A stretch of DNA of 64,000 nt from an uncultured Alphaproteobacteria bacterium. GTDB lineage: Bacteria; Pseudomonadota; Alphaproteobacteria; MPNO01; DASWLB01. The notes beneath the pieces are model-generated. The model did no database searches and had not been told where the DNA came from. It saw only the letters and a program-made list of their open reading frames with translations. Within the stretch, counting starts at the first letter, position 1, and each line of letters begins with the position of its first letter. Location: contig CAWGXN010000005.1 in the NCBI GenBank assembly GCA_963826605.1, positions 392,116-456,115 of the forward strand, read 5' to 3'. Positions 1 to 64,000 of the stretch are shown piece after piece. Made by a program: the position numbers and the translations under genes.

Positions 1-62
1 AAGCAATCCAGAATCACATGTCGCCGCTGGATCGCTTCGTCGCTTCGCTCCTCGCGATGACG
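1..62. repeat. Partial CGTC-type palindromic repeat, family A (..GCAATCC..GGATCGC..CTCGCGATGACG)
   Basis: Same architecture as the copies at 2017-2091 and 57930-58030; truncated by the window edge. Confidence 0.75.
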
Positions 63-65
63 GCT

Positions 66-770
66 CTATTTTACCGTAGCAGCCAGCGCGCGCTCGATAT
101 CGGCGAACGACCTGACCGTCGGATGCGAAGACGCGGGCGCCGCCACCGATTCCGCCTCGCGGTCGAGCCGCACGACGCGGAGCCCCGCCTCCGCCGCCGC
201 GTCGAGCTCGCCCGGGTGGTCGGAAAGGAACAGGATGTCGCCCGCCGCGGCCCCGATCCGCGAAACGATCTTGCGGTACGAGGCTGCCTCCAGCTTCGGC
301 CCGGTCGCCAGGTCGAACCAGCCGGAGAACAGCCCCTCCAGGTTGCCGTGGTCGGAATGGCCGAACAGCAGCTTCTGCGCGGTCACCGACCCCGAGGAAT
401 AGACGTAGAGCGCGATTCCCGCATCGTGCCAGGCGCTGAGCGCCGCGACCGCGTCGTCATAGACCGGCGCCTTCAGCGCCCCGACGCGGTAGCCCTCCTC
501 CCAGATCATGCCCTGCAGCAGCTTGAGCGGCGCCGCCTTGCGGTCCTGGTCGATCCAGGCCACCAGCTCCTCGGCCAGCTCGTCGTCCGTCCCGCCGCCC
601 GCGATCTCGCGCGCCTCGTCGAGCGCCGCCATCACCGGCGGCTCGTCGCGGTGCTTCGCCACGTACGCCTTCATCCGCGCGCGGGCGTAGGGGAACAGCC
701 GGTCGCGCACGAACGAGATCGGCGTCGTCGTGCCCTCGATGTCGGTGACGACGGCGCGGATGGGGATCAC
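66..770 (-). CDS. mtnC: Acireductone synthase / enolase-phosphatase E1
   Basis: HAD motif TDIEGTT, LKLLQGMIW, FLSD; GTG start overlaps the mtnD stop. Confidence 0.92.
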   Translation of the reverse strand: MIPIRAVVTDIEGTTTPISFVRDRLFPYARARMKAYVAKHRDEPPVMAALDEAREIAGGGTDDELAEELVAWIDQDRKAAPLKLLQGMIWEEGYRVGALKAPVYDDAVAALSAWHDAGIALYVYSSGSVTAQKLLFGHSDHGNLEGLFSGWFDLATGPKLEAASYRKIVSRIGAAAGDILFLSDHPGELDAAAEAGLRVVRLDREAESVAAPASSHPTVRSFADIERALAATVK

Positions 771-1321
771 GCCGCCGCCATCTCGAACTTCGGGAACGCG
801 TCCGCGATCTTGTCGCCGGTGAACTCGGCCACCCAGCCGGCCGGGTCGGTGAACAGGCGGATCGCGCAGAAATACGGGTCCGGTCCCATGTCGAACCAGT
901 GCCTGGTGCCGGCCGGGACGGAGATCAGGTCGTCCTTCTCGCAGACGAGCTGGTGCACCTTGCCGCCGAGTCGCAGGTAGAACGCGCCCGAGCCCTCGAC
1001 GAAGAAGCGCACCTCGTCCTCGATGTGGATGTGCTCGGACAGGAACTTCTCGCGCATCGGCTGGGTGTTGGGCGTGCCCTTGGCGAGCCGCACCACGTCG
1101 GCGGTCTTGTAGCCGCCCTCTTCCTTCAGCCGGTCGACCTCGCCGGCATAGGCCGCCAGCACCTCCTCCTGGCCGGCGCCCGGGGCAAGCGTGCGCTCGG
1201 CCTTCCAGCGCTCGAATTGCACGTTGTGCGGGGCGAGCAGGCGGGCGATCTCGGCGCCGTCGCTGGTGACGGTCTCGGGCGCGTCGGGCGCGTCCTCGCG
1301 CCAGATGGTCAGCGTGGTCAT
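767..1321 (-). CDS. mtnD: Acireductone dioxygenase (cupin)
   Basis: KFLSEHIHIEDEVRFFVEGSG and VPAGTRHWF; ATGA overlap with mtnB. Confidence 0.93.
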   Translation of the reverse strand: MTTLTIWREDAPDAPETVTSDGAEIARLLAPHNVQFERWKAERTLAPGAGQEEVLAAYAGEVDRLKEEGGYKTADVVRLAKGTPNTQPMREKFLSEHIHIEDEVRFFVEGSGAFYLRLGGKVHQLVCEKDDLISVPAGTRHWFDMGPDPYFCAIRLFTDPAGWVAEFTGDKIADAFPKFEMAAA

Positions 1322-1953
1322 AGGGACAGTCTCCCTCGTTCCAGTTCGCAGGTGAGCAGGAAGTCGAACGCCTCGACGTGGCGGCGCGCCGCGGCGACGT
1401 CGCGGCCCCAGGCATAGAGCCCGTGCCCCGCGATCAAATAGCCCTTGAGCCGCCGGTCCTCGGCAAGGCGCGCCTCGACGAGGCGGGCGAGCGCCGCCGT
1501 GTCCTGGTCGTTGGCGAAGACCGGCAGGTCGAGCGCCGTGTCGTGGGTCGCGATGCCGTCGAGCGCCTTCAGCATCTCGTAGCCGGCGAGGCGCACGGCG
1601 TGGTGCGACGCGCCCTTCAACGAGGCGAGCGTCGCCGCGACCGAATGGACGTGCAGCACCGCGCCGATCGTCGGGTCGCGCCGGTAGAGCGCGATATGCA
1701 GCGGCGCCTCGGCCGACACGCCGGGCGGGATCGGCCCATCGAGCGCCATGATCACGAAATCGCCGGGCCCGAGCGCGCCCTTGTCGCGGCCCGAGGCGGT
1801 GACGGCGATGCGGCCGGCATCGAGGCGCGCCGACAGATTGCCGCTGGTCGCGGGCAGCCAGCCGCGCGCCGCGAAGTCGCGCCCGGCGGCGATCAGCGCC
1901 GCTAAGGCCTCGTCCGCGTCGGTCCGGGTCCGTTCCTCGAGCTCGGGGGCCAT
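1318..1953 (-). CDS. mtnB: Methylthioribulose-1-phosphate dehydratase
   Basis: GWLPATSGNLS, ASGRDKG, SAEAPLH, HVHS, GHGLYAWG (class II aldolase fold). Confidence 0.92.
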   Translation of the reverse strand: MAPELEERTRTDADEALAALIAAGRDFAARGWLPATSGNLSARLDAGRIAVTASGRDKGALGPGDFVIMALDGPIPPGVSAEAPLHIALYRRDPTIGAVLHVHSVAATLASLKGASHHAVRLAGYEMLKALDGIATHDTALDLPVFANDQDTAALARLVEARLAEDRRLKGYLIAGHGLYAWGRDVAAARRHVEAFDFLLTCELERGRLSL

Positions 1954-2016
1954 CGCCGTCCTCTCCGCGTCGGAATGTAGCAATCCGATCCATGACTGGG
2001 TAGCCAGCTAAATGGT

Positions 2017-2091
2017 CGTCATTGCGAGCGAAGCGAAGCAATCCAGTGACGGCCGCCGGATTGCGCCGTCGCTCCGCTCCTCGCAATGACG
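2017..2091. repeat. CGTC-type palindromic repeat, family A
   Basis: CGTCATTGCGAG...GCAATCC / GGATTGC...CTCGCAATGACG inverted arms. Confidence 0.85.
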
Positions 2092-2098
2092 GCGGGGC

Positions 2099-3638
2099 TT
2101 ACAGCAGCACGGCAACCACAACGACGGCCGCGCCCAGCGCCACCGCCCACAGCCCCCAGCTTCCGGCGCCGCGCCCGCCGATCAGGGCGTTGACCGTGTC
2201 GATATGCAGCTTCACGCCGCGGCGGCCCAGCGTGTCGACCGCCTCCTCCATCCCGCGCACGACGCGCGGCAGGCGGGCGAGCGCGCCGATCACCTCCTCC
2301 GCCGCCTCGGCGATGCGCGCCTCGGGCCCCACGCTGGTCGCGATCCAGTCCTCGATCAGCGGCCGGGCCAGCGCCCACATGTTGGTCTCGGGCGCGAGGC
2401 GGCGCCCCACCCCCTCGGCCACCAGCATGGTCTTCTGCAGCAGCAGCAATTGCGGCTGGGCCTCCATCTTGAACCGGGCGGTGACGCGGAAGAGCTGTTC
2501 CAACAGGCGCGCGAGCGAGATCTCGGCCAGCGGCAGGCCCAGGATCGGCTCGGCGATCGAGCGCGCCGCCTGGGCGAAGGCGTCGACCGACTGGTCCGAC
2601 GGTACGTAGCCGGCCCGGATATGCACCTCGGCGACCCGGCGATAATCGCCGGTGAGGAAGCCCAGCAGCATCTCGGCCAGATAGCTGCGCGTCGCGCGGT
2701 CGAGCCTTCCCATGATGCCGAAATCCACCGCGACGATGGCGCCGTCCGGTCCGACGAACAGGTTCCCCGGGTGAAGATCGGCGTGGAAGAACCCGTCGCG
2801 GAACACCTGCAGGAAGAAGACGCGCGCCATCGCGGCGACGACCCCGGAGGGGTCGAACCCGGCGGCGATCAGCGCGGCGCGCTCGTCGATCTCGAATCCC
2901 CGCGACCCGCTCGGCGGTCAGCACGCGCCGGCCCGTGCGCGCCCAGTCCATGCGCGGCACGCGGAAGGTGGGATCGGTCTCGAAGTTGTGGGCCAGCTCG
3001 TCCGCCGCCGCCGCTTCGTAGCGCAGATCCATCTCCACCTCGACCGAATCGGCGAAGATGCGCACCGCCTCGACCGGCTTGAGGCGGCCGAGCTGCGGGC
3101 GGAGCCGGAGCGCCGTCCGGGCCAGCGCCTCCATCAGATCGAGGTCGCGGGCGAAGGCGGTCTCGATTCGCGGCCGCAGCACCTTGACCACCACCTCCGC
3201 CCCCTCGGCGGTGACGGCGCGGTGCACCTGGGCGATCGAGGCGGCGGCGATCGGCACGTCGTCGAACACGGCGAACAGCGCCTCGACCGGCTTGCCCAGC
3301 TCGGCTTCGATGGCCGCGCGTGCCGCCGCGCCGGGGAAGGGCGGCAGGCGGTCCTGCAGCGACGCCAGGTCGGCGGCCACCGCCTCGCCCACGATGTCGG
3401 GACGCACCGACAGCGCCTGGCCCAGCTTGATGAAGCTCGGCCCCAGCGCGTAGAGCGCGGCACCCAGCCGCTCGCCCGGGCGCAGCGCCGCCATGCCGCG
3501 CTTGGGCCGCACGACCAGCCGCAGCGCGCGCCGTGTCGTGCCGCCGCCCGGGACCCGGTCGAGGAAGAACAGCGCATCGTGGCGCGCCAAAGTGCGCGCG
3601 ATCGCCCACAGTCGCCCCAGATGCCGCGGCCGGATCAC
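2099..3638 (-). CDS. ubiB: UbiB/ABC1 family protein kinase-like ubiquinone biosynthesis protein (frameshift near 2890)
   Basis: GPSFIKLGQALS, AAASIAQVH, VVVKVLRP, GFFHADLHPGN, DFGIMG in two frames; directly downstream of ubiE. Confidence 0.9.
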
Positions 3639-4390
3639 ACCCGCCAGCCGGAATGGATGGCGCAGATGCCGGCCGTAAGGTTGCGCCAGGTGACGTTGCC
3701 GAATCCGGCATCCCGCATCTCCGCCGCCAGCGTCTCCTGATCGGGGAACTGCCGGATCGATTCGGCAAGGTAGAGATAGGCGTCGCGGTCCTGCGCCACG
3801 ATCTCGCCCAGCGCGGGCAGCACGCGGAACGAGTAGGCGTCGTAGAGCGGGCGTAGCGCGGGCACCATCACCCGGCTGAACTCCAGGCACAGGAAATGGC
3901 CGCCGGGCGCCAGGATTCGCCGCGCCTCGGCCAGCGCGTTCGCCCGCCGCGTCACGTTGCGCAGCCCGAACGCGATGGTGCAGGACTCGAACGCGCCGGA
4001 CGGGAGGGGCAGTTCCGCCGCGTCGGCGCAGACATATTCGATCTCGCGCAGATATCCCCGGTCGATGGCCCGGTCGCGCGCGACGCCGAGCATGGCCGCG
4101 TTGCGATCGGCGATGGCGATCTTGGCGGTCTCGGCGTCGTCGCCCAGCCGGTCGAGCACGCGGAACGCCACGTCGCCCGTTCCGCCCGCGAGGTCGAGAT
4201 GAACGAGGCCGGCGCGCGGGCGCAGCCAGTCGACCAGCGCCGTCTTCCACAGACGGTGCAGCCCGCCCGACATCAGATCGTTCATCAGGTCGTAGCGCGG
4301 CGCGACCAAGTCGAACACCCGCCCGACCAAGCCGGCATGCTCGGCCTCGCTCACCCGCCGGAAGCCGAAATCCCGCTCGCGCGCCACCAT
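3635..4390 (-). CDS. ubiE: Ubiquinone/menaquinone C-methyltransferase
   Basis: YDLMNDLMSGGLHRLWK, LDLAGGTGD, AFGLRNV, YLAESIRQFP. Confidence 0.95.
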   Translation of the reverse strand: MVARERDFGFRRVSEAEHAGLVGRVFDLVAPRYDLMNDLMSGGLHRLWKTALVDWLRPRAGLVHLDLAGGTGDVAFRVLDRLGDDAETAKIAIADRNAAMLGVARDRAIDRGYLREIEYVCADAAELPLPSGAFESCTIAFGLRNVTRRANALAEARRILAPGGHFLCLEFSRVMVPALRPLYDAYSFRVLPALGEIVAQDRDAYLYLAESIRQFPDQETLAAEMRDAGFGNVTWRNLTAGICAIHSGWRV

Positions 4391-4458
4391 GCGCGGAACA
4401 TAGCGCGGGGGGTCGCGGTGCGCTAGATAAGGGCATGCCTTCATGCGGAATCCCCCTG

Positions 4459-4577
4459 CCGTTCGCCCTGAGGAGGCCCGCCGCGAAGCGGGGGGCCGTC
4501 TCGAAGGGCAAACGCCGAGCGCCCCCGCGCTCGTCCTTCGAGACGCGGCGCGGGGCGCCGCTCCTCAGGACGAGCGG
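4459..4577. repeat. Palindromic repeat, family B (CCGTTCG.CCTGAGGAG..GTCTCGAAGG / CCTTCGAGAC..CTCCTCAGGACGA.CGG)
   Basis: Inverted doublet; related copies at 50404, 56139 and 62743. Confidence 0.85.
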
Positions 4578-4598
4578 TATGGGGATTGGGCGCGCCTG

Positions 4599-5463
4599 AT
4601 GCCTGAACTTCCCGAGGTCGAGACGGTCCGGCGCGGGCTCGAGGCGGCGCTGGCGGGCCGGACGATCGCCCGCGTCGAGGTGCGGCGCGGCGATCTGCGG
4701 CGCCCGCTGCCGGCTGACTTTGCCGCGCGCCTCGCCGGCCGGCGCGTACGGGGCATCGGAAGGCGGGCGAAGTACCTGCTGGTTTCGCTCGACGGCGACC
4801 TCGTGCTGCTCTGCCATCTCGGCATGTCGGGGCGGATGGTGATCGAGCCGCCGCTCGGTCCCGCGCTGCCCCAGCCCGCGACGCTGGTCCGCGCCGCGCA
4901 TGTGACCCACGCCCATGTGGTGTTCACGGCCGACGACGGCACGGTGCGTGCGCTTTTCCGACCCGCGCCGGTTCGGGCTGATGGACCTGGTGCCCGCCGC
5001 CAAGCTCGACGTCCATCCTCTGCTCGCCCATCTGGGGCCGGAGCCGGTGGGCAATGTGTTCGACGGCAAGGCGCTGGCCGCACGGCTCGCCGGCAAGCAC
5101 ACCCCCATCAAGGCGGCGCTTCTCGACCAGCGGGTCGTGGCGGGGCTCGGCAACATCTATGTGTGCGAGAGCCTCTACCGCGCGCGCCTGTCGCCGCGCC
5201 GCCTGGCGCTGACCGTGCAGGGCGCCCGCGCCGAGCGTCTTGCCGAGGCGATCCGGGCGGTGCTGGCCGAGGCGATCGCGGCCGGGGGCTCGTCGCTGCG
5301 CGACCACGTGATGCCGTCGGGCGAGCTCGGCTATTTCCAGCACGCCTTCGAGGTGTATGACCGCGAGGGCGCGCCCTGCCCCGGCTGCACCTGCGGTGGG
5401 GCGGTGAAGCGCATCGTCCAGTCGGGCCGCTCGACTTTCTATTGTGCAGTGCGGCAACGGTGA
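4599..5463 (+). CDS. mutM: Formamidopyrimidine-DNA glycosylase (frameshift near 4950)
   Basis: N-terminal [31 protein letters not shown]-terminal Zn finger. Confidence 0.95.
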
Positions 5464-5496
5464 GGTAACACCGGTCATCCCAGCCGGAGGTGACCG

Positions 5497-6273
5497 ATGG
5501 CGTACGAGAACATCAAGACCGAGATTCGCGGGCGCGTGGGGCTGATCACGCTCGACCGGCCGCAGGCGCTGAACGCGTTGTGCGCCGCACTCGTCGCGGA
5601 GCTGAACCAGGCGCTCGACGCGTTCGAGGCCGACGATTCGGTGGGCGCGATCGTGCTGACCGGCTCGGAGAAGGCGTTCGCCGCCGGGGCCGACATCCGC
5701 GAGATGCAGGCCAAGACCTTCCCCGACACCTACCTGGAAGACTTCATCACCAAGGATTGGGAGCGCATTTCGCGCTGCCGCAAGCCGGTGATCGCGGCCG
5801 TGGCCGGCTTCGCGCTGGGCGGCGGGTGCGAGTTCGCGCTGATGTGCGACTTCATCATCGCCGCCGACACGGCGCGCTTCGGCCAGCCCGAGATCACGCT
5901 GGCCATCCCGCCCGGCTCGGGGGGCACCCAGCGCCTCACGCGCATCGTCGGCAAGTCCAAGGCGATGGAGATGTGCCTTACCGGCCGGATGATCGACGCC
6001 GCCGAGGCCGAACGCTGCGGCCTGGCCGCGCGCGTCGTGCCGGCCGCCGAGCTGGTCGACGAGGCGGTGAAGACGGGCGAAAAGATCGCCGGCTTCTCAC
6101 GCCCCGCCGTCTACATGGTGAAGGAGGCGGTGAACCGCGCCTACGAAACCACCCTCGCCGAAGGGGTGCGGTTCGAGAGGCGCCTGTTCCAGGCGGCCTT
6201 CGCCACCGCCGACCAGAAGGAGGCGATGGACGCCTTCGCCAACAAGCGCAAGCCCGCCCTCAAGAACGGGTAG
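5497..6273 (+). CDS. Enoyl-CoA hydratase (crotonase family)
   Basis: AFAAGADI, AVAGFALGGGCE, FGQPEI. Confidence 0.92.
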   Translation: MAYENIKTEIRGRVGLITLDRPQALNALCAALVAELNQALDAFEADDSVGAIVLTGSEKAFAAGADIREMQAKTFPDTYLEDFITKDWERISRCRKPVIAAVAGFALGGGCEFALMCDFIIAADTARFGQPEITLAIPPGSGGTQRLTRIVGKSKAMEMCLTGRMIDAAEAERCGLAARVVPAAELVDEAVKTGEKIAGFSRPAVYMVKEAVNRAYETTLAEGVRFERRLFQAAFATADQKEAMDAFANKRKPALKNG

Positions 6274-6392
6274 GGGGCACCCCGCCGGCCTGAAACCGCG
6301 TTGCTGCTTCCGCGCATTCCTCTCCCCTGAAGGGAGGAAGGTGGTGTATGCGCTTCAATCCAAGGGAAACGTGCTCAAGCGCGCGACGGCGA

Positions 6393-6929
6393 CTACCGCG
6401 CGGCCGGATGGGCGCGGTTGTAGTCGAGCTGCTCCGGCGTAAGCTGGAAGCCCACATAAATCTCGTAGGATGGGCCTTCCTCCATCTTGTGCAGGGGCAC
6501 GTCGATCTCGATCTCGTCGCCGAAGCTGGCGCGCGACTGGTTCGGCTGGAAGGCGAAGGCCACGTCGAACACGCGCTTGCCCGCCTTTGCCGGATAGACC
6601 TTGGGAATCGCCACGAAATAGTCGAATGCGACCCGGCGCGTGCGGTTGGCCGGCCCGCGCGTCACGTCGAACGCCAAGTTCAGCGCGACCGACAGCTTGT
6701 CCTTCTCGTAGGCGCAGCTTCCGGTATAGCCCGTGATCTCGGCCTGATAGTCGATATCGGTGATGTCGCGCCCGGGCCCTGGACGGAACCGGGTGAGGTG
6801 CGACGTATTCTCGGTCAGGAATACCTTGGGGCAAGGAACCGGCGGCGGATTCCCGGAGAGCAACCCGCAGCCGCCGAGCGCGAGCGGCAGCGCGACCGCC
6901 GCCGCCCGAATATGGGCACGCGCACTCAC
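6393..6929 (-). CDS. Hypothetical lipoprotein
   Basis: Signal peptide with lipobox LGGC; beta-rich mature region; typical codon usage. Confidence 0.7.
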   Translation of the reverse strand: MSARAHIRAAAVALPLALGGCGLLSGNPPPVPCPKVFLTENTSHLTRFRPGPGRDITDIDYQAEITGYTGSCAYEKDKLSVALNLAFDVTRGPANRTRRVAFDYFVAIPKVYPAKAGKRVFDVAFAFQPNQSRASFGDEIEIDVPLHKMEEGPSYEIYVGFQLTPEQLDYNRAHPAAR

Positions 6930-6972
6930 CCGGGCGCTCGTGCGCCCGCCCCGGCAGGGGCCGTCGGATGCC

Positions 6973-7215
6973 TCATCGATACTGCTTGTGCGTGCCGTCG
7001 CAGCGCGGCTGGGTGCCGGTGTGCTTGCAGCCGCAGAACGCGACCGCCTCGGTCGCGCTGGCGGTGAACTGCACCGGGCGGAACTCGGTGGTCTTGTGCG
7101 AGCCGTCGCAGAAAGGCTGGCTCTTCGACTGGCCGCACCGGCACCACCAGTACTCCTTGCCGGCCTCGACGTTGACGCTGTACGGCTTTGTCTGCGCGAT
7201 CACGGGGTCGGCCAT
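6973..7215 (-). CDS. CDGSH iron-sulfur protein with two CDGSH motifs
   Basis: CRCGQSKSQPFCDGSH and CGCKHTGTQPRCDGTH. Confidence 0.92.
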   Translation of the reverse strand: MADPVIAQTKPYSVNVEAGKEYWWCRCGQSKSQPFCDGSHKTTEFRPVQFTASATEAVAFCGCKHTGTQPRCDGTHKQYR

Positions 7216-7346
7216 GGTTTCTCCGCGTTTGATCGGCGCCCGGCGAACCTATATTAAAGGCGGGCGCGCCCGATCCGGCAAATCTAGCGGGGCGTCGGGG
7301 AATTCACAAGCCGCCACCCGGTCGCAGCGTCCGCGGGGATCGAATC

Positions 7347-8291
7347 ATGAGCAAGCCGAACCTGACCATCCTGCTTGCCGGCCCGCGCGGCTTCTGCGCC
7401 GGGGTCGAGCGGGCGATCGAGATCGTCGAGAAGGCGCTCGAAAAGTACGGCGCGCCCGTCTATGTGCGCCACGAGATCGTGCACAACCGCACGGTGGTCG
7501 AGACTCTGGAGGAGAAGGGCGCCGTCTTCGTCGAGGAGCTGGAGGAGGTGCCGGAGGCGGCGCCCGTCGTGTTCTCCGCCCACGGCGTGCCCAAGGTGGT
7601 GCCGGTCGAGGCGCGCCGCCGCCGGCTGATGTATGTCGACGCAACCTGCCCGCTGGTCACCAAGGTCCATGTCGAGGCGGAACGCCACTTCGCCGAGGGC
7701 CGCCAGGTGATCCTGATCGGCCATGCCGGCCACCCCGAGGTGGTGGGCACGATGGGCCAGCTTCCCGAGGATGCGATCCTGCTGGTCGAGAACGTCGAGG
7801 AAGCCCAGCGCGTCGAGGTCGCCGACCCGGCCAACCTCGCCTACGTCACCCAGACGACGCTGTCGGTGGATGACTGCCACGACATCGTCAAGGTGCTGAC
7901 CCGCCGCTTTCCCGAGATCAAGGTGCCGCGCAAGGAAGACATCTGCTACGCGACCACCAACCGCCAGGCGGCGGTGAAGTCGGTGGCGCGGCAATGCGAC
8001 GCGCTGATCGTGCTGGGCGCGCCCAACTCGTCCAACTCCAACCGGCTGCGCGAGGTGGCGGTGGCTGCCGGCTGCCGCAAGGCGATCCTGATCCAGCGCG
8101 CGGCCGAGCTGGATTTCGCCTGGCTCGACGGGGTCGAGCGGCTGGGCATCACCGCGGGCGCGTCGGCGCCCGAACTGCTGGTGCAGGAACTGATCGAGGC
8201 ATGCCGCGAACGCTACAACCTCGCCATCGAGCAGGTCGAGGTGACGCGCGAGAACGTGCGCTTCTCGCTGCCGCGCGTGCTCACGGCCTGA
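7347..8291 (+). CDS. ispH: 4-hydroxy-3-methylbut-2-enyl diphosphate reductase
   Basis: [38 protein letters not shown]. Confidence 0.97.
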
Positions 8292-8307
8292 AGCGCCCGG
8301 CGCGCGC

Positions 8308-9272
8308 ATGGCCGTCTATACCGAGGTCTCGGTCGAGGAGCTGGAGGAGTTCGTCGCCCAGTACGACATCGGCAAGCCGATCTCCTTCAAAGGCATCGCC
8401 GAAGGGGTCGAGAACTCGAACTACCTGCTGCAGACCGACCGGGCGAGCTTCATCCTGACGCTCTACGAGAAGCGGGTGGCGCGCGCCGACCTGCCTTTCT
8501 TCCTCGCGCTGATGGATCACCTGGCAGCGCACGACATCGCCTGCCCGACGCCGATCCACGCGCGCGACGGCAAGACGCTGCACGAGCTGTGCAACAGGCC
8601 GGCCGCGCTGGTCAGCTTCCTCAACGGCGTGTGCGCGCGCCGCATCACCGTCGCGCATTGCAGCGCGCTGGGCCGGGCGATGGCCGAGATGCACCAGGCC
8701 GGCGCGGACTTCGCTCCGGTGCGGGCGAACGACCTGTCGGTCGCCGGGTGGCACCGGCTGTTCGAGCAGACGGCGGGCGCGCGCCGACGAGGTGGCGCCC
8801 GGCCTCGCCGACGAGATCGCGCGCGAGCTCGACCACGCTGACCGCCGCCTGGCCGGCGGCGCTTCCCACCGGCGTAATCCACGCCGATCTGTTTCCGGAC
8901 AACGTGTTCTTCCTCGACAACGCGCTGTCGGGCATCATCGATTTCTACTTCGCGTGCAACGACTTCCTGGCCTATGACCTGGCGGTCTGCCTGAACGCCT
9001 GGTGCTTCGAGCCGGACCTCAGCTTCAACGCCACCAAGGCGCAGCACATGTGCGCCGCCTATCGCGCGCTGCGTCCGATCGGCGCCGAGGAGCTGGCCGC
9101 CGTGCCGATCCTGGCGCGCGGCGCGGCGCTGCGCTTCCTGCTGACGCGGCTCTATGACTGGCTGAACCACCCCAAGGGCGCCTTCGTCCGGCCCAAGGAT
9201 CCGAAGGAATATCTCGCCCGCCTGCGCTTCCATCGCGGCGTCGCCGGTCCGGGCGCGTACGGGCTGGCATGA
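8308..9272 (+). CDS. thrB: Homoserine kinase type II (frameshifts near 8780-8840)
   Basis: [33 protein letters not shown]; ispH-thrB-rnhA synteny. Confidence 0.92.
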
Positions 9273-9733
9273 GCGCGCCGGACGCGACCGACGGCACCGT
9301 CGAGATCTTCACGGACGGGGCGTGCTCGGGCAATCCCGGCCCCGGCGGCTGGGGCGCGATATTGCGCTGGAAGGGCACCGAGCGCGAGATCTATGGCGGC
9401 GATCCGGCCACCACCAACAACCGGATGGAGCTGATGGCCGCGATCCGTGCGCTCGAGACGCTGAAGCGCGACGTGCACGTGATCCTGCACACCGATTCGA
9501 ACTATCTGCGCCAGGGCATCACGGCGTGGCTGCCCGGCTGGAAGCGCAATGGCTGGCGCACTGCCGACAAGAAGCCGGTCAAGAACGTCGATCTGTGGCA
9601 GCGGCTGGAGGCGGCGGTCGGCAGCCACCGGGTCGACTGGCGCTGGGTGCGCGGCCATTCCGGCCATCCCGAGAACGAGCGCGCCGACGCGCTCGCCCGC
9701 CGCGCGATCGCGGAATTGCGCGCGGGGACGTGA
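9269..9733 (+). CDS. rnhA: Ribonuclease HI
   Basis: [34 protein letters not shown]. Confidence 0.97.
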
Positions 9734-9761
9734 AAGGCCAACCGTAGAGGCGCCCGACAAA

Positions 9762-9813
9762 GGGCCCCGGGTCGGCGGCGCACCATTTCATGCTGCGCCG
9801 CGCCCGGGGTGAC
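9762..9813. repeat. Palindromic repeat, family D half unit (..CCCGGGGTGAC)
   Basis: CCCCGGG..GCGGCGCA..TGC.GCGCC..CCCGGGGTGAC; shares its end with 20758-20866. Confidence 0.6.
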
Positions 9814-9841
9814 AGCGTTTGCGGTGAGGGTCGGACCCGGC

Positions 9842-10324
9842 TTAAAGCTGCTTCAGGATGGTGTTGGCGTCGGACACCTCGAACGCGCCGCCCTGCTCGA
9901 CGTTGAGCGACTTGACGACGCCGTCCTCGACGATCATCGAGTAGCGCTGCGAGCGCTTGCCGAGACCGCGCTCGGTGAGGTCCATCGACAGGCCCAGCGC
10001 GTCGGCGAACTTGCCCGAGCCGTCGGCCAGCATCGTGACCTTGCCCTCGGCCTTCTGTTCCTTGCCCCAGGCGCCCATCACGAACGCGTCGTTGACGGCG
10101 ACGCAGGCGACGGTGTCGACGCCCTTGCCCTTGATCTGGTCGGCATTCTGCACGAAGCCCGGCATGTGCTTGGCCGAGCAGGTCGGAGTGAACGCGCCCG
10201 GCACCGCGAACAGCACGACTTTCTTGCCCTTGAACAGATCGTCGGTGCTGATCGGCTTCGGGCCTTCGGCGGTCATGGTCGTGAGGGTGGCGGAAGGAAT
10301 CTTGTCGCCGACTTTGATGGTCAT
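9842..10324 (-). CDS. Peroxiredoxin, Prx5-type
   Basis: VPGAFTPTCS, VNDAFVM, RSQRY. Confidence 0.93.
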   Translation of the reverse strand: MTIKVGDKIPSATLTTMTAEGPKPISTDDLFKGKKVVLFAVPGAFTPTCSAKHMPGFVQNADQIKGKGVDTVACVAVNDAFVMGAWGKEQKAEGKVTMLADGSGKFADALGLSMDLTERGLGKRSQRYSMIVEDGVVKSLNVEQGGAFEVSDANTILKQL

Positions 10325-10388
10325 GTTCGTCCCCTGTCAGGTTTGTCGTTGGAAGGCGCACGGGCGATGCCCATGGTCGAACAAGAAG

Positions 10389-12602
10389 TTAGGACGCCCG
10401 GCCGTCCTTGTCACCTCCCCGCGCCGCGGCGCCGCCCGCCTTGCGCGCCTTGGCGATGGCGTCGGCGACCGCGGAGGGGGTGAGCAGCTCGGGAAGCGCC
10501 ATGCCCTTCGGCGCACCCGGCCCGTACACCGCCGTGAACGGGATGCCGTAGCGCCCGAACGTCGCCAGATAGCGCGCGATGGCGGGGTCGGGCCGCGTCC
10601 AGTCGGCCAGCATCGCGGTCACGTCGTGCGCCGCGATCAGGCCCCGCACCGGCTGGGCGTCCAGCACCACCCGCTTGTTCACCTTGCAGGTGAGGCACCA
10701 GTCGGCGGTGACGTCGACCACCACCACCCGGCCGAGCCGCACCTCGTCGGCGATGGCGGCGCGGTCGAAGGGCTGCCACGGCCCGGCGGCGGCAACCGAC
10801 CCGCCCGGCGACGCCGCGCCGCCGGCCAGCGCGGTCACCGCGATCGCCGCGACCCCGAACAGCCCGGCCGCGCCCCAGCTGGCGTGGCGCCACGCCTCGC
10901 CCCGGCGGCGGACCAGCGCGACGGCGGCGAGGGCGGCCACGCCGAGCGCCGCCACCGCGATGGCGATCCCCGTCCCGGCCAAAGCGGCGAGGACGAAGGC
11001 GAGCCAGGCGGCGGTCGCGGCGAGCGCGATGCCGAGGGCGCGCTTGAGGTGGATCATCCACCGCCCCGGATGGGGCAGGTGCGTGGCGAGCCCGGGAAAC
11101 GCCGCGACCAGCAAATACGGAAGCGCCAGCCCGATGCCCAGCGCGGCGAAGATCGCGTAGATCTGCACCGGCCCGCGCGACAGGGCGAAGCCGATGGCGG
11201 TGCCGAGGAAGGGCGCCGTGCACGGTGTGGCGAGCAGCGTCGCCAGCGCGCCGGCGAAGAAGTGGCCGGCGAGGCCGGGCCGGTGGGTATGCGCCGTCGC
11301 GGCACGGTCGGCGACGAAGCCGGGGAGGCGGATCTCGAACAGCCCCCACAGATTGCCGGCGAACAACGTGACGACCAGCACCATCGCCGCCAGGAACACG
11401 GGCTGCTGGAACTGGATGCCCCACTGCGCCGCCATGCCCGCAGCGCGCAACCCCACCGCCGCGCTGCCCAGCACCAGGAACGACACGACGATCCCGGCGG
11501 CGGACGCCGCGAAGCCGCGCCGCACCCGGCGCGCCTCGCCCCCCGCATGGCCCACCACCGACAGCAGCTTGATCGACAGCACCGGCAGGACGCAGGGCAT
11601 CAGATTGAGGATAAGCCCGCCCACCAGCGCCAGCGCCAGCGCCGCCAGCAGCCCGCCGGCCATCACCCGCTCGGGCGCGTCCGACAGCGCCGCCGCCGCG
11701 CGCGGCACCAGCTGCGCCTCGACGGCCCGCGTTCCGTCGACCAGGGTGAGGGCGAGCGGCGTGCCGGCCAGGGGGGCCGCGTCCTTGGGCGGCGGCGCGA
11801 CCGAGACGCGCAGGACGGCGCGCCGCCGGTCCGGCGCGTAGGACACAGACGGCGCCGAGTAGCTGTAGCCGGGCGGGCCCTCGACATAGAGGTCGGGATT
11901 CGCGAACGGCGCGGAGGAGCGCACTGCGACGCGCAGCGTGAGCGTCTCGGCCTGCCCGGCGGGCGGGGTCAGGCTCGCCCCGGTGACGTCGAGCCCCTGG
12001 GTCCCGTCCGGCCCCGGCACAAGCTCGGCGAAGCGCGCGATCTCCGCCGCCTCGGGCGCGGGCGTCGCCGGGCCGGCGGGCAAGGCCAGCGCCAGCGTCG
12101 TCTCGTAGGGGATGCACAGGTTTTCGCAGGTGAGGTAGCGCAGATGCGCCTTGATCTCGACCGGCCGGCCCGGGGCCGCATTTTCGGCCGCGACCGGCAG
12201 CACGACATGATCGTGATAGCCCAGCGTCTCGAGCCCCAGCACGGTGAAGCGCGTGGGCGCGGGCCAGCGCAGCGCGGCGCTCTTCAGGTTCTGCGAGCCC
12301 GTCCAGTCCAGGCTCGGCGGGAATCCGGCATCGCCCGGGGCGCGCCAGTAGATCTTCCAGCCCGGCTTCATCCGGAACTCGACGCCGAGCGACAGCGTTC
12401 GCCGGTCACCGACGGCGTTCGTCGCCGCCACCAGCCGCACGCCGCCCTGCTCGGTCTGGAACCAGGACGAGGCCGCCGCCCGCGCCGGGCCAACCGTGGC
12501 CAGCGCGGCCAAGGCGAGCGCCGCGACGCATGCGAAGGCACGAGCCGCAAGGGCGCGGCGATCCGACAGCACTTTCCCCCGCGCGTGGAGGTTCGAGGCC
12601 AT
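10389..12602 (-). CDS. DsbD/ScsB family thiol:disulfide interchange protein
   Basis: YWRAPGDAG, CENLC, LNLMPCVLP, LATPCTAP, TADWCLTC. Confidence 0.9.
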   Translation of the reverse strand: MASNLHARGKVLSDRRALAARAFACVAALALAALATVGPARAAASSWFQTEQGGVRLVAATNAVGDRRTLSLGVEFRMKPGWKIYWRAPGDAGFPPSLDWTGSQNLKSAALRWPAPTRFTVLGLETLGYHDHVVLPVAAENAAPGRPVEIKAHLRYLTCENLCIPYETTLALALPAGPATPAPEAAEIARFAELVPGPDGTQGLDVTGASLTPPAGQAETLTLRVAVRSSAPFANPDLYVEGPPGYSYSAPSVSYAPDRRRAVLRVSVAPPPKDAAPLAGTPLALTLVDGTRAVEAQLVPRAAAALSDAPERVMAGGLLAALALALVGGLILNLMPCVLPVLSIKLLSVVGHAGGEARRVRRGFAASAAGIVVSFLVLGSAAVGLRAAGMAAQWGIQFQQPVFLAAMVLVVTLFAGNLWGLFEIRLPGFVADRAATAHTHRPGLAGHFFAGALATLLATPCTAPFLGTAIGFALSRGPVQIYAIFAALGIGLALPYLLVAAFPGLATHLPHPGRWMIHLKRALGIALAATAAWLAFVLAALAGTGIAIAVAALGVAALAAVALVRRRGEAWRHASWGAAGLFGVAAIAVTALAGGAASPGGSVAAAGPWQPFDRAAIADEVRLGRVVVVDVTADWCLTCKVNKRVVLDAQPVRGLIAAHDVTAMLADWTRPDPAIARYLATFGRYGIPFTAVYGPGAPKGMALPELLTPSAVADAIAKARKAGGAAARGGDKDGRAS

Positions 12603-12721
12603 TAACGGTTTCCGCGAGATTCGACTATAGTATACCGACGCAGCCGTCGCGGAACCGATAACAATCGCGTGTGGCACATGCGGCCTTGCTGCGCACGGGA
12701 CCGGAAACTATGTGAGGTTCC

Positions 12722-13297
12722 ATGGCAACCGAACGTACGTCCAACGGCTATCTGTCCGGTCAGCTTCTGATCGCGATGCCGCAGATGATGGACCCGCGGT
12801 TCCAGCGGACCGTCATCTACATGTGCGCCCACTCGGCGGAGGGCGCCATGGGGCTCGTCATCAACAAGCCGATGGAGTCGCTGTCCTTCCCCGACCTGCT
12901 GCAGCAGCTCGAGATCGAGCCCACCATCGGCGGCGGCTCGATGCCGATCTATTTCGGCGGCCCGGTCGAGACCGGCCGCGGCTTCGTGCTGCACTCCGCC
13001 GACTACGTCGAAGAGGCGACGCTGGTGATCGGCGGCAACGTCGCCCTGACCGCCAATATCGACATCGTGCGCGCCATCGCCACCGGCGCCGGGCCGCACA
13101 AGCGGCTGCTCGCCCTCGGCTATGCCGGCTGGGGCCCTGGCCAGCTCGACCAGGAGATCCAGCAGAACGGCTGGCTCAGCGTGCCACCCGACGAGGGGCT
13201 GGTGTTCGGCCCGGACGACGGCTCGAAGTGGTCGGCGGCGATGGCCAAGCTCGGCGTCGACATCGAGAAGCTCTCCGGCTTCGCGGGCCGCGCCTGA
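12722..13297 (+). CDS. YqgE/AlgH family protein
   Basis: LLIAMP, GAMGLVINKP, GGPVE, GYAGWGPGQL. Confidence 0.92.
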   Translation: MATERTSNGYLSGQLLIAMPQMMDPRFQRTVIYMCAHSAEGAMGLVINKPMESLSFPDLLQQLEIEPTIGGGSMPIYFGGPVETGRGFVLHSADYVEEATLVIGGNVALTANIDIVRAIATGAGPHKRLLALGYAGWGPGQLDQEIQQNGWLSVPPDEGLVFGPDDGSKWSAAMAKLGVDIEKLSGFAGRA

Positions 13298-13327
13298 CGC
13301 GCGCCGCCCCGCCCCTTTCCTCCCGAG

Positions 13328-14364
13328 TTACTCGCCGGCCACGGCGCGGCGGCGCAGCCCGCCGATGAGGCGCTGGCCCTCGACGAGCTGCCAGGCGATC
13401 AGCGCCGGCGCGCCGAACGCGACCTCGCGCACCCGGCGGGTGAGCGACAGCGCCAGGCTGGTCTGCGCGTCGAGCCCGAACACCGCGCCGAGCAGCACGT
13501 AGCTGCCTTCGAGCACGCCGAGCGCGCTCGGCACCACGAAGGCGGCGCCGCGGATCGCCTGCGACAGGCTCTCGATCACGAACGCCGCCCCGACCGGCAG
13601 CGGATGGCCGAGGAAGCGGAGGGCGAGCCAAATTTCCCCCGCGCCCATGATCCAGGCCGCGAGGTGCAGCGCGAGCGGTGCCGGCGAGGCGCGCGCGGCG
13701 GCGATAGATCGCCCACACCGCGTCGTGCAGCGCGGCGGAAGGCGACCGCGCCGTCGCCGCCCCACAGCCCGGCGAGCATCGCGAGCGCCCGGTCGACCAG
13801 GTGCATCAGCCCGAGCCGCTGGGCGAGGACGAAGGCGGCGAGGACCGGCGCCATGACGCCGAGCCCGATCAGCCCCCAGCGCACCAGGTTGGGCGCGTCG
13901 CCGGCAAGCGCCAGCACCACGATGCCGAGCATCGCGAACAGAAGCTGTGAGCCGACCTCGGTGGTCAGATCGACCACCACCGCGCCGCCCGACTGCGTCA
14001 CCGGCGCGCCGTGCAGCACCAGGGCGCGCGCGCCCGGCCGCCGGGCCGCCAAGCTGCGCGGTCGGCAGCAGGTCGTTCACCGCCTCGCGCAGGACCCGCG
14101 CCCACAGGAAGACGCGGAACGGGCCCGGCCAGTCCGGCTCGGCCAGCACGCGCCACGCCAGCGCCGAGGCGAGCAACGGCACGGCGTGGGACGCGACCAC
14201 GACGCCCGAGCCCCCAGCCCTGCGAGGCGAGAGCGCCCAGCACCTTGCCGGCATCGTTGGCGATCACCATGGCCACCGCGCCGGCGAGGCCGGCCAGGGC
14301 GAGCACGGCGAATCCGATCTGCGCCCAGCGGCGCCCGTGCGTAGCCGCGTTGCGGCGCCGTCAC
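13328..14364 (-). CDS. hpnL: HpnL-like membrane protein (lysylphosphatidylglycerol synthase-like TM domain), several frameshifts
   Basis: REAVNDLLP.AQ.GG, IESLSQAIRGAAFVVPSALGV.EG, RRVRE; downstream of hpnJ. Confidence 0.72.
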
Positions 14365-14365
14365 G

Positions 14366-15794
14366 TCACGCGCTGCCCTCGCGGGCGCGCAGGAAGTGGA
14401 AGAACTCGACGCCCTCGCGCAGGCGGCGCTTGGTCATGTCCCAGCTCCGCACCATCTCGCCGGTGATCTCGGCGATCTTGCGCGGGCGGAAGTAGAAGCG
14501 CTTGTAGAACTCCGCCACCGCCTCGAAGATCTCGCCCTGCGACAGATGCGGGATAGTTGAGCGAGGTGATCTGGAACCCGTCATGGGCGACCATCTGCCG
14601 GTCGTCGCCGCCGCCGACCAGCCAGCCATTCTCGATCGCCTGGTCGTACAGGAACGTGCCGGGATAGGGCGCCGCGATCGAGACCTGGATGGTATGCGGG
14701 TTGATGTCGCGCGCGTACTTGATCGTCTCGGCGATGGTCTCCTGCGTCTCGCCAGGCAGCCCGACGATGAACGTGCCATGGATGGTGATGCCCAGCTTGT
14801 GGCAGTCCTCGGTGAACTTGCGCGCGACCTCGATCCGCATGCCCTTCTTGATGTTGTGCAGGATCTGCTGGTTGCCCGATTCGTAGCCGACCAGCAGCAG
14901 GCGCAGCCCGTTGTCGCGCAGCACCTTCAGCGTCTCGTAGGGCACGTTCGCCTTGGCATTGCACGACCAGGTGACGCCCTCCTTGCCGATCAGCCGGGCG
15001 ATCTTCTCGGCGCGCGGGGCGTTGTCGGTGAACGTGTCGTCGTCGAAGAAGAACTCCTCGACCTGCGGCATGAGCTGCTTGGCGCGGCGGATTTCGGCGG
15101 CGACGTGCTCGGGCGAGCGCGTGCGGTAGGTGTGGCCGGCGATGGTCTGCGGCCACAGGCAGAACGTGCAGCGCGACTTGCAGCCCCGCCCGGTGTAGAG
15201 CGAGACGTAGGGGTGCTTGAGATAGCCGATGAAATAATCCTCGATCACCAGGTCGCGTGCGTAGACGTCGGTGACGAAGGGCAGGGCGTCCATGTCGTGG
15301 ATCAGCGCCCGGTCGGGGTTGTGCACGATCTGGCCGTCGCGGCGGAAGCTCACCCCGTCGACGGACTCGTAGGGCCGGCCGTCGGCGATCTCCTTCAGCG
15401 TGTAGTCGAACTCGTGCCGGGCGACGAAATCGACCGCAGGGGCGAGCTGCAGCGACTTGTCGGGCAGGATCGCCACGTGCGCCCCGACAAAGCCGACGGT
15501 CGCGGAGGGGTTGCGCGCCTTGATCGCCTCGGCGACCTTCGCGTCCGAGGCGAATGACGGCGTCGAGGTGTGGATGACGATCAGCTCGTGCGCGTCCGCG
15601 ATCGGCAGCACGTCGTCGAGCGAGAGCCCGCGCGCCGGCGCGTCGACCAGCTTCGAGCCCTCGATCATCGCGGCCGGCTGGGCGAGCCAGGTCGGGTACC
15701 AGAACGAGCGGATCTCCCGCGTCGCCTGGTAGCGCGCGCCCGCGCCGCCGTCGAATCCTTCGTAGGAGGGGGGATTGAGGAACAGGGTCTTCAT
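14366..15794 (-). CDS. hpnJ: Hopanoid biosynthesis radical SAM protein HpnJ (frameshift near 14550)
   Basis: MKTLFLNPPSYEGFDGGAGARYQ, GRGCKSRCTFCLWPQT. Confidence 0.93.
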
Positions 15795-16968
15795 GGGGCC
15801 CTCTGTCTTTCGCCTGCGTTGATCAAGGTGCCGCGCCGGTCGGTGGCGAGGCGGCGGTCGCGCCACACCACGCTGCGGCCGAAAAAGCTCGCCGCCCGAT
15901 AGCGCCAGCGACATCGCGTCGCGCAGCGCCACCAGGGCGTAGTGCCGGCCGGGGATGGCCAGCCGGGCGTGGACGTAGTTGTGCAGGGCGAGGCGGGCGG
16001 CAATCCCGGCGGCCAGCATCGCCGCGGCGGCCGCACCGCCTGCGCCGGCGGCCAGCAGGACCGAGCGCCGCCAGCGCCGCGACGGAGACGGTGTTCTCCA
16101 GCATGCTCGCCGCGTATTTCGCCGGCTCCACGCCGCGAATCGTGCGCGCCCAGCGCAGCTCGTGGCGCGCCACCGCCGAAAGGGTCGTCTCGCTCACCAC
16201 CGTCTCCACCAGCCGGTCCGCCAGCACGACACGATACCCGTGCGCGACCAGGCGCCGCCCCAACATATAGTCATCCGCCAGCTCGTCTCTCAGGGCCGCC
16301 AGCCCGCCGATCGCGGCCAGCGAGTCGCGGCGGACCGCCATGGTCGAGCCCATGCAGAACTGCACCTGGCCCAGCGCGCGGGCCACCAGCACCGAGGGCA
16401 GGAACCAGTCGTTGATGTGCATGCAGGCGAGACGCGCGGCAAGGCGGGGATGGGCCGCGCGGGCGGTATAGGGGCAGGTGACGGCGCCGACCTGCCGCTC
16501 GGCCAGCGGCGCGACCACCCGGGCGAGATAATCGGTGCCGACGGCGATATCGGCGTCCGAGATCGCCAGCATGTCGTGGCGTGCGGCGCCCAACATGTTG
16601 ATTAAATTGCTGATCTTGGGATTCCGGCCGTTCACGCGCGAGGAGACCACCATGGTGGCGTCGCGCCCAGGGAACTCCGCCATCAGCCGCTCGGCCACCG
16701 CGCGGGCCGGGTCGCCGGGGTCGGATACGCCGAACACGATCTGGTAGTCGGGGTAGTCCTGCGTGAAAAAGCCGCGCAGGCATTCGTACAGCTCCGGCTC
16801 GGCCCCGTAGAGCGGCTTCAGCACCGTCACCGGCGGGGCGAAGGCGGGCGCGCCCCGGTCCTGGCGCGCATAGCGGCGCACGCACAGGGCGGCGAAGGCC
16901 GCGTAGCCGATGGCGGCGGCGCCGAGCGCGCCGGCCGCCACAGAAGCGATTTCCGAACCCGTGGCGAT
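15791..16968 (-). CDS. hpnI: Bacteriohopanetetrol glucosamine glycosyltransferase HpnI (C-terminal frameshifts)
   Basis: VTVLKPLYG, NPKISNL, SDADI, LADDY, HELRWARTIR. Confidence 0.9.
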
Positions 16969-17059
16969 CGAAACTCTCCCGGCGGAACGCCGTGCAAATG
17001 GCCCTTCCGCGGGCCGCCCGCAACCTACGTGTTTTCCCGAGTCCCGGCCAGTGCGCGAT

Positions 17060-17974
17060 TTATTCCCCGGCCGGGGCCTCGGCGGCGGCCTTTCTGCGGC
17101 CGGCGCGCTCGATATTCGCCTCGCGGCGGGTGATGTAGGTCGCCGCGCCGAAGATCACGGCGGCGCCGATCCAGGTCCAGATGTCGGCGGCCTCGTGGAA
17201 CAGGGCCCAGCCCGACGCCGCGATCATCGGCAGGCGCAGGAAGTCGAACGGCGCGACCACGCTGGCATCGGCCGAGGCGAAGCCGCGCGCCTGGCAGATC
17301 TGCGCCCCCCAGCCGACCAGCCCGGTCGCCACGATCAGCGGCGCCAGCGACCAGTCGGGCCAGACCCAGTTGAATGCGGCGCCGACCGCCGCCATCGGTA
17401 CGATCAGCACGTTCATGTAGAACACGATCACCCGGGCCGTTTCGGTGCGGGTCAGCGCCTTCACCATCAGCCAGTTCACCGCGTAAAAGGCGGCCGAGAC
17501 CAGCACGGCGATCTCCGGCATCCCGACATGGGCGATGCCGGGCCGCAGGATGATCAGCGCGCCGGCGAAGCCGATCGCGGTGGCGAGCGACCGGCGCCAG
17601 CCCACCGTCTCGCCCAGGAACAAAGCCGCGCCGATCACCGTGAATAGCGGAATGACGAACTGCAGCGCCACGGCGCTCGCCAGCACCATCGTCGCCGCGG
17701 CGTAGAAATAGGTCAGGTTCGCGCCGTACACGGCGAGGGCGCGCACTGCGAACATGCCCATACGCTGGGTCGCCAGCGCGCGGCGCTGCCGCGCGGTCAG
17801 CGCCCAGGGGAGCACCGCGGCGCTCGCCACGAAGGCGCGCCAGAACACCACCTCGAACACCGGCAGATGCTGCGTCAGCACCCGGATGCCCAGCAGCATG
17901 GCGACGAAGCCCGCGTCGGCGAACACCATCCAGAATGCCGCCCGGGCGACCGAGTTGGGCGACGAGCCTGTCAT
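17060..17974 (-). CDS. EamA/DMT family transporter
   Basis: About 10 hydrophobic segments, FLGE.VGWRR, ADASVVAPFDF. Confidence 0.88.
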   Translation of the reverse strand: MTGSSPNSVARAAFWMVFADAGFVAMLLGIRVLTQHLPVFEVVFWRAFVASAAVLPWALTARQRRALATQRMGMFAVRALAVYGANLTYFYAAATMVLASAVALQFVIPLFTVIGAALFLGETVGWRRSLATAIGFAGALIILRPGIAHVGMPEIAVLVSAAFYAVNWLMVKALTRTETARVIVFYMNVLIVPMAAVGAAFNWVWPDWSLAPLIVATGLVGWGAQICQARGFASADASVVAPFDFLRLPMIAASGWALFHEAADIWTWIGAAVIFGAATYITRREANIERAGRRKAAAEAPAGE

Positions 17975-17993
17975 CGACCGCCCCGGCCGCCGA

Positions 17994-18093
17994 CCCCCTC
18001 CCCAGCCCTCCCCCGTTCAGGGGGAGGGGGTGCGGTGCTCGAGCGGCGCAGTGCGTTCCCTCCCCCGGCAAGGGGGGTGGATAGGGTGGGGGT
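17994..18093. repeat. C/G-rich palindromic doublet, family C (divergent copy)
   Basis: CCCCCTCCCCAGCCCTCCCCC...GGGGGAGGGG plus an inverted partner. Confidence 0.7.
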
Positions 18094-18107
18094 CGGGAAC
18101 GGCACCG

Positions 18108-19331
<1,224 letters not shown>

Positions 19332-19425
19332 CGTTCCGCTCGTTCCGGGAATTGAGGCGGCGCAGTATAGTCGGATGCAACCGCCCGGCAAGCGGCGGCG
19401 CGGGATGGAAATGCGAGAAAAGGGA

Positions 19426-19575
19426 CCCCTCTCCCTGTCCCTCCCCCTCAAGGGGGGAGGGAACCCCTGCATCGAGTGCCGTACCGATTAGGGCCGCACC
19501 GCGTTCGCCATCTAACGCACAGGTCTTGGTGTTTCGCCCCCTCCCCCCTTGAGGGGGAGGGTTGGGGAGGGGGGT
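19426..19575 (-). repeat. Family C REP doublet / MITE-like unit of about 150 bp
   Basis: Reverse complement matches the ends of 29885-30097 and 52311-52455. Confidence 0.88.
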
Positions 19576-20684
19576 TAATCGGCGGTCACTTCGGCCGCCT
19601 CGCGCTCCGCCCGGCGCAGGCGCTCCGATGCCGATTTGAGCTGGCCGCAGGCGGCCATGATGTCGCGCCCGCGCGGGGTGCGGACCGGCGAGGAATAGCC
19701 GGCGCGGTTGACGATGTCGGCGAAGGCGGCGATGGCGGCGTCGGTCGAGCATTCGAACGGCGCGCCGGGCCACGGGTTGAACGGGATCAGATTCACCTTG
19801 GCGGGGATGCCGGAGATCAGTTTCACCAGCGCGCGCGCGTCGGCGGGCGTATCGTTCACGCCCTTCAGCATGACGTACTCGAAGGTGATGCGCCGCGCGT
19901 TCGACGCGCCGGGATAGGCGCGGCAGGCGGCCAGCAGCTCGGCGATCGGGTGCTTGCGGTTGATCGGTACCAGCACGTCGCGCAGCTCGTCCGTGACGGC
20001 GTGCAGCGAGATGGCGAGACGCACGCCCAGCTCCTCGCCCACGCGGGCCATCATCGGCACGACGCCCGCGGTCGACAGCGTGATGCGCCGGCGCGAGATG
20101 CCGATCCCCTCGCCGTCCATCATGATGCGCAGCGCGGCGGCGACGTTGTCGTAATTGTAGAGCGGCTCGCCCATCCCCATCATCACGATGTTGGACAGGC
20201 GCCGCCCGTCCTTCGGGCTCGGCCACTCGCCATAGGAATCGCGCGCCACCAGCATCTGGCCGACGATCTCGCCGGCGGTCAGGTTGCGCACCAGAGGCTG
20301 CGTGCCGGTGTGGCAGAACTTGCAGGTCAGCGCGCAGCCCACCTGCGACGACATGCAGAGCGCGCCGCGATCCTCCTCCGGGATGTGCACGCATTCCGCC
20401 TCGCGCCCGTCGGCGAAGCGCAGCAGCCATTTGCGCGTGCCGTCGGTCGAATCCTGGCGTGTGGTCTCGGCAGGCCGGGACAGCGTGTAGTGGAGGGCGA
20501 GCTCGGTGCGCAGCGGCTTGGCGAGCGTCGTCATCTCGTCGAAGTCGCGCGCGCCGCGATAGTAGATCCAGTGCCAGATCTGGCGGGCGCGGAACGCCGG
20601 CAGGCCGTGCCGCGCGAGCTCGGCCGCGAGCGCGTCGCGCTCGAGCCCGATCAGGTTGGTGAGTGTGGCGCCGGTGCCGTCCAT
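19575..20684 (-). CDS. rlmN: Dual-specificity RNA methyltransferase RlmN
   Basis: [33 protein letters not shown]. Confidence 0.97.
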
Positions 20685-20757
20685 GCGGCGCAATATAGGC
20701 ATTCGCGCCAGCGCGGGGAATGGCCCGTCCGTCGCCTGCCGGCCGACAAATCCACTT

Positions 20758-20866
20758 GTCACCCCGGACGGCGCACAGCGCCGAGCCGGGGTCCATCGCG
20801 CAACGCCCGCGGGCGGATTGGGATGGGCCCCGGCTCTCGCCGCCGGGGCGGCTCGGCCGGGGTGAC
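20758..20866. repeat. Palindromic repeat, family D (GTCACCCCGG...CCGGGGTGAC)
   Basis: Terminal inverted repeat with two internal hairpins; related to 26265-26378. Confidence 0.82.
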
Positions 20867-20991
20867 AAATATCGTTTACGTGGGAACCCACACACGCCGC
20901 GATGAGTGTCCTGCGCTCCTCGCGATGACGGGTCGCGAGCGTCACGGACCTGACGCTTTACAGCGCCGGCGAGGGCGGGCAGGGTGGCCCG

Positions 20992-22243
20992 ATGGTCGCC
21001 GTGCTGGCGCCACTGGGCGCGCTTCTCCTCGCCATCGCCATCTTCGCGCTCGGCCACGGGCTGTTCGGCTCGCTGGTCTCGGTGCGGCTCGCCGTGGAGG
21101 GCTACTCCGCGGCAATGGTGGGCATCGTCTCCGCCGCCTATTTCGCCGGGCTGGTCGCCGGCGCGCGCGGCGGCCCGGCGGTGGTGCGCCGGGTCGGGCA
21201 TATCCGCGCGTTCGCCGGGTTTGCCGGCCTGCTCGCCGCCACCGCCGTCGCAATGCCCCTGTTCGTCGGGCCCATCCCGTGGACGCTTCTGCGCGCGCTC
21301 TACGGCGCTTGCTCCGGTGGACTCGTCCTGGTGATCGAAGTCCTGGCTGGGCAGCGCGGCACCCGAAGGCTGGCGGTCGCGCGTGCTCGCCGCCTACATG
21401 GTGGTGTTCTACCTGGCGCTCGGCGGCGCGCAGTTCCTGCTCAACCTCTACGACCCGGCCAGCACCGCTTCGTTCAGCGTGGTGGCGATCCTGCTGTCGC
21501 TCTGCCTCGTGCCGGTCGCGCTGTCGCGCGTGCGGGCGCCGGCGCTCGAGGCCGCGGCCTCGCATTCCTTCGCCGAGCTGTTCGCGCTGTCGCCGCTCGC
21601 CGTCGCCGGCTCGTTCGCTTCCGGGATGGTGCTGGGTGCGTTCTACGGACTCGGTCCCGTGTTCGGCCACGCGCTCGGCCACGGCACCCAGGGGACCGCG
21701 CTCGTCATGTCGGCGACGATCTTCGGCGGGTTCGTGCTGCAATGGCCGGCCGGGTACCTGTCCGACCTCCTCGACCGGCGCACGGTCATCACCGGCGTCG
21801 CGGCGACCGGCGCCGTGGCGTCCGCCGCCATCGCCGCGGTCGGGGGGCAAGGGCTCGCCGTCCTGCTCCCCCTTCTCGCGCTGTTCGGCGGGATGACCTT
21901 CACCCTCTACCCGCTGTGCCTCGCCCATGCCGGCGACTATCTGCGCGGCGAGGGCGGCATGGTCTCGGTGTCGAGCGGGCTGCTGCTCGCTTACGGGTTC
22001 GGGGCGATGGCGGGGCCGCTGATAGCGGGCGGCGCGTATGACCTCGCCGGCGGACGCGGGCTGTTCGTCGTATCCGCCGCCGTGCTCGCCGCCGTGGTCG
22101 CCTTTGCGCTGTGGCGCCGCTCGCGCCGCCCCGCCGTGCCGAACGAGGAGCAGCTTCCCTTCGTCGCCATGCCGCGCACCACGCCCGTCGCCTACGAGCT
22201 CGACCCGCGCGCGGAGCAGGGCGCGGCCGAGGTGGAGGTTTGA
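20992..22243 (+). CDS. MFS transporter, YcaD-like (frameshift near 21340)
   Basis: VGHIRAFA, LQWPAGYLSD..DRR, 12-TM pattern. Confidence 0.85.
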
Positions 22244-22244
22244 G

Positions 22245-23435
22245 CTACTCCGCCGCCATGGGGGCCACGCGGGTGCGGGCGCGCAGCCAGAGGATGGCCA
22301 CGACAACGAGCAGCAGGAACGGCGCCACCGAGTAATTCACCGTGGCCCAGCCATAGACGTTCTGCAGCCAGCCCGAGGTGAAGGCGGTGAAAGCGACCGT
22401 GCCGAACACGCAGAAATCGTTGAAGCCCTGCACCTTGGCGCGCTCCTCCGGCGCGTAGGTCTCGGTCAGCATCGCGGTGCCGCTGACGAACAGGAAGTTC
22501 CAGCCCGCGCCCACCAGCACGTTGGCCAGCCAGAAGTTCCATACGTCGACGCCGGAAAGCGCCGCCGTCACGCACCCGATCATCAGCACCGCGCCGACCA
22601 GCATGATCCGCGCGCCGCCATAGCGCACGATCAGCGCGCCGGAGAAGAAGCTCGGCACGTACATGCCGAGGACGTGCCACTGGATGACGAAGGCCGCGTC
22701 GTCGAACTTGAGCCCGCACGCGATCATCGACAAAGGCGTCGCCGTCATCATCAGGCTCATGACGCCCCAGCCGATCATGCCACCCAGCACGGCGACCACG
22801 AACTTGGGCTGGCGGGCGATCTCGGCCAGCGGCCGGCCGGCGCTGCGCGTGGCCTGGCGGGGCGGCGGGGGCAGGTTGGTCACCGCCAGCATGGCGATCA
22901 TGAAAAGCGGCAGCGCGGCCATCGCCAGGAACGTGCCGGAAAAGGCGATCGGCCCGAACAGGTCCTTGGTGTGCTTGGCGAGCTCGGGCCCCACGAAGGC
23001 GGCGACGATGCCGCCCAGATTGACCCAGGCGATCGCCTTGGAGCGCCACGAGACGTCGGCCACCTCGGCGGCGGCGAAGCGGTAGAGCTGGGCCGTGGCG
23101 CTGAACGCGCCGATGGTGATCGTGCCGCAGGCATAGACCCAGAACGAGCCGATCCAGATGCCATAGGCCGCGATCAGCGCGCCGACGCTGCCGATAACCG
23201 CACCCGACATGAAGCCGGCGCGCCGCCCGATCCGCCGCATCAACTGCGAGACGGGGATCGCGACCAGGGCGAGCGAGACCCAGCCGAGCGCGTGCGGCAG
23301 GGTGGCGAGCCCCTTGTCCGTCGCCAGCATGTTGCCGACCAGCGCCGTCACCGACAGCATCATGGTGGTCATGATCTGGCCGAACGACTGCGAGATGGCG
23401 AGATAGGCGACGGTGCGCCTGGCGGGCTGGGCCAT
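22245..23435 (-). CDS. MFS transporter
   Basis: YRFAAAE, IQWHVLGMYVPSFF, GWNFLF, ERAKVQGFND. Confidence 0.88.
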   Translation of the reverse strand: MAQPARRTVAYLAISQSFGQIMTTMMLSVTALVGNMLATDKGLATLPHALGWVSLALVAIPVSQLMRRIGRRAGFMSGAVIGSVGALIAAYGIWIGSFWVYACGTITIGAFSATAQLYRFAAAEVADVSWRSKAIAWVNLGGIVAAFVGPELAKHTKDLFGPIAFSGTFLAMAALPLFMIAMLAVTNLPPPPRQATRSAGRPLAEIARQPKFVVAVLGGMIGWGVMSLMMTATPLSMIACGLKFDDAAFVIQWHVLGMYVPSFFSGALIVRYGGARIMLVGAVLMIGCVTAALSGVDVWNFWLANVLVGAGWNFLFVSGTAMLTETYAPEERAKVQGFNDFCVFGTVAFTAFTSGWLQNVYGWATVNYSVAPFLLLVVVAILWLRARTRVAPMAAE

Positions 23436-23527
23436 GCGAGGGTTCCCTGATCCGCCCTGCACTTAGACCCGGCAGCCGGGCCTGTCCAGAGGGCCGGCGC
23501 CGGTCAGGCTTGCGGTGCGCGCAACAC

Positions 23528-24922
23528 CTAACCCGTGAAGAACTGCACGATCAGCGTGACGTTGAGCGCGATGATGACCAGTGCGGCCAGCCAGGCGAGG
23601 ACGGAAAGCCAAACCGGGCTTGCAAACGGGCCCATCCGCGCGCGCGAGGAGGTGAGCCGCACCAGCGGCACCACGGCGAAGGGAAGCTGCAGCGACAGGA
23701 TCACCTGGCTCAGCACCAGCAGCTTGGCGGTGCCCGACCCGCCATAGGCCGCGGTCACCGCCACCGCCGGAATGATGGCGAGCCCGCGCGTGGCGAGGCG
23801 GCGCGCCCACGCCGGCACGGACAGGCGCACGAAGCCTTCCATCACGATCTGGCCCGCCAGCGTGCCGGTCAGCGCCGAGTTCTGGCCCGAGGCGAGCAGC
23901 GCCACCGCGAACAAGGTGGAGGCCGCCGCCACGCCCACCGCCGGGGCGAGCAGCCGGTAGGCCTCCTGGATCTCGGCCACCTGGGTCTGGCCGCTGGCGT
24001 GGAAGGTGGCGGCGGCAACGATCAGGATCGCGGCGTTCACCAGGAAGGCGAAGAACAGCGCGATGGCGGAATCGATGGTGGAATAGCGGATCGCCTCGCG
24101 CCGCCCGGCATCGCCGGTGTCGAAGCTTCGGGTCTGCACGATTGCCGAATGGAGATAGAGGTTGTGCGGCATGATGGTCGCGCCCAGGATTCCGACCGCG
24201 ACGTAGAGCATCGCGGGCTCGCCCAGGATGCGCCCGTCGGGCACGAAGCCTGCCCCCAGCGCCGCGAGGTCGGGGCGCGACAGCCACAGCTCGGCGCCGA
24301 AGCAGGCGGCAATGATTACGATCATCGCAATGACCAGCGCCTCGATCAGCCGGAAGCCGTAGCGCTGCAAGGCAAGGATCAGCAGCACGTCCGCGCTGGT
24401 CAGCACCATGCCCCAGATCAGCGGAATGTCGAACAGCAGCTCCAGCGCGACCGCGCTGCCGATCAGCTCGGCGAGGTCGGTGGCGATGATGGCGAACTCC
24501 GCCAACAGCCATAGCGCGGCGGAGACCGCCGGGCCGTAGCTGTCGCGGCAGGACTGGGCGAGGTCGCGTCCCGTGGCGATGCCCAGCCGGGCGGCCAGCG
24601 TCTGCAGCAGGACCGCCGTCAGGCTGGACAGCAGCACGACCGACAGCAGGGCGTAGCCGAACGCCGACCCGCCGGCCAGGCTGGTCGCCCAGTTGCCCGG
24701 GTCCATGTAGCCGACTGCCACCAGGTAGCCTGGCCCGGCGAAGGCCAGCATCTTGCGGACGACGCCGCGCGCGGGCACCGCCACGGTCCGGTGCGATTCC
24801 GGCAGGCTGACCAGCGGGGGCCGCTCGGCCCGGCGCTGCCGGCCTTTCACGCGCGAAATCGCCTCGCCCACCGGCGCTGGGTCCTTCTCGTTGCCACCTG
24901 GCTGCGGGCGAATGTTAGCCAA
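23528..24922 (-). CDS. mntH: Nramp family Mn2+/H+ transporter (true start may lie further downstream)
   Basis: AVGYMDPGN, GATIMPHNLYLHS, SQVILSLQLPFA. Confidence 0.95.
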   Translation of the reverse strand: MANIRPQPGGNEKDPAPVGEAISRVKGRQRRAERPPLVSLPESHRTVAVPARGVVRKMLAFAGPGYLVAVGYMDPGNWATSLAGGSAFGYALLSVVLLSSLTAVLLQTLAARLGIATGRDLAQSCRDSYGPAVSAALWLLAEFAIIATDLAELIGSAVALELLFDIPLIWGMVLTSADVLLILALQRYGFRLIEALVIAMIVIIAACFGAELWLSRPDLAALGAGFVPDGRILGEPAMLYVAVGILGATIMPHNLYLHSAIVQTRSFDTGDAGRREAIRYSTIDSAIALFFAFLVNAAILIVAAATFHASGQTQVAEIQEAYRLLAPAVGVAAASTLFAVALLASGQNSALTGTLAGQIVMEGFVRLSVPAWARRLATRGLAIIPAVAVTAAYGGSGTAKLLVLSQVILSLQLPFAVVPLVRLTSSRARMGPFASPVWLSVLAWLAALVIIALNVTLIVQFFTG

Positions 24923-24950
24923 GGCTAAACTCTATGGTCAAAGCTAATTT
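24911..24950. promoter_or_regulatory. Putative MntR/DtxR-type operator upstream of mntH
   Basis: Minus strand AGTTTAGC-CTTG-GCTAACATT (TAGC-N4-GCTA) plus an adjacent half site AAATTAGC; AT-rich island in GC-rich DNA. Confidence 0.6.
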
Positions 24951-25072
24951 CGACCCGGATTATGTGGGCGCGCGGCGACGGTTCCGCAACGGGAGCCGCG
25001 CCGTGCCGGCCGGCCCGCGTCGATCGCGATGGGAGAAGAGGCGGGCGGCGGTCCTGCGCCGCCGCGCGGGCG

Positions 25073-25600
25073 CTACTTAATGCCGCAGGCGCGATGGGCG
25101 GCGGTGATGGCCGCGGTGAAGCCCGACAGCGAGTAGTTGTCGGTGGTCGCCGTGCCGCGCGTCGACGTGCCCTTGACCACCAGCTTCAGCCCGGCCTTCA
25201 ACGCCGCGACGATGGCGTCCTGGGTCTTGGCGTCGCGCGCCCAGGCCGTCTCGCCGTCGGTGAACAGCTCGAATGTGTTGCCGTCGATGTCGAGCGTGAC
25301 CTCGGAATCCTTCTGGTAGGGATAGCCCGCGGTCACCGAAAGCTCGTTGGCGATCTTCTCCTTCGGCCGGTCGGCGACCTGGATGTAGGTGTCGCCGCGC
25401 TCGGTATAGGCGCCCGTCTCCTTGCGCGGCTCGGAATAGATGTAGCAGACGAGCCCGCGCGGCCCGTTATAGCTGTAGGCGGACCACGGGCCGTAGTCGC
25501 CAAGCGTCTTCGTGCCGCCATTCGCGGCATGGGCGGTGCCCGTGCCCAGCGCGCACAGGGCGGCGCAGCACAGGACGGAAACGATCCTATTGTCGGTCAT
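25073..25600 (-). CDS. Invasion-associated locus B (IalB)-like periplasmic protein
   Basis: Signal peptide; W..Y, CYIYSEP, GYPY, TSTRGT.TTDNYSLSGF. Confidence 0.8.
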   Translation of the reverse strand: MTDNRIVSVLCCAALCALGTGTAHAANGGTKTLGDYGPWSAYSYNGPRGLVCYIYSEPRKETGAYTERGDTYIQVADRPKEKIANELSVTAGYPYQKDSEVTLDIDGNTFELFTDGETAWARDAKTQDAIVAALKAGLKLVVKGTSTRGTATTDNYSLSGFTAAITAAHRACGIK

Positions 25601-25624
25601 CGGGGTCGGCCTCTCGTTCGGTTC

Positions 25625-26177
25625 TTATGACGCGGCGGCAGTGCGCCGCCGGCGGGTACGCAGCAAGGGCGCGCCATGCAGCGCGACCGGGACGGGCGGC
25701 GGTGCCGCACCGGCCGCCACCGGCCGCTCGGCGAAGCGGCCCATCGAAAGCTGGCGGTCATACATCGCGATGGCGCCGGCCATCGCCAGATTGATCGCGA
25801 ACGATGTCGGGATTTTGACCAAATGGTCGCAGCGCGCGAGCAGCGCGGGCGACAGGCTGCCCCGTTCCGGCCCCAGCACGTAGGCCGCGCGGCGGGGATG
25901 GCGGAAGCTGGGCAGAAGGCCCGGCGCCCTCGATCAGCTCGATGCCGACCAGCTGGCACTCGCGCGGCAGGCGCAGCGCGTCGAGGGACTCGAACTCGTA
26001 GACCGGCACCTGGGAGTTGGCGTGCGACGTGTCGGCGCGCTGCGTCTCGCGGCGCGGATACTGCGCGTCGATGGTGAACACGAAGCTTGCCCCGAACCCG
26101 TGGGCGGCGCGGAACAGGCTGCCCACGTTCATCGGCTTGCTCGCGCCCTCGACGCCGATGCCGAAATAGCCGCGCAT
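25625..26177 (-). CDS. TrmH/SpoU family RNA methyltransferase (frameshift near 25920)
   Basis: MRGYFGIGVEG, N.GSLFR.AH.FGA, LGPERGSL, INLAMAGAI.MYDR. Confidence 0.88.
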
Positions 26178-26264
26178 GCGGCTAACATAGCCGGACCGGG
26201 GCCGCGCGCAAGAATCAGGGGGGCGGAGGAGGGCTTCGCACCTCATTGGATGCGCACCTCGACT

Positions 26265-26378
26265 GTCACGCCGGACGCCGCGCAGCGGGATCCGGGGCCC
26301 ATCGTCGGGTCCGGGATGTCGAGAAATGGGTCCCGGCTCTGCGGCAATCACTCCGTGATTCACCGCGCCCGGGATGAC
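26265..26378. repeat. Palindromic repeat, family D
   Basis: GTCACGCCGG..GATCCGGGGCCCAT / ATGGGTCCCGGCTC..CCGGGATGAC. Confidence 0.8.
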
Positions 26379-26434
26379 AATCTTGGTTGTCTGCCGTGCC
26401 ACGCTATCATCGGCCGAGTTGGAGGAGAGCCGCC

Positions 26435-27673
26435 ATCACCGACGCGCTGCGCGCCCAGTACGAAGCCTACCCCTATCCCGAGCGCGACCCGGCCGACGAG
26501 GCGCGCCGGCTGATCACCGGCTCGCCCAGCCATCCGCTGGAGATCGACCATTACGTGTTCGGCGGGGCGCGCGACTGGTCGCGCCCGTTCCGCGCGCTGG
26601 TCGCGGGCGGCGGCACCGGCGACGGGGCGATCATGCTGGCCCAGCTCCTGGCCGACCGGAACTGCCCGGCCGAGCTCGTCCATCTCGACATCAGCGCGCC
26701 GCGTCGCAGGCCATCGCCCGCGCCCGCGCCGAGGCGCGCGGCCTTGTCGAATCTGCGCTTCGTGGCCGGGCTCGCTGCTCGATCTCGACCGGCTGGGGCT
26801 CGGCGCGTTCGACTACGTCGATTGCTGCGGCGTGCTGCACCATCTGGAGGACCCGGCGGCCGGAATGGCGGCGCTCGCCGCCGCGCTGGCGCCCGATGGC
26901 GGGATCGGCGCGATGGTCTATGCGCCCTACGGCCGGACGGGCGTCTACCCGATGCAGGCGGCGCTCCGCATGCTCGCCGGCGACGCGCCGCCGGCGCGAG
27001 CGGCTCGCCGTCGGCGCAAGGCGGCGCTGCCGCTGGTGCCCGACGACCAACTGGCTCGCCCGCAACCCGTTCGTCGGCGACCATCGCGGCCAGGGCGATG
27101 CCGGGCTCTACGACCTGCTGCTCAACCCGGTCGACCGGCCCTTCACCGTGCGCGAGCGTGGCGGCAATGGTCGGCGGGCGCCGGGCTGCGCCTCACCGGG
27201 CTGATCGAGCCGATGCGCTACCGGCCGGACGCGTTCGTCGCCGAACGCGGCGCTCCGCGCGCGCCTCGCCGCGATGGATGAGCTCGACCGCGCCGCCTTC
27301 GCCGAGCTCTGGGCCGGCAACATGCGCCGCCACGTGTTCTACGCCGTCGCCGCCGACAATCCGGCCGCCGTGCCGCCGGACCCCGACCGCGACGACGCGG
27401 TGCCGGTGCCGCACGACATCGACGATGGCGGGGCTCGCCCGCGCCATCGCCGCCGGCCAGGCGATGAAAATCGATTTCGACGGGCTCGCCGTCCGCGTCG
27501 CCCTGCCGCCGGGCGCCGCCGCCATCGCCGCCGAAATCGACGGCAGGCGCACGATCGCGGCGCTGCGCGCCCGCGTCGGCGGCGATCCCGATTCGTTCCG
27601 CGACGCCTGGGCGGCGCTCTACCAGGCGCTCAACGGGTTGAACCGGATGTTCCTGCGAATCCCCGGCGCCTGA
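26435..27673 (+). CDS. Class I SAM-dependent methyltransferase (multiple frameshifts)
   Basis: QYEAYPYPERDP, LVAGGGTGD, FDYVDCCGVLHHL, MVYAPYGRTGVY. Confidence 0.82.
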   Translation: MTDALRAQYEAYPYPERDPADEARRLITGSPSHPLEIDHYVFGGARDWSRPFRALVAGGGTGDGAIMLAQLLADRNCPAELVHLDISAPRRRPSPAPAPRRAALSNLRFVAGLAARSRPAGARRVRLRRLLRRAAPSGGPGGRNGGARRRAGARWRDRRDGLCALRPDGRLPDAGGAPHARRRRAAGASGSPSAQGGAAAGARRPTGSPATRSSATIAARAMPGSTTCCSTRSTGPSPCASVAAMVGGRRAAPHRADRADALPAGRVRRRTRRSARASPRWMSSTAPPSPSSGPATCAATCSTPSPPTIRPPCRRTPTATTRCRCRTTSTMAGLARAIAAGQAMKIDFDGLAVRVALPPGAAAIAAEIDGRRTIAALRARVGGDPDSFRDAWAALYQALNGLNRMFLRIPGA

Positions 27674-27723
27674 ACTTCCGTCACCGCAACCCTATATAAA
27701 CGGCGGACCGCGAGGCTGACCGG

Positions 27724-28624
27724 ATGGATGCGTTGACCCGAACCCTGGTCGATCTCCTCGGCGCCGCGGGCGGGCGCGGCGGCCGCCATCCGGGGACGCG
27801 CGCGGCGCCCGGCGCGCTGGCGGCGCTCGACCTCGAAGCTTGGCTGGCCGGGCGCGGCATCGCAGCCCGCTGGCGCGGCCCGCCTGGACGACGTGGCGGC
27901 GGACGGCGACGCGATGGCGGCGGTGGCCGGGCTCTGCCGCCGACCTCGCCGCCGAGACCGAGCGGTCGGTGGCGGCCGGGCGGCGCTTCTGCGTGCTCGG
28001 TGGCGATCATAGCTGCGCCGCCGGCACCTGGGCGGGGGCCGCCGACGCGCTGGCGGCGCGCGGGCGGCTCGGCCTCGTCTGGTACGACGCCCACATGGAC
28101 GCGCACACGCCGGAGACCACGCCCAGCGGCCGGCCGCACGGCATGCCGCTCGCCGCCCTGCTGGGGCACGGCGCGCCGGAGCTGACCGGCGTCGCCCGCC
28201 ACCGCCCGCCGCTGGCGCCGGAAAGCCTCTGCCTGATCGGCGTGCACAGCTTCGAGGCGGGCGAACGCGCGCTGCTCGACCGGCTCGGCGTCCGGGTGAT
28301 CCACGATCGAGGAGGTGCGCGAACGCGGCCTCGCCGCCGCGACGTCCGAGGCGCTTGCCGTCGCGCGACGCGGCACGGCGGGGTTCGGCGTCTCGATCGA
28401 CCTCGATGCTATCGACCCGGCCGAGGCGCCGGGCGTCGGCTCGCCGGTGCCGGGCGGGTTCGCCGCCGCCGAGCTCGCCGCCGCCCTCGCCGCGCTGCGC
28501 GAGGCTCGACGATTTCGTCGGGCTCGAGATCGCCGAGTACAACCCGCAGCTCGACCGCGACGGCGCGACCGCGCTGATCGTGCGCAACCTCATCGCCGCC
28601 GCTTTCGCCGGAGACGCGCCGTGA
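27724..28624 (+). CDS. rocF: Arginase (frameshifted)
   Basis: LGGDHS, WYDAHMD, TPSGRPHGMP, SIDLDAIDP..APGVG, EYNP. Confidence 0.88.
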
Positions 28625-29865
28625 CCCGCCGGCCCGACGCGCCGCGCGCGCAGCCCACGACGCCATCGCGCTCGAAAGCCATTTCGGCGCGCACAACTAC
28701 GACCCGATGCCCGTGGTGCTGGTGCAGCGGCGAAGGCGTGCATGTGTGGGACGCCGACGGGCGGCGCTACACCGACATGCTGGGCGCCTACTCGGCGGTC
28801 AGCCACGGCTACGGCCATCCGCGCCTGGTCGAGGCGCTGATCCGCCAGTCGCACACGCTGGGGGTCGTCTCGCGCGCCTTCTACAACGACCGGCTCGGCC
28901 CGTTCCTCGCCCGCGCCTGCGAGCTGACCGGCCAGGAATCCGCGCTCGCCATGAACACCGGCACCGAGGCGGTCGAGACCGCGCTCAAGGCGGCGCGCAA
29001 ATGGGCCTACACGGTGAAGGGCGTGCCGGACGGGCTCGCCGAGATCGTCGTGTGCGACGGCAATTTCCACGGCCGCACCATCGCCATCGTCGGGTTCTCG
29101 TCGCAGGAGGCAGTACCGCGAGGGGTTCGGCCCGTTCCCCGCCGGCTTCAAGCGCATCCCGTTCGGCGACGCGAAGGCGCTGGAGGCCGCCATCACGCCG
29201 ATCGACCGCCGCCTTCCTGGTCGAGCCGATCCAGGGCGAGGGCGGCATCGTCGTGCCGCCCGAGGGGTATCTCTCGGCCTGCGCCGAAATCTGCCGGCGC
29301 CACAACGTGCTGCTGATCTGCGACGAGGTGCAGACCGGGCTCGGCCGCACCGGGCGCGTGCTCTGCGCCGACCACGAAGGCGTGCGGCCCGACGCGCTCA
29401 CGCTCGGCAAGGCGCTCGGCGGCGGGCTGATGCCGGTGTCGCTGTTCCTCGCCCGGCGCGAGGTGATGGACGTGTTCGGGCCGGGCGACCACGGCTCGAC
29501 CTTCGGCGGCAATCCGATCGCCTGCGCGGTGGGCCACGCCGCGCTCGACGTGATGGTCGAGGAGAAGCTCGCCGAGCGCGCGGCCGAGCTCGGCCCGCAT
29601 CTGATCGCGCGGCTCCGCGCGATCGCGAGCCCGGCGATCCGCGAGGTGCGCGGCATGGGCCTGTTCGCCGGCGTCGAGCTCGACCCGCACGCGCGCCTCG
29701 GCCCGCGCCGCGTGCGAGGCGCTGCTCGCCGAGGGCATCCTGACCAAGGAGACGCATCGCAACACGGTGCGCTTCGCGCCCGCCGCTGGTCATCACGCGA
29801 AATCCGAGCTCGACCACGCGCTCGACCGCATCGCCCGTGCATTTGCGAGGCTTGGGGCGCGTTGA
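28621..29865 (+). CDS. rocD: Ornithine aminotransferase (frameshifted)
   Basis: AHNYDPMPV, YSAVSHG, EPIQGEGG, DEVQTGLGRTG, LGKALGGG, HGSTFGGNP; GTGA overlap with arginase. Confidence 0.9.
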
Positions 29866-29884
29866 GCCTTTTGATGGAGGTCGA

Positions 29885-30097
29885 CCCCCCTCCCCAACCC
29901 TCCCCCTCAAGGGGGGAGGGGGCGAACGCGTCCGCCCGCGCGTCCACGGCAAGACAAGTTGTTCGCGCGACGAAAAGGCTGTCAATGCAGGGGTCCCCTC
30001 TCCCCTTGAGGGCTTGGCGCCTGCCCGGCGTCCACTGGACGCCGGGCCCGGACATGCCAGTGGCATGTCCGGCGGTGCCAAGGGACAGGGTGAGGGG
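29885..30097 (+). repeat. Family C unit with a 70-bp nested palindromic insertion
   Basis: Left arm identical in style to 52311; right arm split by 30013-30082. Confidence 0.85.
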
Positions 30098-30112
30098 TCC
30101 TTTGCCGGAATG

Positions 30113-30141
30113 AAAAAGGGCGGGTCATGGACCCGCCCCTT
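30113..30141 (-). terminator. Rho-independent terminator of the GST gene
   Basis: GGGCGGGTC-atg-GACCCGCCC hairpin followed by a T5 tract on the minus strand. Confidence 0.75.
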
Positions 30142-30162
30142 CGGACTTCGCTGTGGCGCCCT

Positions 30163-30859
30163 TTACTCCGCGGCGGCCTTGGTCTCGGTGATGAACTGCG
30201 AGACCCACTTCTTCCGGCGCTTCAGGTTCTCGCGGTACATCGCCTCCATCTCCGCCGGCGGGAAGGAGTGCACGCTGGGCCGCGCCATCAGCGCATCGTG
30301 CCACGCCTTGACCAGCGGGAACTTCTCCATCACGCCGAGCGGGCGCACCCGGTCGAGGAAGGCGTAGCGCTGCAGGAACGGCGCGTAGGCGCAATCGACC
30401 AGCGAGAACGCGGGCCCGTTGAAGAACGGTCCGTCATTGCCGCGCTTCTCCAGCGCCTTCTCCAGCCGCTCGAAGGCGGTCGGGAATCTTGGCCGCGCAC
30501 CTGTTGTACTCGTCCTCGGTCTCGGCATAGCCGGTCGAGGTCACCGTGTCGGCGAAACTCGGCACGTAGTCGGTCCAGGCGCGGTTGTAGGCGCGTGCCA
30601 CCGGGTCGGCCGGATGCAGGCGCGGCTCGATGGTCTCGTCCAGGTATTCGCAGATCGCGTTGGACTCGAACATCGAGATCTTGTCGTCGATGCGCAGCAC
30701 CGGCACCTTCTTGTGCGGCGAGATCGCGAGGAACCAGTCCGGGCGGTTGTCGGGCTCGATGTGGCGGAACTCGAACTCGACCTTCTTCTCGCGCAGCGCG
30801 ATCGCCGCGCGCTGCACCCAGGGACACGTCTTGAAGCTGACCAGCAGGTAGTGTGGCAT
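30163..30859 (-). CDS. Glutathione S-transferase family protein (frameshift near 30480)
   Basis: SFKTCPWVQR, ISPHKKVPVL, FESNAICEYLDE, FSLVDCAYAPFL. Confidence 0.9.
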
Positions 30860-30925
30860 GACGGCCTCCTTCCGCATTCGGTGGCGCGGAGTGTGGCACG
30901 CTGGGCGGGCCGGGTTCAACGGGGG

Positions 30926-32080
30926 TCAGCCGGCCTTCGGCAGCCACGCCGCCAGCCGGTCGACGGCGGCTTCGATGTCGGCCGTCGCGCCGGCGAAGGA
31001 CAGGCGGATATAGGCCCGCCCGCGCCCCTGGTCGAAATCGATGCCGGGCGTGGTGGCGACGCCGGTCTCGGCCAGCATGCGGGCGCAGAACGCCTCGGAA
31101 TCGTTGGTCAGCGCCGCGACGTCGGCATAGAGGTAGAACGCCCCGTCGGCCGGCGCGATGCGCCCGATCCCGGCGCGCGGCAGCCCGTCGAGCAGCAGCG
31201 CGCGGTTGGCGGCATAGCGCGCCACGTTGGCCTCGAGCTCCTCGGTGCAGTCGAACGCCGCCTCGGCCGCGAACTGGGCGAGGGTGGGCGGCGAGATGTA
31301 GAGGTTCTGCGCCAGGCACTCGACCGCGCGGGCGAGGTCGGGCGGGCAGATCATCCAGCCGATGCGCCAGCCGGTCATCGAGAAGTATTTCGAGAACGAG
31401 TTCACCACCAGCGCGTCCGGATCGGGGCCGAGCGCGGTGGGCGCGGTCCGGCCGAACGTGATGCCGTGATAGATCTCGTCCGATACCAGCCGCACGCCGT
31501 TCGCCTTGCACCAGGCGATCACCCGGGCGAACTCGGCGTCGTCGATCATCGTCCCGGCCGGGTTGGACGGGCTGGCGACGATCAGCCCGTCGAGCCGGCC
31601 CGCCTTCTCCAGCAGCGCGACCGTCGGCTGGAATCGCTCGGCCGGCCCGGCCGGCAGCCCCACAGGCTCGATCCCCAGCGCCATCAGGATGTTGCGATAG
31701 CCCGGGTAGGACGGGTCGGCGAGCGCCACCCGGTCGCCCTCGTCGAACGCGGCGAGGAAGGCGAGCACGAATCCGCCCGAGGACCCGGTCGTGACCACAA
31801 TCCGCGCCGGGTCGATCGCGACGCCGTGGAGCTGCCGGTAATGGGCGGCGATGCGCTGCCTGAGGCTCGCCCGGCCCAGCGCCTCGGTATAGCCGAGCGG
31901 CGCCGCGTCCAGCGCGCGCCGCGCCGCCGCGATCACGCCGGCGGGCGTGCCCGAGCCGGGCTCGCCCATCTCCAGGTGCACGATGTGCTCGCCGGCGGCC
32001 TGGCGCGCGTTGGCGGCGCGCATCACGTCCATCACGATGAAAGGCGGGATGCGGCCCCGCCGCGAAACCTTCAACGCCAT
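30926..32080 (-). CDS. Class I/II PLP-dependent aminotransferase
   Basis: SPSNPAG, SDEIYHG, NSFSKYFSMTGWRIGW. Confidence 0.92.
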   Translation of the reverse strand: MALKVSRRGRIPPFIVMDVMRAANARQAAGEHIVHLEMGEPGSGTPAGVIAAARRALDAAPLGYTEALGRASLRQRIAAHYRQLHGVAIDPARIVVTTGSSGGFVLAFLAAFDEGDRVALADPSYPGYRNILMALGIEPVGLPAGPAERFQPTVALLEKAGRLDGLIVASPSNPAGTMIDDAEFARVIAWCKANGVRLVSDEIYHGITFGRTAPTALGPDPDALVVNSFSKYFSMTGWRIGWMICPPDLARAVECLAQNLYISPPTLAQFAAEAAFDCTEELEANVARYAANRALLLDGLPRAGIGRIAPADGAFYLYADVAALTNDSEAFCARMLAETGVATTPGIDFDQGRGRAYIRLSFAGATADIEAAVDRLAAWLPKAG

Positions 32081-32081
32081 C

Positions 32082-33654
32082 TCAGCGCTCCGGCTCGGCG
32101 CCGGCGGCGAGCCCGTGGCCGCGCGGATCGGTGGCGAGCGCGCAGCTCGCCGGGTTGCGCACGATCCCGTCGGTGCAATACATCGCGTCGACGCGGGCCA
32201 GCGCCTTCACCGGGGCGACCCGGTGGCGCCGCGCGGCAAGGTCGCGCACGGCCGCATCGTCGCCGGTCTCCGCCAGCACGGCGTCCAGCCCGGGCACCGC
32301 GTCGATGCGCGGCGCCGCGATGGCGGCGTCCAGCGGCCGCTTGTCGACGATGGTGCGAAGCATGACCCCGGCCAGCGCGGCCGGCGCGGCGGGATCGCCC
32401 GCGCCGGTCATGGCCGCGAACGTCTCCTTCGAGTTCTCGTTGACGATCGCCATCGGGGCCAGCGCCATGGTTGCGCCGTGCCCCGGCGGGGGCACCGCCA
32501 GGATGCCGGTATTGGCGATCATCCGGCCGGTGCCGAACAGCGGCCCCGCGGTCAGCGCGCAGGCGACCGCGCCGCCCTCGTTGTCGACGATCACGAAGCC
32601 GGTCGATCGCCCCTGGTCGGACGGCGCTACCGCCGGGCGGCCGGGCGGCTGGGCGTGCCCCGCCGGGTCGTAACCTTGCATCACCAGGTCGGCCCAGCCG
32701 GACGGGATGCGGCCCTTGTCGTCCAGCGCCGGCGGGCCGGCGGCGGCGATGCGCGCCATCGCTTCTGCCAGAAGGTGCGGGCGCTCGGCGGGCGAGGCGT
32801 CGCCCCATCGTCCGCCGGCGCCGAGCACCGCCCACAGCGCGGCTGCCATCTCGCCCCCGGTCGCGGGCGCGCCGGCGAAGTGGGCGGTGTGGCTGCCGAC
32901 CGGGACGTCGACGGTCGGGCGCCAGACCGGCTTGTAGTCGCGCAAATCCTCGACGCTCATCGCGCCGCCGATCGCGTCGGCGCCGGCGACGTAGTCGTGC
33001 GCGCCCACCCCGCCATAGATCGCCGCCGGTCCCTGGGTGCGGATGCGGCCCAAAGTCGCGGCGAGGTCGAGCTGGGCGAGCGACGCCCCCTCGGCGAGCG
33101 GCGCCCCCTCCTTGTCGAGGAACGCGGCGCGCGTCGCCGGTCCCCGCTCGGCAGCGGCTGTGCCCGCGGTGAGGTCGGCGGCGAAGGCGCGGCTCACCGT
33201 CATGCCGAAACGGGCGATCCGCTCGGCCGGGAACACCAGCTCCGCCCAGCGCAGCCGTCCGCCGCGCGCCTGCAGCGCGAACAGCCCGCGCACCATGCCC
33301 GGCACCGCCACCTGAGGCCCGCCGTCCGGCGCCGCGCCGGCCGGTGCGCGCGGCAGGAAATCGAGCGTTTCCGTGGTCATCTTGGGCTTGGGCACGTGGA
33401 CGACGCAGACCCCGCCCCCGCCCAGGCTCGCCCGCGACGGCAGCGCGACGGCAAGGGTGAAGGCATAGGCGGTGGCGGCGTCGGCCGCCGTGCCGCCGGC
33501 CGACAGCACCCGCTGCGCCGCCAGCACGGCGTTCGGCTCGTCGCCCGCCACGCCGCCATAGAAGCCGGCGACGTGGCCCTCGGTGCCGATCGGCGGCGCC
33601 GCCGAATCGCAGCCCGCCAGGGCCAGCGCCGCGGCCAGCGTCCACAGTGCCCAT
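32082..33654 (-). CDS. Gamma-glutamyltransferase-like lipoprotein (divergent; start uncertain)
   Basis: Lipobox LAGC, GGTAADAA, SLGGGG, VAVPG..RG, FGTG. Confidence 0.75.
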
Positions 33655-33717
33655 TGACGGCCCCGGGCGCGCGGCCTACCTAGGATGGGCGGATACGGAG
33701 TTGCCGCCTTGCGCAAG

Positions 33718-35148
33718 ATGTGGCCCTTTCGGCTTGCCGCCGCCGCGGCGGCATTGGTGTTTTCCCTCGTCGCCTCGGTGGCGCCGGCGCTGTCGGAGGG
33801 GATGGGCCTGATCCGCGATTCCGAGATCGAATCCACCATCCGCACCTTCGTCACCCCGCTGTTCAACGCGGCCGGGCTCGATCCCGACGCGGTCAAGGTC
33901 TACATCATTGATCAAAACGCGCTCAACTCGTTCGTGACGGGTGGGCAGAACATCTTCATCACGACGGGCCTCCTGATGCGCGCCGAGAGCGCCGGCCAGG
34001 TGATCGGCGTGGTGGCGCATGAGACGGGCCATATCGAGCATGGCGACCTGGCGCGCACGGCGGGCGAGCTGGCCGGCATCCAGAACGAGGCGCTGGCCGC
34101 GCAGATCCTGGGGATCCTGCTCGCCATCGGCACCGGCAACGGCGGCGCGGCCGCGGCGGCGGCGGCCGGCGGAGCGCAGCTCGCCCAGCGCTCGTTCCTC
34201 AGCTATTCGCGCGGCCAGGAGGCGTCGGCCGACCAGGCGGCGGTGAAGCTTCTCGACGCGACGCACCAGTCCGCGCGCGGGCTGCTCGATTTCTTCCGCA
34301 TCCTCGACAGCGAGACGCTGCTGGCCGGCGCGCATCTCGACCCGTATTTGCAGACCCACCCGCTGACCCCGGAACGCATCGCGTTCGTGAAGAACTGGGT
34401 CGCCCATTCGAACTACACGGACGTCCCGGAGAAGCCCGAGTTCAAGCGCCGCTTCGCCATGATGCGCGCCAAGCTGGTCGGCTTTCTCCAGCCGCTCGGC
34501 CAGGTGCTGCGCGCCTATCCCGACAAGGACCAGTCCGTCGCCGGGCGCTATGCCCGCGCCATCGCCTATTACCGGGCGGGGCAGCTTTCGACCGCGCTCC
34601 CCTTGATCGACCGGCTGATCGCCGAGCAGCCCGACAACCCCTTCTTCCACGAGGTGAAGGGGCAGATGCTGTTCGAGCACGGCAAGCTCGCCGAGGCGCA
34701 TTCGGAGTACCAGGACATGGTCCGCCTCGCCCCGGGCGAGCCGCTGCTGCGGACCGAGCTCGCCCACGTGCTGATCGAAACCGGCGACAAGGACAACAAC
34801 CGCAAGGCGCTGGCGAACCTGAACGCGGCCCTCGAAATCGACAACACGAACGCCCAGACGTGGCAGCTCGCCGCCACCGCCTACGGGCGGGACGGGCAGA
34901 TGGGCATGTCCGCGCTCTCGAACGCCGAGTACAATCTGCTGATCGGCCGCAAGGGCGACGCGCGCGGCCAGGCGAGCCGCGCCGAGCGGCTGCTGCCGCG
35001 CGGATCGCCGGGCTGGCTCCGCGCCCAGGACATCGAGAACACGATCCGCGCCGACGGCGAGCGACGAGTCCGACCGGCCGCGGCGGGTTCCGGTTCGAGA
35101 TGCGGTAGGGCCCTCTGCTCGTCGTCGGGCGGGGCGGGCGCTATTTGA
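33718..35148 (+). CDS. M48 family metalloprotease with TPR repeats (BepA/YfgC-like); C-terminus possibly frameshifted
   Basis: Signal peptide, LIRDSEIE, AHETGH, YSRGQEASAD, THP. Confidence 0.88.
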   Translation: MWPFRLAAAAAALVFSLVASVAPALSEGMGLIRDSEIESTIRTFVTPLFNAAGLDPDAVKVYIIDQNALNSFVTGGQNIFITTGLLMRAESAGQVIGVVAHETGHIEHGDLARTAGELAGIQNEALAAQILGILLAIGTGNGGAAAAAAAGGAQLAQRSFLSYSRGQEASADQAAVKLLDATHQSARGLLDFFRILDSETLLAGAHLDPYLQTHPLTPERIAFVKNWVAHSNYTDVPEKPEFKRRFAMMRAKLVGFLQPLGQVLRAYPDKDQSVAGRYARAIAYYRAGQLSTALPLIDRLIAEQPDNPFFHEVKGQMLFEHGKLAEAHSEYQDMVRLAPGEPLLRTELAHVLIETGDKDNNRKALANLNAALEIDNTNAQTWQLAATAYGRDGQMGMSALSNAEYNLLIGRKGDARGQASRAERLLPRGSPGWLRAQDIENTIRADGERRVRPAAAGSGSRCGRALCSSSGGAGAI

Positions 35149-35792
35149 TGAATTCCGCCTCGGGCTGGCGCGCCGGCTCGGCGTCGGCAAAGGCATCCAG
35201 CTTCATGCATTCGGCGAACACGCCCATCAGCCGCGGATAGGCGTCCAGCGGGCACTCGTAGCGCTGGGCGTTGAACACTTGCGGCACCAGGCAGATGTCG
35301 GCAAGGCCGGGCGCGTCGCCGTGGCAGAACCGGCCCGTCCGCCGGGTCGTTCGCCAGGAACGATTCCAGCGCCTCGAACCCCAGCCTGATCCAGTGGTGG
35401 TACCAGGCGTTCACCTGGGCGTCGTCGGCCGCCAGGTTGGCGCGCAGATAGGCGAGCACGGCGGCGTTGTTCAGCGGATGGATGTCGCAGGCGATGATCT
35501 GGGCCAGGCCGCGCACGCGCGCCCGTTCCGTGGCGTCCTTCGGCAGGAAGGGCGGGCTCGGGTGCGTTTCGTCGAGATACTCGATGATGGCGAGCGACTG
35601 GATCAGCACCGTCCCGTCGTCGAGCTCGAGCGACGGCACGCGCCCCTGCGGATTGACCCGGCGGTAGGCCTCGCCGGTCTGCTCGCGCTTGGCGAAGTTG
35701 ACCAGCACCGGCTCGGCCTGAAGCCCCTTGAGGTTGAGCGCGATCCGCAGCCGGAACGCGGCCGACGACCGGAAGAACCCGTAATGCTTCAT
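35141..35792 (-). CDS. maiA: Maleylacetoacetate isomerase (GST zeta), frameshift near 35340
   Basis: FRSSAAFRLRIALNLKG, NPQGRVP, IACDIHPLNN. Confidence 0.9.
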
Positions 35793-35844
35793 CGCTGCCC
35801 TCCCTTGGGTTGCCGGGGGCGGCGAGACTAGCAGCGGCGCGCCG

Positions 35845-36978
35845 TCAGATATAGTGTTGGCGCAGCGGCGGGAATCCGTTGAAGCCCACCGAGCAGTAGC
35901 TCGCCGTGTAGGCGCCGGTCGCGTGAATCTCGATCCTGTCGCCGGCGGCGAGGTCGAGCGGCATCTCGTAGCCCGCCTTGTCGTACAGCACGTCGACCTC
36001 GTCGCAGGTCGGCCCGGCCAGCACCACCGGCCCGGTCGGGCCGCCGTCCTTCGGCGTCGTGATGCGGTACTGGATGGCCTCGCCCATCGTCTCGGGCAGG
36101 CCGCCGAACTTGCCGATATCGAGATAGACCCAGCGCCGCGCCTCGTCGTACGACTTGCGCGACACCAGCACCACCTCGGCCTGGATAATGCCGGCGTCGC
36201 CGACGAGCCCGCGGCCCGGCTCCAGCACCATGCGCGGCAGGCGGTTGCCGAAATGGCGGGTCATCGCGTTCATGATGGACGCGGCGTAGTCCTCGAGCGG
36301 CGGCACGTCGGCGCGGTAGCGCGCCGGGAACCCGCCGCCCAGATTGATCATGCGGAGCTCGATGCCGCGCGCGGCGAGGTCGGAGAACAGCAGCGCCGTC
36401 TTGCCGATGGCGACGTCCCACTGCTCCGGGTTGCGCTGCTGCGAGCCGACATGGAACGACACGCCGTAGGGGTCGAGCCCCTTGTCGCGCGCGGCTTCCA
36501 GCAGGTCGGCGGCCATCGCCATGTCGCAGCCGAACTTGTCCGACAGCGGCCAGTCGGCGCTGGCGCTGCCGTCGATCAGGAGGCGGCAGAACACCTTCGC
36601 GCCCGGCGCGGCGCGGGAAAGCTTGTCGAGCTCCTCGGCCGAATCGAAGGCGAAGATGCCGATGCCCAGCGCGTGCGCGCGGGCGATGTCGGCCTCCTTC
36701 TTCACCGTGTGGCCGAACGACAGATTATCGGGCGCGGCGCCGCAGGCGAGGCAGCTCTCGATCTCGTAGATCGAGGCGGCGTCGAGGCTCGCGCCCAGCG
36801 GGATCAGCCGGCGCAGGATCTGCGGCGCCGGGTTGGCCTTCACGGCATAGAAGATGCGTGCCAGCGGCAGCGCGTCGGCGAGCGCGCGGTAGTTCGCCTC
36901 GATCGCCTCCAGGTCGACGACCAGGCAGGGGGTCGGCGGGCGCTCACGGTCGAGGAATTCGCGGATCCTCGCGGTCAT
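35845..36978 (-). CDS. Type III PLP ornithine/lysine decarboxylase
   Basis: FYAVKAN, KFGC, SFHVGSQ, NLGGGF, EPGR, GPTCD, GAYT. Confidence 0.93.
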   Translation of the reverse strand: MTARIREFLDRERPPTPCLVVDLEAIEANYRALADALPLARIFYAVKANPAPQILRRLIPLGASLDAASIYEIESCLACGAAPDNLSFGHTVKKEADIARAHALGIGIFAFDSAEELDKLSRAAPGAKVFCRLLIDGSASADWPLSDKFGCDMAMAADLLEAARDKGLDPYGVSFHVGSQQRNPEQWDVAIGKTALLFSDLAARGIELRMINLGGGFPARYRADVPPLEDYAASIMNAMTRHFGNRLPRMVLEPGRGLVGDAGIIQAEVVLVSRKSYDEARRWVYLDIGKFGGLPETMGEAIQYRITTPKDGGPTGPVVLAGPTCDEVDVLYDKAGYEMPLDLAAGDRIEIHATGAYTASYCSVGFNGFPPLRQHYI

Positions 36979-37054
36979 CGGCGGTACTCCAGCCAGTAGA
37001 AACCAGAACCGCCGCCTAACGGCCGAGGGCCGGATGCGGACAGCAGAGCGGCGC

Positions 37055-37082
37055 GTTATACGCCGAAATCCGGTCGTGTAAA
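37055..37082 (-). promoter_or_regulatory. Sigma70-type promoter of the decarboxylase gene
   Basis: Minus strand TTTACA-N16-TATAAC. Confidence 0.55.
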
Positions 37083-37134
37083 CAGAATTCGGGACCCGCG
37101 CGCGAGATTCTCGATGGGCGCTGCGACCGCGGCG

Positions 37135-37576
37135 TCAGACCATGTCGGAGAGGTAGCGCAGCGCCACCATGGCGGCGAGCCCGAACAGCGCGATCAGCGA
37201 GAACAGCCCGATCAGGCGGAACGGGTTGGACTTGCGCGCCTTGGCGGCGCGCACCGCCTCGGCCCGCTTGCGCACCTTCTCCTGCGCCTGGACGGTGCGC
37301 TGGCGCTGGACGTGCTCACGCACCTCGCGCGTGCGCTCGAGCGCCTGGGCGTTGGCTTCGGCGATCTTGGTGCCGCGGAAGATGGTGCGGATCTTGGTCT
37401 TCTGGGTGCCTTCGTCGAACTCTTCTTCGATCACCCGCACCCCCGGGTGGCGTCCGGATTCATCCATCCGCTGCGCTTCGAACAGCGCAAGGTCGCGGTC
37501 GTCGAAGATCGAAGTCGATCTTCCATTTCCCGCCCTGGAATGTGTGGATTTCGTAGGCCTTCAGGCTGGTGCTCAT
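37135..37576 (-). CDS. Hypothetical protein with a C-terminal membrane anchor (frameshift near 37515)
   Basis: MSTSLKAYEIHTFQGGKWKID continues into IFDDRDLALFEAQRMDESG; C-terminal TM helix. Confidence 0.7.
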
Positions 37577-37591
37577 GGGCGTGCCGCCGGC

Positions 37592-38053
37592 CTAGGTCGC
37601 GACGACTTCGCGGCAGTTCGCCGCGCAGACCAGCGCCGCGATGGCGTGGCCGTCCTCGCTGGTGGGCAGGATGATCGAGCGGTACAGGAAGGTGATGCCG
37701 CGCCCGTCGCGGAACGAGCCGCCGCGCGAGACGGGCACCTGCTTGCGCATCACCTCTTCGAGATAGGTGACGGGCTGGGCCGGCAGGATGTCCTGTTCCA
37801 GGTCGCCGACGCGCGCGCCGGGCAGCGACCTGGCCGCGTACGAGGCGATGGTCCGGCCGGCCCGCAGGATGCGCGGGTTGTGCGCATCCTCGGCGATGTC
37901 GAGGACGAAGCAGAAGGGCCACAGCTCCGGCACCTCGCGCTCGTCGAAGCATGCTGCGGACGGCCATGGCAGGGAGCCGCGCGCACCGCGCCAGTATTCG
38001 AGCAGGCGCAGCACCATGCGCCGCTCTTTGCCGGTGCGATGCTCTTCCGTCAC
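37592..38053 (-). CDS. Standalone PAS-like domain protein
   Basis: LLEYW...RG..PWP, CFVLD, YRSIILP. Confidence 0.7.
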   Translation of the reverse strand: MTEEHRTGKERRMVLRLLEYWRGARGSLPWPSAACFDEREVPELWPFCFVLDIAEDAHNPRILRAGRTIASYAARSLPGARVGDLEQDILPAQPVTYLEEVMRKQVPVSRGGSFRDGRGITFLYRSIILPTSEDGHAIAALVCAANCREVVAT

Positions 38054-38224
38054 GCTGACCTCGCTGGAAATGCCTGTGAATGCGGGCCTTTACCAACGAA
38101 GTTTGCGACGATTTGATTAAATTCCCGTAAATCGGCCGGCAACGCCACCACCCCCGCACGCGGGCGCGGGCGGGGGTGGCGGGCGGGAGTGGCGGGGGGC
38201 GGGCCGGGCCCCTCGGTCAGCGCG

Positions 38225-39562
38225 TCAGCGGGTCAGCCAGGCGCGCTTGCGCACGGTGCAGACCGCGTAGGGGAAGATCCAGAACAGGGCGACCGAGGCG
38301 AAGTATGCGTACAGCACCCCGTAAAGGAAGTCGAACGACCGTTCGCTGCGCAGGAAGTAGAGCACGTTGAGCAGCGCCACGAGGCCCATCGCCGTCATCA
38401 TGCGCGGGATGGTGTTCGGGTCGCTGACGGCAAGCTGGACCATCAGGACCAGCGAGGCGTACAGCACCGGAAAGCGCAGATTGGTGATCAGCCGGTCGAC
38501 CAGCGCGATCACCCGGGTCACCAGCGGCCGCTTCCACACGATGCGGGCGAAGCGAAGCTCCTCGCGCACATAGCTGCGGTCCCAGCGCAGCAGCATCTTG
38601 CACAGCTTCTTGTAGCGCTGGGGCACCTCGGTATGCACCACGGCGGCGCGCTGGTAGACCGTGTCATAGCCGGCGTCGAGCAGGAAGTTGGTCATCGCGC
38701 GGTCTTCGCCGAACGTGCAGCGGGCGCCCAGGAAGTGCTGGTTGCGCCAGCGCTCCAGCACGCCACGCACGGCCGAGGCGCGCAGCCCGGTCAGTGCGCC
38801 GGGGCAGCAGAACACGTTGCGGTACACCAATTCCACCGAGCGCAGGAAGTCGAACGACAGCACGTAGCGCACGTGCAGCATGCGCGGGATCAGCCCGTCG
38901 CGCCGATTATAGACCAGTACCTTGCCGGCCACGGCGCCGACCCGGGGGTTGGCGAACGGCCCGGCGAGGGCGAGCAGCGCGTCGGGCTCGATCACGCTGT
39001 CGGAATCGATGGTGACCAGGATGTCGCCCTTGGCGCGGTCGAAGCCCAGCGCCAGCGCCTCGCGCTTGCCGCGGTTGCGGTCCTGCTGCAGGGGCGTGAC
39101 CAGCCCGGGATAGCGCGCGGCGGCCTCACTGATCCAGTGCCAGGTGTCGTCCTTCGAGCCGTCGTCGATGACGATGATCTCCAGCCGGTCGCGCGGGTAG
39201 TGCGCGGCGGCCACCGCCTCGATCGACTTCAGCACCATCTGCCCCTCGTTATAGGCCGGGATCACGACCGTCATTTTCGGCGCGTCCTGGAAGCGTGTGG
39301 CAGGGAAGGGGCGGTACGACATCCACACCGCGGTGCGGAACAGCAGCAGCGCGGCACCCATCGCCGTCCATAGGATGGACGGGTAGAGGAACCACTTCAC
39401 CGACCGGTGCTGGTCGGCGAGCTCGATGAACCGGCCCCACAGGTTATGCGCCTGATAGGAGAAGGCCAGGACGACGGCGGCGAAGATGGCGGCATAGACG
39501 AACAGCGTCCATGCGTCCGTGCCGCCGGACGCCTGCCCACGCGCACGCGATAGTACTGTCAT
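38225..39562 (-). CDS. Processive GT2 glycosyltransferase, hyaluronan synthase/NodC-like
   Basis: IPAYNE, DDGSKD, GKREAL, DSDS, CCPG.L, GEDRAMTN, MLLRW; N- and C-terminal TM helices. Confidence 0.85.
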   Translation of the reverse strand: MTVLSRARGQASGGTDAWTLFVYAAIFAAVVLAFSYQAHNLWGRFIELADQHRSVKWFLYPSILWTAMGAALLLFRTAVWMSYRPFPATRFQDAPKMTVVIPAYNEGQMVLKSIEAVAAAHYPRDRLEIIVIDDGSKDDTWHWISEAAARYPGLVTPLQQDRNRGKREALALGFDRAKGDILVTIDSDSVIEPDALLALAGPFANPRVGAVAGKVLVYNRRDGLIPRMLHVRYVLSFDFLRSVELVYRNVFCCPGALTGLRASAVRGVLERWRNQHFLGARCTFGEDRAMTNFLLDAGYDTVYQRAAVVHTEVPQRYKKLCKMLLRWDRSYVREELRFARIVWKRPLVTRVIALVDRLITNLRFPVLYASLVLMVQLAVSDPNTIPRMMTAMGLVALLNVLYFLRSERSFDFLYGVLYAYFASVALFWIFPYAVCTVRKRAWLTR

Positions 39563-39843
39563 GACACTCCGTTCGGGGAGCCGCGCACCGCGCGGCCGCG
39601 CCCCCCACCATTCGGCCCCATGCGCGCCCGGCGCCCTCAGGCGCCGCTGCCGCTTCCGGCCGTCGGACGATTCCCACGCAGCAGGGGCGACGAATCCGGC
39701 GTTGATTCTTCGTTGATCCGTCGCCTGCAGGGCTTCTGCGTCACTCGGTCACGTCATGGTCACCGCCGACGCCGGCTGGGACCCGAATTCCGCCGCCCGA
39801 GCGTTGCCCGATTCGAGCCGCGTGCTATAACCGGAGGGGCCGA

Positions 39844-40317
39844 ATGCAGGGAACGCGCGCCTTGGCCTCACCACCGCGGACGTTGGTCCTCAACGGGCCG
39901 AACCTCAACATGTTGGGCAGCCGCGAGCCCGACATCTACGGCCACACCACCCTCGCCGAGGTCGAGGCGCTATGCCGAACTGCGGCCGAGCGGCTGGGGC
40001 TGGAGGTCGATTTCCGCCAGTCCAACAGCGAGGCGGAGCTGGTGACGTGGATCCAGGAGGCCAAGGACCGGGTGGCGGGCATCGTCATCAACGCCGCCGC
40101 CCTCACCCACACCTCGATCGCCATTTTGGATGCGCTCAAGCTCACCGAGCTGCCGGTGATCGAGCTGCACCTGTCGAACCCGATGAACCGCGAGCCGTTC
40201 CGCCGCCGGTCCTACGTCACCCCGGCCGCACGCGGGCTGATCTGCGGGTTCGGCCCGCAGGGCTACGTGCTGGCGCTCGAGGCGATGGCCCATCTTCTAG
40301 CCGAGCCGGGCGGCTGA
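39844..40317 (+). CDS. aroQ: Type II 3-dehydroquinate dehydratase
   Basis: LNGPNLNMLGSREP.IYG, QSNSE, THTS, ELHLSN. Confidence 0.95.
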   Translation: MQGTRALASPPRTLVLNGPNLNMLGSREPDIYGHTTLAEVEALCRTAAERLGLEVDFRQSNSEAELVTWIQEAKDRVAGIVINAAALTHTSIAILDALKLTELPVIELHLSNPMNREPFRRRSYVTPAARGLICGFGPQGYVLALEAMAHLLAEPGG

Positions 40318-40757
40318 TGGCGCCGGTCAAGCTCGACCCCGACCTGATCCGCAGCCTCGCCGCCCTCCTCGAGGAAACCGGCCTCAGCGAAATCGAGCTG
40401 GGCGAAGGCAGCGCCCGCGTCCGGGTGGCACGCCCCGGACCCGCCGCGCAGGGCCATTCGGCGCCCGTTGCGCACGGGCCCGCCGCGGCCGTGCCACCGC
40501 AGGCGCCGGTCGCGGCCGAGCATCCCGGACTGGTCAAGGCGCCGCTGGTCGGCACCGTCTACCTGGCGCCCGAGCCCGGCGCCGCCGCGTTCGTCAAGGC
40601 GGGCGACATGGTGGCCGAGGGCCAGACTCTGGCGCTGATCGAGGCGATGAAGACGTTCAACCCGGTGCGCGCGCCACGCGCCGGGCGGGTGGTGCGCATC
40701 CTGGTCAGCGACGGCACCCCCGTGGAGTACGGCGAAGGGCTGATGATCCTGGAATAC
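40317..40757 (+). CDS. accB: Acetyl-CoA carboxylase biotin carboxyl carrier protein (stop codon missing in this sequence)
   Basis: LSEIE, APLVGT.Y, IEAMKTFN. Confidence 0.92.
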
Positions 40758-42112
40758 ATGTTCGACAAGGTCCTGATCGCCAACCGGGGGGAGATCGCGC
40801 TGCGGATCCACCGCGCCTGCCACGAGATGGGCATCCAGACCGTGGCGGTGCATTCGACGGCGGATTCGGACGCGATGCATGTGCGCCTCGCCGACGAGAG
40901 CGTGTGCATCGGCGAGGCGCCGGCGCGGGCGAGCTACCTCAACATGCCCGCCATCGTCTCGGCGGCGATCGTCACCAACGCCGACGCGATCCACCCCGGC
41001 TACGGCTTCCTGTCAGCGAGAACGCCCGCTTCGCCGAGATCGTCGAGGAGCACGGCATCGCCTTCATCGGCCCGGCCGCCGAGCCATATCCGGCTGATGG
41101 GCGACAAGGTGGCGGCCAAGGCCGAGATGCGCCGGCTGGGCGTGCCCGTCGTGCCCGGCACGGTCGAGCCCGTCGGCGGCGACAACGAGGCCATCGCCGC
41201 GGCCGAGGATATCGGCTACCCGGTGCTGATCAAGGCGGTGGGCGGCGGCGGCGGGCGCGGCATGAAGCGCGTCGCAAGGCGCGAGGAGATGTCGGAAGCG
41301 CTGGCGACCGCCCGCGCCGAGGCGCCAGGCCGCCTTCGGCGAGCCGCGCGCTCTATGTCGAGAAGCTGCTGCACCCGGCCACGCCACATCGAGATCCAGG
41401 TGCTGGCCGACGGGGCGCGGCAACGTGGTCCATCTCGGCGAGCGCGACTGCTCCATCCAGCGCCGCCACCAGAAGGTGATCGAGGAGGCGGGCTCGCCCG
41501 GCCTCAACCGCGCCCAGCGCGACCGGCTGGGCGAGACGGTGCGCGCCGCGATGGCGGGGCTCGGCTATCGCAACGCCGGCACGATGGAGTTCCTGTACGA
41601 GGACGGCGCGTTCCACTTCATCGAGATGAACACGCGGCTGCAGGTCGAGCATCCGGTGACCGAGATGATCACCGGCATCGACATCGTGCGCGAGCAGATC
41701 CGCGTCGCCGCCGGCCTGCCGCTCGGGTTCGGCCAGGACGAGGTGCGGTTCTTCGGCCACGCGATCGAGTGCCGCATCAACGCCGAGAATCGCCCGTCAC
41801 CTTCCGCCCTTCGCCGGGGCGCGTCGGCCGAATACCATCCGCCGGGCGGGCCGGGCGTGCGCGCCGATTCGGCGCTCTATTCCGGCTACACCATCCCGCC
41901 GCACTACGATTCAGCTGGTCTCCAAGCTCGTGGTGCATGGCGCGACGCGCAACGAGGCGCTGATGCGGCTCCGCCGCGCGCTCGAGGAATACGTGATCGG
42001 CGGCATCGAGACGACCATCCCGCTGCATAGACGGATTCTCTGCGAGCCCGACTTCGTGAACGGCGCCTACGACACCACCTGGCTCGAACGGCTGATGGAG
42101 CGGGAAGGGTAG
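40758..42112 (+). CDS. accC: Biotin carboxylase (multiple frameshifts)
   Basis: [50 protein letters not shown]. Confidence 0.95.
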
Positions 42113-42440
42113 GACGCCGCGCGTGATATGATGATGCCGATATGTTTGCTGCGCGTCGCATCCGCATCGTCGGCCACGCGGGGCAGGGGCATCAGCGCGA
42201 AGCCGTCGGACATGGTGAACGGGTGTTTGTCTGGATGCCGCGCACCGCCTCGTCGGCATCGTCGCCGACCGTCAGCGTGTCGGCATCGAGCTGGATCGCG
42301 TATTCCGTCTCGGACCGGTCGAGCAGGTAGAGCAGCCGTTCCCACGTGCCGCCGCGCTGGCAGCCGCCGACGGGTATGTCCTCGAGGATCACGAACTCGA
42401 TCCCCGGGACGTGATGCTCCTTGAAGGCCCCGGTCCTGAT
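42113..42440 (-). pseudogene. Internal fragment of an unrelated, possibly glycosyltransferase-like gene
   Basis: Protein-like stretch HVPGIEFVILEDIPVGGCQRGGTWERLLYLLDRSETEYAIQLDAD with a DxD; no proper start or end. Confidence 0.55.
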
Positions 42441-42574
42441 GTTCTTGCGCAGGCGGAATAAACGGGACGACGCATAGGGGTCGGTGCGCCGGGTCTTGTC
42501 AACCGCGGCCCCCCTCGACGCCGCACGCGCGCCGCCCCCTCCCGCCCGGGCACGTCGCGCACTAGATTATCGTA

Positions 42575-43225
42575 ATGTCCGCCCTCACGCCGGAAATCCT
42601 GCTGCGCGCCTATTCCGTCGGGCTGTTCCCGATGGCCGAGCGGCGCGACGACCCCACCCTCTACTGGATCGATCCCGAGAAGCGGGGCATCCTGCCGCTC
42701 GGTGCGTTTCACGTGCCGCGCCGGCTGCGCCGCACCGTGCGCGCCGGCCGGTTCGAGGTGCGCTGCGACACGGCCTTCCGCGAGGTGATGGAGGCGTGCG
42801 CCGCGCCGGCGCCGGGCCGCGCCGAATCCTGGATCAACGAGGAGATCCTCCGGCTCTACGAGGCCCTGCACCGCATGGGCCGCGCCCACTCGGTCGAGTG
42901 CTGGCGCGACGGCGACCTCGTCGGGGGGCTATACGGCGTGGCGCTGGGCGCGGCGTTCTTCGGCGAAAGCATGTTCAGCCGCGAGACCGACGTCTCGAAG
43001 GTGGCGCTGGTGCATCTCGTCGCCCGGCTGGCGAAGGGCGGGTTCCGCCTGCTCGACACCCAGTTCGTGACTGACCATCTCGCGCAGTTCGGCGCGGTCG
43101 AGATCCACCGCGACGGCTATCGCGCGCTCCTGGCCGACGCGCTCGACATCAGCGCGACCTTCTATTCGGAACTCGGCGCGGACGAGCTCGACGCGTTCTT
43201 GCAGTCGAGCACCCACACGTCATAG
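42575..43225 (+). CDS. aat: Leucyl/phenylalanyl-tRNA--protein transferase
   Basis: [34 protein letters not shown]. Confidence 0.95.
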
Positions 43226-43633
43226 ACGGGATTCTCCAGCGCGCTCAGTGCCGGCGACGACGCGAACATCCAGCCGGAAAAGATCCGCACCGGGTTTTCG
43301 CCCGGTTTTGCGTCGCGGAATCTCGAGGAAGGCGGCGCTCTCCGGCGTTTCCTCCGGCGGGCGCTTGCGGCAGGTGCGGGCGGTGATCTCGAGCGAGCCG
43401 AACTTCACCGTCTTGCCGACCGGCGCATCGAAGGTCGAGACGCGTGCCGTCACCTTGTCGAGCCCCTGCATCACCACCTCGTCCAGCGTGAGCCAGTTCT
43501 CGTCGTTCGCGGCCGGCGCCGCCGTCCCGCCCGCCACCAGCAGGGCGACGGCGAGGGCGATGGCGCCGCCGGCGATCCGCTGAGCGCGGGCCGGCCTCGG
43601 GCGAGGCGTCTGTCGGTGTCCGTCAGGTGTCAT
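43162..43633 (-). CDS. DUF2155 domain protein (frameshift near 43315); 3' end overlaps aat
   Basis: [21 protein letters not shown], then [28 protein letters not shown] in the shifted frame. Confidence 0.85.
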
Positions 43634-44393
43634 CCATCCGCCAGGGCGGCGGCGAAGCGCAGCCGCACATAGTCAACGACCCATCCGCCCGACGGTTCGC
43701 GAAGGCGCGGCGCCAGCGCCTCGCGCAGCCCGTCGACAAAGCCGGCGCGCTCGGCCGCGGGCACGGCCGCCAGGAAGGACTTCGCCGAACGTCTCCAGCC
43801 AGCCGGCGATGTCGCCCGGGATCGGCGTCGGGCGCGGGATCAGCGCGATCTGGCGGACCGCGAACCCCGCCGCATCGAGCTTCGCGCGGTACGCCTCCGG
43901 GCGTGGGGAAGTACCAGGGATCGCAGGCGGCGGCGTCGAGCCCCCGCGCCGCCATCGCGCGCGCGATCTCGGCGCGCACCGCCGCGACGTTGCCGTCCCC
44001 GCCCATCTCGGCGACGAACCGCCCGCCGGGCTTGAGGGCGCGCGCGACGCCGCGCCAGCACCGCGTCGGGCCGCGTCATCCAGTGCAGCGCCGCGTTCGA
44101 CAGCACGCCGTCGAATTCGCGGTCGAAGGCCAAGCGCCTCGCCGTCCATCACATGCGCGTCGAGCCCGCGGCCCGCGCCGCCGCCGATCTGCTCGGCGCT
44201 CGCATCGACGCCGACGACCCGTGGCGCCGCGCGCGGAGATCTTTCGGTCAGCGCGCCGTCGCCGCAGCCGAGGTCGAGGATGCGCTCGCCCGGACGCGGG
44301 TCCAGCAGATCGAGCAGCGGCGCCCCGAGAGTCGGCGACGAACCGCGCGTTGCGGGCATAGCGTTCGGGGTTCCAGCTCTGGCGCGCGCTCAC
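43623..44393 (-). CDS. Class I SAM methyltransferase, Tam-like (multiple frameshifts)
   Basis: W..ERY.RNARFV, ILDLGCGDG, FDGV.SNAALHWM, PWYFP, RPTP.PGD..GWLETF. Confidence 0.82.
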
Positions 44394-44400
44394 GCCGGGC

Positions 44401-44924
44401 CTATTTCAGCTCGGGAGTCGTCGTCTTCCCGGAGCGCCGGTTTCGCCGCCCTTTTCGCCGCCGCCCTTTTCGCCGCCGCCGCCGGCCTTGCCGAACACGG
44501 CCTGGCCGACCAGCGAGATCAGGTCGACCGAGCCCTGGGTGTACTGGAACGCGTCGCCGTTCTTCATCATCTCGTCCGACGCCGCCGGGCGAGATCGCGA
44601 GGTAGTTCTCGCCGAGGAGGCCCGACAGCAGGATCTTCACCGCCGAATCCTTCGGGATCTTCACCGACGGCTCGATGCTCATGCGAAAGCTCGGCGAGAT
44701 ATGTGTCGGGATCAAGGCGCTCGCCGATCACCGAGCCGACCTTGATGCCGCTGATGCGCACGTCGGCGCCCGGCTTCACCCCGTCCACCCGGTCGAACTT
44801 GGCGAGCAGGTGATAGCCTTCGACCGCGCCCACATTCGGCGGTCGAATAGGCGAAGATCAGGAATCCGGCGGCGACCAGCAGCACCACGGCTCCCATCAC
44901 GGTCTCGATCAGGTTGCGTCCCAT
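44401..44924 (-). CDS. mlaD: MlaD/MCE family protein (frameshifted)
   Basis: [41 protein letters not shown]. Confidence 0.85.
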
Positions 44925-44958
44925 CGCGCCTCGCTCGCTGGTCGGCCTTGGCGGGCGG

Positions 44959-45319
44959 TCACGCCGGCCGCCACGGCTCGTAATCGTCGGTGCCGGCGGG
45001 CACCCGGCCGCCGGCCAGCGCGTGGCCCGGCGGCCGATAGGCCTCCGGCGTGCCGGTCGGGTTGGGCCGGTGCGGCTTTTGCCAGGGGCGGCGGCGCGGC
45101 GGCGCCTCGACCGGCGTCGACGTTCACCGTGTGGTGCAGCCAGCCATGCCATTCGGGCGGCACCGACGAGGCCTCGGCCGCGCCGGCATAGATCACCCAG
45201 CGCCGCTCGCGCCGGCCGGTCGGCCGGCCCTTCTCGCGGAAATAGCGGTTGCCGAAGGAATCCTCGCCGACCGGCTCGCCCTTGAGCCACGTATAGAGCC
45301 GCGTTCCCAGCGTCGTCAT
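44959..45319 (-). CDS. NADH:ubiquinone oxidoreductase subunit NDUFA12 family (frameshifted)
   Basis: [42 protein letters not shown]. Confidence 0.9.
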
Positions 45320-45448
45320 CGTCCCGTCGCGCCCCTCGCCCGCGCTAACCGCGCGCCCGGCCGCACGGCCGAGCGGAATATTGCACCTGCCGCCGGCCCC
45401 GTCCACCGCAACGGAGCCGCGCGATTCGGCGGGGCGAAGGTCGGTTTT

Positions 45449-45545
45449 CCACCGGATATGGTAGGAGTTCGTTAATCTTCCGCAAAATATGGTTGCGCAC
45501 GCGAAATCTGGGGGTTTAGTATTCTTGGACCGCAAGATATGGGCC
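45449..45545 (+). promoter_or_regulatory. Tandem NrdR-box-like sites
   Basis: CCACCGGATATGGTAG (45449), CCGCAAAATATGGTTG (45480, 31 bp later), CCGCAAGATATGGGCC (45530), upstream of an RNR homologue. Confidence 0.55.
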
Positions 45546-45591
45546 TGGATCGCGAGGGGACGCGGGGCCAGCAGGCGGCGGGGGGAAGACA

Positions 45592-48587
45592 GTGCGGATA
45601 GCGCGACGGTTCACCAGCGCCGGCCGGTCTCCCTACGAAGGGATCGCCTTCCGAGTGGCTGCGCGCGACGACGATATCGAGCGGACCGGGGTCGAGGCTG
45701 CCCGAGGCATGGTCGGCCGAATCGGGCGAGGCGCTGGCCGAGCTGTGCTTCGCCGAGCCCTGCGTGCCGCGCGCCACCGTGGCGATCCCCGAGGCCGACG
45801 TTCCGGCCTTCCTGTGGCGCCACCGGGCCGAGCGCGGCGCCGGCGACCGGCTCGATCCCGAGCACGATTCCCGCCAGGTCTTCGACCGTATCGCCGGCGC
45901 CTGGGCCTATCAGGGCTGGAAGGGCGGTGCCTTCGACAGCGAGGACGACGCCGCCACCTTCTATGACGAAATCCGCTATCTGCTGTGCCAGCGCATGATC
46001 GCGCCCGAGCCGGCCGAATGGCGCGCCACCGGCATGTGGTGGGCCTATGGAAGGGGCGGGGCGCGCGCGCGGCTGGATCGTCGACGACCGGTCGGGCGAA
46101 CTGCGCCGCGCCGAGCCGCGCGACGCGCCGCCGCATGGCGCGGCCATCGTGCGCACCCCGCGCGGCGGGGCGGCGCTCGACGGGGTGCTGGCGCCGTGGC
46201 GCGAGGAATCGCTGCTGCTGGCCGAAGGGCTGGACACCGCCATCGACGTCTCCGCCATCGCCGGGCCGGGAAGGCTGATCGCCGCGCTCGGCATCGGCGA
46301 CGCCGTCGCCCGTGCGATCGGCGAGGACGCCGCGCGCGCCCGCACGCTGGTGGTCGATGCCGCCCATCCGGATTCGCGGTCCGGTCGCGGCCCGCCGGAT
46401 GCGCGCGGCCGGGCGCGCGGCGATGACCGCCACCGGCGCGCATATCGCCCGGCGCCACCTTGCCGCGCTCGCCGCCGCCAGCCACGGGCGCGGCCGCAAG
46501 GCGTTCGACCCCGCGCGCAACCCGGCCCTGCGCCTCGCCCTGATCGCGGCGCGCGAGGCCGGCGTGCCGGAGGAATGGATCGAGCGGGCGCTGCGCCTCG
46601 CCCGCCAGGGGCGCGCCTTGCCGGAACTGCCGGCGCTGGACGAGACGGTGGCGGACGAGGAGACCGGGCTCGCCGTCGCGCGCCACGTGCTGCGCATGTC
46701 CGGCCCGGTCGAGGGGCCGTCGCTCGGCGACCTGGCCCTCGCCGCGTGGATGGGGCCCGGCGCGGGCGCTTTGTTCGCCGACACCGCCCAGGCGTGGAAT
46801 CCCGTGCCCCGCCGACGGCGGCATCGCCGCCGCCGCGTGCGACGGCGGCTACGTCTTCCTCGACGGCACGGCCTGCCCGCGCGCGGCGGTCAACGTGCTC
46901 GCCTTCCGCCGCTCCGACGGCTCGTTCGACGCGCCGGCGCTGGCCGACGCGGTCCGGCTGCTGGTCGTGGCGCTCGATTCCAGCCTGGCGACGACCGCCC
47001 AGCCGACCCCGGGCATCGCCGACGGGGTCTGGCGCACGCGGCCGATCGGGATCTCGCTCGCCAACCTCGCCCCGGTGCTGCTGGCGCACGCCCAGGGCTA
47101 CGATTCCACGGGCGGGCGGGCGCTCGCCGCCGCCATCGCGGCCTTGGTCGGCGCCGCCGCCACCTGCGCGTCGGCCGAGATGGCGGGCGAGCTGGGCGCC
47201 TTCCCGCGCTTCGCCGACAATCGCGACGCCGTGCTGCGCGTGATCGCCAACCACGCCCGCGCCGCCGCCGGCGCCCGCGAGGGCTATGACGGGCTGCCCT
47301 GCGCGCCGGTGCCGCTCGACGCGGCCGACTGCCCCGACCCGGCGCTGGCCGAGGCGGCGCGGCTCGCCTGGCAGCGCGCGGCGACGCTGGCCGCCGCGCA
47401 CGGTCTGCGCCATGCCCAGACGACGCTGGTCGCGCCGCTCGGCGCCGCCGAGCGCATCCTCGGCTGCGCGGCCTACGGCATCGACCCGCTCCCGGCCGTC
47501 GTCGCGTTCGAGCGCCTGCCGGGCGGCGGGTTCCGCAAGACGGTCAGCCGCGAGGCGGTCGGCGCGCTCACCGCGCTCGGCTACGACGAAACGCGCATCG
47601 CCGAGCTTGTGGCGCACGCGCTGGGGCGCAACACGCTGGCCGGCGCGCCCGCCATCGACCATCGCAGCCTGCGCGAGCGCGGCTTCACCGAGGCGGCGCT
47701 GCAGGCGATCGAAGTCCGCCCTGGCCCACGCGCTCGACATACGGTTCGTGTTCAACCGCTGGACGCTGGGGCTCGAGTTCTGCACCCGCGTTCTCGGCTT
47801 CTCGCACGCCGAGCTCGACGATTACGGCTTCGACATGCTGTGCGGCCTCGGCTTCACCGAGGACGAGATCGCCGCCGCCAACGCGTGGAGCTGCGGCGCG
47901 ATGGGCTTCGAAGGCGCGCCCGGGCTCGATCCCGCGCACCTCGCCGTGTTCGATGGGCCGCGCCGCCAGGGCACCGGCCAGCGCGCACTCACGACCCTCG
48001 CCCAGATCCGCATGATGGCGGCGGTCCAGCCCTATCTGTCGGGCGGCGTCGGCCGCACCCTCGCCATGCCGGCCGAGGCGACGATCGAGGATTGCGCCGG
48101 GGCGGTGGTCGCCGCCCGCCAGCTCGGCCTCAAGGGGCTGATGGTGGCGCGCGAGGGCGCGGCCATACCGGTGCCGGCCGAGCTGCCGCGCGAGATCGCG
48201 CAGCGCCGCCTGCGCGAGACGCAGGGGCCGTCCGAGCGGCGGCCGACGACGTTCGGCGGCGGTGAATCCGATCCGCCGCCCCTGCGCGAGCGGCTGACGG
48301 TCATCGAGGGCGGCGAGCATCCGGCCGGGGCGCCGCAACCGACGGCGGAGGGGGGCGGCGGGGCCCTCGCGATCCTGGGCCCCGCCGGACCGCTCGGCCG
48401 GTCGCAGGCGCTTGCCATCGCGCTCACCGCGCGCGACGTGGCGGCCGCCGCCGAGGAGCATCACGAGACGTGCGGGCAGGGGCAGGCGCAGTCGCGCTGC
48501 CCCGACTGCGGGAGCTTCGCCCTGCTTCGGACCGAGGCGGGCGCGAAGTGCGGCATCTGTGGCGCCGTGCATCGTTGCCGCGAGTGA
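45592..48587 (+). CDS. Degenerate class II (B12-type) ribonucleotide reductase homologue, predicted catalytically inactive (several indels)
   Basis: Collinear with alphaproteobacterial NrdJ ([47 protein letters not shown]) but catalytic motifs are replaced; C-terminal CPDC..CGIC. Confidence 0.8.
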
Positions 48588-48759
48588 GTAACACGGCAGT
48601 CTGACGTTGCGTCTCCCTGAACTTCGGGGGGTGTGCATGGGCCACACCCCCCGTTTTTATGCCGCTTTCCGGTTCCGCCGTGCCCGCCATGACGGGCGCG
48701 ATGCCCTTGCCGCCGCCCGGTGCGCTTGCGATGATGGCGGCGAACCAGCGGAGAGGCGG

Positions 48760-49434
48760 ATGTTCTACGAGCCGGACAAGAACGATCATGGCCTGCCCTT
48801 CAACCCGTTCAAGTCGATCTGCGTGCCGCGCCCGATCGCCTGGGTGTCGACGCTGAGCCCGGACGGCGTGCAGAACCTGGCCCCGTTCAGCCAGTTCCAG
48901 AATCTCTGCTACGACCCGCCGCATGTGATGTTCGCGCCGACATCGCGCTCCGACACCGCGTGCAACATCCATCGGACGGGCGAGTTCGTGATCAACATGG
49001 CGACCTGGGCGCTGCGCGAGAAGGTGAACATCACCGCCGGCGTCTACCCGCCGGAGACGGACGAGGCGGCGCTGGCGGGGCTGGAGATGATCCCGTCGCG
49101 GCTGGTCGGCCCGCCGCGGGTGAAGCTCTCGCCGGTCCAGCTCGAATGCCGGCTTTATACCGTCCTGACCCTGCCGCAGCGCGTCGCCGACAGCACCCAG
49201 GACGTCATCATCGGCCGCGTCGTGGGGGTGCACATCGCCGACGACGCCCTGACGCCCGATGGGCGCATCGACGTGGTGAAGCTGCGTCCGCTCGCCCGGC
49301 TCGGCTATCTCGACTACACCTCGATCGAATCCAGCTTCACCATGCCGCCACCCGACGGACCGGCCGCTGCGCGCCAGCGCCGCGGACTGGAAGGCCGGCC
49401 GGAAGAGGCCGCGTCTGCGGAGGCAACGTCATGA
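48760..49434 (+). CDS. Flavin reductase family protein (DIM6/NTAB-like)
   Basis: VPRPIAWVST, NLAPFS.F, TGEFVINM, PLARLGY. Confidence 0.88.
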   Translation: MFYEPDKNDHGLPFNPFKSICVPRPIAWVSTLSPDGVQNLAPFSQFQNLCYDPPHVMFAPTSRSDTACNIHRTGEFVINMATWALREKVNITAGVYPPETDEAALAGLEMIPSRLVGPPRVKLSPVQLECRLYTVLTLPQRVADSTQDVIIGRVVGVHIADDALTPDGRIDVVKLRPLARLGYLDYTSIESSFTMPPPDGPAAARQRRGLEGRPEEAASAEATS

Positions 49435-50390
49435 AGAAGGCCGTTCTCGTTTTCGCGCTGGCCCTGGCCACCGCCACGTTCGCGGCGCGCGCCGACGCCG
49501 CCGACAAGCTGCGCGTCGGCCGGTCGCCGAGCTTCCTGTTCGCCTACACCCCGGCCGACGTCGCGGTGGCCAAGGGCTTCTTCGCGAAGCGCGACCTCGA
49601 GATCCAGCGCATCGACTTCAACGGCGCGTCCAAGCAGTACGCCGCGATGATCGCGGGCGCGATCGACGTCGCGCTCGGCTCGCCGACCGGCATGGCGATG
49701 GAGGTGAAAGGGATGGAGGCGAAGGGCATCGCCGTCATCTGCCGGCCGATGCTCGAGCTCGGCATCATCGTGCCGTGGGATTCGCCCATCAAGACGCTCG
49801 ACGACCTGAAGGGCAAGCGGATCGGCATCGCGACCGCCGGCTCGATCACCCATTGGCTCGCCCTCGAGCTCGAGCGGGTGAAGGGCTGGCCGAAGGGCTC
49901 GCTCAAGCTCGCCTCCATCGGGTCGGGTTCCGGCGCGGCGGAGACGGCGCTCCGGACGAACATCGTCGATGCCGATATCGGCAATGCCACGCTGGGCATC
50001 GTGCTGGCGCGCTCGAAGCGGGGCCGGCTGCTCGCCACCGGCGCCGACTTCGTGAAGCACTTCATCATGCACGAGATGTACGCCTCCGACGAAATCCTGA
50101 AGGAGAACCCGGTCGCCGTCCGCCATTTCCTGGAAGGCTGGTACGAGGCGGTCGACTGGATGCGCGGCCATCGCGAGGAGGCGATCGACATCTCGCGCAA
50201 GGCGACGGGCCTGACCCAGGCTGAGCAGGAGGGCGAGTACGACCGGCTGATGGCGAGCCTGTCGACCGACGGGCGGTTCGACCCGGCCGACATCAAGCGC
50301 ATCGGCAAGTTGTTCGTCGAGCTCAAGATGCTGCCGAAGGAGCCCGACATGTCGAAGCTCTACACGGAGGCCTATCTGCCGGCCAAGTGA
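49431..50390 (+). CDS. ABC substrate-binding protein, NMT1/SsuA-like
   Basis: Signal peptide, KGFF, DLKGKRIGI...GS.T; ATGA overlap with the flavin reductase gene. Confidence 0.82.
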   Translation: MKKAVLVFALALATATFAARADAADKLRVGRSPSFLFAYTPADVAVAKGFFAKRDLEIQRIDFNGASKQYAAMIAGAIDVALGSPTGMAMEVKGMEAKGIAVICRPMLELGIIVPWDSPIKTLDDLKGKRIGIATAGSITHWLALELERVKGWPKGSLKLASIGSGSGAAETALRTNIVDADIGNATLGIVLARSKRGRLLATGADFVKHFIMHEMYASDEILKENPVAVRHFLEGWYEAVDWMRGHREEAIDISRKATGLTQAEQEGEYDRLMASLSTDGRFDPADIKRIGKLFVELKMLPKEPDMSKLYTEAYLPAK

Positions 50391-50403
50391 TGTTCGAGGC
50401 CTA

Positions 50404-50532
50404 CCGTTCGTGCTGAGGAGCGGCTTGGCGACGCCAAGCCGCGTCTCGAAGTGCGAACGGAAGCTCTTATCATGGCCGTTCGCCCTTCGAGACAGCCCGC
50501 CGCTTCGCGGCTGGCTTCCTCAGGACGAACGG
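50404..50532. repeat. Palindromic repeat, family B
   Basis: CCGTTCGTGCTGAGGAG..GTCTCGAAG / CCTTCGAGAC..CCTCAGGACGAACGG. Confidence 0.85.
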
Positions 50533-50635
50533 CTTCGAGTTGGAATTCGACATTTCTCGATTGTTCTCGGAAGGCACTTTCGCCCGTGCCCGGCGTTCCG
50601 TAGTCTCGCGGCCTGACAATAACGAGGGGAATGAC

Positions 50636-51100
50636 ATGGCCGGAAAGATCGAGGCGCGCCTGAACGAACTCGGGATCAACCTGCCGGAGGCGCCGGCGCC
50701 GCGCGCCAACTACGTGCCCTGGGTGACGACGGGGAACCTCGTGTTCATCGCGGGCCAGGTGTCGCGCGTGGGCGACGAGACGGTGGCGGGCAAGGTCGGC
50801 GGCAATCTCGACATCGCCGCCGGCCAGCGCGCGGCCAGGCTCTGCGCGCTCAACATCCTCGCCCATCTGAAGGCGGCGTGCGGCGGCGACCTCGACCGGG
50901 TGCGGCGCGCGGTGAAGCTCGGCGGGTTCGTCAATGCCGGGCCTGACTTCCCCGATTCGCCGGCGGTGATCAACGGCGCGTCGGACCTGCTGGTCGAGAT
51001 TTTCGGCGAGCCGGGCAAGCATGCGCGCTTCGCCGTGGCCGTCGCGTCGCTGCCGGCCAACGTCGCGGTCGAAATCGACGCGGTGTTCGAGATCGCCTGA
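50636..51100 (+). CDS. RidA/YjgF family protein
   Basis: P.ANYVP, FIAGQ, VINGASDL, GKHAR.AV...SLP. Confidence 0.88.
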   Translation: MAGKIEARLNELGINLPEAPAPRANYVPWVTTGNLVFIAGQVSRVGDETVAGKVGGNLDIAAGQRAARLCALNILAHLKAACGGDLDRVRRAVKLGGFVNAGPDFPDSPAVINGASDLLVEIFGEPGKHARFAVAVASLPANVAVEIDAVFEIA

Positions 51101-51115
51101 ACGAAGGATCGCGCC

Positions 51116-52291
51116 ATGCCCGACGGCGGCGACAGCGTGACCATCCGGGCGATCGAGAAGATCGCCGACATCGACCCCGCCGACTGGGATGCCTGCGCCG
51201 GTCCCGACAACCCGTTCGTCAGCCACGCCTTCCTGAAGGCGCTCGAGGATTCGGGCGCGGCCAACGCAAAGGCGGGCTGGCTGCCGCACCATCTGGTGAT
51301 GGAGGACGCGGCGCACCGCGTGATCGGCTGTGTGCCGGCCTACGTGAAAAGCCATTCCTACGGCGAGTACGTGTTCGACTGGGGCTGGGCCGACGCCTTC
51401 CAGCGCGCCGGCGGGCGCTACTATCCCAAGCTCCAGGTCGCGGTGCCGTTCAGCCCGGTCACCGGGCCGCGCCTGCTCGCCCGCGCCGACGACGCCGGCG
51501 ACGTCGAGGGGCGCCGCCGGCTGCTCGCCGCCGGTCTGGTGGAGGTGGCGAAGAAGCTGCGCGTCTCCTCGCTCCACGTCACCTTCGCGACCGAGGCGGA
51601 ATGGCGGCTGATGGGCGAGATGGGCTTCCTCCAGCGCCAGGGCCAGCAGTTCCACTGGCACAATCGCGGCTACGGGACGTTCGACGACTTTCTCGATGCG
51701 CTGACTTCGCGCCGGCGCAAGACCATCCGCAAGGAGCGGCGCGAGGCGAACGACGAGGTCGAGATCGAGGTGCTGACCGGCGCCGACATCCAGCCGCACC
51801 ACATGGACGCGTTCTACCGGTTCTACATGAACACGGTCGACCGCAAATGGGCGAACGACTATCTCAATCGCGGCTTCTTCCGCCGGCTGCGCGAGGTGAT
51901 GCCCGACAAGATCGTGCTGGTGATGGCGAAGCACGAGGGCGAATACGTCGCCGGCGCCATCAATTTGCGCGGGACGGACACGCTGTTCGGCCGCAACTGG
52001 GGCTGTATCGAGCGGTTCCGCATGCTCTATTTCGAGGCGTGCTTCTACCGCGCCATCGAGTTCGCCATCGCCAACGGCATCCAGAAGGTCGAGGCGGGCG
52101 CGCAGGGGCCGCACAAGATCAGCCGGGGGTATCTCCCGTCCCCCACCTACTCGGCGCACTGGATCCGCGACGACCATTTCCGCGACGCGGTCGCCGATTT
52201 CCTGAAGCGCGAGCGCCGCGCCATGACGCGCGAGATGGAAGCGCTGACCGAGGAACGCTCGCCCTACCGCCACGAGAACGGGGAAGAGTAG
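51116..52291 (+). CDS. GNAT/FemAB-like protein (DUF482 type)
   Basis: KSHSYGEYVFDWGWA, YYPKL, PFSPVTGPRL, FGRNWG, EAGAQG.HK. Confidence 0.88.
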   Translation: MPDGGDSVTIRAIEKIADIDPADWDACAGPDNPFVSHAFLKALEDSGAANAKAGWLPHHLVMEDAAHRVIGCVPAYVKSHSYGEYVFDWGWADAFQRAGGRYYPKLQVAVPFSPVTGPRLLARADDAGDVEGRRRLLAAGLVEVAKKLRVSSLHVTFATEAEWRLMGEMGFLQRQGQQFHWHNRGYGTFDDFLDALTSRRRKTIRKERREANDEVEIEVLTGADIQPHHMDAFYRFYMNTVDRKWANDYLNRGFFRRLREVMPDKIVLVMAKHEGEYVAGAINLRGTDTLFGRNWGCIERFRMLYFEACFYRAIEFAIANGIQKVEAGAQGPHKISRGYLPSPTYSAHWIRDDHFRDAVADFLKRERRAMTREMEALTEERSPYRHENGEE

Positions 52292-52310
52292 TGAAAGGGG
52301 TTACGCATAA

Positions 52311-52455
52311 CCCCTCTCCCCAACCCCCCCCCTCAAGGGGGGAGGGGGCGACCACAGTCGCCCGTGCGCCGCTGTAAGGCTCGGTGCTGTTTCGCAAGAA
52401 GGCTGGTGGCAGGAGCGTTCCCTCCCCCCTTGAGGGGGAGGGACAGGGAGAGGGG
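52311..52455 (+). repeat. Family C REP doublet / MITE-like unit
   Basis: CCCCAACCC..CCCTCAAGGGGGGAGGGGGCGA ... TTCCCTCCCCCCTTGAGGGGGAGGGACAGGGAGAGGGG. Confidence 0.88.
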
Positions 52456-52462
52456 TCGATCC

Positions 52463-53546
52463 CTACCGGTCGTATTTGCGCTCGTGGAAGCGCGGCAGCG
52501 GCAGGTCGAGCTCGAACGATTCCTTGGCGAACAAATCCTCGAGGCGCGGGCGCGGAAGGTCGCCGAGAAGCTGGGCGTGCACGTAGCCGACCAGCGTGTC
52601 GTAGTTCTTGCGGTTGGCTGCCGACCAGCCGAACTCCCACGGGTCGGGCCCCAGCATCTCCATCTCGCGCTCGCAATAGGTCTGGTACCAGGCGAGCGGC
52701 ACGATGCGCGGATTGACGAGGTGCTGGTAGGCGAGCTGCTTCGCCTCCTCGAACGCGTGGACCAGCGATTCCACCACCCACGGGTGCTTCTCGACGATCT
52801 TCGTCGGCACGGTGGTGACGTGCATGATCGGGAAGATGCCGGTCTTGCGGTAATAGTCGCGCTCGACCTCGTCATAGTTCGGCCATAGGCGCCCGACGCG
52901 CGGGTCATGCCTGCCGATCATGTCGGTGATCGAGGGCGACAGCACGCCTTCGATCTCGCCTTTGAGCAGCATCTCGTTGGCCGACGTGCCCTTCGGCGTC
53001 ATCTCGACCTTGAGGTCGCGGGGCGCCTTCTGGTCCTGGTCGTCCGAATGGTCGATCACCCAGGTGATCGACTTGGTGGGCACGCCCGCCTCTTCCAGAT
53101 AGCCGCGCATCCAGTAGTTGGCGGCCGGGCCCCATCGAGACCGAGCCGATGCGCTTGCCGACCAGATCCTTGGGTGTCTTCACCTTGGCGCGGTTGACGT
53201 AGATGAAGCCGTGGCGGAAGCGGCGGTGCAGGAACACCGGGATCGCGGTCACGTCGTCGCGCCCGTGCGCCTTCTGGAACACGTAGTGCCCGCCGTTGAA
53301 CTCGTTGATGTCGGCCGCCTTGCCCTGCGCCACCGCGTCGTGGATCTCCTTCCCGCCGGGGAAGCGCGCGATCTGGATGTCGATCCCTTTGGGCTGGACC
53401 GCGCCTTCCTTGAAGGCGCGCACGATCTCGTACGGGCCGGTCAGCAGGGACAGCTTCAACTTGCCTGCGCGCTTCGCGGCGGGCTTCCGCGCCGGAGCCG
53501 CACTGGCCTTGCCCTTGGTCTTCTTCAGTGCCGCCGTGCGTGCCAT
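52463..53546 (-). CDS. 4,5-dihydroxyphthalate decarboxylase-like / PBP2-fold protein (frameshift near 53130)
   Basis: AIPVFLHRRFRHGFIYVN, ERDYYRKTGIFPIMH, GPDPWEFG; Lys/Ala-rich N-terminus and no signal peptide. Confidence 0.75.
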
Positions 53547-53609
53547 CGCCCCCTCCCGCGTTCCGCTGGGGCGAGACTACACCATTTGCGGCAGGCGCGG
53601 CTTTGGCGG

Positions 53610-54161
53610 CTAGGGGTAGATTTCGATCGGGGTGCCGACCTCGACCCGCGACCAGATGCGGTCCATCTGGCGGTCGGTCACGGCGATGCAGCCGTCGGTC
53701 CAGTCGATTTCGGGATGGCCGATATAGTGCGCGGTGACACCGTTGGGCAGGCCGTGGATCTCGATCTTGCCGCCCGGGTCGACGCCCATCGCGCGCGCCC
53801 GCGCCCGGTCGTGGGCGTTGGGGTAGGAGATGCGGATGGCCCGGTAGAAGCTGGAGGTGTCGAGCTTGGCGTCGAGCGTGTACCGCCCCTCGGGCGTGCG
53901 CTTGTCGCCCTGGTATCGCTTCGGCCCCTTCTCGGCGTAGCGTCCGAGCGCGACCGGAAATACGTCCAGCACCCGGTCCCCGCGCAGCAGCACCAACTCG
54001 TGCTTCTGCTTGAACAGCACCACCAGGTCGGCCTTCATCATGCCGGGCGGGGTCAGGGCGGCGAGCTGGTCGTCGCCGCGCCCCTTCGCCTCGGCTCCCC
54101 CCGGCGCGCCCGCCAAAACCGCCGCCAGCATGGCGACAAGCGCCACTGCGAACCGTCGCAT
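53610..54161 (-). CDS. L,D-transpeptidase (YkuD family)
   Basis: GPK...GD.RTPEG.Y, ISYPN, IEIHG, WTDGCIA; signal peptide. Confidence 0.9.
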   Translation of the reverse strand: MRRFAVALVAMLAAVLAGAPGGAEAKGRGDDQLAALTPPGMMKADLVVLFKQKHELVLLRGDRVLDVFPVALGRYAEKGPKRYQGDKRTPEGRYTLDAKLDTSSFYRAIRISYPNAHDRARARAMGVDPGGKIEIHGLPNGVTAHYIGHPEIDWTDGCIAVTDRQMDRIWSRVEVGTPIEIYP

Positions 54162-54256
54162 CGTCTCCCCCACGCTCCAGGCCGTCGCGTCCGGCCCCGA
54201 TAGTCCCTCAAATTCTTTAACAGAAACTTGAGCTTAGCGGAAGTGGCCACCATCTC

Positions 54257-55195
54257 TCACGCCGTCCGACCGAGCGCCTCCATCAGCTCGCGCCATTCGC
54301 GCGCCGACATGCCGTGTTCCTCGCGGGTCGGGCTCTCGCCGGCCAGCAGCCGCTTCACGACCGCCAGCCCCTCGCGCGACAGGGCCGTCCCGCCCATGCG
54401 GTAACGCGTGAACGCGTCGTATGTCAGCGGCACCCAGCTTTTCATCACCTCCAGCATCACGTCCGCATAGGCGCGGATCTCGTACTGGGCGTGGGCGTCG
54501 GCGCGCAGCGACAGGAAATTCATCAGGTTGTAGAGGTCGATCTTCCAGTACCACTGCGTGTAGGTGTTCAGCGTGAGGTTCATCCGCGCCAGCTCACGGG
54601 CAAGGCCCTGGCGCGCGGGATCGACAGGCTTGCCGTCCTGGTCCTCGTTCAGCATCTCGGCGTAGTGGGCGTAGGCCTGCTCCGCGTCGCCGCGCAGCAG
54701 GGCCAGCACGCGCGCGGCTTCCGCCCCCTCCAGCACGTCGCCGCGCCCCTGGCGGTTCGCCCGCGACTGCGCCGCCAGATGCTCCGGCGCGGGGATGTAG
54801 AACTCCTTGTCCAGGATCGAATAGCGCGCCGAGTATTCGTTCACGTTGGCGGTGCGGTGGCGGATCCACTGGCGCGCGACGAAGATCGGCAGCTTCACGT
54901 GCAGCTTGATCTCGCACATCTCGAACGGCGTGGTGTGGCGGTGGCGCATCAAATAGTTGATCAGCCCGGCATCCTCGCTGACCCGCTTGGTGCCCCGCCC
55001 GTAGGAAACGCGCGCCGCCTGCACCACCGCCGCGTCGTCGCCCATATAGTCGATCACCCGCACGAAGCCGTGGTCGAGCACCGGCGTCGCGCGGTACAGC
55101 ATCTCCTCCAGCGCCGCCACGGTGGGGCGCAGCGTCGCGGTCGCCGTCGCGCGGCTCGCCGCGATCTCCGCTTCCTGCTCCGGGGTCAGCGTCAT
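54257..55195 (-). CDS. thyX: FAD-dependent thymidylate synthase
   Basis: [36 protein letters not shown]. Confidence 0.96.
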
Positions 55196-55272
55196 GGCGC
55201 CAATCTATAAGGTCCGGCCGCGGAATCGCCAACCCGCTCGCCGTCCCGGGCCGTTATCGACCGTCACGGGTC

Positions 55273-55301
55273 TTTCACGAACGGGCCCACGCGCCTATAT
55301 T
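55273..55301 (+). promoter_or_regulatory. Promoter of ssrA
   Basis: TTTCAC-N17-TATATT immediately upstream of the tmRNA. Confidence 0.6.
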
Positions 55302-55305
55302 GAGT

Positions 55306-55577
55306 GTGCCGGGAAACCGGCTATGGCGATAAACGGCGTGTGTAATAAACGCAGCGGACCCGGGGGCAGTACCCGGCGCCTCCACCAATCCCACCCCGCG
55401 GTCGGGGCCTATGGGGGCGAAACAGGATCGACGCGCGTCTAAAGGCACGTTTTTTGCCCGGCATGGTTCCGCCGTTATCGGGCCTTTTCTACAGATGCCA
55501 ACGACAACTCGATGGCTCTCGCTGCCTAGACATAGGTAAGCGCGGTTCGGGGGGCACCGGGCAACAGAAGCCCCCCA
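55306..55577 (+). ncRNA. ssrA: Circularly permuted two-piece tmRNA; tag peptide ANDNSMALAA at 55497-55529
   Basis: Acceptor piece ends GGGGGCAGTACCCGGCGCCTCCACCA (55387), then an intervening segment, then the coding piece starting GGGGGCGAAACAGGATCGAC (55413); adjacent to sspB; ends approximate. Confidence 0.93.
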
Positions 55578-55629
55578 CTCGAACCCGCCGGAGCGCGGGG
55601 AAGGGCGGAAGCGTTTCACGGTGAGAGCA

Positions 55630-56118
55630 ATGGGCTTGGACCTCTTGCAGTACAACCGGATGGTCGAGCGCGCGATGCGCGGCGTGGTGCGCGAGGCGTT
55701 GGAGCGCGTCGCCGCCGAGGGGCTGCCCGGCCAGCACCATTTCTACATCACCTTCCGCACGGACTTCCCCGGGGTCGAGGTCTCGCCGGCGCTGAAATCG
55801 CGCTTCCCGGAGGAGATGACGATCGTCCTGCAGCACCAGTTCTGGGGGCTCGCCGTCCGCCCCGACGGGTTCAACGTGGCGCTCAGCTTCTCGGGCGTGC
55901 AGGAGACGCTGGCCGTGCCGTTCGCCGCCGTCACCGGATTCGTCGATCCCTCGGTCAAGTTCGGGCTGCAGTTCGAGCCGGACGCCGAGGCGGCCGGCCG
56001 CCCCGCCCAGGGCGCGCCCGCTGCGATCCCCGAATCCAGGCCCGAGCCCAAGCCGAAGCCACCCGCCGTGGACGGCCCGGCCGAGATCGTCACCCTCGAC
56101 GCCTTCCGGAAGAAGTAA
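55630..56118 (+). CDS. sspB: ClpXP adaptor SspB (alphaproteobacterial type)
   Basis: GLPG.HHFYITF.T, EMTIVLQHQFW, F.DPSV.FGLQF, C-terminal LDAFRKK. Confidence 0.92.
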   Translation: MGLDLLQYNRMVERAMRGVVREALERVAAEGLPGQHHFYITFRTDFPGVEVSPALKSRFPEEMTIVLQHQFWGLAVRPDGFNVALSFSGVQETLAVPFAAVTGFVDPSVKFGLQFEPDAEAAGRPAQGAPAAIPESRPEPKPKPPAVDGPAEIVTLDAFRKK

Positions 56119-56138
56119 TACGAATTCCGGCAATCGCG

Positions 56139-56256
56139 CCGTTCGCGCTTCGTGACGGCCCTCTGCCTGTGGCGGCGGGCCTCCTCAGCACGAACGGACT
56201 TCAGGAACCGTTCGTCCTGAGGAGCGCCTCACGGGCGCGTCTCGAAGGGCGAACGG
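56139..56256. repeat. Two family B repeat units, back to back
   Basis: CTCCTCAGCACGAACGG followed by CCGTTCGTCCTGAGGAG..GTCTCGAAGGGCGAACGG. Confidence 0.78.
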
Positions 56257-56278
56257 CATGATCTGGGATCGGAGAGGC

Positions 56279-57889
56279 ATGACCGACTACGCCCATCACG
56301 AAATGTTCCCGCTCGGGCCGGACGAGACCGAGTACCGCAAGCTCACCTCCGATCATGTCGGCGTGGAGAAGCTCGCCGGGCGCGAGGTGGTGACGATCGC
56401 ACCCCAGGCGCTGACCGCGCTCGCCTCGCAGGCCTTCGTCGACATGGCGCACTTCCTGCGCCCGGGCCATCTCGCCCAGCTCCGCGCGATCCTCGACGAC
56501 CCCGAGGCATCGGCCAACGACCGGTTCGTTGCGCTCGAGTTCCTGAAGAACGCGAACATCGCGGCGGGCGGCGTGCTGCCCATGTGCCAGGACACCGGCA
56601 CCGCCATCATCATGGGCAAAAAGGGCGAGAACGTCTTCACCGGCGCCGACGACGAGGCCGCCTTGTCGCAGGGCGTGCTGAAGACGTATCTCGAGGACAA
56701 TCTGCGCTACTCGCAGGTCTCGCCCTTGTCGATGTTCGAGGAGGTCAACACCGGCAACAATCTGCCGGCGCAGATCGAGCTCTACGCGACGCCGGGCGAC
56801 GCCTACAAGTTCCTGTTCGTCGCCAAGGGCGGGGGTTCGGCCAACAAGTCCTTCCTGCACCAGCAGACGCCCGCCGTACTCAACCCCGACAAGCTGGTGT
56901 CGTTCATCGACACGCAGATCCGCACGCTCGGCACGGCGGCGTGCCCGCCCTACCACCTGGCCGTGGTGATCGGCGGCACCTCGGCCGAGCTGACGATGAA
57001 GACCGTGAAGCTCGCCTCGTGCCGCTATCTCGACACGCTGCCGCGCCAGGGGACGGAATTCGGCACCGCCTTCCGCGACGTCGAGATGGAGGCGCAGATC
57101 CTCGAGCTCACGCGCAAGATGGGCATCGGCGCGCAGTTCGGCGGCAAGTATTTCTGCCACGACGTGCGGGTGATCCGCCTGCCGCGCCACGGCGCCTCGG
57201 TGCCGATCGGCATCGGCGTGTCGTGCTCGGCCGACCGCCAGGTGCTGGGCAAGATCACGCGCGACGGCGTGTTCCTGGAACGGTTGGAGACCAACCCGGC
57301 CCAGTATCTGCCCGAGATCGACGAATCCCGGCTCGGCGGCGAGGTGGTGCGGGTCGACCTCAACCGCCCGATGGCCGAGATCCGCAACACCCTGTCGCAA
57401 TATCCGGTCAAGACGCGGCTGGCGCTCAATGGCCCGCTGATCGTCGCGCGCGACGCGGCGCACGCCCGGCTAAAGGCGCGGCTCGATGCGGGCGAGGGCC
57501 TGCCCGATTACATGCGCGACTACGCCGTCTATTACGCGGGTCCGGCCAAGACGCCCAAGGGCTACGCCTCGGGCGCGTTCGGGCCGACCACGGCCGGGCG
57601 CATGGACTCCTATGTCGACGAGTTCCAGAAGGCGGGCGGCAGCTACGTCATGCTCGCCAAGGGCAACCGCTCGCCCGAGGTGCGCGCCGCCTGCAAGGCG
57701 AATGGCGGGTTCTATCTCGGCTCGATCGGCGGCGCGGCGGCCAACCTCGCCGAGCACGCGATCAAGAAGGTCGAGTGCGTCGAGTACGAAGATCTCGGCA
57801 TGGAAGCCGTCTGGAAGATCGAGGTCGAGGACTTCCCCGCCTTCGTCATCATCGACGACAAGGGCAACGACTTCTTCCAGCAGAAATAG
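56279..57889 (+). CDS. fumA: Class I (Fe-S) fumarate hydratase
   Basis: [34 protein letters not shown]. Confidence 0.93.
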
Positions 57890-57929
57890 CCCTTATTGCC
57901 GCCGCCGGCCGTCTGAAAATCCCGCCCTG

Positions 57930-58030
57930 CGTCATTGCGGGGAGGCCCGAGGCCGACGCGGCAATCCAGAACTCCCTGGTTTCGGCCCTTTTGTGGATCG
58001 CCGCGGCCGCTTCGCGGCCTGGCGATGACG
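57930..58030. repeat. CGTC-type palindromic repeat, family A
   Basis: CGTCATTGCG..GGCAATCCA / TGGATCGCC..GCGATGACG. Confidence 0.78.
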
Positions 58031-58085
58031 ATGGAAGGGTTTTGCGACATCCTGATAGCATGGGCCCTTCACAGGGAGGGGCGCC

Positions 58086-59894
58086 ATGACCCACGAGGTG
58101 AGGATCGAGCGACCGGAGGCGGGCGGCAACCCGCGCATGGGCTGGGCGAGCGACGTGGCCGCCGAGATGCTGCGCCGGCTCGGCATCGCCTACGTCACCC
58201 ATAACCCTGGTTCGAGCTTCGCCGGGCTGCACGATTCCATCGTGAACTTCCTCGGCAACGAGGACCCGACCATGCTGCTCACCCTCAACGAGGGGGCGGC
58301 GGTCGCCATCGCGCACGGCTATGCGAAGGTGACCGGCCGGCCGATGGGGGTGATCCTGCATTCCAATGTCGGGTTCATGAACGGCATCATGGCGATCTTC
58401 AACGCGTGGGTGGACCGCGTGCCGATCTATGTGATGGGCGCGTCCGGCCCGCACGACGCCGCCGACCGCATTCCGTGGATCCACTGGATCCATACGTTCA
58501 AGGACCAGGCCGGGCTGGTGCGCAACTTCATCAAGTGGGATGCCGCGCCCGGCTCGGCCGAGGATCTGATCGAGTGCATGCTGCGCGCCAACATCCTGGG
58601 CCGCACCCCGCCGATGGGGCCGACCTATATCGACCTCGATGTCGGGCTGCAGCAGCGCGCGCTGGACCATGAGGTGCGCCTGCCCGATGCCGCGCGCTTC
58701 GCCCCGCCCGCGACGCCCGATCCCGCGCCGGAGGCCGTCGCACGCGCGGCCGAGCTTCTCCTCGCCGCCACGAGCCCGGTGATCCTGATGGGCCGCGTCT
58801 CGCGCGACCAGGGCGACTGGGACCGGCGCGTGCGCCTCGCCGAGCTGCTGGGTGCCGCGGTCTGCACCGACCATAAGGTCGGCGCGCAGTTCCCCACCGA
58901 CCATCCGCTGCATGTCGGGATGCCGGGCGTCCATTTCCGCGCCGAGGGCCATCCTTACGTCGCCGGCGCCGACGCGATCCTCGCGCTCGACTGGATCGAC
59001 CTGGCCGGCCATCTGAAGCAGGTGTTCAAGGGTGGCGAGCCTGCGCCGAAGATCATCCAGGCCCAGGTCGATTCCTACGTCCATAACGGCTTCTCGATGG
59101 ACCATTTCGGCCTCGCCCCGGCCGACGTGCCGATCCTCGCCGACCCGGACCGCGCCGTCGCCGCCATCCTCGAGATCGTCGAGCAGAAGACCGGCGGCAA
59201 GGCGCGCTGGGACGGCAAGGCGAAGGGGACCGGCTACCCCACATACGGCAAGCTCGCCGACCGCCCCGCCGACGCACCCATCGACCTCGCCACGCTGGGC
59301 GTCGCCATCGCCGAGCTGCGCACGCGCCATCCGATCGTGCTGGGGCGCACCTCGCTCGGCTGGATCGCCGAGACCAACCATTATCGCGGCCCGCTCGACT
59401 ATCTGGGCGGCGAGGGCGGTGCGGGCGTCGGCGCCGGGCCGGGCAACGCGGTGGGCTTCGCGCTCGGGCTGATGGGCAGCGACAGGATCGCGCTCTCGGT
59501 GATCGGCGACGGCGATTTCATCCAGGGGGTGCAGGCGCTGTGGACCGCGGCGCACTACGCCATCCCCGCGCTTATCGTGGTGGTGGACAACCGCTCGCAC
59601 CTCAATGACGAGCTGATCGGCGAGCGCATCGCCAAGCTGCGCGAGCGCAATCCCGCCAACGTGTGGATCGGCCAGCGCTTCGACAACCCGCCGCTCGACA
59701 TCGCCGCCATCGCGCGCGGCCAGGGCGTGGAGTCGCTGACGGTGACGCGGGCGGGCGAGCTCGAAGAGACGCTGGAGCGCGCGATCGCGGTGGTGAAGGG
59801 CGGCGCGCCCTGCCTGGTCGACGTGCTCGCCACCGAGCGCGCCTCGTCGGTCACGCACGCCACCCAGGGCGTCGAAAGCGCGGGCAAGAGATAG
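58086..59894 (+). CDS. Thiamine diphosphate-dependent enzyme (acetolactate synthase / benzoylformate decarboxylase superfamily)
   Basis: NPGSS..GL.DS, E..AV.IAHGYAK.TG, ThDP motif GDGDF...N. Confidence 0.88.
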   Translation: MTHEVRIERPEAGGNPRMGWASDVAAEMLRRLGIAYVTHNPGSSFAGLHDSIVNFLGNEDPTMLLTLNEGAAVAIAHGYAKVTGRPMGVILHSNVGFMNGIMAIFNAWVDRVPIYVMGASGPHDAADRIPWIHWIHTFKDQAGLVRNFIKWDAAPGSAEDLIECMLRANILGRTPPMGPTYIDLDVGLQQRALDHEVRLPDAARFAPPATPDPAPEAVARAAELLLAATSPVILMGRVSRDQGDWDRRVRLAELLGAAVCTDHKVGAQFPTDHPLHVGMPGVHFRAEGHPYVAGADAILALDWIDLAGHLKQVFKGGEPAPKIIQAQVDSYVHNGFSMDHFGLAPADVPILADPDRAVAAILEIVEQKTGGKARWDGKAKGTGYPTYGKLADRPADAPIDLATLGVAIAELRTRHPIVLGRTSLGWIAETNHYRGPLDYLGGEGGAGVGAGPGNAVGFALGLMGSDRIALSVIGDGDFIQGVQALWTAAHYAIPALIVVVDNRSHLNDELIGERIAKLRERNPANVWIGQRFDNPPLDIAAIARGQGVESLTVTRAGELEETLERAIAVVKGGAPCLVDVLATERASSVTHATQGVESAGKR

Positions 59895-59933
59895 TAGGAT
59901 CGCCCGCATGACGGCTCCAGGCGAGGGCGCGCG

Positions 59934-60731
59934 ATGGGCGTGACGGTCGGCGCGCGCTGGGACGACAATTCCCAGAACCCGCGCTTCCGCAAGGCGGCGG
60001 AGGCCGGGCTGATCGCCTATGCCGAGGTGAATTACCCGGTGGCGCTGGCCGCGGAATGGGACCGGCTCGGCCTGCCGGTGATTGCGCACACCTCCTCCAA
60101 CCCGACCTGCAGCGCCGCGGGAATCGACCGCGCCGTCGCGCGCCGGGTGAAGGAGGGCGCAGACCGCGCCGGCTCGCCCTGGATCGGCGAGCATCTGACC
60201 TGGCTCGGCGCCGCCGGCTCGGGCTCGCTCGGCTACCAGATCAACCCCGCCTTCTCGCGCGCCTTCAACGACGTGGCGGTGGACAATCTCGCGCGGCTGG
60301 GCGCGTTCTATGGCCGGCCGCTGGCGCTCGAGCTGGGGCCGGTCTACATGCCCGCCGCCACCGACTATGAAAGCGAGATGCATTTCCTGGGCGACGCCGC
60401 GCGCCGCACCAATTCGTGGATCATCCTCGACATCACCCATTGGCAGATCGCCAACCGCAATCTCGGCCGGGCGGAGGAGTACGGGCTGGACGCCATCGAC
60501 CCCGACCGCGTCGTCGAGCTGCACGTCGCCGGCATGCGGATGGGCTCCGAGGGCACGTTCTGGCACGACGCGCACCAGCTCGTCCCGCCCGACGACGTGC
60601 TGGCGCTGCTCGCGCGCCTGGTGCCGCGCTTCCCCGCGCTGCGCGCCGTGACGTTGGAGCATCACGCCGCCGCGCCCGAGGACGAGTTCTACACGGCGCT
60701 CGAACGCGTGCGCGCCGCCGCCCTGGCATGA
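59934..60731 (+). CDS. DUF692 family multinuclear non-heme iron oxidative enzyme (MNIO), divergent
   Basis: Ordered ligand pattern AH..., WIGEHL, LALE, ILDITH, ELHVAG, HDAH, VTLE in a ~265 aa TIM-barrel-sized protein. Confidence 0.82.
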   Translation: MGVTVGARWDDNSQNPRFRKAAEAGLIAYAEVNYPVALAAEWDRLGLPVIAHTSSNPTCSAAGIDRAVARRVKEGADRAGSPWIGEHLTWLGAAGSGSLGYQINPAFSRAFNDVAVDNLARLGAFYGRPLALELGPVYMPAATDYESEMHFLGDAARRTNSWIILDITHWQIANRNLGRAEEYGLDAIDPDRVVELHVAGMRMGSEGTFWHDAHQLVPPDDVLALLARLVPRFPALRAVTLEHHAAAPEDEFYTALERVRAAALA

Positions 60732-61417
60732 CGCTCGACCGGGCCGCCCTCGCCCGCGTGCAGGCGCTCTACGTGCGGCTGCTGTTCTGCGCGCCCACGG
60801 TCTCGGCCTACCGCGACGATCCCGGCGCCCTGCTCGCGCGCCACGGCCTGCCGGAAGAAGCGGCGGCGCTGCTGCCCGATGTGGGCTCGGCGAACTTCGC
60901 GGCCGAATCGCGCGCCCGGCGCGGCAATGTCGAGCGCGAGATCGCGGCACGCTTCCCGCGCACGGTCGAGCATCTCGCCGCCCAGGGCGACGCGGCGCCG
61001 GTCGCCGGGTTCCTGTCGTCCGACGCGTTCTACGATCCGGGAAGCGGCCTGCCGCACCCGTCGGGCGTCGGGCCGGGCTACGAAAACACCAGCAAGTTCT
61101 ATTTCTGGCTACGCGGCGCGCGCGGGCTGCGTGCGCCCGGCTGCGACATCGCGCTGCGCACCCATCTGAACGTCGAGTTCGCGATCTATCTGCTGTCGAC
61201 CCTCGCCAAGGGGGCCGAGCCCTATTATCGCCGCTTCGAAGGCGCGGTGTGGTGGCCGAACGACCCCGCCGCGCCGGTTCCCGTCGTCGTGGTGGACGAC
61301 AGGATGCGGCTGATCCGCGTTTCCGAGCCGGCCAAGATCGGCCAGCTCACAGCGCTCCATTTCGCCAATCTCGACGCGCTCGATCCCGACCCGTCGCTCA
61401 TCGAAGGCCCACTCTAG
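60728..61417 (+). CDS. Putative MNIO partner protein (hypothetical)
   Basis: ATGA overlap with the MNIO stop; helical N-terminus (Q.L..RLL, Y..DP..L, R.....RFPRT) reminiscent of DUF692 partners. Confidence 0.7.
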   Translation: MTLDRAALARVQALYVRLLFCAPTVSAYRDDPGALLARHGLPEEAAALLPDVGSANFAAESRARRGNVEREIAARFPRTVEHLAAQGDAAPVAGFLSSDAFYDPGSGLPHPSGVGPGYENTSKFYFWLRGARGLRAPGCDIALRTHLNVEFAIYLLSTLAKGAEPYYRRFEGAVWWPNDPAAPVPVVVVDDRMRLIRVSEPAKIGQLTALHFANLDALDPDPSLIEGPL

Positions 61418-61529
61418 GCCCGCGTGGCGCGGCGGTTGACCGCGCGGCGCGCCCCGCCGACACTGCGCACGCAACCGCAAGGGCGGCCCTGCCAGCAGCC
61501 GCGTCACGAGTTCCAGGGGAGGGAACGCC

Positions 61530-62684
61530 ATGATCCGATCAACCGACCGCATCCTCGCCACCCATGCGGGCTCGCTGCCCCGGCCCGACGATCTGCGCCA
61601 GATGGTGGCCGCCAAATCGCGCGGCGAGCCGGTCGACGCCGCCGCCTTGGATCGCCGCCTGAAGGAGGCCGTTGCCGAAACGGTGAAGCGCCAGGCCGCC
61701 GCCGGCATCGACAGCGTGAACGACGGCGAGATGTCGAAGATCAACTTCACCAACTACGTGCGCGAGCGCATCGCCGGGTTCGAGATCCGCCCCTCCGACA
61801 CCGGCGACTACATGCGGCTCGACATCACCGCGCGCGACCGGCGCCACTTCGCCGAATATTTCGAGGCGGTGCCGTCGGCGCGCTTCCCCGCCGGCACCAC
61901 CGTGCCGGTCTGCGTCGAGCCGTTGCGCTATGTCGGCCAGGCCGACCTCGCCCGCGACCTCGACAACTTCAAGGCGGCACTGGCGGGCGTCGACGTAGCC
62001 GAGGCGTACCTGCCGGCCAACACGCCCGGCACCATCGAGCATTGGATGATCAACGAGCACTACAAGTCTGACGAGGAGTTCGTCTTCGCCATCGCTGACG
62101 TGATGCGCGAGGAATACAACGCCATCGTGCAGGCGGGCTTCGCGCTGCAGATCGACGATCCCGATCTGCCCGACGGGTGGAACTGCCTGCCCGAGATGAC
62201 CGTTCCCGAATACCGCAAATACGCCGACATGCGCGTCGCCGCGCTCAACCACGCGCTGCGCGACATCCCGCGCGAGAGAGTGCGGCTGCATGTCTGCTGG
62301 GGCAGCTTCCACGGCCCGCACAACGACGACATCCCGCTCGCCGATATCGCCGACATCATCTTCAAGGTGAAGGCCGAGAGCTTCTCGATCGAGGCGTCGA
62401 ATCCGGGCCACGAGCACGAATGGCGCGTGTTCGAGGAGGTGAAGCTGCCGGCGGGCGCGACCCTGGTGCCTGGCGTGGTCGGCCATTGCACCGACTTCAT
62501 CGAGCATCCCGACCTGGTGGCCGAGCGGCTGGTGCGCTACGCGAAGCTGGTGGGGCGCGAGAACGTACTGGCCGGCACCGATTGCGGGCTCGGCATGCGC
62601 GTCGGCCACGCCTCGATCTGCTGGGCCAAGCTCGAAGCGCTCGCCGAGGGCGCCCGCCGCGCCACCAGGATCCTCTGGGGATAG
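61530..62684 (+). CDS. Cobalamin-independent methionine synthase II family (single-barrel MetE-like / epoxyalkane:CoM transferase-like)
   Basis: THAGSLPRP, NDGE, LQIDDP, Zn ligands HVCWG, E, TDCG. Confidence 0.88.
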   Translation: MIRSTDRILATHAGSLPRPDDLRQMVAAKSRGEPVDAAALDRRLKEAVAETVKRQAAAGIDSVNDGEMSKINFTNYVRERIAGFEIRPSDTGDYMRLDITARDRRHFAEYFEAVPSARFPAGTTVPVCVEPLRYVGQADLARDLDNFKAALAGVDVAEAYLPANTPGTIEHWMINEHYKSDEEFVFAIADVMREEYNAIVQAGFALQIDDPDLPDGWNCLPEMTVPEYRKYADMRVAALNHALRDIPRERVRLHVCWGSFHGPHNDDIPLADIADIIFKVKAESFSIEASNPGHEHEWRVFEEVKLPAGATLVPGVVGHCTDFIEHPDLVAERLVRYAKLVGRENVLAGTDCGLGMRVGHASICWAKLEALAEGARRATRILWG

Positions 62685-62742
62685 ATCGGCGCCCTCGACC
62701 CGCATCAGCTCGGGACGAGCGAGCATCATCCGCCCTTGTGCC

Positions 62743-62852
62743 CCGTTCGTCCCGGGTGGCCCGAAGGGGCTGCATCGAAGGACGGACGCGGTGGCGGCCG
62801 TTCGCACTTCGATACCGGCCTCGCGCCGCTCGGCCGCACTCAGCACGAACGG
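62743..62852. repeat. Family B repeat, divergent copy
   Basis: CCGTTCGTCC..ATCGAAGGAC / CTTCGATAC..CTCAGCACGAACGG. Confidence 0.65.
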
Positions 62853-62918
62853 CAAACGGCCGTCAAATTCATCCTGCAAGGGTCTCCACAGCCTGTTGAA
62901 GGACGAAGGTGAGCGCGG

Positions 62919-63467
62919 CTAACCCTTCTGCCGGGCCAACATGTCGGCGTATTCGCGGCCGCGCTTGACGTAGTGGGCGACGATCTCGCGTCCGTAGGCG
63001 ATTTCGTCCGGCCCCATGTCGCGCATCTTGCGGGCGGGCCGGCCGGCCCACATCTCGCCCGACTTCACGATCTTGCCCGGGGTGACGAGCGAACCGGCGG
63101 CGACCATCGCGCCGGTCTCGACCACGCATTCGTCGAGCAGGGTCGCGCCCATGCCGACGAACGCGCCGTCCTGCAGGGTGCAGGCGTGCAGCAGCACCAT
63201 GTGGCCGACCGTGACGTCGGCGCCGATCGAGGTGCCCTGCACGCCCGACGAGACGTGGATGATCGAGCCGTCCTGGATGTTGGTGCGTGCGCCGATGCGG
63301 ATCGGCTCGTCGTCGCCGCGCACGATGCAGCCGAACCAGAGGCTCGCATCCTCGGCCATCTCCACGTCGCCGATGACCGTCGCGTTGGGCGCGACGAAGG
63401 CGGTCGGATGGATCAGCGGCGTATGGTTGCCGTAGGGCAGGATCAGGCCATTGGGATGGGGAATCAC
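62919..63467 (-). CDS. Gamma carbonic anhydrase family protein
   Basis: Hexapeptide repeats, RGD, TNIQD...H, VGH..LH; GTGA overlap with the argC stop. Confidence 0.9.
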
Positions 63468-64000
63468 GGGAACAGCGGCTCCTGGGTCGAGCGCGGTGGT
63501 CTCGGCAAGGCCGAACATCGCGTTCATGTTCTGCATCGCCTGGCCCGAAGCGCCCTTGACCAGGTTGTCGATCACCGAGACCAGGATCGCCCGGCCGGGC
63601 AGCCGGTCGGCGAACACCCCGATCAGGCAGTGGTTCGAGCCGCGCACGTGGCGCGTCGCCGGCGCCATGCCCGTCGGGCACCAGGCGCACGAACGGCTCG
63701 TCCGCGTAGCGCTGCCGCCAGGGTCCGCGCGCAGGCCGTCGGCGTCGGCGCCGTTCGCGAGCCGGACATAGATGGTCGACGAGGATGCCCCGGTTCATCG
63801 GCATGAGGTGCGGCGTGAAGGCGACCCGCACGGCGGCGCCCGCCGCGCGCGTCAGCTCCTGCTCGATCTCGGGCGTGTGGCGGTGGCGGGCGATGCCGTA
63901 GGCGTGGATGCCCTCGGACACCTCGGAGAACAGCTTGGCCTCCTTCGCCGCGCGGCCGGCGCCGGTCATGCCCGACTTGGCATCGACGATGATCTCGCCG
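63464..64000 (-). CDS. argC: N-acetyl-gamma-glutamyl-phosphate reductase, 3' part (frameshifted)
   Basis: [43 protein letters not shown]. Confidence 0.93.

Follow-up and report, generated by a model that had tools for sequence, protein, structure and literature searches.

The locus at 45592 to 48587 on the forward strand of the window (the whole 64,000-nucleotide stretch of DNA that was analyzed) is likely to encode a full-length protein that descends from NrdJ, the long class II ribonucleotide reductase (RNR) of Alphaproteobacteria, but is catalytically dead; the gene is situated at the ancestral nrdJ position and appears to be held under purifying selection. RNRs are among the best-studied essential enzymes, and this would be a bacterial class II lineage without the chemistry and the allosteric loops that has nevertheless remained intact. 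As deposited, the gene consists of six frame pieces with five single-base insertions at the joins:

45592..48587, + strand: dead NrdJ-like gene, from a GTG start (VRIARRFT) to the stop, with PF08471 and PF02867 matches
45696 (approximate), + strand: +1 insertion, junction 1, window-only; covered by no near-identical short contig
46068..46069, + strand: +1 insertion, junction 2, window-only; base absent in a 280-nt contig with 0 other differences
46376, + strand: +1 insertion, junction 3, window-only; base absent in a 392-nt contig with 3 other differences
46800 (approximate), + strand: +1 insertion, junction 4, window-only; covered by no near-identical short contig
47714, + strand: +1 insertion, junction 5, window-only; base absent in a 250-nt contig with 0 other differences

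Deletion of the five extra bases produced a 996-codon ORF with one terminal stop, and the start codon lies at the same conserved position in 7/7 relatives checked. An earlier note on this DNA had described about 1000 codons free of nonsense codons, a description that holds once the five insertions are read through but not for the deposited sequence, which is six pieces and not one ORF; the normal GC-rich coding composition that it also reported was found as described (GC1 0.78, GC2 0.59, GC3 0.93, a coding-type pattern).

A broken frame and the loss of all catalytic motifs, described below, would be expected of an ordinary decaying pseudogene with real frameshifts, the relic of an nrdJ replaced by class I and short class II enzymes. 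The insertions, however, are as dense in the flanks as in the gene. In 17.7 kb aligned with two congeners, 26 single-base insertions were found in the window only, at the same rate over the 3.0-kb gene (5) and 14.7 kb of flank (21), whereas one congener had 7 private insertions and the other about 10. At 3/3 covered junctions of the five (46069, 46376, and 47714), the extra base was missing in short contigs, although the depth of these contigs is only 2–3 and they may stem from the sample used for the genome assembly; the four DNA data sets with covering contigs contain only 5–14% of the sampled words and provide no near-identical contig over the finger loop or over junctions 45696 and 46800. 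Because the window-only rate is the same in the flanks, the extra base is absent from the short contigs, and its deletion restores 996 codons, the five insertions look most likely to be assembly errors, in which case the real gene would be the 996-codon ORF. The source genome has a completeness of 78.7% in 6 contigs, compared to 93–98% for the congeners, and breaks also affect the NDUFA12, MlaD, and methyltransferase neighbors and, at another site in the genome, the short nrdJ. The earlier note had named polishing of the sequence as a check that might bring back the NPCxE motif of the finger loop; removal of the five bases restored the frame and gave an intact ORF but did not restore NPCxE.

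Every motif replacement quoted in that note was present in the window:

46004..46027, + strand: PEPAEWRA, replacing PNSPQWFN, the apical phosphate-binding loop (P-N-S-P motif)
46134..46148, + strand: HGAAI, replacing HACFI; the Cys of that position is lost
46320..46343, + strand: GEDAARAR, replacing SGGTTRRAA; the SGGGKSSG stretch upstream is deleted
46823..46894, + strand: finger-loop remnant; Asn, thiyl Cys, and Glu lost, TAC Cys retained
47432..47449, + strand: APLGAA, replacing APTGTI
48048..48065, + strand: VGRTLA, replacing ISKTIN
48138..48164, + strand: LMVAREGAA, replacing ALYRDGSK

A residue-by-residue alignment of a congener orthologue with 7b9p, the solved Rhodobacter sphaeroides NrdJ, placed the same replacements opposite PNSPQWFN, HACFI, SNPCSEY, APTGTI, and ISKTIN, and motif tables over the dead relatives agree with the alignment on motif loss. 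The finger loop reads AACDGGY in the window, AADGGY in the congener G001, and VSEGGY in the congener G002, opposite SNPCSEY of both 7b9p and P0013. The HACFI and TAC Cys residues are the active-site redox pair of the enzyme, and the TAC Cys is retained in the window but in only 22/59 representatives scored dead. The SGGGKSSG and GGTTRRAA stretches are presumably specificity loops 1 and 2. The phosphate-binding apical loop of class II RNRs has either a P-N-S-P or a P-A-G-R motif (PMC8365446), neither of which was retained in any of the 59 representatives scored dead, and the window has P-E-P-A in this position. A profile search gave no PF12637/TSCPD match in the window at E <= 0.01, in agreement with the earlier report of a missing TSCPD region. 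Curated HMM scores were below the cut-offs, with 648 bits for NF005736 (cut-off 1737) and 138.5 bits for TIGR02504 (cut-off 399.95). The marks of an active class II RNR, namely NPCxE, a complete active-site Cys pair, the phosphate loop, intact specificity loops, and HMM scores above cut-off, were all absent, and the gene product is probably a catalytically dead NrdJ.

We also considered whether the protein might still be an enzyme, either an RNR working through shifted residues or a neo-functionalized barrel with a new active site. In favor of this, the predicted fold is intact, a Cys directly precedes the former thiyl position in the window, and the window lineage retains both the zinc ribbon and the TAC Cys. 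The congeners, however, do not conserve the shifted Cys, having Ala (G001) or Ser (G002) in its place, and none of the Asn, the Glu, P-N-S-P, APTGTI, and ISKTIN survives. Comparison of 80 dead with 44 real sequences over the aligned columns produced a single dead-conserved column with a changed residue, T531P, and no new conserved polar cluster in the dead proteins. Retained or new catalysis is thus very unlikely.

While the catalytic motifs are lost, much of the NrdJ scaffold is kept, and the following parts were recognized:

45695..45991, + strand: N-terminal class II RNR domain PF08471, 62–64 bits against a cut-off of 27
46871..47656, + strand: second half of the RNR barrel (PF02867 positions 226–456), well conserved
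47892..48146, + strand: last barrel strands (PF02867 positions 448–522), profile match
48498..48584, + strand: C-terminal Cys-rich ribbon CPDC-x13-CGIC-x5-C, in which the pattern CxxC-x13-CxxC-x5-C is retained

The PF02867 match scored 96.5 bits. An AF2 model of the protein (pLDDT 74.8, pTM 0.78) had 7b9p as its best PDB match, with a TM score of 0.78 by target length, so that both the RNR alpha/beta barrel fold and the PF08471 domain were found. Among columns at least 90% conserved in real NrdJs, those surviving in the dead proteins are concentrated in the second half-barrel (14/20), helical insert 2 (5/5), and the N-terminal domain (7/13), whereas the first half-barrel (1/35), the surroundings of APTGTI (1/16), and the finger loop (1/8) have mostly been lost. 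Of 54 columns found invariant in a set of 14 dead proteins, 22 fall in the PF08471 domain. The C-terminal CxxC..CxxC ribbon, which the earlier note had seen as kept, is indeed present as CPDC...CGIC. The Cys-rich domain of NrdJ contains four zinc Cys residues and a redox Cys pair (PMC5704485); by spacing alone, from which the Cys assignment here is inferred, the four zinc ligands would remain, whereas the redox pair would lack one Cys (the Cys-933 equivalent). Relatives in f3 and f4 have no Cys-rich domain and end in ...ADAxVEQRH.

Intact orthologues bear directly on the pseudogene explanation. In the congener G001, the gene is intact over 1019 codons and shows the same motif losses, and intact ORFs were also found in G011, G020, G010, G032, G026, G023, and G035. 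In relatives with about 50% GC, the frame is open over about 1000 codons with 0 in-frame stops, compared to 33–63 stops in the other two forward frames. Comparisons inside the genus gave dN/dS ratios (NG86) of 0.20, 0.22, and 0.21, and those in two further genera gave 0.12 and 0.31; these values of about 0.2 are only as low as those of the neighbors, and the method is crude under strongly biased codon usage. Neighboring ORF pairs gave 0.14–0.47 with a median of 0.23 (n = 12, a set obtained with a loosened filter, the stricter filter leaving 3). The search for homologues without NPCxE, which had been proposed as a check, produced similar dead orthologues with a dN/dS of about 0.2, not near 1. 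The characteristics of a pseudo-enzyme were found together at this locus: loss of the catalytic residues, a kept fold, purifying selection, and recurrence in many genomes. The earlier proposal of selection on the fold and not on catalysis, in a repurposed RNR, is supported by the intact congener orthologue, the dN/dS of about 0.2, the open frames at about 50% GC, the AlphaFold match to 7b9p, and the presence of other RNRs.

The gene was present in 14/41 genomes of the order and absent from 27/41, and one congener that is 98% complete does not have it, indicating that the gene is dispensable. A DNA search of G003 for the syntenic region returned spurious short matches only. The gene of G002 has one private frameshift, and in the complete genome G017 the gene is split into two distant ORFs. 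These absences, the split gene, and the private frameshift are what a decaying relic would show; set against them are the equal density of insertions in the flanks, the short contigs, the 996 stop-free codons, the intact orthologues with a dN/dS like that of their neighbors, and the open ORFs at about 50% GC, and an ordinary pseudogene is accordingly a highly improbable explanation. Dead relatives of 845–1020 aa were also found in further families of the order and in other alphaproteobacterial orders; 8/8 weak PF08471 matches fetched from other orders were dead, as were 58 of the best 150 representative clusters. The dead family has at least 2 origins on the tree, which was built with LG+G4 in 'quick' mode and is prone to long-branch artefacts. 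Several relatives are without 70–80 residues of the first half-barrel, a loss that could reflect slow erosion instead of a fixed function. Purifying selection appears to have kept the dead lineage intact in several alphaproteobacterial families, which probably belong to several orders. The carriers are uncultured MAGs. Among the sequencing runs listed for the gene, none was from RNA, a result that is uninformative on expression.

The surroundings of the gene are those of an nrdJ locus, and the following features were found upstream:

44909..45319, − strand: NDUFA12-like gene (PF05071), divergent; only the first half in frame, with a window-only insertion near 45119
45375..45543, + strand: upstream region with conserved boxes GGAATATTGCAC (45375–45386), CGCAAAATATGGTTGCG (45481–45497), and CGCAAGATATGGG (45531–45543)
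45580..45594, + strand: Shine-Dalgarno-like run GGGGGGAAGACA and GTG start, identical in three congeners

The earlier note had placed the gene at the usual nrdJ position opposite NDUFA12, and the divergent PF05071 gene agrees with this, as 13 of 30 true nrdJ loci from across the class have NDUFA12 upstream. The block DUF2155-methyltransferase-MlaD-NDUFA12 / dead nrdJ / RidA-like / FemAB-like / ClpB recurs in f1, f3, and f4. A strict NrdR-box pattern had 0 matches upstream with up to 3 mismatches allowed, the boxes upstream of nrdA and the short nrdJ showed no obvious match to those of the dead gene, and a regular expression for the leader motif did not find it at the 30 true nrdJ loci. Rfam searches returned only a tmRNA for the window and nothing at E <= 0.1 for the conserved leader of the relatives, with one sub-threshold suhB/mmgR match downstream of one gene.

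The question of which active RNRs the genome has, also raised in the earlier note, was answered by the detection of class I NrdAB and a short-type true NrdJ. The class I alpha subunit has an NLCSE loop and was typed NF006577 (982 bits), and a beta subunit is present; the short true NrdJ was typed TIGR02504 (591 bits) and has an NPCGE loop. By these assignments, dNTPs can be supplied by NrdAB and by the short true NrdJ. We infer that such other RNRs took over dNTP synthesis and that the old NrdJ would then have lost both catalysis and allosteric nucleotide binding, while it may have been retained for a non-catalytic binding or scaffold role residing in the conserved modules. Active long NrdJs may already have a role of this kind.

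As to what the dead protein does, we tentatively favor, as the likeliest reading, a function in protein binding or regulation with a tie to nucleotide or B12 metabolism. The main alternative, a cobalamin-binding protein (sensor, store, or chaperone) that uses the NrdJ corrin site without the chemistry, is rather unlikely. Consistent with cobalamin binding, one cobalamin riboswitch was found in each of 5/5 carriers tested, with a BtuB-like receptor adjoining it in the source genome, and the second half-barrel is the best-kept part of the protein. A full-length PF02867 match of the short-NrdJ kind was present in 13/14 carriers compared to 11/27 non-carriers, although only one copy, that of G001, was typed (as B12-dependent) and the count is weak evidence because related genomes are not independent. 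Against this, both sides of the pocket between strand beta-J and the finger-loop Cys, which we take to be the adenosyl pocket, are changed in the window lineage, with LMVAREGAA in place of ALYRDGSK and a degenerate finger loop. A pocket in this position in class II RNRs is described in the preprint of Burnim et al.

A dNTP-pool sensor using the allosteric specificity site of the RNR, one of the roles proposed in the earlier note, would follow naturally from descent from an allosterically regulated enzyme. This is improbable, since the stretches presumed to be loops 1 and 2 are affected in all dead proteins, SGGGKSSG being deleted and GGTTRRAA degenerate, while 1/35 strongly conserved first half-barrel columns is kept and four relatives have lost most of that region. 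The part of the earlier proposal that invoked a nucleotide sensor acting through the canonical specificity site is thus not favored.

It is possible, though doubtful, that the long NrdJ has a second, non-catalytic function, seated in helical insert 2, the second half-barrel, and the PF08471 domain, and that a dead NrdJ is left behind where this function alone is required. The modules selected without catalysis (the PF08471 domain and helical insert 2) would then be candidates for this function. If true, a widespread RNR would have a partner or ligand so far unrecognized, one that might, for example, link dNTP supply, B12 status, and another cell process. The diversity of the dead family and its repeated origin could make it a natural separation-of-function experiment, and the progressively stripped RNR scaffolds form a natural series for structural and binding work.

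The nearest known system is the long NrdJ itself (NF005736; Rhodobacter sphaeroides 7b9p/7b9q), to which the dead form is similar in fold (35% identity), in the PF08471 domain, the helical inserts, the second half-barrel, the position opposite NDUFA12 and, in the window lineage, the zinc ribbon. Unlike the dead form, the long NrdJ has NPCxE, the HACFI Cys, P-N-S-P, APTGTI, ISKTIN, SGGGKSSG, GGTTRRAA, and the TSCPD/IscU-like domain. We found no published description of a dead class II RNR family in the literature and no paper mentioning 7B9P or 7B9Q; the only inactive large-subunit RNR homologues found there were the viral R1 homologues UL45 and M45. MCMV M45 is an inactive R1 homologue with a viral role in host cell-death and NF-kB signaling. 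HCMV UL45 is a betaherpesvirus R1 homologue that has been called catalytically inactive (PMC5469499). These are likewise full-length inactive RNR large-subunit homologues put to other use, but they are viral and derive from class I R1, whereas the dead NrdJ is bacterial and from class II, and common descent of the inactivation is unsupported.

Two groups in past work may include members of the dead family. Loderer et al. 2017 (PMC5704485) mention 'a few Alphaproteobacteria' with two NrdJ-like genes, one of them without the Cys-rich domain, and under 3% of NrdJ sequences have neither phosphate motif (PMC8365446). The dead family would fit both groups, which the accessible portions of these papers treat as enzymes, with loss of the active site undescribed there. 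Sources label the relatives 'ribonucleoside-diphosphate reductase alpha chain' or 'vitamin B12-dependent RNR', so that dead genes may be miscounted as functional B12-dependent RNRs, which would skew metagenome inferences on B12 dependence and oxygen adaptation. The window protein is not a member of NF005401 (PRK06948), 'ribonucleotide reductase-like protein', scoring 62 bits against a cut-off of 906; the short true NrdJ of G001 scored 511 bits with the same model, also below that cut-off.

The gene at 45592-48587 on the forward strand is not one open-reading frame but six overlapping frame pieces that together specify a NrdJ-like protein. In Pfam searches it matched the class II N-terminal domain PF08471 (62 bits against a cut-off of 27) and, in two pieces, the RNR barrel PF02867 (96.5 and 24.1 bits). 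TSCPD, described as missing in an earlier note, gave no Pfam match at E <= 0.01. The motif replacements quoted in that note were all found in the window where it had placed them, as was the C-terminal Cys ribbon that it reported as kept.

Motif readings in the window gene
46004-46027, forward strand, PEPAEWRA, opposite PNSPQWFN
46134-46148, forward strand, HGAAI, opposite HACFI
46320-46343, forward strand, GEDAARAR
46823-46894, forward strand, finger-loop remnant of 24 residues
47432-47449, forward strand, APLGAA, opposite APTGTI
48048-48065, forward strand, VGRTLA, opposite ISKTIN
48498-48584, forward strand, CPDC...CGIC...C ribbon

Alignment with the orthologues of two congeners, G001 and G002, located five window-private single-base insertions, at about 45696, 46068, 46376, 46800, and 47714; the G001 orthologue is an intact ORF of 1019 codons and that of G002 has one private frameshift. 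The frameshifts of the window gene are most likely assembly errors. Across the 17.7 kb aligned three ways (window 30934-48660), 26 single-base insertions were found in the window only, 5 of them within the gene (3.0 kb) and 21 in flanking sequence (14.7 kb), or about one per 700 bases, while G001 had 7 private insertions and G002 about 10. Completeness of the window's genome, in 6 contigs, is 78.7%, compared to 93-98% for the congeners; next to the gene, NDUFA12, MlaD, and a methyltransferase gene are also truncated in frame, and the short nrdJ of this genome (G000:C1:~643000-645400) lies in at least five frame pieces, such that fragmented gene calls are to be expected throughout this genome. 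Three short contigs (250-392 nt, 0-3 other differences) omit exactly one base each at 46069, 46376, and 47714, the three of five junctions with near-identical contig cover; they come from four public metagenome runs at a depth of 2-3 and may share a sample with the genome assembly. Deleting the five bases resulted in 996 codons with a single terminal stop and a composition of coding type (GC1 0.78, GC2 0.59, GC3 0.93), so the roughly 1000 stop-free codons claimed earlier hold for the corrected reading but not for the deposited sequence. Polishing, which the earlier note had proposed as a check, would thus most likely bring back the frame but not NPCxE.

The G001 orthologue aligned nearly full length to the solved Rhodobacter sphaeroides NrdJ, 7b9p (E 5.6e-165). 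In this alignment SNPCSEY faces AADGGY, PNSPQWFN faces PEPAAWRA, the Cys of HACFI faces Ala, the SGGGKSSG stretch faces a 10-residue gap, APTGTI faces APLGAS, and ISKTIN faces VGRALA. The same protein fell below the cut-offs of NF005736 (648 vs 1737 bits) and TIGR02504 (138.5 vs 399.95 bits). With the catalytic residues gone, the protein is predicted from its sequence to have no reductase activity, and we refer to it as dead NrdJ, true NrdJ being the active class II RNR. The window has a Cys immediately preceding the old thiyl position; it was considered as a substitute and rejected, because G001 has Ala there and G002 has Ser, so that it is not conserved. P-N-S-P is the apical phosphate-binding loop of NrdJ, and it or P-A-G-R is present in >97% of NrdJs, according to the sections of PMC8365446 consulted; the window protein has neither. 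Spacing compared with the Cys roles in the consulted part of PMC5704485 suggests that the ribbon keeps four zinc-ligand Cys and is missing one Cys of the redox pair. The PDB structure closest to an AlphaFold model (pLDDT 74.8, pTM 0.78) was 7b9p, at a TM by target length of 0.78, indicating that the RNR fold is kept.

The gene appears to be under purifying selection. By the simple Nei-Gojobori method, with the five bases removed from the window and one insertion from G002, dN/dS was 0.20 for the window and G001, 0.22 for the window and G002, and 0.21 for G001 and G002, compared to 0.14-0.47 (median 0.23) for 12 neighbouring ORF pairs of G001 and G002. Two further pairs of dead genes gave 0.12 (G032 and G020) and 0.31 (G026 and G023), and two more were saturated at synonymous sites. 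The earlier proposal of selection on fold and not on catalysis is supported by a dN/dS of about 0.2, the intact orthologue with dead motifs, and the 7b9p-like model. PF08471 matched in 13 of 41 genomes of the order, always weakly (E 1e-9 to 1e-19), and wherever they could be aligned the catalytic motifs were absent in all 13; in a 14th carrier, G004, the C-terminal part lies where a contig ends. Eight of these 13 have single ORFs of 872-1023 codons (stop to stop), a GTG, TTG, or ATG start stands at the same conserved position in 7/7 relatives checked, and two relatives of ~50% GC keep about 1000 codons open, with 33-63 stops in the other two forward frames. The gene is dispensable, since one 98% complete congener has no copy and in the complete genome G017 it is divided between two ORFs, one N-terminal (472 aa) and one C-terminal (524 aa), both open and ~2.1 Mb apart.

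Loci of the split dead nrdJ in G017
L026, G017:C1:~3615276-3616544
L077, G017:C1:~1516706-1517770

In three families of the order (f1, f3, f4), dead nrdJ stands in a conserved block with DUF2155, methyltransferase, MlaD, and NDUFA12, all divergently upstream; in f3 and f4 the genes on its downstream side are RidA-like, FemAB-like, and ClpB. In a class sample, PF08471 was present in 195/301 genomes (a tally that counts the unpublished G279 and G080, which served for this purpose only). Most matches had E values between 1e-38 and 1e-47 and lay in reading frames 1200-1300 aa long. Of the 30 best of these true nrdJ loci, 13 have NDUFA12 upstream within 1.5 kb, so the dead gene is the in-place descendant of the ancestral nrdJ. 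As for other RNRs, which the earlier note had asked about, the window's genome encodes a short-type true NrdJ and a class I alpha that is intact and carries an NLCSE loop. In G001 the class I alpha orthologue (NF006577, 982 bits) adjoins a beta subunit, and the short NrdJ (TIGR02504, 591 bits) has an NPCGE loop and a Cys-rich tail. A class I-like match was found in 39/41 genomes of the order and a full-length match of ~775 aa in 24/41 (13/14 carriers of dead nrdJ vs 11/27 non-carriers), counts in which only the G001 copies are typed and related genomes are not independent.

Outside the order, 11 genomes of the class sample gave weak PF08471 matches, and all eight copies fetched were dead; these differ in domain losses, one having a TSCPD-like part and two a zinc ribbon. 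Searching 1.84 billion representatives with a profile built from 14 dead proteins gave 15,123 matches at E <= 0.001. Among the best 150, the finger-loop N and C were kept in 81 (intein-bearing ones included) and not kept in 59, leaving 58 dead once the fragment P0164, which keeps CSEY, is set aside; in 10 the loop was not alignable. A scan of genome contigs returned 15 loci, 13 dead and 2 true, all labelled as MAGs of uncultured Alphaproteobacteria, Rhodospirillales, or Rhodospirillaceae, or as a Robiginitomaculum MAG (true NrdJ). In a tree of hand-chosen sequences (44 dead, 32 true), from which intein-bearing and fragmentary rows were left out, one dead pair fell inside the true cluster and the other 42 on one side of a branch, requiring two state changes; the model is weak (LG+G4 'quick', 875 columns) with long-branch effects likely, and the well-supported branches alone permit one change. 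The position of protein P0063 and its relative at locus L069 inside the true cluster suggests an independent inactivation, while for the main dead group the tree allows a single or a multiple origin. The P0063 finger loop, SNTYSEF, keeps Asn and Glu with Tyr at the thiyl Cys; L069 (G086:C1:~479457-482330, in a 1.1-Mb genome) reads SSLNEDY.

Losses are uneven along the protein. Comparing 80 dead proteins (some near-duplicates) with 44 true ones at columns conserved in at least 90% of true NrdJ, the dead proteins keep 14/20 columns in the second half-barrel, 5/5 in helical insert 2, and 7/13 in the N-terminal domain, compared to 1/35 in the first half-barrel, 1/16 around APTGTI, and 1/8 in the finger loop. 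Conservation of helical insert 2 is 0.53 in dead vs 0.40 in true proteins. In only one column do the dead proteins conserve a residue that differs from the true consensus, so the aligned columns give no sign of a new active site, and this together with the module losses argues against reductase activity. The retained modules would fit a binding or scaffold role. Sensing of dNTPs through the canonical specificity site is argued against by the near-complete loss of the first half-barrel columns and the gap at SGGGKSSG; we take the lost SGGGKSSG and GGTTRRAA-type motifs to be specificity loops 1 and 2. Cobalamin binding is possible, given that a cobalamin riboswitch was found in 5/5 carriers tested and in the window's genome adjoins a BtuB-like receptor, but in the window lineage both sides of the pocket, presumably the adenosyl pocket, are changed. 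This pocket lies between strand beta-J and the finger-loop Cys of class II RNRs (Burnim et al. preprint, in the portion consulted). The riboswitch match, the only one in the window's genome (96 bits), is at the 5' end of the ORF at G000:C1:218997-221186 (L093), which resembles a TonB-dependent B12 receptor (TIGR01779, 287 bits, below the 599.7 cut-off). Dead NrdJs outside the window's family (L023, L029, L030, L031, L032, L083, L084, L088, P0018, and others) are without the zinc ribbon and have a tail that is conserved, ...S-x-SSADA-x-VEQR-H/Q-I/L/V, right at the C-terminal end; this tail could be a docking peptide.

No account of a bacterial NrdJ that is catalytically dead turned up in full-text searches and term searches within papers. 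Among the sources consulted, the inactive R1 homologues of betaherpesviruses come closest as precedents. The consulted parts of PMC5704485 (a second NrdJ copy that lacks the Cys-rich domain, in a few Alphaproteobacteria) and PMC8365446 (<3% of NrdJs without either phosphate motif) treat such proteins as enzymes, and their supplements may hold members of the dead family. Source labels on relatives read RNR alpha chain or vitamin B12-dependent RNR.

A non-coding leader of ~105 nt, GCCCCCCAGAUUUGGGGC ... GUAGUAGCGUUGAGUAU ... UCUGGGGGGACCAA, precedes the lower-GC dead genes and is strongly conserved, with 44 invariant columns across the 230-nt upstream stretches of 9 sequences. RNAalifold paired CCCCCCAGA with UCUGGGGGG, a predicted structure whose pairs hardly vary. 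The leader had no Rfam match, and a regular expression for its motif found none at 30 true nrdJ loci.

Leader loci of lower-GC dead nrdJ
L023:5390-5494, reverse strand
L027:5788-5894, reverse strand
L029:4533-4639, reverse strand
L031:5487-5594, reverse strand
L030:1646-1754, forward strand
L032:1558-1651, forward strand
L088:3808-3914, no strand given
L090:3808-3914, no strand given
L083:151-242, no strand given

At the stop of the G026 dead nrdJ there is a sub-threshold match to the suhB/mmgR sRNA (L030:4694-4772, forward strand; 32.5 bits vs 41, E 0.0056). Upstream of the window gene, a strict NrdR-box pattern gave no match; conserved boxes stand at 45375-45386, 45481-45497, and 45531-45543, comprising GGAATATTGCAC and a repeated CGCAA(A/G)ATATGG box; the first copy of this box forms an imperfect palindrome that G001, G002, and a further genome, G010, share. 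The pattern C[AG]A[AGT]ATATGG occurs 14 times across the whole genome of the window. A tmRNA gene of the alphaproteobacterial two-piece (permuted) type lies at 55269-55579 on the forward strand of the window (263.6 bits).
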